DNA of 61,853 nucleotides, counting the filler, from Platydemus manokwari (lineage: Eukaryota): assembly GCA_037951405.1 (NCBI GenBank). It is 6 parts of 6 records of this genome, joined end to end, with 100 filler letters (N's around TTAATTAATTAA, not from the genome) between each part and the next. Parts side by side here need not be neighbours in the genome. Positions count along the whole stretch, not along the records: positions 28,884 to 39,143 come from JBBMOY011152549.1; 5 more parts are not named here. The stretch is one strand, 5' to 3'. The translations under genes were made by a program, and so were the position numbers. This document shows, piece after piece, positions 1 through 61,853 of this stretch. Below the pieces are notes generated by a model. That model had not been told where the DNA came from. It searched no databases and saw nothing but the letters and a program-made list of their open reading frames with translations. Position 1 is the stretch's first letter, and the number at the start of each line of letters is the position of its first letter.

Positions 1-189
1 ACTATGTGGTGATGGTGTCGGACACTGTCTGACTTGTATTATAAAAACTGTGTTTTATCAATAAATATTTATATATTCAAATCTTTTCCACAGCAATATT
101 TAATTTTCCTTATGAGATTTTTAACTAATTTTACATTTATTTTAGAATATTACCATTAAATGACTAATAATGATAGTTCCCGCAATATA

Positions 190-1420
190 TTACTACTTTA
201 GTATGCAAATTTCACAGTGTCCAAGTCCTTACATGAAACATCATGAAAATAAGATTGTGGAAACTTATTTCCTGAGTCAAGTCATCACAATGCAGCAAGA
301 TGTACAGAACTAGAACCAAAGCTGCTAGTCATTAATTTGTCGAAGCACTATATGAAGTCAAAGAAGAAGCCATATATATACGTAATAATATGATGTCACG
401 GTATCAGAAACTAGAAAAGGTGTAAAATGAAATATTGATGTCAACTAATCGAACAGTACAATTAGAATATAACTATTATAATCACAACTATGGAAATGAG
501 TTATAAGCATAACAATGAAACTTGTGAGCCAAATTATATGGAGTAATAAGTAATAATTATCTTCTGATTTGATTTGAAAATGATATTATTGACATTATTG
601 TTTGTATCACGATTTAAGTTAAATTGAGCTATAAACTTTGAAATAAATGATCACATGGTGAACATGTTTATAAACTCATTTGAAAAACATGGTCAGCGAT
701 GCATTGAATGTGTCTTGAATAAGAAAGATGTTTATTGTGAATGTGCTTGAGATCAAATGGATTTATTATAAATTCGAAGAAAACAACATTAATCAGCAAA
801 TCAGATTCATGGCAAGCAATATCGAATACAACATTTGGATTTTGTTTCACAATAAGCAAACATTTATATGAATGACAGAGGCATGAGTAAATTTTTTATG
901 AATTTATGACATGACAATCTTTTATAATGTTAAAATTGAAGAAATAAAGAAATTTATGCCAAAAAATTTATATCGAGTTTATAATGAAAAGAATCTGAAA
1001 CTATATAATGAAAATAGAAGATTAAATAAATAATAACAGTCAAGTGGTGATGGAAACAGATGTGAAGTAAAATGATATTCAAGCCCATCGGATTTGACAT
1101 TACAATGACGGGAGACAGATTCAGTTTTACTTGTTAAATTGATTTACAGAAGATTGAAGATGCAAGTGGTCAATCATAAATAATGTTTAACACGAGATTT
1201 CGTATTACACCGAAACGAATTGTAGATTATTTCTAAAAGATTCTCAGAAATAAAATTCAGAAAAGCATTGAAATAAGAATTGGTGTGCCAGTGATGTGCC
1301 TGTGTGTGGCGAGGTAATTTTAAAATAATTAAAATTCTGACAACACATTTAAATATGTGCTGCAATCTATATTGGCCAATGAGAAAATGATGTCAATATT
1401 CGATCAATTCAGTGAATTTA
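190..1420 (+). mobile_element. Heavily decayed hAT (Buster/Charlie; ZBED5/SCAND3-like) transposase relic
   Basis: Frame-broken peptides occur in the order expected for Buster transposases: SQC..QVLT*NIMK (cf. PQC..EVLSNESMKP), KSKKKPY (cf. KAKKPHT), STNRTVQ (cf. LSNNTV), LLFVSRF (cf. LLVYVRF), TMTGDRFSF (cf. AMTG..SGF), YYTET (cf. LYHTEVRW). Many stops and frameshifts; matched by eye only. Confidence 0.4.
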
Positions 1421-2989
1421 TTAAGTGATATAGTAATGAATGTTATGGGTGACATGTTGTTGATTAATTGTTAAGCGCATTTGTATATAAGTTGGTACAC
1501 ATATGTGGTGATGATTTTCATTTGATCAATGACAATTATTCGGATTGTTTGAGGTGTACATTTTGATAGTTTAAACAAATAGTTATATTATCTTTTAATA
1601 TCACTAAGATTTATTAAGTATTTTTAGCTTTATTTATTTAATTCCTGATTGTGAAATAAAGTTAATTAATTGTAACTAGTGTACATGAGTATAATTCTCT
1701 ATTTTGCTAGGCTCTGACATCCTTTTGATGTACTGAAAAGCATTACCAAATTTGACATTTTTGGAAAATGATAAATCAATGATATACGATTCATTATTTT
1801 CATTTTTTATCCTGTTTTCAATCATTAAACGTATTTGAAATTCAAATCATTTAATAAGATTTTAAATTTTATCAAGTATGCTTATTCATATTTTAATTAT
1901 AAATAAAATTTAAGGTTAAATTTAATTTAATATGAAATATTTATAACAATTAAACATGGAATCGAAAGAGCATTTAAACATTTGATCCAGATTTTCTTTT
2001 TATTCACGCCACGGCCAAATGTATGTCACTTCATTGGAGTTTACCAAAGACATGGTTTTAATCAGTTGCTTGAATAATTCAATATTTTATTCTAGACTTC
2101 AGCATGATGTTGATAAAATTGAGAGGAATCGATATCAACCAAGTTTTGTGCCAAAGCACCTACCAATTTATTAAAATATCAAAAAATGTAAATATAATAA
2201 TCATAGTGTCACAAAGAAAATTGCTAGATTATCAAGATTCACGAATAATTCAGTTGATCATATATACACGAGATATTTCTACAAAACAGTACTTAATCGT
2301 AGGATGATATTTTTCAATTTTCAATAAGCAGATGTTGAATATTTTTTAAAATTATATTTGGAATGAGATTTTATATTTTTATAAAAATTTTTGGTTTATC
2401 TACGTCAATAAAATCATAACAATGACATGAAGTTAGTAGAGGATTCTTTAATAGACTAGTTTGTATACGGTACTATACAATAATGAGCAAAAATACAATA
2501 GAAAAGGAAACAGATACATAAAATTTATGTAGAAGTTGAATATTGATGAAAATTACTATTTTTGTTCCTTTAAATTATCATATTAATTTAATAAATGCGG
2601 TAATATTTTATTAAAAATTTGGTTTACGACATACATTATATTGTTTTTTTTTATAAATAATGTTTTAAACTAAGCATGACGGATAAAATAATGGTAATTG
2701 TAGAGAGTGATCTATCATTCGATTTAGTCCATCTAATCCACGTAAAGATATCATTCAATTGATGTCTTTCATTTAAAATTAAATTTTTCGAATAAAAATC
2801 CTTAAAATTAATTTAAATACCAATATTTTGAACTTGAATATCAGTTTATTGTAAGTGGTGAAATGGAATAGAATTGTATTTGGACGAAAATGTGTAGGGT
2901 TATACTTGTCAGAAAGTATAAATTAAAACAAAAACCAAATGATTCAATTGATTACTTATTCATAATTATTTATTCATTTCAAACAAAAA

Positions 2990-3115
2990 ATCAAATATCT
3001 AAATTAACATTTATTAAAACATAATCATAACAATCCAAATCAAGACCAATAAATCCAAAACACAAACACAAGATTGTCGATTCATTTAACATAAAATATT
3101 TAAAATATAAATTTA
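2990..3115. repeat. AT-rich dispersed repeat, copy A (similar to 9405-9530)
   Basis: aattaacatttattaaaacataatcataacaatccaaatcaagaccaat...gtcgattca...aaatattttaaaatataa aligns with the 9.4-9.5 kb copy. The spurious ORFs at 2991 and 9159 share DLD..D.VLINVN for this reason. Confidence 0.6.
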
Positions 3116-3838
3116 TAAATAAAATTATCGATAAATAATAATAATTGATAAAACCAGATGATGGCGATGTGATTTTCATTGAGTTTTGTAATGATTAAAA
3201 TATCGATGATATGTTATGGAATGAGTTATCGATTGAGATTTTAACTGCATTAAAACAATGATTGGATAAATAAATATTTAAAAGGATTCAAATTATTGAT
3301 TGAAATGAGAACCAAGTTAAAATATTACAGATTATGATTGTGAAATATTTATTTTATAATAATTAAATCAATTATAATAAAATATAGATTAGAATAATTG
3401 ATACACATTATCTGTAAATCACATTAATAATATTTGATTTTAAAAACCATTGATAATTATTAACGATTATTATGATAACAATATTAGAAATAAAATTGTT
3501 ATAAAATTATTATTATTGGTATTATAATAAAAATTGGATTTTAATTATAATTATTTTCATTTTGTTGAAGGATATTTTAATTAAATGTGATTAAAAAACA
3601 AATTATCACGTCTGTCAACATTTTTTCGTATGAGAACATTTTTATTTATTTATTTATATTGAAAGTGCAATTTTTAAAAATTATTGATTTAAAGTTTTCG
3701 AATTACTTAACAAACTACAAAATATTTTCATTCGTTATTAATCGAATTTAGATGAATTCTTTTATTCATTTCTATCGCTTAAATATTTACAATATCATCT
3801 GAATAATCAATAAATGAAACAAATTTTATAAATCATAT

Positions 3839-4477
3839 TCATTTCATAAACTTACTGTTAAAACACACAAATTGTTCTTTGCTATTGCAGTTACGATCTA
3901 ACAATTTATCATTTTCCACATCATACAGCATGCATTCTCCTCCACTTCTCGTCCAACTGATATTTGGCGTATAGAATGAAGCATTATTTGCCCAGAAATA
4001 TTGTGGGTCAGCTCCTCTCGTTACCACCATGTTTAACCAAATCATTTTTAAGCTATCAACAAATATAATTGATTTCAATGAAATATTAACGCATGGCAAA
4101 TTAAATAATCAATATGTGATGAATGTTTTTTTAAAATAAACCAAATAAATATTACAACATGTTCTCATGTCAAAGTGATTGGTAAGAAATTATATTTGAT
4201 ATATTTACAGATGGGTTAAGATTTATTTTATCAATAATTATTTGAAATGGTTCATAGAATTTATTTAAACAAATAAAGGCTCACTTTGTGTAATTCACGT
4301 GTATTAGTTTCTTAAATGATTGATAATGGATTTCATTGTAGAATATCAGGAGTTGCTGATGATATGTTTCGCATGTGTTGTTTGCATCTTTAAAGGATGA
4401 AACTTGAGGAGTCTCAGCTGAGTCAACAGAAATGATAATATTTACAAAAAGAGAAATAATATAGCAAAGGAATTCAT
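3839..4477 (-). CDS. Small secreted C-type lectin-domain (CTLD) protein, 2 exons (4477-4285, 4052-3839), with an apparent 1-nt frameshift in exon 1
   Basis: Exon 1 gives SSFKDANNTCETYHQQLLIF (CTLD alpha1/Cys). The phase-2 intron GTGAG(4284)...TAG(4053) joins in frame to LKMIWLNM...YFWANN...W...GECMLYD...LLDRNCNSKEQFVC. The ATG at 4477 starts a signal-peptide-like MNSFAILFLF but is one base out of frame at the A5 run 4446-4450. Confidence 0.65.
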
Positions 4478-5659
4478 TTTTAATAAAGAAATGCCATTTT
4501 GTATTTCAAAAAATACTGACAATTAAATATCATTAAAACTCTCACACAATAGAAGAAGGTGTTATTATCTATGGGAACAGTCACGGTGTATCATTTTATT
4601 ATGTAATGTTCATTTGTCATTGTACGTAAATTGTGTTTTTTAAGCTAGAGAAAATTGACGAGTTTTATCCGTTTAGAGTTGTATTTCAGCAGTCTAAAAG
4701 CACAATATGAAAATAAAAAATGTTAAGCTATTTCGTGCGTTAATATTATTACAATGTGTTCCCAAAGACTTAAGAAAGAGTGTATCAATAACAATGAAAT
4801 GTAAACAATAGGATGATTTAACTGGTCAGTGGGTTAATAAACCACATTTTCCATTACGTGACTTTAAAATTACTCAGCCTGATAATTTTCATTACAAGTG
4901 AAAATCAATGGGTTTTCTGTAAAATAACTCCAAAGGTTTTCCTCGGTAACATTCATTATAACATTTCCTGCCTTTATTGATATTATCAAGATTCTTATTT
5001 CTTATGGTTTGTTTAAATAAATGCGTCTGTCACTTTTTACACTATTATGGGACAATTCTGGTTTCGTAAAGCATATTACTTGTTACTAAATTTATTTCAT
5101 ATTCTAACCTCTATGATCTATTCAATGATTGATCTAGATGGGACGATTGATTGATTTCCTTATCGAGACACTATCAATGTCTGACCATTCGTACATTATC
5201 TTTGTTATCAAACTGGCACCGATAATCTCAATTTTTGGTTGTAGATCTTAATTTCGTGATATTTTTGTTGATTGTTATTAATTATTATTACCAAAAATAA
5301 TCGATTTTATTTAGGTTTTAATATTTATCAGGATTCATAAGCTTTTTTCAGCAAAGAGCTTTTTCGATAAGAGCTAATTGTGTAGAAAATCCATCAGCTT
5401 ATATAGTTGCTGAAGTTCAGTACCTTGCACCTAGGATTTTCAATCACTCACAAAATTTTATCATTTTTATTAACTTTGCTTCTTAATTATTTCTTAAACT
5501 TAAAAATTGATAAAATTTAACTGACATTAAAAATTATTTTATTGAATTTGTCAACCTTGATCAATACATCATAATCAAAAATCATGACCACAAAATAATC
5601 AAATGACAAGAATATTCACAAAAATGCAAAATCATATAATAATCAATGAAGAGCCTATT

Positions 5660-6000
5660 GTCAAGAATATAAAATTAAATAAGTATGCACAAATGATCAA
5701 TTTTCCCGATCGTTTTATTATTGGGATTTGTATAAATGAATGTTGATGATCATTGGGAAGAGAGCAGTTCCAGAATTTTTTCGATGATCTCTAAATGTCT
5801 AAATTCACGTTCCAGCTCCACTTTCACCGTGTTGTTCATTGCCTGTTAGTCTCTATTGGTGTTATTGGCTTTTTGAATAATACTTGGGGTGTGTTTGTTA
5901 TTTGGATTATATTCGGATGGGATATTTGGGGTTGTGACATGTTCACCTCCACAATTGTTTGAAAATGTTTAACTTTGGTTACTTGTACCATTTGATGGGA
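5660..6000 (-). mobile_element. Decayed non-LTR retrotransposon (CR1/L2/Jockey-like) ORF1-end/ORF2-start relic
   Basis: Minus strand reads NNCGGEHV (ORF1 zinc-knuckle-like), then a stop, then IYTNPNNKTIGKIDHLCILI, resembling the APE endonuclease start (LYTNARSL.NKIDEL). Matched by eye. Confidence 0.3.
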
Positions 6001-7094
6001 GTTTTCTCTTCTTTGCTCTCCTCACTATCTGAGTAGAACTCTAGCCGGTCTATGGTTTTCCAACAGAATGGTGGTGGGAGATAAAACAAGTGAAAGTCTT
6101 AATAATATGAAGTGACAAAATATTAAAAGCTGTTAATAATGGAATGAATTGCTAAAATTAAAAATAACTCACTCATGTTCAATCTTGTTTTGCTGTGATA
6201 AATATATATTTTAAAGGTTTACAAGTTTTGAGTACGCTAAGTTATTCATGTAGAATTTTTTATATAATGGACTTAAAAAAATATCTTATAAAAAATATAA
6301 AATAAATTATAGTGATTTTGAAACTTTATTTTTTGAATTTATTATAGTTGAAAGTAAAATAACTGATACAGTAAAAAATTTCATAGTAATGGACCATTCC
6401 AATTTAAAGATGAAAAACTTGATCTGTGGCTGTTATACTTTGAGCATTGGGTGGTATGTAATAAGATGTTCTTGGAGCGTTAGAGGCGCTTTCCTAACAA
6501 ATATAATCTCGAACCTAAATCTGCCAGTGTTTAAAGATATTAATACTATAAAATCTACCCAGATATTACTGTTATGGATGGATTCATATACTTTCTTGTT
6601 TATTAACATCAGTTTGAGGAAAATTGCTTGTGTTCTTCATTTAATTAAGATAGTCTTGGATGATAAATGTCATTTCCATCAAAAGAGAGGGAATCAATAA
6701 ATTATGGTTATAAAATTAAAATTGTGAGGTCCATACATAATAGACAACAAGGTTATTCGAAAGACCGAGTTACATTGATAGTGAAAACAAATGAAAATCG
6801 ATATATCACATTTTTAGTGTCGTTTACAATCTTAATGTAAATTATTTTGTTAGAGCATTAAATTTTCATTTTCTATTGAATTTATCAATTGTATCCGTGA
6901 TTGGAATTTTAATAAGCATTATTAATAGTTAAATCTAAATTTATAACCCATTTTGCTGAACCTATAAACGTATAATAAAAAGTCGAATACTTACTTGGCG
7001 TGACTTATCCTTGTGTAATTATTTGTCTCCATTTTATTCAGATATAATTCAAGGACTACTCTCTGGAGAAGGATCAGTCAAATACCAACATTCT

Positions 7095-7320
7095 ATTTGG
7101 AATTCAACTCAATACAATACAACTCACTCTCAATGTCTGGGCTCGGTCTGACCTCAAAACCAACCTACATGTGGATAACCATGGTATTGTATCAGTCAAT
7201 TCATCTTCAAAACTCATTGGACTAATTCGAAGAATTCGCTTGATTTCAGAAATATTCTCACTACGTAAAATCAACAATATAATTTCTCACAACCATTTCT
7301 GGGCAAATCAGCAAAAATAA
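7095..7320 (+). mobile_element. Decayed LINE reverse-transcriptase thumb fragment
   Basis: VWARSDLKTNLHVDN..IVS..SSKLIGLIRR resembles the CR1/L2 motif (F)DSDLKWN.HIDNIVSKA.RLLGLIRR. Confidence 0.3.
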
Positions 7321-9404
7321 ATTTCACAACATCCAGTAACCACATATTCCATTTAACAAAAATAGTCAATGACGTCCCGTCAACCCAAAATTTTAGTCGA
7401 ACTCCCCAAAAACCTGTTTAAATTTTAAAATCAATTAAAATTCATTACATAAGAATACTGAACTTCTCCCAGATCTCGCAATTAGACCAATTTGGCAATG
7501 GAATCTCTTTCTCTTTCTCTCCACTTGCCCAAGCTTGACTGACAGTCAGTGCCTGGAAGTCTATTTCGATATCAAAGAGGGATTTAGTAAACTATGAATA
7601 TCTTCGATCTCAACACACTAATATAATGCCCAGGCAATTTAAACAATAAAAAAAGATCCCAAAATACCTGTTCAAAAAATACCATTCTTCATAAAAATAT
7701 TCCACTGCAATCACAATCTCCAATCATGAATATCGAATAGTGGATTTCCCTTTAGATATTGCAATTCGCCAAATGTTATTTTTCGACAGATTCAGGACTT
7801 CTTTACCCTCACACACTTCCAAATCAAATCAAAAGTCAATGCCTCGAAGCCAATTTTAGTATTAACTGTACGATCTAGAGGTCTCTCAAAATTTTTGACA
7901 GAAAAACAATTACATAACGACGTTCCGTCTACACGAACTTATAGAAAATATCCTTTCTGCCCTCTCAAAAATTATCCCAAGGATCAAAACAATCCACCAC
8001 AATCAGCATAAATAAATCTGCTCATTCGACGAATCAGTCTACTCATCAATTCTCATCACCAAAAAATCAAAAACATCAGTGAATTGTAGAAGCAACCAGT
8101 TTTGGGAATTACAGCAAAAAGCGATATTTATCTAATCAAAGAAAGCCGAGGTGAGGAATTTCCCACTGCCTCGTGAAAAACTTGTTTATGCTAAATAAAT
8201 ATCAGATTTATTATAATCCACAATACAATAATACGATGATTTGTAAATTTCAGTTGCTGGATTACATTGAACTGATAATAGAAATGATTATGTTATAAGG
8301 AAACTTCATTTATTAGTTAATCGATGAATTAAATATGTTCCCGTGAAACTATCGATGATCCAAACATTGTCTTCAGCTCAATTCGACGAAGCATTTAGTT
8401 AAGTTTGATAATCATTAATTTAATTTAACTATGGTAGATCTGGAATTTAGGCTGTTATAAACAAATTTTGTCAACCGCATTTAAATGTATTGATTGAAAA
8501 AAAATTACCATTTCCATCCAAGATGTACAAGTGGAATCGTAATTTTTATTAGCTAAAAATTTGTAACCCCATAATTGTAGTTAATCAAAAGAAAATAAAA
8601 TTGTAAACACAAATCTAATTGCACCTATAGTCCGATAAATCAATCATTTATCAATGATAATAGCTATTGTATTGGATAAAATATTATATATTTCCTTATT
8701 TATCAATAATTGATTTATACTCCTCTAATTAATAAATCAATTATCTACTTATATTTTTAAAATGGAAATTTTAAATTGAAAGCTCTTATCAAATAACCCA
8801 AGGATAAATTTTCTGAACTCCAGTTCTTATCAATGGATTGTTTAATCAGAAATCAATTGGAACAAAATGATTTTGGATTGAGAAGTTGTGAGTTTCTCAT
8901 TGCGAGCATTTAAAATATCGGTTTAAATAAATTACAAAAATTAATCAAATATTGAGAATACAAATGAAATATCCAAGATAAAATTTATTAAAAACCAAAA
9001 ATCGTAACACAGTTTATCAACGTCATTCTATGGAATCAGTCAGGCATTTTTCATTGTTATCTTTAAAAAAACCTTTGATTAAAATACAAAAGAAATATTT
9101 TTCATTGTCTCAAGGAGTCCTGCTTGGGAATATTATAAAGGAAATCTTGTTCCAATAATTATTTCATAAACAAAGTTATGCCAGCGGGTAACATTAACCA
9201 ATTGCGTGATAAAGCTGCAGCAAAATTAAAAATATCTCTGGTGTGAATAATCAAAGTGTAATGAAAGAAAATTAAAGACACGGGGCGTTGAAAGAAATAA
9301 TTGTTTTTCTGTAAAATTTGATTTTTGAAAATGCTTCGCATCATTTCTGTTGAATGAATTGAATGAATAAAATGAAAATAAACAAATAAATGAAATAAAC
9401 AATT

Positions 9405-9530
9405 ATAATTAACATTTATTAATACAGAATCGTCACAAAACCAATCAAGGTCAATCAATTCAAATACAATAAGAGACAATTATCGATTCAAAGAAACACA
9501 AAAATAAATCAAATATTTTAAAATATAAAG
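9405..9530. repeat. AT-rich dispersed repeat, copy B
   Basis: Similar by eye to 2990-3115, same orientation. Confidence 0.6.
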
Positions 9531-9775
9531 AATAATGATATGAATTTATATAAATAATAATGACAGCATTAACAATAAAATCGATAATATTTGATAATAT
9601 TTATAATTATTATCGGCTTTTCAGAAACGTATTCGATTTCTAATAATGATTTATTGTTAACATTTTAATCAGAATTTAATTAAATCAATTTATTGCCAGA
9701 AGTGTGTAAAATAGTGTTAATATTGATTAATATTATTGATTCCTTTAAACCAAATTAAATATTATTAAACAATAT

Positions 9776-9875
9776 NNNNNNNNNNNNNNNNNNNNNNNNN
9801 NNNNNNNNNNNNNNNNNNNTTAATTAATTAANNNNNNNNNNNNNNNNNNNNNNNNNNNNNNNNNNNNNNNNNNNN
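9776..9875. other. Artificial assembly spacer (44 N + TTAATTAATTAA + 44 N)
   Basis: Exactly 100 bp with a six-frame stop linker; identical structure occurs five times in the window. Confidence 0.97.
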
Positions 9876-10709
9876 CTATGCAAAATGTACTTTAAATAAA
9901 TAAATATTTTTCAAAAAAAACCGAAATTTTAAGGTTATACACCTAATATTTATTAAAAGATTATAAAATTTCCAAATCCAGATTTGCACATCAAGTGCAG
10001 ATAATATTTAAAATTCCAAAATTAACCCACATTAAAAGCAACTATTGTGGTTTTCATGTCAATTTTTAGAAAATAATAATACTCTCAATTATTAAGTTAT
10101 AGTAATTATCAGTTCCTAAAATGCTGTAACGAATCAATTCAGATCATTTCAGTCATAGAATTTCACATTAAAGTTTACATAATTTGTGAATATCACATTT
10201 AATAAAACGGAACTGAGATCTTAGACAAATTGTCAACGAATGTACTTGCTAATAACTAAAGCTGTGTCGAAAACCCGATATTACTTTAATCTAGGTAAAC
10301 AAAGAATATGATAAAATGACTATCATTTTATAATAACACGGTTGGATGTTTTAGTTGGGATATCTGTTTTGATTATCGTTTTGTTTGTGAAGCAATGTAT
10401 CGATATGTTGGGTACAGCCATTCATTTATTAGATTTTTTCAAAATTATTGTAAGAACGAGTCACCCTTGCTAAAGATTAATAAAAACCGAAACTATAATA
10501 AAATAGTAAAAATACAATTCGTTTCCATATATATATTTTATTCTATTTCAAAATTACACCGTTTGTTTTTCTAATATTTAAACAAATCTTTTTTATCTAA
10601 CTAAAATAAATGTAAAAAACGAAAAGAAAGTAGCAACTAATTTTTTTCATAACATCTATTCTTGGTAATGTGCCTACTAAAATAACTAGTCTTGGACAAT
10701 CATTCTGTA

Positions 10710-10948
10710 GCTGAGATTCCCCGACACCGATAAAATATTAAAAATAAAACATTTCGTTTTTTCGTATTTTGCACCAATATCGGCGTTTTGTGTAACAATT
10801 CAGATAAAATATAAATAAATTTTAAATTTTATCAGATTTGGTACATAAAACAGTGAAATTGGTACAAAATACCACAAAATAAGAAAGACCGAAAATCCTA
10901 CAGAAAAGTTCAAAGTTTTTAAATTTGAGGTTGTGATCTCAAACCCTG
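10710..10948. mobile_element. MITE-like element with an internal ~47-bp imperfect palindrome (10764-10872)
   Basis: The left arm GTATTTTGCACCAATATCGGCGTTTTGTGTAACAATTCAGATAAAAT matches the reverse complement of the right arm at about 38/47. The ends TGAGAT...ATCTCAAACCCTG resemble a hAT-type CAGGG terminus. Confidence 0.45.
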
Positions 10949-12539
10949 GTATTCCCTACTGCTTCTTATGTTTATCTTTATTTATTTTATCTATATTCTA
11001 AAAATGTTAACCACAGCTTTATCAAACGGAAATTTGAATTCAGATTTTCACTAAATTTAGAATGTTTAACATTTTCATTACATTTTAACAAATTGATACT
11101 CAGCGGTTAAGCTTTACAACCAATCAAAACATAATATCAGTGTTAGACTTTTAGAATTTCTTGTTATTCATTCACTCTAAACAATTTTTTAGATTCCTCA
11201 CATACACTTTGAAATTAACTACTATTGATATGAAAGTTACCGTCACCAAGACCTTTTATGCCTAACATTCATTTATTCAGAAATTTCCAAATCTTATTCA
11301 TTGAAATTTCGAAACTATAGTTAACTGACTCTTCCGAGTTTGGTAACCAGTGTTTCATAACAAATTAAACAATAATCAGGATCAATCTTTCAAGACAAAT
11401 TACAACAAACAATAATTTCAACTCTAATTTTAAACCAATCACAATTCCATTTCAAAAACATTCCCAGAGAATTTAGTATTTTACTTGTTGTCCTATACTT
11501 AGGATGTCAGTAATTTATTACTGCATATAGAACATATATTTGAGTGTCTCTGATATAAGATGTCTTATCTATGTGGTCATTTTGCGATCAATGTTCACTT
11601 AAAATGACACTCGAGTGGCTTAATTGTTAATAACAGGTTATATTTGTGTTCTTTAATAATATTGAGTTTATTGATTATTTGATAATTGTGTCTCGTTTAT
11701 TTTATATTATGGATACCAGAAATATTATGTAAGCCCCAATTCTCATTGTAACAATTGATTATAATTGTAACAATTTCTTATTGTCATTTATGTGTATGGA
11801 AAGTTGACGATTCGTTATCAATACATTAAACTGAGTTCGACACCAATCAATATCAGTCAAATTTTTAAAATGATAATGAAAGATTTTTAAACAATTGTAA
11901 ATTTATGTTTCCCGATGAAGTTCTCTTTATAAGTTGACAAATATTGCTCTGTTTTAAAGCGAAATTTCTCACCACGAAAATATATAAAATAACCCGAAAA
12001 ATCTGATTAAAACACAAATACCAACAAAATCTAAATTTAGTTATTTATGTTGTTAAAAATAAATCAAATTATTCATATTTGATAATTATTGTTATAATTG
12101 TCGATGTGTTCGTGAGTTTGTTAACTTGTTTCTAAGACTTGTTAATATGCAGCTGGATTACGAGTAATAATAATAATAATAATAAAACTAATAATAGTTT
12201 TTGAAAGTTGTCTAGAGAATGTGTTATAAAAATTCTGAAATCGACCAGGTTCCATGAGGAACTAGTTGAGGGGATAATGTACCCCTGGCTCTGTACTGAC
12301 ATTAAATAAATGATAAACAAAAATCAAACTTCGTCACAACGTGTAGCAACGGATAAATTATCATTTATTATTCGAAACAACAGACATTTCTTGTGCATGA
12401 AAATTGTAACGATCTGCGAACACCGTAAATAAAGCACGAATTCCATCCAGATATTATCTAATTTTGTTTAAAGCATTTTATCAGCATTACTCATAAAACG
12501 CAATTAAAAGTACATGATTGCTCATTGGTCTGTTCACGA

Positions 12540-13120
12540 TGCACACAAAGCTATGGTTCGGGTCGTGCAAACAAAGAGAACCATTTACATTTTCTAATGG
12601 TTTGCAAGTAGATAAATCAATATTAACCAAAATGTAAATGTCGATTAACACTGACAAGCTACAAATTTATCAGAAAATCTTTTTTTATTATTCAATCAAA
12701 AACTTATGTTAAATGGTACAATGTCAAGCATGGATGTACGTTAAATTCCATCAAAACACAAGATAACATAATAAATGAAGTGGTTATGGTCTGATAATCT
12801 GATATTGTTTTATCCGATCATGTCTTTGAATAGTAAATTACATAACTCCTAAATGATTGGATACACATCTTCAAATAATATCGAAAATTTCTTTGTTATG
12901 TATTGTGGAGATCCTTAATTAGTCAACATATTAAAAAAGGCTTCAGCAAACTCTGATCACGAGTGAGTAAGAAAGTGGAAAATTGATCCTATTTAAAGGT
13001 ATTGGGAAGAATTTTCAATTCATAAAAGATGGCATATCTTAAAATTATTGCGCTTCCAACTTATTTCAACCTAATGAATAGACTGAATATAAAGCGACCA
13101 TTGTGCCACTATAAATTAGT
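12540..13120 (+). mobile_element. Possible decayed pogo/Tigger transposase relic
   Basis: Broken peptides QAWMY..F (cf. KAWMT..IF) and LP..FQP.MNR.NI...CHY (cf. LPPNTTS.LQPMDQGII..FK.HY). Confidence 0.25.
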
Positions 13121-13827
13121 AAGCCAATCAATTGTTATTTTGATATCGATTATGCTTGGTGATAAATAGTAGTTGTTCTTATTTAATTTTACTGAAAACA
13201 CAACCGCGCGTGTAACAATCAAAAGAAATTAATAATTCAGTAACTCACAATATCAATTATTAGAAATAACAGAAATAACTGGGCCATAAGTGAACCAATC
13301 AGCGACCTTCACATTACTTAATAGTTTGTACTAATAAAAACAAATATTATTTATTTGTTTCGATCATTATTTAATTTTAATATGAAATCCAAATGTATGA
13401 AATATTATTATTCTCTCTCTGGTCAACGAACGAAGGACGATTTACAAAATAATGAACACACTCACAGAACATAGCAATTATATAAATGAATAGCACACAA
13501 CTATTTAAACAATGATAGAATCATTTTTGAACCGATTATTATCCAGATAGTTCAACTAGTAATACACAGCCATTGATGAATTCAATTTACCGCCAGTCAT
13601 GTCTAGATTTCAGTTTCATATCACCACCATACCAAATCATAATCATCATTCATTTAACAATCAACCATTAAAACAATATTCTACACAATTCTAAAACCAA
13701 CTATATTCAACATTTATTTTAATCCAAATATCAACAAAATCGTCACAATCATTGTTTTATCAAAAACCTAAGAAATGTCTTTTAAAAGACGAAATATTTG
13801 ATTTATAAGTTGCTTCATAACAACCAT

Positions 13828-14032
13828 TTATTCGTTATTTTCCACTATTTTCACGAATGATTTGAAATCTTCAGCTAACAACTCTGGCTCTTCAAGAGCC
13901 GCAAAATGGCCACCTCTGGGCATACGGGTAAATTGTCGTATATCTCGATATTTAATATTTGCTAAAGATTTTGGCACTAGTGCAATCTCATTTGGGAATG
14001 ATGCAATTCCAGTTGGTACACGGATGGGCAGT
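13828..14032 (-). CDS. EPHX1: Microsomal epoxide hydrolase (EPHX1/JHEH family), exon 6 (last)
   Basis: VPTGIASFPNE carries the acid Glu and MPRGGHFAALEEP the catalytic His; stop at 13828-13830. Acceptor CAG at 14035-14033 after a 49-nt phase-2 intron. Confidence 0.95.
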
Positions 14033-14081
14033 CTGATGAATAACAACACAGACATATGATAAAGACGAATAGCTTTTTTAC

Positions 14082-14319
14082 TTTAATATTTGTTGACTTT
14101 TCTCTCCAATAAATTCCTTATAAAGCATAACACTCGATGAAATGGAATTTGTAATATAATATATCATGACATTGGTCAACATTTCATCCATTGTAATCCT
14201 TGTGTTCTCCAGACCTCCATGAGGACTGGACAAATGATACGTTAAATTATTAGACCAAGCTCCAAATTTCTCAATAATATATGCTGCTAAACCGGAAGGA
14301 CTATCGGACAACGCAATGC
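14082..14319 (-). CDS. EPHX1: Microsomal epoxide hydrolase, exon 5
   Basis: IALSDSPSGLAAYIIEKF...DEMLTNVMIYY...SSVMLYKE, containing the second ring-opening Tyr; GT/AG boundaries with consistent phase. Confidence 0.95.
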
Positions 14320-14399
14320 CTGATAATATTGATTATGAAATTCATTCCATATAAATAATAATAATTATTATTAGTTCTGTTATTATTAATAGAATATGC

Positions 14400-14668
14400 G
14401 GTCAAACTCTTTAAATATCACCCCATCGAGTTCCAGAAAAACTTTAAATTCATCTAGTACCAGGATTGACTTTGAAGCAGTCAAAATTAGTTGAAATTAT
14501 ATTGAAATCTTTTGTACATCAAGCTGTATCTTGCTCATGAATTCACCCAATCAGATTTAACCACAATAATGATTAAAAATCGAAATAAATTATTAATAAT
14601 CTATTGTAATTGATAAATAGATCTTTGATTCGTGTTACTAAATGAGATGATATAAACCGAGTTTGACC
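14400..14668. mobile_element. pogo/Tigger-like MITE inside EPHX1 intron 4
   Basis: Terminal inverted repeats GGTCAAACTCTTTAAATATCACCCCA and GGTCAAACTCGGTTTATATCATCTCA (reverse complement of the right end) resemble pogo-type CAGTCAAACTCGG termini. Confidence 0.55.
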
Positions 14669-14709
14669 ATGTTATAGAGTAAATATGCATATCCACATCA
14701 CTTAATAAC

Positions 14710-14924
14710 CTATTGTAGCAGGTCTCGTAGCTTGTATCCAAAAGTAACCCATTTGGTTCACTATGTTCGACATTAATTGGCCAAAAGGATAAACCAAATG
14801 CATGTCTTGTTCATCAAGAAAATGGAATTTGGTGGGGAGAAATGAACCAATAAAAACCTTGATCAAGTATCGATAATCATTGAATGGTGATTCTGCCATA
14901 TTGACATGAATGCCAGCTATTTTT
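14710..14924 (-). CDS. EPHX1: Microsomal epoxide hydrolase, exon 4
   Basis: KIAGIHVNM...QMGYFWIQATRPATIG, containing the first ring-opening Tyr. Acceptor TTTTCAG ends at 14925; donor GT at 14709. Confidence 0.95.
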
Positions 14925-16178
14925 CTGAAAAGAATCAAATTAATGAGGATCGATTGAAGCATATATTTGTCTGTGTATAGAATCATTTGTAAACAAGACA
15001 TTTCCTTATCACACATCAACATACAATAAAATCTTAGATTTGAGATGGAGAATCTAAATACTGTTCTAATTATAAAGATTTATATTAAAATAATCGCAAC
15101 ATGGTTGAAAGAACCGCTGAAAATCATCATGTATGGCTTAGACATTGAGTACACCAGATATGAATGTCATGTCATGTCAAAAGGACTTCTATGTCCAAGG
15201 AATGTCGAATGAACACATAATTTATTCCAAACTAAATATGACAGGTTTTCGAGAGAAAATTAACTGCTCCGTCACCGTTGTTGTAGCACTATCCACTTCA
15301 GTCATTGATCGTTGAAACAAAAATTCGTCGATCATTACAAATCTTCAGAAGATCGATTTGTGTAAAAGAGCTAGTTGGATTCTGTTGTAAACAACATCTA
15401 GAAGATCCAATTTATTCAATAATGATTATATCATTCACGACAAACCTCATTAATATATCACCAAAATAAACTGCAATTTATCACTTTTTCTCTAACGACA
15501 AGCAATTCATGAAATATTCGATATAAATCATTTCAAAAATTATAGGAAATAAAATTTGGATCAAAATTCATATCAGACACACTATTAGAAATGAAGGTGA
15601 TAGAGTATCAGGAAGTTACCAGAATGAATGAAAATGAATTAAAGATATTCATATTAGTTGCCGTTGATAGTAGAATTCAAAACCAAAATATGAGCTTTAT
15701 AAAATTATTGTAATTTTAAAATTTAAAATAATCAATAACATTATTAATTTAAAATATTATCATCGACTAGAAACTAAAAAAACATTAAAAATCTCACAAT
15801 ATAAAATTTATTTAATATTGGCTAGATAAAGCAAATTTTGATATTATAGAAATGGAACATTATAATAAATTACCAGTAACTGGCTACATATGATTGGCTG
15901 ATAAAATTAAAATTGTGTGTTACAATTTTGTTTAACAAGTAGCGTTTATTTTGATTAGGAGAGAAATTTGTATTGAGCACAATATGGTTATCAAATAATG
16001 AAACAATAACCTGTTACATATAGTATGTTGAATTCATGATTGATACGAGAGGTGGTGAAAGGCGCCAATGAGATATTATGATATTTGTGTGAACAAGTTA
16101 TTTCATTCAAGTATATTATCAGACCGTTATAATAAATATTGGACAGAATAATATTCAACATACAATATCCAATCTTAC

Positions 16179-16479
16179 TCAGGATTCATTTTCGACATCG
16201 ATGAAGCAATTAGTGACCCATAATCACCTCCTTGAACATAAAATTTGGATGTGATGTTCAATCGATTCATCAATTTGAACATTGTGTTTGACATCTCTAC
16301 CATACCGAAACCAGGGTGCAAAGACCTATCGGACCAGCCATACCCCACAAGTGACGGACAGACAATTTCAAATGCATAGGAATCTTTAGTGGTTGATTGT
16401 AGCAAAGGTATGAATTTATAGAATTCGAAAAATGATCCTGGCCATCCATGAAGTAGTAAAACGGGTATTAATTTCTGAC
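16179..16479 (-). CDS. EPHX1: Microsomal epoxide hydrolase, exon 3
   Basis: PVLLLHGWPGSFFEFYKFIP (oxyanion motif), CPSLVGYGWS, YVQGGDYGS (nucleophile Asp). Acceptor TATAG ends at 16480; donor GTAAG at 16178. Confidence 0.96.
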
Positions 16480-18195
16480 CTATAGGAAAATAGCTTCATT
16501 AGGCATGTACAAATCATTGGTTAATATTTTATTATAATTATTGATATTAAGCGGGAACAAAATGTCTCGATAAAATTAGAATCAATTGTATGGATGATCC
16601 TTAGCGATCAAATCTCATTTCAAGTCCGTAATAACAAATCATTGATTTTCAAAGAATATAAATATATATTCCTCGATCAACTTTCATCATCAGGCTTCAC
16701 TACATTCGACATCTTTATCAAAACGAATGCCGTTGGAAATGTTTTATGAAGCAATAATTGATAGGTCGAGTTGTATTTGTTGTTGAAAGTCTGTTATAAA
16801 CAATGTGAATATATTGATTTATTGATTATTATCATTGCTTTAGGTGTAAAATGTTTATCTGAACTTATTGAATACATATTGTCGTGATATTTATTGACGC
16901 TTTATTTATCTGATCATATTCGGATTTGAGAGTTTATACGATAAGTACGAGATAATATCAATTATAAATAATAATAATAATCAATAATAAATGGAATATT
17001 CAATAATAATCTTAATCAATTTTATAATGTAACCCAGATTTTTTGATGGGATTTCAATTGTATTTTGGTCACAAGTTCTATTCTGTGTACTGTTGAATTA
17101 GATTATGGAAATGTCGCCACCATTAATCGGATTATTTCTCCCAGAAAAATTCTAGTCCAAAAACGAGACAAGCGAGTAACGTCGGTTTTATTTCAAAAGA
17201 ATGAGTAATTTGTTAACCCAGATTTACACGCATACTCCTTGACAACGATGATTTGGTATCCATAACAACAGAATCAATGCTATCAATTAAAGTAGCCCTA
17301 AACATTTTCAGTGTCAATGTTTTTGTCTTATTTTTTATTTTATTTCTGGTTTTGACAGCCATATTTATACTATCTCTTCGAAATATTGATCTTAGTGTGC
17401 CAAATTGAGATTGATCACAACAACATTTAAGAGCCAATATATGATGATATTTCGATATAATATCATTTGATGAATCTAATTCTCATTTAAATGACCTTTG
17501 TAAATATTCTTATTCCCAGTTTACATTTTCAATACATTCATGGCTTTAACTGTTATTCTGCTTAATCGAACTTTTGGTTCACAGAGAATTCCCCCACTTA
17601 CTGAGTGCAATTTACAGGTATTCAAGGAAAACATAAATATAAAGATATTTATAAATGCTGATACCCCCCCCCGGTACAATTCAACACATTACAATGCTAT
17701 ATTTACCAGAATAGCTCATTTCTCCCACATAAGCTTATTTCAATAACACTCCACATAACACAAGAAACATCAATCAATAATAATCAATAATTAATCAATT
17801 ATAAAATAATCAATCGAGATAAATATTGATTATAATTAAAATGATTCTCAAAATATGCACAAAAGCTACTTGTGATTGATTAATGAGTACCATTTAAAGT
17901 TAAATAATTCTTAATTGATGTCATAGAAATGTGAAGATATTTCTGATAATGATATCGATATTACAGCATTATTCCATTTACATAAGCAGTTAAAAGTTTT
18001 CCGAGCATTGTTGTGTGCATTTATCTGTGCTACAGTGACGATAACTCAACTTCAACACACACACACACCTCACACACCATTAAAACATCAGCAACTCAGA
18101 CTTGATGTACCTCACATCGTTTGTTGCATAAACACGATTCACAAATATCGATTTTTTTCAACCCATATAAGTCCAGATATAAATATTTAAAAAAC

Positions 18196-18442
18196 CTTTA
18201 ATCAGTTGCGGTTTGATGTGAATAAAATGTATCTGCAGTCCGTTAATAGTTGTAAAGCGATGTGGGAACATATTGATAACATCCTCCCATTTCCGCCACT
18301 GATACGTGTTTAACCAATAATTTACTACCAAATTCAAATAATCCCCATTGAAACCATTGGAAAAATTGGAGTTCGGCATCGTTACAGGTGGATTTCGATT
18401 TTTGAGCCGTTCAGTCAAAGTTAACAAGGTAGAATTTGGAAC
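18196..18442 (-). CDS. EPHX1: Microsomal epoxide hydrolase, exon 2
   Basis: EHN-domain sequence FSNGFNGDYLNLVVNYWLNTYQWRKWEDVINMFPHRFTTINGLQIHFIHIKP; phase-1 donor at 18195. Confidence 0.93.
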
Positions 18443-18487
18443 CTTGGAGGAGTGTATTTCATTATTTAATGATAATAAGTAGAATAC

Positions 18488-18667
18488 CTTTATAATTATC
18501 TCGTTGATATCTGTTTTGGTATTGTCTCGTTCTCCCCACTGATCAGACGTTTTAATGTCGGGAAGATCTGATAAGAAGAGATCCCCAAGCTTATCATTAT
18601 GTAGCAATAATCCAAAAAATAAAATAAAAATTGGAACAGCGCAAAAAAAACATTTCAAAGATGCCAT
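18488..18667 (-). CDS. EPHX1: Microsomal epoxide hydrolase, exon 1 (N-terminal membrane anchor)
   Basis: ATG at 18667, hydrophobic anchor CFFCAVPIFILFFGLLL, and the WG motif. The six exons sum to 1386 nt = 461 aa + stop, a typical mEH length. Confidence 0.9.
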
Positions 18668-19640
18668 ATCAATTAATTTAAAGTTACTAAATCAAATTCG
18701 AATTAATACCAAATACTTTTTAATTTATATGATATAATAAAACAAGAGAGTTAAAACATCTTTATTTCTGTCTTCAAAAAATGTTTATAAATGGCATGTG
18801 GTAAAGGAACTGAAAATATTGTTATTAAAAACCGTAGTTGACAATATTGAAATCTAGCAGCATTGGAATTCAAATATTATTAAAATAAATCAACAAGCAA
18901 AACATATTTAATGAAAAAATATTATTAACTTTGTTTACAATACGTCAGACATCATAAAATATAAAACTATCTCCGCATATTTACTACTTTCTAACACTAC
19001 CCAGCTGATAGGCAACAACAATAACAGTTTCCCTAGGTGGTCTAAGATTGTTTTAAATATTTAATTAAACTGCCCGTTTTTGAGGTATTTAAATCCATGT
19101 TTCCATTGTATTACCTCGTTTCGAAATTTAGCTACATGGGTTTTCTATTATTTAGTTATATAATGATAATCAGCATCAGTTTTTGATCAACAACGACTGT
19201 CATACGTCTCGGGTTTAATCAATCAATATTAATGGAATTTATCTTTGTCGTCAGAGAATTATCTACTTCATGGCATGTTTATAAACCGTTCATTCATGTC
19301 AAGAATTTAATTATAAGAATCTCAAAAGGGGTATCGTAATATGTTGCTCATTACATTTTCTAGCAACGTCATTATCTAGCTTTAGTATTCGTAGGAACCA
19401 CACGAAATTAAAGGGGTAACATTTTTCTTATGATAATGTTAAAATGTTCTTGTTAATTGTTTTCTTATTTTTCTTCTTAAATTCTATTTTTCTCTAATTT
19501 TTTACAAATTTTAAAATATTATTTGTATATTTACTGTCGTTTATAATATCATCCATATTCATTATTATTATAATTCTTAAAAGATAATCATATTACCTTC
19601 GTCAATAATTATTTCATTACTTTTTATAATACGGTATCTT

Positions 19641-19740
19641 NNNNNNNNNNNNNNNNNNNNNNNNNNNNNNNNNNNNNNNNNNNNTTAATTAATTAANNNN
19701 NNNNNNNNNNNNNNNNNNNNNNNNNNNNNNNNNNNNNNNN
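19641..19740. other. Artificial assembly spacer (44 N + TTAATTAATTAA + 44 N)
   Basis: Same 100-bp structure as the other spacers. Confidence 0.97.
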
Positions 19741-20049
19741 TTATGAATAGAGCTTCAAAATGACGTGTATGTTAATGATTTGCTACAGCACACACACAAG
19801 TGTTTACATCTGGTGTCGAATTCCGGTTATTAAGTTATAGACCCAATATTTTAATATCTATATTTCTGATTAAGATTGACAATAATTGAATGTCTATTGG
19901 AAATATTTTAATTTGTTTTAAAAAGTTTTAATAATACATCTTTAAGAAAAGTTCTCATTTATTAATTATGACGATTTTCAAAATTTAATTGAGGTGGCTG
20001 CTAGTAATAAGGTTATCAGGTACAGGGTTGTGATTCTGAGCAGACTTGT

Positions 20050-20690
20050 GCCTGAGAAATACAGACTAGAAAAATAACCAATGAGAACTATAATTGGTTT
20101 TGCCCCACTGTACCAGAATATGATCTCTTAATTTGAAGCAGTTTCAGACGATATTGAAGATAATGACGAAAGACTACAAAAAGCATTTGGTTACAAAGAT
20201 TATTGACTAACATTGATTAAGAGCTCTTGAATACCGAAAGGATTCTGAATCTGCAGAAATGTTCTTCCATGAGAGGATGCAGAATAAGAGAAAGAAATCT
20301 AGATGCAGGACATCAATGAATTATCAAAGATATAAAATGATGATTAAAAAGCTTGTTGAAGTAAGAGAAATGACAAATGTAAACCCTGTTTTAATCCAAT
20401 GAATTGCTACAACTGTAACAAGCCAGATCAAGTATCACGAAATTTTAATATTTCAAAGGTTATAACATGTCATGTCTGTGATGAAAGAGGTTATGTAGCA
20501 GAAATTGTTCGAATTAAAACAGTTGTAATAAATATAAATATCGAGTATATCGCGACAAAGAATACTATGCCAATTTGGAAAAACAGACTCTCCCAGCAGA
20601 AACAGCAAGGACCCACCCAATACAGGCATGTCAATGGTGTTGGAAATTCCAGTAGCAATGATAGAAACTACAAAAAACGATTCTAAAATG
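20050..20690 (+). mobile_element. Decayed LTR-retrotransposon gag relic with two degenerate CCHC zinc knuckles
   Basis: CYNCNKPDQVSRNF and CHVCDERGYVAEI are CX2CX4HX4C knuckles with the His and last Cys lost. The upstream sequence is A-rich, coding-like and broken by stops. Confidence 0.55.
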
Positions 20691-21922
20691 TTGCGAAAAT
20701 GTCGAATTATACAAAAATAACAGCAATGTACTAAGAAACCGTTAAATTAGATAATGAAAGCTGCATTGAATATCCAAACATTAAAGCTTTGACCTCGGGA
20801 GAGTGGATCGAAGCAATGCAACTATGCGATGAAGTCGATTTTAATCAGAATAGGGTTAACATAATTAATCATTGTAGTTTTTATAATATGAGTAAAGCGT
20901 ACAATGTGTTTTAATAATACATTTTTCGAAATACTTCTCAATAACTGATTATAAAATCTTTTAAATTTAAATGAAGGAGCTACTACTAACAAATTTGAAC
21001 CATTTTTTGGTTTTTTTTTTACAAAATCTTTTTAATTCCTGTGTTCTGATAATATTAAATTTAGGGTATGCGTGAATTAAATCTCGTTGAATAAAACTAT
21101 CAACAGCTTTTTAAAATTTAATAAAGCTTATATAGTGAATTATTTTTGTTACTTTATTTTTTCATTATTTTCGAGATTAACTTAACTCATGCGTCTTAAG
21201 TTCAATTAGTCTAATTGTTGTTGGCTCCCAACATTTTAATCCAACCTGGGTTCATTCTTGAATTATCCGTATTTTAATTTCTACAATGACAATTTAAACT
21301 TCTAAATTTAAGTTATAATTTATATTTTCTCGTTAATTAAATTTTAAAGAGACATTTCCTGATTTGAAATCTTTTTCTTAAATGTTAAGAATAGTTAGTT
21401 ACCTTTTAAGAAAAGACATTTAAATCCATGCTTAAAATATTTACAATTAATATTAAAAAATCTGAAGTTTGTTATGTAATTTTTTGTACTTTGTATTTCT
21501 CATTGATAGAAAGAATATTTATAACAAAATCTATCAAAAAAAATTATTAATGAAAACTATACATTACTCAGATAGTTTGATTAGCTAACTATGATATTAA
21601 CTTAAAGCTATGAAAATTAAAGAAGACATACATTTAAAATAAAACCATACTAAATAAAGTTTTAGTTCTCACTAATTTTTTGTAGTAAGTTCTTTTACAA
21701 ACCTAAATTATTTGAAAATGAAATTATTTTTTTAAAAGTACATTAAAAAAATAAGTATATCTGAAATTATTGTCCATTCTAGTAAATTGTATAGAAATTT
21801 GTAAGCGAACCCCCCAAATTAATTAAACAATTTTATACAATAAAACTGTAGTGTTTGTTTATCTGTATAATAGTAAAGTTTATATTTTAAATTTTTTGAA
21901 AATCGGAACTTTATGCATAATT

Positions 21923-22652
21923 ATGTCATCTGGAGTAACAAGTAGATTGGAATCCAAACGACAAACAATTGAAGATGCCTATTCACCTCCTGCGAATTTT
22001 CTCGAAATAGATGTCTGCAATTCACAAACTCATGGAACAGGCAAGGGAAGATACACAGATTACGAAGTTCGCTTGTCGGTAAGAATTCATAATATCAAGT
22101 AATAAATTAATTTTTAATTTCCCAGACAAATCTTCCTGTTTTCAAACTTAAAAAATCATCTGTAAGGAGACGATATAGTGATTTCGAATGGTTAAGATTG
22201 GAATTAGAAAGAGACAGCAAAGTAATTTATGAAATCAAATAATTTGTTTTAAAGTTCTATTGATTTTCAGATAATTGTTCCAAATTTACCAAGCAAGGCT
22301 TGGGCACGTCAACTTCCATTCCGTGGTGATGAGGGTATTTTTGATGATGATTTCATCGAAGATAGAAGAAAGGGATTGGAAGATTTTATTAATAAGTAAT
22401 ATTTCAATGAATGTCGTAAAAATATTGATAATTACTAAGTTTGGTGTTACATGATGTTTTATTATTAAATAATTAATTAAATTAATAATAAATAATTGAT
22501 TTATTAATATCGCTTAGGAATTTAATTAAATTTAATTATTATCCAGGGTTGCAGGACATCCTTTAGCTCAGAATGAGAAATGTCTTCACATATTTCTCCA
22601 GAGTGAGGAAATTGATAGAGATTACGTTCCAGGAAAAGTGAAAAATTCCTAA
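21923..22652 (+). CDS. SNX3: Sorting nexin 3/12 (PX-only SNX), 4 exons: 21923-22078, 22126-22221, 22271-22395, 22547-22652; 160 aa
   Basis: Spliced product [33 protein letters not shown]...YTDYEVRLS|[31 protein letters not shown]|[42 protein letters not shown]|[18 protein letters not shown]...YVPGKVKNS*. All introns are GT-AG (47, 49 and 151 nt); total 483 nt. Confidence 0.97.
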
Positions 22653-24283
22653 TAAGTTGAATTATATCAGAAAGATCGATTATCCTAGATTAATACTTTG
22701 GGCATTACTTTTGATTTATCAATTGTTTCTTGATTTGTGCGTCTGTGTGTACAAATAAATGGACAAAGATATTTTATTATCGTTATCTGAACTCTGATTG
22801 ATTGTTTTCTAATTGTGTGATTGTGTGTATTTTTCAAGTGAGTTAGTGGAATGGAATCTCTGATTCATTGTTCCTATTGGTCAATTGATTATCTACAGTC
22901 GATCGATAATAATCAATTTGTTGTTGTACAAAGTACAACAATTATGGAAATTTTCACAATGATTACGTAAATAATGATTTATTGATTTTTAATGATCAAA
23001 TTTCCATAAATCTTATTTGCCATGACAATACACAAGTCTCATCGAATTATCTAGATGAATAATTAACGATTTGGTAGTTTTGTAAATTGATCATTGAATA
23101 GACTTGCGATATTAATACAGAAATAAACTATGTCAATGTGTAAAATTTTTGATCAAACTTTACGGTTTTAATGGTCTACAATCATTATGAGAAAGCATTT
23201 TGAGCACCCTGACGGTTGGATATTAGATGGAATATCATAAAGATGTTTTATAATCAATTGATTCAAGGTAATTTCGTGTTGAATTCGAATAAAATGATAG
23301 AAAATGAACTCGAAAAAGGAAATTTTATCTAAAGGTTTTGATGTTTTTAATCACCAATCGTACATCTTTCAGCGGACATCTTATTTTCATCCAATTTTGC
23401 CGTGTCAATGTCTTCTATTCATCAGTTGAAATATGAAAATAAATATCTTTCGAACTGGATGTAATGTTAATATAATATTTACAAATGACAGATGATTGTT
23501 GTTTCAAATCATTATCTAATAATGATATCATTTTGATATTAGAATGATAATGTGACCTATATTTTGTATCATATTGATTTATAGAGGAAATACAGACATA
23601 ATTCCATCTAGAATAAAACTTGGAATGTTAAATAGGAAATACAATAAACTTAAAACGAAACAAAATTAATATGAAATAAAGTACTATTATTGACATCACG
23701 TATATTCGTTACAAATAAATAAATCAATCATATTGGGTTACTATAACAACGCCCAATGTTACCATGACAATTCAAAAAAATAACATGACAAATAAAAGCA
23801 AGCACATGTTAACGCAACAAACCAATTACAACATTTAATCAATAACAACATAGATCAATACCATGTAAACAATAACGCAAATTTGGATTAACTCAGAAAA
23901 TTAAAAGCATAGAAATGATTGAGTTCGACTTAGAAATTATTTTCCAACTCTCAAGCAGTGAGAATTAAAATCGAACACTGATAGAATTCATAGATTTGAG
24001 ACAAGTATCATCGCAAATACAGATTATATGTAAATTCTTGTTGCTTAATTTATCAGCATTATCTGCAAGGAAATTCTTTCTTATGAATTAGCCCGCCAAA
24101 GTTCATGTTAAACATTTAACATTTTTAATAAAATCAAATCTCATTGACCTTATTTTTTCTCGAGATTTGGAAGGCATTAGTTCTCATCACTGGCTTTTAA
24201 TCACCTTCAAGGCGCAACAGCTGAATACAACTATTTCACATTTTATTAATACTTATTTTGAATGAGATGAAAAAAACAGATTT

Positions 24284-24558
24284 ACACCTTAGAATCCTTG
24301 TTTAAGCACTTTAAACATTTGTATATACCAACCAACCAATTGCAAGGGAGTGAGATTGTAAACGGTGATTGGAAAAAGGGGAATAGTTACAAAAACGCAC
24401 ATATGGATTGGCCAATCTCACTCACGCAAAAAACTCAAAAGGAACATGGAAAAAGCAAAGATCGAATCATATGCAATACAACATGACACAAAGAATTACA
24501 CATTGATCGCGAATTTAATTATAGATGTAAAAATGGCAAACTGCCAGTTGGAAGTCAG
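24284..24558 (+). mobile_element. Penelope-like element 3' end/pseudo-LTR, copy 1
   Basis: Shares gaatccttgtttaagcactttaaaca...aaagcaaagatcgaa...acaacatgacacaa..aattacac...gatgtaaa.atgg..aactgccagttggaa with 41761-42053 and 46148-46500. The repeat itself is clear; the family assignment is inferred. Confidence 0.55.
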
Positions 24559-27280
24559 ATTTTGTTCATATATTGAGAAATATGTTGACTGCATATATTT
24601 TATAAGTCGTACTGACTAGTTGAAAATAAAGTCATCCTTCTAGTTTTTGTAGTCAGAGATTAGTCGAATTGTTCAGAAGTATTCTAACACTTATGTCATT
24701 ATGATTTATAATATATTTTTCAGTATCACGTTCTTTTGATCATCACAACTAGAAGTACGTAACATACGACTTATTCACTGCTAAGTGACATGCATTTGGA
24801 GGGATTATTTCAACGGTTTCTATCAGTTTTTAGCTGCATCATAGACCAACAATTTATTGTGGTTAATTTGAGTTACACAATAAAGTATTTATTGTGATAA
24901 ATTGATAAACATGCAAAATATACATCATAATATATGAACAAACAAACATATTCTATTGTTTATTAATTCGGTAAGTCTGAATCATATTGAAATGTTTGAT
25001 AATGTTAATAATAAATTGATATCAAATCAATTATATTGTTCTATCGTAACACTGTTAATCATCTCTTCTTTGAATGTGGAGATTCTCGCAGGGATGATTT
25101 TTAATTTCGGTTATTTTCAATTACATGATCTTCGCTGGAGTAGACCTCCAAAATATAGAATTCAATAGAGAATATAAATAATATTTAGATAATTTCAGAT
25201 AACGAATATAGAAAATAAATAAAGATAAGAATATGTGAGGATTTTAAAGTCAATTAATATTTAAATGACCATTTTTAATAGAAAATATATTGATTTGTAA
25301 AATATAAATAATCGATTCAATATATTTGTAGATTAAATATACTCTTGTTGTTAGAAAGTCTAAGATTCGTTCTTAATTCGTATTTTATGAATTAATAGCT
25401 GCTAACAAATCATATTGCAAATGAAATGATATTATTATTTTTACTCAAAATATTGGTCATTATCTGAAATTGTTAAAAGCATATCTTTTCTGAACTGTTC
25501 AATCTGTTGATGCTCATGAGTGTGCTTTATTTGCCGAGCTTTATGTAAAAATTGAGATAATATTTCTAGAGTTACTAATATGATCTTTGTATTCTCCATC
25601 TCAGTAATTCACCAGATAAGTAATTCCTTCAGATAAGCAGATTTTTTATTTTCATGTTTGCTGATCAGCAAAATATTACGTATATGCACATATATTTACC
25701 AATAAGTATAAGATCGGTTAGCATAAGATGGAATATTAAATGAATTTCGATAATCATGCTACTAATCTATTTGATGGACTTGTAAGGATGAAATTATATA
25801 TTATGGGAACAATTTGAGATAAGTGACAAATAATATGATATTTAAAGCAAACATATATTTACATTTATCATGTTACTCAGTCATGATAATTCCATCATTC
25901 TCATAATTAATCACCATACAAAGTAACTTGAAAAGTAGACATGGGGTTACACAAATATAAACTGGATATGGGTCTTGTGATTATTAAAAAGTTGATATTT
26001 TCTTCTAATTAGATATTATTCCTGCATACTCAGTATAGAAAGAAAACCATTAAATCTTCAGTTCTAAGGGATCATGCCACTACGCAACTGCAGACCTAGT
26101 TCACCATTTGGTTACTTTCTATTATTATAAATAATATAAAAAATATTGATAGAAATAATCAAAAACAATGTTTGAAAATATGTTCCTAATACAAATCATG
26201 GGATAATTATTATTAATGGTTTTCCGAAATGATACAGATTACACTAGTTCGTGATTATGTAGGTTAATATTTTATTTGTCGCAATCAACAGAGCATACTA
26301 TTTGTTAGGCAAGTTAAAAGGAAAGCTTTTAATATAATATTTATTTCAATGTTTGTTTTACCGTCTCTTCAATTTAGAAATCGCGATATTTTTTAAACGC
26401 TATAAAAGATTTAAGAACTTAAATAGTTTTCATAATCATTGGAACAAGAGATAAAATCTGCCTTTAGGTTGCAATATTCGATTTGACCGGCCTCCGCAAG
26501 ATCATTGTGACTAATCTATGACAGAGTCTTCTTTATAAGTTCTTCCATTCAGAATGTTTTGGTCTTTGATTCAATAAAATCAATAAACTATTCTACGATT
26601 TTCATTTAATTTCATTCGACAATAGCATGACGCTATTCTTTGAATTCGCCTATGAATCACTCAACAACCAGTCCAATATTTCATTATTTGATAAATTATG
26701 GTGTTAGAATTCGCGAACGAACATAGGAATATATTTACACTTATTTTAGGTTCACGCCTTATGTGATTTATTATTAATGATTTACACCACTATTGTCTTA
26801 ATCAGTCTCAAATGGTTCTTTGCTATAAATATCGTTTGCTTCGCCTCGCACTCAATCTATAGTTTGAAAGTTATGATGGTGACAATAGTAGTATTGGTCG
26901 TCGAAATCTATCTCTATAATGATTGCCTCTGTCTTTTCAAGGATTTTTTCATATTATTTAACTTTTTAAAATTTTGATTGCAGCAATAAATACTAAAATT
27001 ACTATAAAATGATGTGAATGCACAATTAATCGTTATCACCTAAAAATTCTATAAATGACAAGATCCTAAATAATGATGAGCCAATCAAAATCGACTTCAA
27101 ACAAAAAATGGATTAATGAAATAATGATAATAAAGCAATGGTAAAATGATTTTACAATCACTATATTGTAAATGTTTTCGAAAGTTATGCCTCTCCGTGA
27201 TAATGAGGTGAGATCGTTAATTCAAGATGCCAATTAATAGGATATGTTAGGATATTAATCAATAATTTAGATCTGAAAAC

Positions 27281-27740
27281 TGTATTACTCAAGGTATCAC
27301 AACCGAAATCTTGATAACTACAAGTAAAACCTTTTACAACTTACAATGGTAAATCACTCAATACGGGATCAGCATCCAAAAGTCAAAAACAGAATAAAAG
27401 TAACCAAAAAGACTTATTACTAAAAATCACACAACGATAATCTTAACACGTGAGTTACCAGTCAAAAAGACTAGCAAATATTCATGGAACTTAACCTCTT
27501 TTATAGACCTATTGGCTGTGTCTGTTTGATGTCACGAATCTTCGTTTTCCATTTGCTGAATCTGTTCGTGAATCGATCTTCTATATATTTTACTCACATC
27601 CTTTTTGCCATTGGCGAATATTTGAGCTTGCTGCCAACTGTAAGTATGTGCCCGTAGATTCTTAGCGTCTAACTATGGATTAATATTATAACGAATCTAA
27701 TTGGTTGACGCCATATGTGCTTATCGGGTTTGTGTGTAAC
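27281..27740 (-). mobile_element. Possible solo LTR
   Basis: A ~460-bp less-AT-rich block with TGT...TAAC-type ends and CCAAT plus TATAAAAG on the minus strand; no convincing TSD. Confidence 0.25.
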
Positions 27741-28783
27741 GAATCTTTTTAAGGTTATTTACTTGGTTTTTGTATCCCTTTTGATTTATTCCGTGATCTA
27801 CCCAACGGATGTATGAAAATGATTTTAATATTATATGTGAGAATTAGCAGTGAGTTTTTAACCTCTCAACTTATTTTCTTGGCTTGGCAATCAAAAAATG
27901 AATTCAGCACTCTCCAAAAAATACAGGGCATATAATTAATAACTGAATGGAATATAAAATGGTTCGTGTATCACTTAGATGGATCTAGTTCGCGATATTG
28001 TCAATCTGATTAATGGTTTTTATTCTTGACTATATCAAAGAATTGATATTCGTTTTATGTTCGAATTCACTTTTTCATTTTCGATTCCCAACATATATAA
28101 TAAACCGCCATACTCTAGTCAATCAAAACCTGTAAAAGTCGTAAAGTTATTAATAGTCTTGTTTGTCTTTCGTTGAACTAGCTATAGTTTTCAGGAATAC
28201 ATAGAATAATGAATGGCAAATTGTTCAATTGTTGGATTTCTACATGCTATCAATTTATGTTAAAAATCTCAAAGGATGATTTCGTTCTTTTCCAAAATAT
28301 CATTTTAAAAAAAATTCTTATTATAATTTTTGATTTAAAATACTTTTAATGAATATCTACTCAGGGAATTATAATAAAATCACTATACGGAAGTTATCAG
28401 TCCCACTAATCTCAAAGAATCTAGAAATCTAATATTTTTTTAATGAAATGATAGATATTTTAAATCTGCATTTACAACGGCTTTATCATTATCAATATTT
28501 TAATTATTTCATTACAAAATAAATGAAAGTCATAATGACATCCATTATGAAAACAACACGGAATGAAGAAATGTTTAACAGATCCATTATTTAAATTATA
28601 ATTATTACAAGAAACTCCTCTATCTTTTCCATTAAAATGTTCACGATATCTTACTTTTCTTAATTCTGCAGTAAAACTAATATTGCCATAAATGTTGATT
28701 GACGACAATTTATTTCGTCCTTATATTTCATTAAAATATTACTTTTTTTCTAATTTCTTATTATATCTTACATCTGTTAATTT

Positions 28784-28883
28784 NNNNNNNNNNNNNNNNN
28801 NNNNNNNNNNNNNNNNNNNNNNNNNNNTTAATTAATTAANNNNNNNNNNNNNNNNNNNNNNNNNNNNNNNNNNNNNNNNNNNN
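28784..28883. other. Artificial assembly spacer (44 N + TTAATTAATTAA + 44 N)
   Basis: Same 100-bp structure. Confidence 0.97.
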
Positions 28884-29138
28884 ATACATATATATAATCA
28901 ATATGTTGACATCCTGATTTGTTACCATAATAATAATGTTGTTTAGCATTGTATTTGTATCGGTGATTTTATTCTCAGAAGTTACTTTGTTATTATTTTT
29001 GAAATAAATATTTGTTTGTCGTTTTTTTCGTTTTACTTTATCAATATCACTTATTATACGAAATCAATATTGCAATAATAATAATAATAATAATAAAAAT
29101 AATTTTATAATTAATGACAGCTAATAAATGTACTATAG

Positions 29139-29243
29139 CAGAAGTGGCCAACTTTTATGTACGTAAGATCGACTTTTCATTTGAATAACATCTCACGCGA
29201 CCGACTAAAATTAGCTTCAAGATCGACCGGTTGGCCACCCCTG
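29139..29243. mobile_element. hAT (Buster/Charlie-type) MITE, copy 1, 105 bp
   Basis: TIRs CAGAAGTGGCCAAC / GTTGGCCACCCCTG; 8-bp TSD TACTATAG/TACTAAAG with central TA; near-identical second copy at 36647-36752. Confidence 0.9.
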
Positions 29244-29416
29244 TACTAAAGCTTCATTAATTATATAAGCTTCTGCCAGTACTTTTACGTTGAACCCATT
29301 TTGACTTTGCTAAAAATTTAATTCTCCGACTATTGATCATAATATTGATATTGTGTAATCATTTAAGATATTCGCATCGATTGATACATTGAAAAGTGAA
29401 TTTATTTTGTTTTATT

Positions 29417-29427
29417 CACACACACGT

Positions 29428-29461
<34 letters not shown>
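29417..29461. repeat. Compound (CA)n(TA)n microsatellite
   Basis: cacacacacgtacacacacacacacatatatatatatatatatat is directly visible. Confidence 0.9.
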
Positions 29462-29860
29462 TTCGATTTTTGATGTGATCAATAGTTATTTCTTTTCTTT
29501 TATTCCTTGCGTTCTTGAAACTTTTGGAAATTACTGATTTCCAAGATATTCTGTTTCTAAACCAAGTTATTATTTCTAATTGATCATAAGGACCTCAAAT
29601 CTACAATAATTGTAGCCGTTTCATTAAGTAAATATAAAAATCATATTGATTAAGACATTATATATTAACAATCCAATATAAAGTCAATTCATCATCATAA
29701 AAATAAATAAATAAAAAGAGAACATTTATATTTCTGGCTCAGGTGTATTCACTAGATTTTAAATTTATTTCGTGTTTACCATAGATATATGATACCCATA
29801 ATACAATGTCCGTAAGCACAATTTGATATATTGATTTTTCCCGTCACATAATGGATATTT

Positions 29861-30096
29861 GTGCCCTTGATTATGAAAGTGGTATAAGTCATATATTTCT
29901 TGTTTGGAGATATTAAGGAATTTGCATGTTAAAGAATTAAAAAATATTTGTGTATTATGGAATGAAATATTTTGACAATTAATTAGCGCCGGTAAATCAG
30001 CATTTAATATGATCGTGAAATTTATTACCATTTTTAAATGAAAATTCGGTTTTAAAAGGTTGAAATGACTTATACCACTTTCATAATCAAGGGCTC
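29861..30096. mobile_element. Non-autonomous DNA transposon (Sola-like MITE), 236 bp
   Basis: Perfect 30-bp inverted repeat GCCCTTGATTATGAAAGTGGTATAAGTCAT (29863-29892 and 30065-30094), G(A/T)G termini and a 4-bp TSD ATTT on both sides. The Sola assignment is inferred from the AWWT TSD. Confidence 0.8.
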
Positions 30097-31521
30097 ATTT
30101 ATTTCAACCATTATCTAATTTTTGATTTTCTATTTTTAATTTCCAATTCGAATTTTGATCTTTAAGCAAAATTTTGTTTAAATGTTTCTATTTTTCGTTT
30201 TACTTGTAAATAATAATTCCTTTTAAAATATAATTTGAAGTTTCTATTTATAATTTATAATTTTATTGTTATTCATTTATCGTTATTGTATACATATACT
30301 TTTATTATTATTTTATAAGCTTACTAATCATCTGTATGTTCATTATATCGAAATACCCGCAATACCTACCAATACACATATTATTAATGATTATATTTAT
30401 TTTAACCCAACAGATTATTATCTTGTGTTTAGTTTTATTTCTCATTATTTTTCTATAAATGGAAATAAGTTTTGATAATTCTGCTAGACAGTCCACAGTT
30501 GGTCCCAATTGTTTGTTAGAAAAATAGATCATTATATTCACGACGAAACAGTTACAAAACAAATTCCTATCATGATGAGATAAACGATGAAATGCATTTG
30601 TCAATTTCTCTATAACATTTCTCTATAATCAAACTTTCATCGATTTCATTAAAACAATAGGATCATTATAAATGGTTATTTTATATTTTAAATAACATAA
30701 TAGTAACTGTAAATATGTTAAATTTGTTATTTCTATAACTGAAAGTGATTTATTTTACTAGATCTGACTTCCTTACAATTTATAGGTTAGCACTGAATTA
30801 ATCAATAACTAACTCTGATTATAAAGCCGTATGTTTTATGGCAATTTTACAAAGCATTTATCAGGGACAGTACAATCTTAATTTAAATAATTTATGATGA
30901 CAACTTTGTAGAACGCAGTTTCCTATTGTGCAATTTTGGGAATTAGCGGAATATATTGAATATTGGTAATCATAAAAATAATCGATAATACCTTATATTT
31001 AAGCAGAAATAGAAGAATTTTAGTTAATTTTCTAGCGACCTTTGTGATTATTTCGTCTTATTTATGTTGGGTTCTGGCCAATCTATAAACATTAATTTAA
31101 TCTGGAAAAAATATGTGTATACATTTGCATGATAATACGTACGAAATATGTATTAATTTTTATTGTCTCAATTTTTATTTAATCAGAGTGTATTTTTTAT
31201 GTTTCTACAACTCTTGGATTTTTTGGGCAAAAAACCTGTTTGAAATATTGATATCTATAATAATTATTATTTATATATACGTCAAATAATAATATCATTA
31301 AAATCACCATTAGTAAATCCATCGAAATTCCCTAAAATAATAAATTAATTTGTAAAATATCAATACGCAATGAGTTATCGTCCATTAACAGAGAAAAATA
31401 AATTGCCATCTATTTTCGTGCATGAAAATCATGCCACAGAATAAAATAATTACTCGATTAAATTTAAACGAGGGATATTTTCTCTGCCTAATAAATATAT
31501 TCAGAGAGAATTTCTCTCATC

Positions 31522-32091
31522 TGTGAATATATTCGTTAGCATTAAATTTAATCGAAGAGAATATCTGCGAGTGAATCACACAGCCAATATAAGGCAGTAA
31601 CAACAATAAACACAATACTGCCATTATTTTCACTGCTGACGTAATACGCTAAATCAATTGGAGAAGACACATCATTTAAATCTCAATCTGGAGCACTGAA
31701 GGAGATCATCTGCTGCAGAAGACCAATATTCCTGTATGTGACCGGCATTTGCTGGAAGACCCAGATTAAGACCAAACCTGTAAAATACTGATCTATATTA
31801 TATGCTGTATCGTTTTATTTCTATTATCTAGTTTGTTGCTCAAAGATCTTAAAGGTAACCGGTTTTGCTCCAAGAGTGTGGAGTTTATCAACCTCCATCT
31901 TAATCCAGGAGTTGTAATGTTATTCTTTAGCGTAATTTGATGTATAGTGTAGATTTAAAAATCAATCTGTAATTTTTATTTTAGTTTATGATAATCAGTT
32001 TTAGTATCGGTGTTATATTAAATAAACATTTGTAGCATTAAATTCTAGTTCTTAATAATATAAGGCTTGTAAAGTCAATTATTCGTAACCA
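31522..32091 (+). mobile_element. Possible solo LTR
   Basis: A TG...CA-bounded block with CCAAT/TATAA near the 5' part and AATAAA about 65-70 nt from the 3' end; no TSD confirmed. Confidence 0.3.
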
Positions 32092-33023
32092 TTTTAATAA
32101 ACGTAGTTAATAGTTTTGAATAGGGTTAAGTATTTTGAGACTGATAATTAAATTAATTAAAATATATCACAACTGCCACACCTATTGTCACCATACAATA
32201 AGGCTGCGCGAGTTGAAGGAACATCAACATAAGGTAGGTTACACCTGTGGCCTTAATAAAGAACCCGTAGAAATTGATTTAGACAGTAGTGGCATCAAAT
32301 AGGATATATATATATATATATAGCATGGGCAGGCCCTTTAACTACTTTATTTTTTACTTAAATCTCACCTTTGTAATCACACCTTTTATCTTTTGTCGAA
32401 TTCTCAAATCACATCTTTAAAATTACGCCTTTTATCGTTTGTAGTATCGAATTTGATCCTTTCACCGTCCGATAACTTCAGAATCTTGTTAGAATTTTTG
32501 TGAGTGAAAATAATGGCTTTGACACTCCTTATATAGTATTTTCTAGGACTGATTCTGAATAATCGTTTAAAATTTTTATTTTCTTTTTTCTTATTGGATA
32601 TTGAAATCCACCTAGATTAATAATTTTAATTTATTATTCACTCGTATTATTCATAATATTTTTCTTTTTCTCCAACATTTAAAATTTCAATTTTTGCCCA
32701 CAAATACGCCCACACCCCATTTAATTGAATTTTGCCCATATTTATTTTTTATTATTCCTCATAATAATTTTTTAATACTATTATTATCCTATAAAATAAT
32801 AATAATTATTATTAATATTGTAAAATTTGAATTTTATAATTTTTATTTTTTTATATACATAAATCGAAATACAATACAATTTTTTTCACATGAAAATCAT
32901 AAATAAATCGAAATACAATTTTTTCATTCAAGATCAGATAAAGTAAAAATCAGGATAAAAATCAGAATAATCAGAATAGTCACAAAATGTAATTGTTAAT
33001 TATCACAAATTATTCGTCCATGT

Positions 33024-33958
33024 CTACCTTCCTTTGTAGACTCTGATAGGAGGAGATTGATTGATGAGGCGATTTGATCTTTTGATATAGGGATGATATT
33101 GTTGAGGCTGAGCTTATTGAGACTGAACTACTTGTTGCTTTTGATGATCAATTTCTGTGGCAGTACCATGATGGAGATAACTTTATCTTTTACTATTGGG
33201 TACAATAAATGCTTTCTTGCAGGTAAAATATCATGTGGTGATTAGAGACCACTTTTTCCATGTTTGCTATTGTTTTGAACTCTATTGCCCTTGATGTGCC
33301 ATTTCATTTTAATTTATTGGGTGTTGCAGATAATCGTCTATCTGGAGTCGTTATCCACTTATCCTTCCCAATCTCATACATTGACGCGAGTGTGTTTAAG
33401 CATGTGTCAATTTCCTTGGGTTTGTATTTCCCATCTGTCAATATTCTTGTAACAGGTAGCATGTATACTATTTTCCCTTGATACATTACTGCTAATTCAT
33501 TGGTGCATTTTGGCACGTGTGCTAACATATTTTAGACTGTTTGGCATTTGAAGGTGTAACACTTCTCCGACTACTCATGTGAAAATTCCCCTTTTTTTGA
33601 ATAACACCGGTGCCATTAGTTCTGGATTAGTGACCGTTACAGCGATTTTTGTCAGTAATAATTCTCTATTGATTTTGCAGTCATTGGTTATGGTTTCTTG
33701 ATATAGCTCGTACATGCGGTTGATTTGTCTATGATAAAGGTAATCCATCTTATTGTTTACGTATGTCATTTTGATGTCATGATTATGTACTTTTTTGGCC
33801 TCTTTGATTTGCTCGAGGCTTAAATAGATGCCTTTGTAGTTCGTTGCTATTACCACTTGCCGGCATTTTACTGCTAACCCTTTCTCTATGAATCTCATAG
33901 CACCTGATGCACTGGTTGATACAAATATTCTTGGTGTTGCCTTTTGTTGAACATGAAA
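33024..33958 (-). pseudogene. Endogenous gB-type (class III fusion) envelope glycoprotein gene, decayed; chuvirus/herpes-gB-like env of a retroelement or EVE
   Basis: Joined frames read YVNNKMDYLY...ELYQETITNDCKINRELLLTKIAVTVTNPELMAPVLFKKRGIFT*VVGEVL/TFKCQTV*NMLAHVPKCTNELAVMYQGKIVYMLPVTRILT...CLNTLASMYEIGKDKWI..P...PNKL...IEFKTIANMEK/GL*SPHDILPARKHLLYP. This follows the conserved motif order of chuviral/gB-type env proteins. There are several stops and frameshifts, and the N-terminal domain and TM segment are missing. Confidence 0.8.
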
Positions 33959-34833
33959 TAAATTTTTTTTGTGGGTTGGGGGTTATTGATTTTACTGGTC
34001 CTATAGAAGGCTTCAATAGCTCGTATGAGGACGAAGCTATCGGAAACTTAGACTGAATGAAAAAGGTTAACACTGATAACCATGCAATATTTGATAAACT
34101 GTGGCAACAAGGACATATGATATCTCTATGACACCAGAGTAACCTACGAGTTGAAATGATATTAATAATGTTAGTAATCGAAATGACAATACTTTTAATA
34201 CAACCCTTTTAATTAAATAATTTATTTGAAAAAACGAAATTAAGTAACACTAAAAAAGAACAAAACAAATTTACCAAAATGTGTAGTACACTGCGCAAGC
34301 AGATAACTACTTGATAATCAAAACACCGAGTACCGGAAGGAAAAAATTAGGGAGACGACACAAGACAATTAATATAAAATTAATTAAATTGTTTAACAAT
34401 TATGCAATGATAATTAAGTAATCTTACGAATAAGAATGAATAGCTGGATCACGCAAGGTTTGTCTAACTCGAAATGAATATCGTAGCTTAACTTTTGTAG
34501 TGCGTTATTCTGCGAATAATCGTTAGCTGTGGTAGGGTAATTGTGGTGAATGCTGTTTTTTTGTTGAGTTTATATAGTGTTTGCTATGGTGCCGTTTCTA
34601 TAGCTGGCGCCATTTTTATTCTTTGATGTTATTTTTTAATTTCTTATATTTGTACAGCGCAATGCTGTTACTAAATTTATTCTCTATTGTTAATGCTTAT
34701 GGATGTTCGTTTTTAAATCTGATAAAAATCGAATATAATGGATTTTTACTGCCACTATTTTTATTTATTTGTTATCTGATTTATTTCGTTTCTTTTGGAT
34801 CTGATAAAATATAACCTATTTCATAAATTGTAC

Positions 34834-35161
34834 NNNNNNNNNNNNNNNNNNNNNNNNNNNNNNNNNNNNNNNNNNNNNNNNNNNNNNNNNNNNNNNNNNN
34901 NNNNNNNNNNNNNNNNNNNNNNNNNNNNNNNNNNNNNNNNNNNNNNNNNNNNNNNNNNNNNNNNNNNNNNNNNNNNNNNNNNNNNNNNNNNNNNNNNNNN
35001 NNNNNNNNNNNNNNNNNNNNNNNNNNNNNNNNNNNNNNNNNNNNNNNNNNNNNNNNNNNNNNNNNNNNNNNNNNNNNNNNNNNNNNNNNNNNNNNNNNNN
35101 NNNNNNNNNNNNNNNNNNNNNNNNNNNNNNNNNNNNNNNNNNNNNNNNNNNNNNNNNNNNN
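34834..35161. other. Assembly gap (328 N)
   Basis: Plain N run without the linker. Confidence 0.99.
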
Positions 35162-35413
35162 TATTTCATTGTCCATTATAATATTTATTATATAATGATG
35201 CCTGGAGGATGTTTTTTGTTAGAAACTTTTTCACCCATTATTCGATTCATAATGAGATTCAATGTAGAATCCAATAACCTAAATTTGTATTTTTACCATC
35301 AATTTACATTATGAGAAGTAATTTTGTCATTTATAGATTTTTGTTTGATCTTCACATCACATAATTTTAAATATCAGTTGTTACTAATACAATGTATCAA
35401 TTATTATGTTTAG

Positions 35414-35504
35414 AGATTCAAATTCGATAAACCAAAACTTGCTTACTTATCGGTAATCGGAGGTTTTCTGGTTCAGTTGACCCTTGGAACCGTGTACACA
35501 TACG
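35414..35504 (+). CDS. First coding exon of an MFS transporter (invertebrate oxalate:formate-antiporter-like family)
   Basis: RFKFDKPKLAYLSVIGGFLVQLTLGTVYTYG matches the TM1 motif V(I)GGFL.HLTLGT.YTFG(N) of this family. It is flanked by a TTTAG acceptor and a strong GTAAGT donor. No further exon was found before the scaffold end. Not in the ORF track. Confidence 0.75.
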
Positions 35505-36646
35505 GTAAGTCGAAGAGCACTGTTATAATAGGAATAATTTGCATTAAATTAATGACTAAAATAATGATAAAATTATAATTTATTATTAAATTATTAGTCA
35601 ATCGTTTGGATATCTTGTTCTATTCACTTGACGGTGGGAATGGAATAATCGTCGCTCCTAAATAATAATATATGACTTCATATGATCAAAACTGATCAGT
35701 TTAATAATAAAGGTTTCTGATGCCAATCGTTTAATTTCGTCAACAAGCAAATGACAAAATAATTGATAAGTTCACAATAAAAATTCATCGATTTATATCC
35801 AAATTACTCATATAATTCAAATGTTAATCAAAATCATCACTTGAGACCAGCTGAGATTAACAGTGTTCAAAAATAAATTGTCTGGTTTATGGCGTTTTAT
35901 AAATAAAATCGAATGAAAGTGTTTAGAATTTCTTTAATTCGCAAAATGATTGACGAGCTTTCATTGGAATCACTTGGTTGGTATTAATTAATATCGATTT
36001 GTGGAAATACTTTTTGTGTTGTTAGTTTACTTTATTGACCGATGGAATATATTAATTTATCTTTAATTGATCGCGAGTGTCACAATTTGCTTTGCGAATA
36101 TGTAAGATTTAGAAGTGAGGTTGCAAATATTAGGAAATGTCGAATTTTGAATTCCAATTTGTTCTACTAATATCTAAAGAAATTTTCAATAGTTAATAGT
36201 GTTGCATAAATAACACTTTTATTAGAACCCACATAACTCAAAATAAAACCCATTCAACTGAAACCGGTTTCAACTAACTATAACTTAAAATATACCATGT
36301 CTGAAATAATGTATAATTAGGAAATTGTAACTGTTTTGTGAGGTAAATTTTTATTAGACGATCTGTTTTTCATTGATTCATCATGACCGTTATTGGTTAA
36401 TGCCAGTATATGCGTAGTGATATATTTTACCAAATTGAAATTATTGCTCTATCTTGTTTATAATTAGTCGAATATCGTAATTGTATTACTGTAAAGCATG
36501 CTTGTGGATAAATTATCAAAACAGGGGTTCCCAAGATTCCTAAAATAATTATTTCAATGGGAATCATTCATACATAACAAAAGTAATAAAATATTTTAAT
36601 TAATTGTGAAGCTTAGATAGAATTTATAATTTTCAATCCACTACAC

Positions 36647-36752
36647 CAGAGGTGGCCAACTTTTGTGTACGTAAGATCGACTTTTCATTTGAATAACATC
36701 TCACGCGATCGACTAAAAATTGGCTTCAAGATCGACCGGTTGGCCACCCCTG
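36647..36752. mobile_element. hAT (Buster/Charlie-type) MITE, copy 2, 106 bp
   Basis: TIRs CAGAGGTGGCCAAC / GTTGGCCACCCCTG; degenerate TSD CACTACAC/ATTTACAC; near-identical to 29139-29243. Confidence 0.9.
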
Positions 36753-37978
36753 ATTTACACAATCAAATAAAATTCGATATATTTTCTGAATTTCTAACTT
36801 TTTGATCATGATTAATTTTCTTACTTGTCGTGCCTTTTTGAATGTGATGTGTTGAGAAATGTCAACGATAAAAATAAAATGTATTCAACCAATGTTATTT
36901 TATTTTGTTTCCTTTATATAGTAGCTCTATTTACTGAGGTTATTTTTCTATTATATTATCCTATTAACTCTCAAATGAATTCAGTTACCATATTCATGTT
37001 GTGATACTATGGGGGAGGGGGGGGTATTTTAATTGAGATATTGGTGTCAAGATAAAAAATGTGTAAATTTATTGTATAAAGGAAAAAAGGCCTGAGATGC
37101 TACCAATTATTTGTCGCTTTTTTTGTTATTAGACAAATTATTTCCAAAATATGAAATTTTAAAAAGTTCTTTTAAGGTTTGTCAATAAGAGCGTTTAATC
37201 AGCCTAACTCATTTTTACAATTTTTGTTGATTAAGCACACGAATATGTACAATAGTATTTGAGTCAATAATTTGTATTATCTTCCTCTTCTGGACGATCA
37301 AATTTTGAATGGCACTGGTGGAATATGATGACTTATTGATTCTCATTTTATGGTAGACTAAGATATGGAAGAATTAATTCCATCAATATTCAACTTTTAG
37401 CAATGCTGAAGCGTAGGTTCCGTGTATTAATCAGGTATATATAAGTAATAATAAATGTAAGGCAGTAAAATTTATTTATCATTAAAAATTGGAAGCAATA
37501 TTGATGAATTTTAATGTGACTATGTAACAAAATAAGTACCGCCCATATTCGATAATAACCAATAGAAGATGTTTCCCTTGGGATTTTGTGGAAATATGAT
37601 TTAGAATTTTGTAACTAATCTGGCGGACATTGATACGAGTTGTACCAAATTAAAATATAAATTGTTTTTGGCATTATGAGTTCAAATTTGATAATTAAAA
37701 ATAAAATATTTAATCCGATGAATATGATTAATGTCAGGGAGGAATGTTCGAATATGAATTCGAATACTGCATTAGTATATGATTAAGAAAAGATTTCACG
37801 TAATGAGAGATATAAAATGAAATACTACTATTGGGGTTCTGGTTCAACAATTAATCCACAACAATTAATTCACATTGGAAAAAAAAGTTTATACATTTCC
37901 ATGACAAAACGTATAAAATTTATATTAATTTTTAATTGTATCAATTTTTATTTAATCAGCATGTGTTGGGAAAGTGAC

Positions 37979-38044
37979 CCAAGTACCTCAAACAACAACG
38001 AAAGGATAGAACCAAGTATCTCAAATAACAACGAGAAGATAGAA
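37979..38044 (+). repeat. 33-bp tandem duplication (PSTSNNNERIE / PSISNNNEKIE)
   Basis: CCAAGTACCTCAAACAACAACGAAAGGATAGAA is followed by CCAAGTATCTCAAATAACAACGAGAAGATAGAA. Confidence 0.8.
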
Positions 38045-39143
38045 CTAGATGACGACGGAAACTAGGATGAAGTGGTTTATCTTAAGGATAAGTCCGAGAT
38101 GGAGTTCGACTACAGATATTGGTAAATACTTACATTTTGTGTTTTGATTTAATCTACAATCTTTGTTTTGTATTATTGTATTTCTCAAATTTTTCCTTGA
38201 TTATAAATGTATAATGTATTTTGTCATCAATGTTTAATGTATTTGTTAACAGTAACAGTTTAAAAACAATTGAAATTTTTCATAGAAAAACTTAAAATAA
38301 AGTAAAAAATAAAATCAGACAACAAAAATAGTAAATAGCGCGCCTAAAATAATAATAACGAAAAAAAAATTTTACTTAGAAAAAATTGAAAATTGTTTTA
38401 GTGCGCTAATAATATATAGAAATAGTTGGAATTTCTGAAAATGTCTAAAAATTCCAAAATAATAGAATTAAATAAACAAATATGTTAAAATAATTAGAAT
38501 TAAATTTTTGGAAATATAAAATAATTTTAATTTCGAAAGGGAAAAATAAAATTAATTTTAATTTCTAAATCAAATTTTCCACTTCTAAAATAGTCTAAAT
38601 AGGCACCAAAAATCATAAATTTTCGCTCATAAAAATCTGGACTGAAAAAGTGAAAATCTTAAAAACAAGTCTAGGAAAAGCGCAATTTTAGGGAAACTAA
38701 GAGGAATCCGAACAGAGTAAAATTTATAGAGTTTATGAAAGAATAAAAGTTATATATTGTAAAAGTATAATTAAAAATACTCAGTCGGAAATGCAGAAAT
38801 ATGAATGTTAATATGAACATAACAACCGATACAACAAGAGTAACAAAATAATATATAAAGTAAGTCCGACTGATAGTATTCTAAAAATCTTAATTTTACG
38901 AGAATGCAGGACCTGAATGTAAGAGTTTAAGAAGATAACGTGATCTGGATTTTCAAAATTTTATTACTTAATTCATTCTATTTTTTTATTTTTTGATTTT
39001 TGTAAAATTTGCTGTATTTATTTTATTAAATTCTGTAATTTAAGAATAAATTATATATATAGTATTGCAATGTAGTATTGATTTATTGTTTACAATGATC
39101 CTAAGAGGAATCAGTGACATGTAATTGAATTTGATTTAGCTAT

Positions 39144-39243
39144 NNNNNNNNNNNNNNNNNNNNNNNNNNNNNNNNNNNNNNNNNNNNTTAATTAATTAAN
39201 NNNNNNNNNNNNNNNNNNNNNNNNNNNNNNNNNNNNNNNNNNN
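39144..39243. other. Artificial assembly spacer (44 N + TTAATTAATTAA + 44 N)
   Basis: Same 100-bp structure. Confidence 0.97.
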
Positions 39244-52526: not shown

Positions 52527-55500
52527 TCATAAGTGTATTATATTAATCACAAAATAAACAACAGTCTTTAAATAGAAATTTATTTCTTCAATCATTTTTC
52601 AAAATTCTTTGTCCATTGACAAATGAAAAATAAATCAATAAATAACCTTTTTTCTATTTTGGAATTCAAAAGGAACAGGTGAATTTTTCAAACAAATTCT
52701 TGCATTATTAATGACAAATTTTATGACTTATTAGACATTGAAATTCCATCTGTGAATTTTTCCATTTCGAATAGAAATTCCATTCAATCAACTTAACAAT
52801 ATTTTATCTAATTTCAGAGGAAAATTTTCAGCTATAAACGAAAACTGATTAAATTTCCAAAGACTGACTGAATATGATACTGTGTTTCTTCTTCCTCGGT
52901 TTGAATGAGATAAATTATTGAAATTTCATGATTCTTTATCAAATACTTTCACCAAGCTATGCTTAGAATTAAGAAAACAAAATTTCCTGAAAGTAAATAT
53001 TGATTATTTATTATCCAATAAACTAGCACGAAATCTTTCAACTCATAGAGAGATATTGTTTATGAGTCTCTGTGGTGCATTTAATTAGTCATTTGGGAAA
53101 GAAGTTCAGAATTATTTCCAAATATTATCCAGGTATCAAAATAAATAATGGGAAAATATAAGAAAAAAATATGACATTTATTATCAAAGCGCATTGTAAC
53201 TAATGCTCCTGATCACATTTGAAAAGTGAATTAATTTGAATGTAATTTTAAATCAATATTCTATGTTTATACAATAACCGAAAATAAATTGCAGAAGCAC
53301 TAGGCTGTCCAATGAATCACACATAGTGATGCTGATTGAGGTGATTTATAAAATGAAAATATTCAGATTACAAATATAAAGTCCATTTAAGACCAAAGTT
53401 TTTCAATCGAAAGCTATAAGAAATTATGCTTAGAAGACCGGGGCTCATTTGTGCACAGCTTATTTCCAGTTAGACAACGAATAGAGCAGATATTTAATCT
53501 TAACCAAAGTTAGAATGAACATTATTGGAGTATAACAGTATTCAAAAAAATATCTGGTATAACAAGCACTCGCAATTTTTACCAGATCGCTTTTTCAGTG
53601 TTTTCCGTTAGATAATCGAATTTTCTTGCGCATGATTTTCATGAGGTTAAGGGTTTATTAAAATTTACCTCCCACTTCTTTATATTTACTGATTTTAGTA
53701 CTGCACTAAGTTTCATGTGCTGAGTTTATTTATAAAAGATGATAATGGCGAACATTATCAAATCAATACAATATTATTCTCAAGTTCGAATCAGGTAAGT
53801 GACTTAAGCTTGGTTCGTTATTGACCCTTCATCTTATATTGTTCAATATTAGTAATTTTTCTCACGAAATCGCCCTATATTGATTATTTATTCTTAAAAT
53901 CCCAAGTAAGTTGTTAAGAGTATCAAATCTTATGATTAGAGAATTCATTATTTACACTTGAATTTTAAAGGGTTGATTGAAAGGTTCATGATTTATGTGC
54001 TTAGATATTTCGTCTGATTACACCTATTTTAGTGTAGTTTTAAGTACATGTGTAGGTTTGATTTGTCTTGTTTTTAATTGGATCCTTCTCTTCGATCATC
54101 TTCATATATGTATGTCAGTGCGTTTGAAGTTCAAAAAAGGATACAATGTGATCCCAACAAGCGTTTTCCTACTTTTTCTGTGGACGTAGAACTATTTAAA
54201 AACACTAAGCATGTCACGAACTTGTTAAACAGACTGGAAACTCTTTTATTGTACAAATTTAAGACGTCGAACAAACCTTTCTGATATCGTGTTAAAAATT
54301 CAGCCTCCAATAAGATGAGTGGATGATCATTCAACCATAAAAGCATTATAAATTAGTTATCTCGGATTAATTCAAATATTACCGACAAAACCATCAATAT
54401 TTGAGCTTAAATTGAGTATGAATATACTAATTTCAATTAGCCATTCACTTGCACATCGGCTTTTCTGTGAATTTGTTGTGAATTTTTAGAATTTCGGTAC
54501 GAAATCTACGAAATTATCTTTTGAAATGAAAAATATATTTCATTTAAATACAAAAGTGCTGATTAACTTGTTAGACAAACTATTTGCTTTTTTCCGAATA
54601 GCTTTGATATAGTCCATAAGGGGTTTGTAAATTATTTTTACTGTCTACCATTGATTGTGAAATTTGCCTTTTTGAGCGCTTCTATTAATATTTCTAAAGA
54701 TTTCAGATATTAAGATATTTTTTAAAATTAAATTGAAATATTAACTCTATAAATTCGTGAAAATAAGCACCACATTATTCAATTTATCCGATAAATGGTA
54801 GAAGAAATTTCATGCCATTAATCTAGATTCAAAATTTGTAAAAAAAATGGCGAACTTCTTGATTAAATTCTCTCATTATTCTTATAATTTATAATTATGA
54901 TTCTTTGATGCTGTTTTGGAATACATAAACAACCTAATAATTGTTCTTTTTTCGCCGATATGAAATAATTACATACAAGTCTGTAAAAAAAATTAATGGT
55001 TTTCTAAAGTTTATTAATATCGGGAATGATGCTCTAAAGCTCATATTTCGTCTGATCTCAAAAATCTATCACCGAGAGCTATCTTATCAGATTATGTGAG
55101 GCCATATTTATATTCGAATATATTTGAGTTTACCTTTCATAATTTTCACATAAATTATCAATGTGTGCTTTCAATCTTACTGGCTCTATTTGAAGCTTGT
55201 ATTTGATTATCAGTGTGTTCGATATTTTATATGTTGAGATTAAATAGATTTTCATTCGCAACTATCGTTTATAAGCATTGTTCCATTGTAATGTGTGACT
55301 CTAAAAGCAGTCAGCGATTGCCAATGATGTAAGATTATCGTCATTTTGTCTGCAAATACATAATTTCTATAAAATCATTCCATGCAATTTTCAATAAAAT
55401 ATAATGTTTTCCCAACAGTAAGCAATGAAACATGGTGTTTGTTATCGAAATAACCGTTTAAAAACTTTCAAAAATCCAAATTATTTTCTTGTCGGATATC

Positions 55501-58500
55501 CTGTTTAATTTGGAATTTATTCCATTTGTATAGTTTAGTAATAAATGGAATAAAAAACAAATTTACTGAATCCATCGATGACATCATATCTTCAGTATTT
55601 TTTTCAACTTTTTTGTTTCGATTGGACTGCAACTATAATTTCTAATTCCAAATTGTGGTAATAACAATTCCAAAAAACTTGATAGAACTCAAAACACGGC
55701 AAAATTGTCTTCAACCGATCACATGAAACTCCACCAATCCACTAAATGCATTATCCGAATTTATGTGTACCAATAATGAATCTATCAGAATATTTCTTTT
55801 TGGAGTGACACGATTTTTCTAATAAATTATTTCTAAATTATTTCAATCTAACAATAAATTTTTCATAATAATGTCCTTAATATCCCAATTTTTTAACCAA
55901 TACCTTCTGTAACAATTGATCGATATTTTCTGAAATTAACCGCACTTTTATTTCTCTTTATAAATATATTATTTTGATTTAATCTGATCATTATCGATCA
56001 ATGACATTAATCCAACAAAAAAATCGGTGATTCCTGCTCTTTCATTTGATTACAAACACTAGTGTTCAGTATGTTGCAATCGGGTTGTAAGGGAGATTTG
56101 TAAATGGAAAAGTGAATGTGTTATGTACGATGTGTGTATGTTGCTTGATTACATGTTGATTAGTGGTTGCGCAATTGTCAGTTGCTACAATCCAATAAAC
56201 CTCTCAAGACGTTATTACATAATCGATAAAAAGACGTATTTCTTACACGCATAATTTTTTTTGTCTATTTTTAAGTGTCTATTTCTAACCAATGCAGTAT
56301 CTATAACAGATATCCTGGCGAGCTTGTCAGGAATAGAAAATAATATTTTACTCAATTAATATTACAAATAATATTTAATACTTTTTTAACTAGACTACCA
56401 CAAATATTAGATTACATGTAACCAAACCCAACTTGAAATGAAATAATAATGATCTGAGTGCATGGATGTATTTCTTGATTGTTTATTTAATAGATACTAA
56501 TGTTCGTTTATTATTTCTCTTTATTGATTCTGTATACAATTTAAGTTGAAATTCGATTGAAATATTTTTCATAGATGTGAAATAATTTTCCTAATACCAT
56601 TAAAATAGATAAATATTCATGATTTATGCGCGTGTATCTGCGAATATTTGAAATATCTTGTTTCACTTTTTTGTATCACAGAAATCTAAGTACTGACAAA
56701 ATATGGAAAAATAAAAATCTTGGTTTACAATAATAATTGATTTGATTCTATTTTCATTCAAATAATTTTTTTAATTTTAGGATATCAATAATAGAAATAT
56801 TCCTATGAAATTGAAAACGACTTTAGCAGTTCAACACAACATTATATTTTATTAAATATTCAAATAAATTATTATAAAGTATTTTTAATAATTTGATTTA
56901 TTTAAAATGTTTAATAACTATTTATAAAAAAATTGAAATCTTTACTTTACTTCTCATTCCTTATTATTAAATCTCTATTTTTCTATATTCCTATGGTTGG
57001 GTTTTTCCAAAAATGACTCTTTAAAAACATTTATTGTATGGTTTTTAGTGATTTGGTGTATATTAGTAGCTAATAACTCGTATGAAGTGCTCTGTCAAAA
57101 CTATGATATGATTTTTTGGAATATTGATTTTTATTTTTTACTCTCATTTTCCTCAATGTGCAATTACCCCGAAATCTGAAGTTAAAAATAAAAATAATCT
57201 AAATAAAAATTACTTAATAATAATAATTTAATTATAAATTTAAATATCATTTAATTAAATGGTACTTTTAAATTGACATTAAAATTAACCCCGATAAAAT
57301 AGATAGATTTAATAATAATGAAGCTCATATTTCTGTCACCAACTAAAAAATATAACAAAGAATATTAAAATTAACTCGTTATTCCGAGAATAAGAGGAAT
57401 AATCAAACAGATATGATAACAACCCTATAGGAATAAATTATATTCAAATGAAAAAATCAACCAAAATAAACTGGAGATGCAGCAAGTATTTTAAATTGCA
57501 GCACACTATTTTCCTTGACTCGGTAGCCCAGTATATAGCGCAGTTAATAATAAATTGCCTTGCTCTTTTATTCAGGAAATCAATAGCTCGTTAATTGGAA
57601 ACCACTGGGCTCGGTTACGTTCAGAGAATATAAATGTCTATTGTGTAATAATTGCAAAAAAGTATTCAATTTTGTATATTTCATATTTGCAATAAACCTT
57701 TTATATATTAAACGAGTTTGTTATCAATCAGGCGGTTGACCATAGGAATTCCAAATTTCATAGCCAAATATATTCATTGTCATTCTTCACCCATTGGGAA
57801 TATTGTGGAAATAAAGTTAGAAGAGAAAGAGACTTAAAAAATAATTGAAATACAGTTAGAAACGATAAAAGAGGCATTGGTAGGATTTAAGTTAAGTAAA
57901 TCGTTATCTACGCCGTTTCACCTATCTTAATATAAGTTGGGAACGTCGAGGTGAAGGAAGTACATTAAACTAAGGCAAAATTACTAGCTCAGCGTCAGAT
58001 GAACTTTATAGACTGATAAAGACATGAATAGTGATCAATCAAATTCAATAATAATAAAATCAAAATTAACCAAAGACCCCGAAACGTAACACTATGTCAA
58101 ATTCTCTTTATATATCCATCTTTTTCAATTTGCTATGTTATTTTTATTTTATTATCATATCTTCATCTTCTCTATATTTTATTATACTTTTCTACCAATA
58201 ATCTTCTTACAATCGAATTCAAATATGTAGTTGCCATATTAGCTGTTACACTTTGATCAAACACGAATTGAAAACGAAACTAAGAAAGTCAGCACATAAA
58301 GTATATTTAAATCAAATATTCGAACAAAAATATTCTTATATTCTTATAATATATTCGATTTTAAAATGTTTAAAAATTATTTAAACCAAAAAAATCTTCA
58401 TGATACATATTCGAAAAAATAATTTGAAAATGATCTATTTTATGTAGTAAATGAAAAATTAAACATAGCTGTGTGAAAAATATATATGATATCATCACGA

Positions 58501-59832
58501 ATAGATGTCTCGTTTATGTCTGAATATGACATCAAGCAATTTCTGGAAGCAATGTTGTTGAAAAAGAAAAATTCTGTCTCATTGAATTTTTAGTTCATGA
58601 GCAAGTAAATTATTGTTATCGCTATTGAAAAGAAAAATCTCCAATTAGGCCATAGATTTAAAATATATGCTAATGATGAGAAAACTAATTTCCATGCTTA
58701 TACTATTTTCATTTTTTTTCACGTATTATGTGAGAATAATTGGATTAATTAAGTTAACTGATAAAATGAAATTAATATCCCGTAATAGATAATAAAATTA
58801 TGTTCGATTTATAATTTCAATATGACAAATACTGATTTATTGATGAAATGTGAGCACAGATCTTATATTTTGATCCTTATTCCGGAAAGTATGACGCTAT
58901 GAATGGTTTTATCTTGATTTAAAAATTAATATTGCCAATATTACACGACTTTCATAAATGATCTGTTATCGTTTTAATTAAAATGTAGTTAAAAACTATC
59001 ATAATCGAAAACACCTTTTATTTCAGACCAAAATCTGGATAAAAAAATTTAAAAATTTTATTTATTTATTACAAAAATTTTGTTTACCCTCTTCTGTACA
59101 CAGTTTGTATCCATTAAATATTGAACATTGGTACAAATGAATAAGATATAATTTTCAAGTTTTATTCTGATGCTTTACTTTCTTTAATGACTCTACATGA
59201 CTATGATATTCAGTAGAGTTTTTCAACAATATTCAAGTGAATATAATTCATGATTTTCTTTCATATTTTAACCAAATTGTGAATAGATTAGTGTAAATAA
59301 TTTTCCATTGAAATTATAATTTTGTGGATCTTCGCTGATTTTATTGATGTTTAGAAATATATTGAACATCACGTATGGACTTGATAAAATAGATGATAAA
59401 TTCCGCTTTTATAACATATCCACAACAGAGATTACTTAATCCATTATATGAATGTATAAAAAATTGACTTTTGAAAACAATTCATGGATGTTGATTTGAA
59501 ATCGATTGACAATAAATATTTTCAATTTCAATAATCTATCAACATAATTTGTGTATCGAATGGAACCATAATATTTATGATTTGAAAATTTTAAATAAAT
59601 TCACATTAGAAAAGCTTAATTCAAAGATCATTCAGTTCCAACTACGAATTATGATATTAAATTTCTAGATATTGCTAATTATTGGGCTTTAAATTTATAA
59701 AATAAATATATTTCAAAAATATTTAAAAATTCTCTCTTATCCGTCTGAATTTCGCATTGATTTATATTTTTTTATAACTATAAAATAGAATGAGATTGTT
59801 TTTTATAATAAAAGTGAATATGTATTCTATAT

Positions 59833-59999
59833 NNNNNNNNNNNNNNNNNNNNNNNNNNNNNNNNNNNNNNNNNNNNNNNNNNNNNNNNNNNNNNNNNNNN
59901 NNNNNNNNNNNNNNNNNNNNNNNNNNNNNNNNNNNNNNNNNNNNNNNNNNNNNNNNNNNNNNNNNNNNNNNNNNNNNNNNNNNNNNNNNNNNNNNNNNN
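59833..59999. other. Assembly gap (167 N)
   Basis: Plain N run. Confidence 0.99.
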
Positions 60000-60179
60000 T
60001 TTCTCTATGATGTTTAATGTTTTTTTCCAATTCCAACAATAATTTGATTTCTGCGATAACTCTAAATTGGCATTTCAGCCAGTGTACTTTATCAAAATTT
60101 TGCTTGATATTTCAAATTGTTTCTGTTCGTTTGAATAAATAATTATTTCAATCTCAAATTTTAATATCGTTTCACTCAG

Positions 60180-60396
60180 TTCAGACACAAAAGAGTGGTG
60201 CCAGAATACAAAGTTCAAGAAACAAGGTCCGACAGATTGATTGTACTTCATTATAGTCTATTCAAAATCATTTGGGATTGGCTTATTCTTTTATGCACTT
60301 TCTATATAGCCATTTTTGTGCCGTATAACGTTGTCTTTCTTGGAGATCGTAATTTCCTGGTGTTTGATATTATAGTAGAAATCTTGTTCACTATTG
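60180..60396 (+). CDS. KCNH8: Voltage-gated K+ channel, EAG family, Elk subfamily (KCNH3/4/8-like), internal exon (pre-S1 to S2)
   Basis: VPEYKVQE...IVLHYSLFKIIWDWLILLCTFYIAIFVPYNVVF...DIIVEILFTI. WDWLILL.TFY.A..VPYN is the Elk signature. CAG acceptor at 60177-60179; GT donor at 60397. The symbol means KCNH8-like, not one-to-one orthology. Confidence 0.93.
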
Positions 60397-60445
60397 GTAG
60401 ATAATACATTTATTCCTTATTATTGATTTCATTGATTCATTTTAG

Positions 60446-60612
60446 ATATTGTGCTCAATTTTCGAACAACCTATGTCAATAAAGCAGGTCAGGTTGTCTA
60501 TAAGCCTCGAGACATAGCAAAGAACTATTTGACGGGATGGTTTGTATTGGATTTATTTGCAGCTCTACCATTTGATGCCATGTCAAATATTGAAACGAAA
60601 TTCGGATCAGTG
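60446..60612 (+). CDS. KCNH8: Elk-type KCNH channel, next exon (S2-S3)
   Basis: After a 49-nt phase-1 intron: [44 protein letters not shown]; donor GTAAAA at 60613. Confidence 0.93.
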
Positions 60613-61853
60613 GTAAAATATCGATTTAAAGTTTTTTGATTTAATTTTGATCTATTATTGATCCTTTAATTTTCTGAATAAAAAAAGGTGCTTTGAATGA
60701 AAATCTGTACGATATTCACATCGGTGATTTTCTGATGAATAGAGTTAGATTCAAGATCTACAATTGAACTGTCATAGCATCACAAAATTAATCTTCTTCT
60801 CAGTTGCTGGCGCATTCATGCCATCTTTCCACAGTCGTTTCGCTTAAACTCCGCCATATACCGCAAGATAATATTTTTAAATGATAGTTATCTGAAACCA
60901 TTATTTAATTATAAGATAGAAATCAAACATTTAAAAAAGGATTGACATATTTTAGATTTACAGACGATTGATGTTTTGTTTATATTTCTCAATTTACATA
61001 TTGTCTTTATTGGTTAATTAAATATTATTTTCTCTCGGAAAAGACTTTCGTTCCAATTCTATATTATTTATAATCGAGGGATTTAAACATTTTATAATAT
61101 TTCTTGTGCGGTTCTGGATCGACTGATACTCTGAGTCATTCTAGAGCTGTGAAATATGTTGGAATAAAAGTAGATATTAATTTAAATCTCATAAGTAAAT
61201 ACTAAATGAATGTTCAATGGTTGATGAACAAGAAAGATCAACAAATTGAAGCAATTTAAAATAAAAACAATGGGATGTAAAGATTGATGTTTTATTGATT
61301 AAATTATTTATATGTTAACAGTGAGATCATTGTTACATCGATTACAAAACTCTTCCTCTTATCAGTATCGAATAAGATTTTGAATCTACTATTAAATAAT
61401 CTAATGATTCATGTATCGAAAATTGCAACGATTCTATTGGCTGTGCAAGTATTTTGGTTTCATATCACAATAGATATATCGAGGTTCTGATTATTATTAT
61501 AATAATAAAATAAAAGTTAAATCGCTGAAAAATCAATTTATAAAATAAAAACAGGAATCAAAGATTCAAACCTGAATAGCATCATCGCGAAATGAATATA
61601 TTATCGATAGGAAAATAATTTGAAAAATAAATCTCTCGTATATTCAAATATTCACGATTATAAATGATAAAATAAAATTTAAAATAAAAGCTATGGAATT
61701 ATGTCTAGTATCCTGCAGTAGCGCTGTGGATACCAAAATATGCTCCCGCAGATTTTTAATTTTGATTTATTGCGGACCAGACTTTTTTGAGATAATTTTT
61801 ATAAGTCTTTCGACAATTTTCAAAGTTTCGTGAAGGTTATAGTGAATTTATAA

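Follow-up and report, generated by a model that had tools for sequence, protein, structure and literature searches.

A truncated and decayed class III envelope fragment, probably derived from a gag-env-pol Ty3/gypsy retrotransposon, in likely flatworm DNA

The minus strand of positions 33955-33164 of the window, by which we mean the whole 61,853-nucleotide stretch of DNA that was analysed, very probably carries a truncated and broken piece of a class III envelope (env) gene from a gag-env-pol Ty3/gypsy retrotransposon of what is likely a free-living flatworm. Because this broken piece of 790 bases was likely left by an env-carrying retrotransposon of a kind already described in planarians, it most probably amounts to ordinary genomic debris, and as a dead fragment of an element kind already catalogued in flatworms it carries little weight. 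It does point to a further env-carrying family of Ty3/gypsy type in this host.

Extent and damage of the env fragment

Pfam family PF24664 (Monjiviricetes_fusion) is matched by three collinear minus-strand frame segments spanning 33955-33164, or approximately 265 codons. Segment A (33554-33955) covers profile positions 259-381 (E = 4.4e-14, 51.8 bits) and segment B (33259-33570) covers positions 376-473 (E = 4e-11, 42 bits), and both bit scores exceed the curated cut-off of 27 for membership. Segment C (33164-33259), delimited by tblastn and by an alignment with 10 relatives, covers positions 474-527 with an E-value of 0.18, and no other family was matched by Pfam. When the first open reading frame (ORF) was examined by itself, its match began at profile position 245. 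Among 18 frames of 28884-39140, matches with E ≤ 0.01 were found in the env frame only, and the scan of the three plus-strand frames of 31000-34830 was empty. With its segments in profile order and the sole match at this threshold among 18 frames, the env signal is far above chance. All of the motifs quoted in the initial annotation of this DNA can be read in the minus-strand translation. Of the 61 bins, the kilobase 33001-34000 is the richest in GC, at 36.6% in a window that averages about 27%.

Some aspects of that annotation must be revised. A full HMMER search recovered 48 relatives, including 20 with E ≤ 1e-10, and tblastn of all 48 against the window gave matches confined to 33991-33119, which ended at 33164 for seven relatives and reached 33119 for one. 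The homology therefore runs from about 33955 to 33164 and does not continue to 33024 as had been proposed. In the numbering of relative P0059 the fragment represents residues 390-654, which is the middle 265 of approximately 616 Env residues and not the whole C-terminal half. A Gln/Pro-rich frame that had been included as an env tail has no Pfam match, and the relatives follow another frame.

The damage is distributed over all three segments. Segment A, which would hold the last part of domain II together with the central helix of domain III, is 40% identical to residues 375-507 of relative P0063 and 36-46% identical to the long relatives, and it has an in-register stop at 33577 near its 3' end, followed by a frame switch. 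The beta-rich, domain IV-like segment B is 34% identical to P0063 residues 527-598, with in-register stops at 33534 and 33306 and a frame switch at its 3' end. Segment C, which would begin a domain V-like arm, has a single stop at 33244, and its tblastn high-scoring pairs (HSPs) have 38-48% identity and end at 33164-33197. Overall, the reading frame of the copy switches twice, near 33560 and near 33260, and is interrupted by four stops in register. Profile positions 1-244, the N-terminal part that includes domain I with its fusion loops, were not found in the env copy, nor was a signal or N-terminal anchor, and in the alignment with 10 relatives the homology stops before their C-terminal membrane anchor. 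With this damage and these losses, the copy is dead and lacks its transmembrane segment, just as had been annotated. Three overlapping contigs of one sequencing run have 0 differences to 33108-34035, breaks included, and the breaks are accordingly no artefact of assembly; because the assembly may itself have been made from this run, the agreement of the contigs does not constitute independent support.

Two candidate remnants of the missing ends were rejected. A stretch of 19 residues at 32995-32939, in frame with segment C and with a hydropathy of 2.8 (rare by chance, as only 11 of the window's 2,637 spans score as high), could be taken for a retained anchor. Because it is unlike the relatives' anchor, lacking the WG..FGQ..G..G pattern closely common to the 10 aligned relatives, and because it sits in a repeat approximately ten times deeper, it was ruled out; segment C also loses its Pfam match when extended to include the stretch. 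Likewise, the start of the ORF might have been a remnant of the N-terminus, brought next to the rest when an internal part was deleted. This idea was discarded because the relatives align continuously from about ORF residue 4-15, and the upstream frames also have no PF24664 match.

Relatives and predicted fold

The relatives indicate what kind of element the fragment came from. Domains were scanned in 20 of the 48 matches, chosen for length, and in three cluster members, and a further scan at a looser limit comprised ten proteins, four of which were repeats. Among the 17 best relatives (E ≤ 2.5e-17), nine, including P0073, have an aspartic protease (PR) in frame after Env, and the remaining eight are pieces of 103-748 aa, five of which lay outside the domain scan. 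Reverse transcriptase (RT), RNase H (RH), and H2C2-integrase (IN) follow Env in the same order in P0064, P0067, P0085, P0107, and P0109, and P0066 has RT and RNase H. All six of these RT-bearing proteins have the motif VY[IL]DD and match RVT_1 and RT_RNaseH. Upstream of Env, a Gag or CCHC knuckle is found in P0068, P0087, and P0111. P0063 starts with a Bcl-2-like domain (Pfam E = 0.001) that directly precedes Env; the 60 PDB matches listed for this domain all belong to the Bcl-2 family, the best with an E-value of 0.01. In P0087 the order is CCHC, a ubiquitin-like domain (weak, E = 0.03), a Bcl-2-like domain (weak, E = 0.055), and Env. In the intact relatives, Env is thus part of one polyprotein, in frame between Gag, to which some add a Bcl-2-like domain, and PR-RT-RH-IN.

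Several of these proteins have additional peculiarities. In P0067, P0107, P0109, and P0111, Env is followed by two or three consecutive aspartic-protease domains, and in P0109 (4,844 aa) ankyrin repeats and a C2H2 finger occur among these domains. At NCBI, P0064 (2,627 aa, Env-PR-RT-IN) is filed under a Flavobacteriaceae MAG with the title hypothetical protein, and likely represents animal DNA that was assigned to a bacterial bin. Other searches were less productive: word-indexed searches for proteins similar to the first ORF gave no match, PDB sequence searches yielded at best a phage collar protein (E = 0.03, not a real match) and, in a second search, nothing, and the Atlas search gave no usable match. 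One of 33 candidate viral contigs matched (34% identity over 39 aa), none of 118 metagenome contigs did, and phage records matched at E ≥ 0.6 only.

A quick Env tree based on segment A included 37 of 56 proteins, three having no match and 16 being dropped for covering fewer than 85 residues. As far as the phylogenetic check recommended in the initial annotation is concerned, the window sequence falls among the retroelement polyproteins, without starred support for its own position, and apart from the stand-alone glycoproteins, which form a separate clade on a long branch (SH-aLRT 99). The stand-alone glycoproteins, which are 665-739 aa in length, match with E-values of 1e-6 to 7e-5 compared to 7e-26 for the best match. 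That annotation had left the origin open between a retroelement and a chuvirus-like insertion. Its retroelement reading survives, whereas a direct chuvirus insertion and a BEL/Pao env are both unsupported because the closest relatives are Ty3/gypsy-type Env-PR-RT-RH-IN polyproteins.

Structure prediction gave a pLDDT of 35 for the fragment folded alone as a single sequence, and of 78.5 for the model of P0063, which was built with 45 sequences. Among the PDB matches listed by Foldseek for the P0063 model, all 34 are herpesvirus glycoproteins and 33 are titled gB; the best E-value is 1e-13, with a TM score of only 0.3-0.4, an rmsd of about 12, and 9-13% identity. Among predicted viral structures the best match is a chuvirus-type G (E = 3e-42, 22% identity), the best matches being jingchu- and rhabdo-like viral G, and P0063 shares only 16-22% identity with the named viral G among the top rows. 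The model has a 48-residue central helix at 444-491 and helices before and after the ectodomain. Segment A maps to the last strands before this helix and to the whole of it, and segment B to the beta-rich region that follows, with domains II-V assigned by reading the predicted model against known gB anatomy. The likeness to herpes gB or chuvirus G that had been anticipated was therefore seen for a relative 40% identical to segment A, and both the profile (PF24664, E = 4.4e-14) and the gB-like fold predicted for that relative uphold the annotation of a class III, gB/chuvirus-type fusogen.

In intact elements, Env would presumably be inserted in the membrane, threaded between hydrophobic segments, and cut out of the polyprotein, after which it would trimerise and might fuse particle and cell membranes in the manner of gB, as the fold predicted for one relative suggests. 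The present copy would have been truncated by neighbouring insertions or by deletion and then have decayed by point changes. Domain I with the fusion loops is lost from it, as are the anchor and the whole of gag and pol, and it is bounded by other repeats. Given these losses and the point decay, it cannot make a fusogen, and at most it could serve as a putative small-RNA template.

Repeat context, known elements, and alternative origins

The fragment is enclosed by a nested-repeat patch at 31068-34805 that has no recognised LTR pair, gag, or pol. In one run the whole patch is repetitive, with a summed contig depth of 540 to 62,000 compared to 11-44 in the unique flanks. Over env this depth is 540-720, and in finer bins most env values are 340-1,350, with two bins falling to 65 and 33. 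A separate repeat of higher depth (33969-34400; Pfam empty) adjoins the 5' break, with a summed depth of 3,000-4,200 at 33969-34070 and 34 loose ends at 34009, and a T-run in other copies indicates that this is possibly a poly(A)-tailed element. Past the 3' break lies another higher-depth repeat (32937-33150), which contains the rejected hydrophobic stretch and has a summed depth of 5,400-9,300 at 33000-33101. Contigs elsewhere skip 348 and 469 bases within env, and a 328-base gap (34834-35161) is located 0.9 kb upstream of it. For gag and pol at the locus, none of the 34 HSPs (E ≤ 1) from 15 long relatives fell outside env, and the Pfam scan of 28884-39140 gave no gag or pol match. Similarly, no LTR pair or second env copy was found within the window, and there is no long direct repeat around env. 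With pol, gag, and an LTR pair all missing at the locus, the element class is taken from the relatives. The contig depth in one run suggests tens of related env copies, summed depth being no copy number.

This patch also contains, in a high-depth repeat at 31863-31967 on the plus strand, a sequence that weakly matches the Hatchet ribozyme (E = 0.096), scoring 24.6 bits where the cut-off is 51; the match probably arose by chance in AT-rich DNA. On either side of the patch, a short repeat that is MITE-like by appearance occurs in two copies (29127-29243 and 36635-36752) with 92-97% identity, and depth at the second copy is 19,000-44,000.

There are two groups of known elements with which the fragment can usefully be compared. 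According to the available portions of Chary and Hayashi (2026; PMC13524379), flatworm, nematode, and bryozoan errantiviruses have only gB-type ENV, in the order GAG-ENV-POL; Smed_errantivirus_1-6 are Ty3/gypsy elements of group C1a whose ENV is of the HSV/gB type and which have 1-215 copies, and ENV-POL matches occur in three triclad genomes. Residues 16-55 of the window ORF were compared, ungapped and by eye, with the last 40 residues of the published domain I-II alignments (the end of domain II), and 19, 21, 21, 20, 18, and 19 of 40 agree with Smed_errantivirus_1-6, respectively. The motif TNYKG has three occurrences in the part of the supplement available, all in Schmidtea errantiviruses. 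Judged by its env, the fragment belongs with flatworm GAG-ENV-POL errantiviruses, having 18-21 of 40 residues in common with the Schmidtea elements and Env-PR-RT-IN polyproteins as its best matches, whereas at the locus neither an upstream gag nor a downstream Ty3/gypsy pol was found. Since neither gag nor pol is present there, it is filed as a probable derivative fragment of an errantivirus and not as an element of that kind. As described, Smed_errantivirus_1-6 share with it a gB-type ENV, env before pol (as in the window's relatives), a likely flatworm host, and a multicopy state, but the window copy is a broken internal fragment without gag or pol. Since each of the six disagrees with it at approximately half of the positions compared, another family is likely.

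The second group is represented by Burro, or GYPSM1, which the available portions of Arkhipova and Yushenova (2019; PMC6431247) describe as a giant Ty3/gypsy element of dugesiid planarians with env in frame between BCL2 and protease. Its ORF1 of 4,873 aa has BCL2-like, BIR, and ankyrin domains around env, the env is related to gypsy Env and mononegavirus glycoproteins and is not called gB in those portions, and decayed Burro fragments with stops and frameshifts are known in a planarian. Set beside this description, P0063 and P0087 are Burro-like in having Env in frame between a Bcl-2-like domain and the protease, as is P0109 in its ankyrin repeats, but several relatives are shorter than ORF1 at 2,600-3,200 aa. 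The window's relatives tie the Burro domain order to a predicted gB fold, a link found nowhere in print in the portions available, and the main text of PMC13524379, as far as available, has no occurrence of the word 'Burro'. The Schmidtea elements were considered as Burro itself; the 14.5-18 kb given as their spans seem to count in flanks of 3 kb, and because the spans minus flanks are shorter than the Burro ORF, the two are not equated.

Some of the alternative origins for the fragment invoke other donors of env. A glycoprotein mRNA of a chuvirus or other Monjiviricetes virus might have been reverse-transcribed in trans and later multiplied, but we regard this as very improbable. It would account for the shared Pfam family, for viral G (jingchu- and rhabdo-like) as the best predicted-structure matches, with the fold of P0063 resembling that of Tacheng tick virus 4 G (E = 3e-42, TM 0.53-0.59), and for a locus without pol, and such insertions are common in arthropods (PMC10084718, available portions). 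However, identity to Chuviridae G and to arthropod endogenous elements is far lower than to the retroelement polyproteins, the viral G being 16-22% identical to P0063 in the top rows whereas the window is 36-46% identical to the long retroelement relatives; the stand-alone glycoproteins match more weakly and form their separate clade, and Pfam revealed no L or N remnant in 28884-39140. Thus, when PF24664 is matched in an invertebrate genome, a chuvirus insertion should not be the default reading. The likeness to herpesvirus glycoprotein B is one of fold only, as predicted for P0063, at the Foldseek scores given above. An env of a BEL/Pao element, for which the chance seems slimmer still, has a mosquito precedent in Anakin, a BEL/Pao retroelement with a chuvirus-like class III glycoprotein (PMC7642597, available portions), but in the window's relatives env lies upstream and in frame with a Ty3/gypsy-type pol. 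The markers of Pao-type elements are Peptidase_A17 and DUF1758/1759/5641. No Pao-type family was listed by Pfam in any of the 23 relatives scanned and no Pao-type pol was found at the env locus, and five of the six RT-bearing relatives have the H2C2-integrase in addition to their RVT_1 and RT_RNaseH matches.

Other alternatives concern what became of env in this genome. The 3.7-kb patch at 31068-34805 could be one mobile unit, a non-autonomous composite repeat that carried env as cargo and multiplied apart from the parent, an option that appears quite improbable even if somewhat less so than the two just described. An env inside an all-repeat patch without pol and contigs that skip bases within env are consistent with it. 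Against it, depth varies approximately 100-fold along the patch, as expected of nested unrelated repeats, terminal repeats and a second copy were not found, and env would still descend from the same element kind. Finally, it is scarcely credible that the host has domesticated this sequence as a fusogen or antiviral env gene and that only introns or errors of assembly interrupt it, although solo glycoproteins have been proposed as domesticated in mosquitoes (PMC7642597, available portions). The same breaks recur with 0 differences in the three overlapping contigs, the segments are contiguous on PF24664, leaving no room for introns, and domain I and the anchor are absent. In a small, truncated sample of 28 differences to deeper copies in segments A and B (among 40 listed of 142), 12, 6, and 10 fall at codon positions 1, 2, and 3, without a strong third-position bias.

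A derivation from a Ty3/gypsy gag-env-pol element is therefore preferred, and the prospect that had been raised of an undescribed virus family is not supported as a kind, since env-carrying flatworm elements of this order have been published (PMC13524379, PMC6431247, both as far as available). The particular env family in this host may be unnamed. It is unlikely that the host has an unnamed, recently expanded Burro-like family with a gB-type fusogen inside a Gag-Bcl2-Env-Pol polyprotein that is still moving between cells; a hint in this direction is one related contig with a depth of about 400, compared to 14-21 for the present env copy. If that were true, an endogenous retrovirus-like element would combine a class III fusogen with its own anti-apoptotic domain in a host with adult pluripotent stem cells. 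Whether gB-type retroelement envelopes carry elements between cells is unknown outside Drosophila according to the available part of PMC13524379, and planarians would be a good system in which to ask this question if intact, expressed copies exist.

Host genes and other features of the window

The window contains intron-bearing animal genes. The most informative is a complete sorting nexin gene (SNX3/12) on the plus strand at 21923-22650, with four exons, 160 aa, and introns of 47, 49, and 151 bases. In a quick tree of 50 rows, built with 49 of 57 matches (at least 130 aa) and containing no named triclad, this protein is sister to nine rows, eight of which are named cestode and trematode proteins (Neodermata), with an SH-aLRT of 94, under the mark of 95. 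The top BLAST scores are to molluscs and a brachiopod at similar identity. As judged from this tree of one gene, the host is likely a free-living flatworm. There are also a multi-exon epoxide hydrolase gene on the minus strand (13831-18691; EHN and Abhydrolase_1 matches), ion channel exons on the plus strand (60165-60636; Ion_trans, E = 1e-4) that we take to be EAG/ELK-like from their look, and a C-type lectin domain exon on the minus strand (3842-4108; E = 3e-4).

No match at the Rfam gathering threshold and no tRNA was found in the window. At 20360-20520 on the plus strand, two decayed Cys-Cys knuckle-like motifs resemble a Gag remnant and have no Pfam support. A dispersed repeat with a partly open frame occurs in three diverged copies of 74-87% identity (24281-24581, 41879-42076, and 46133-46457), for which the Pfam scan was empty. 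A further gap is present at 59833-59999, and the five identical spacers at 9776-9875, 19641-19740, 28784-28883, 39144-39243, and 52427-52526, in which two runs of 44 N enclose a TAA-rich palindrome of 12 bases, are assembly linkers between contigs and not biology. A 39-base tandem array at 45586-45752 comprises 4.3 copies with 92% matches.
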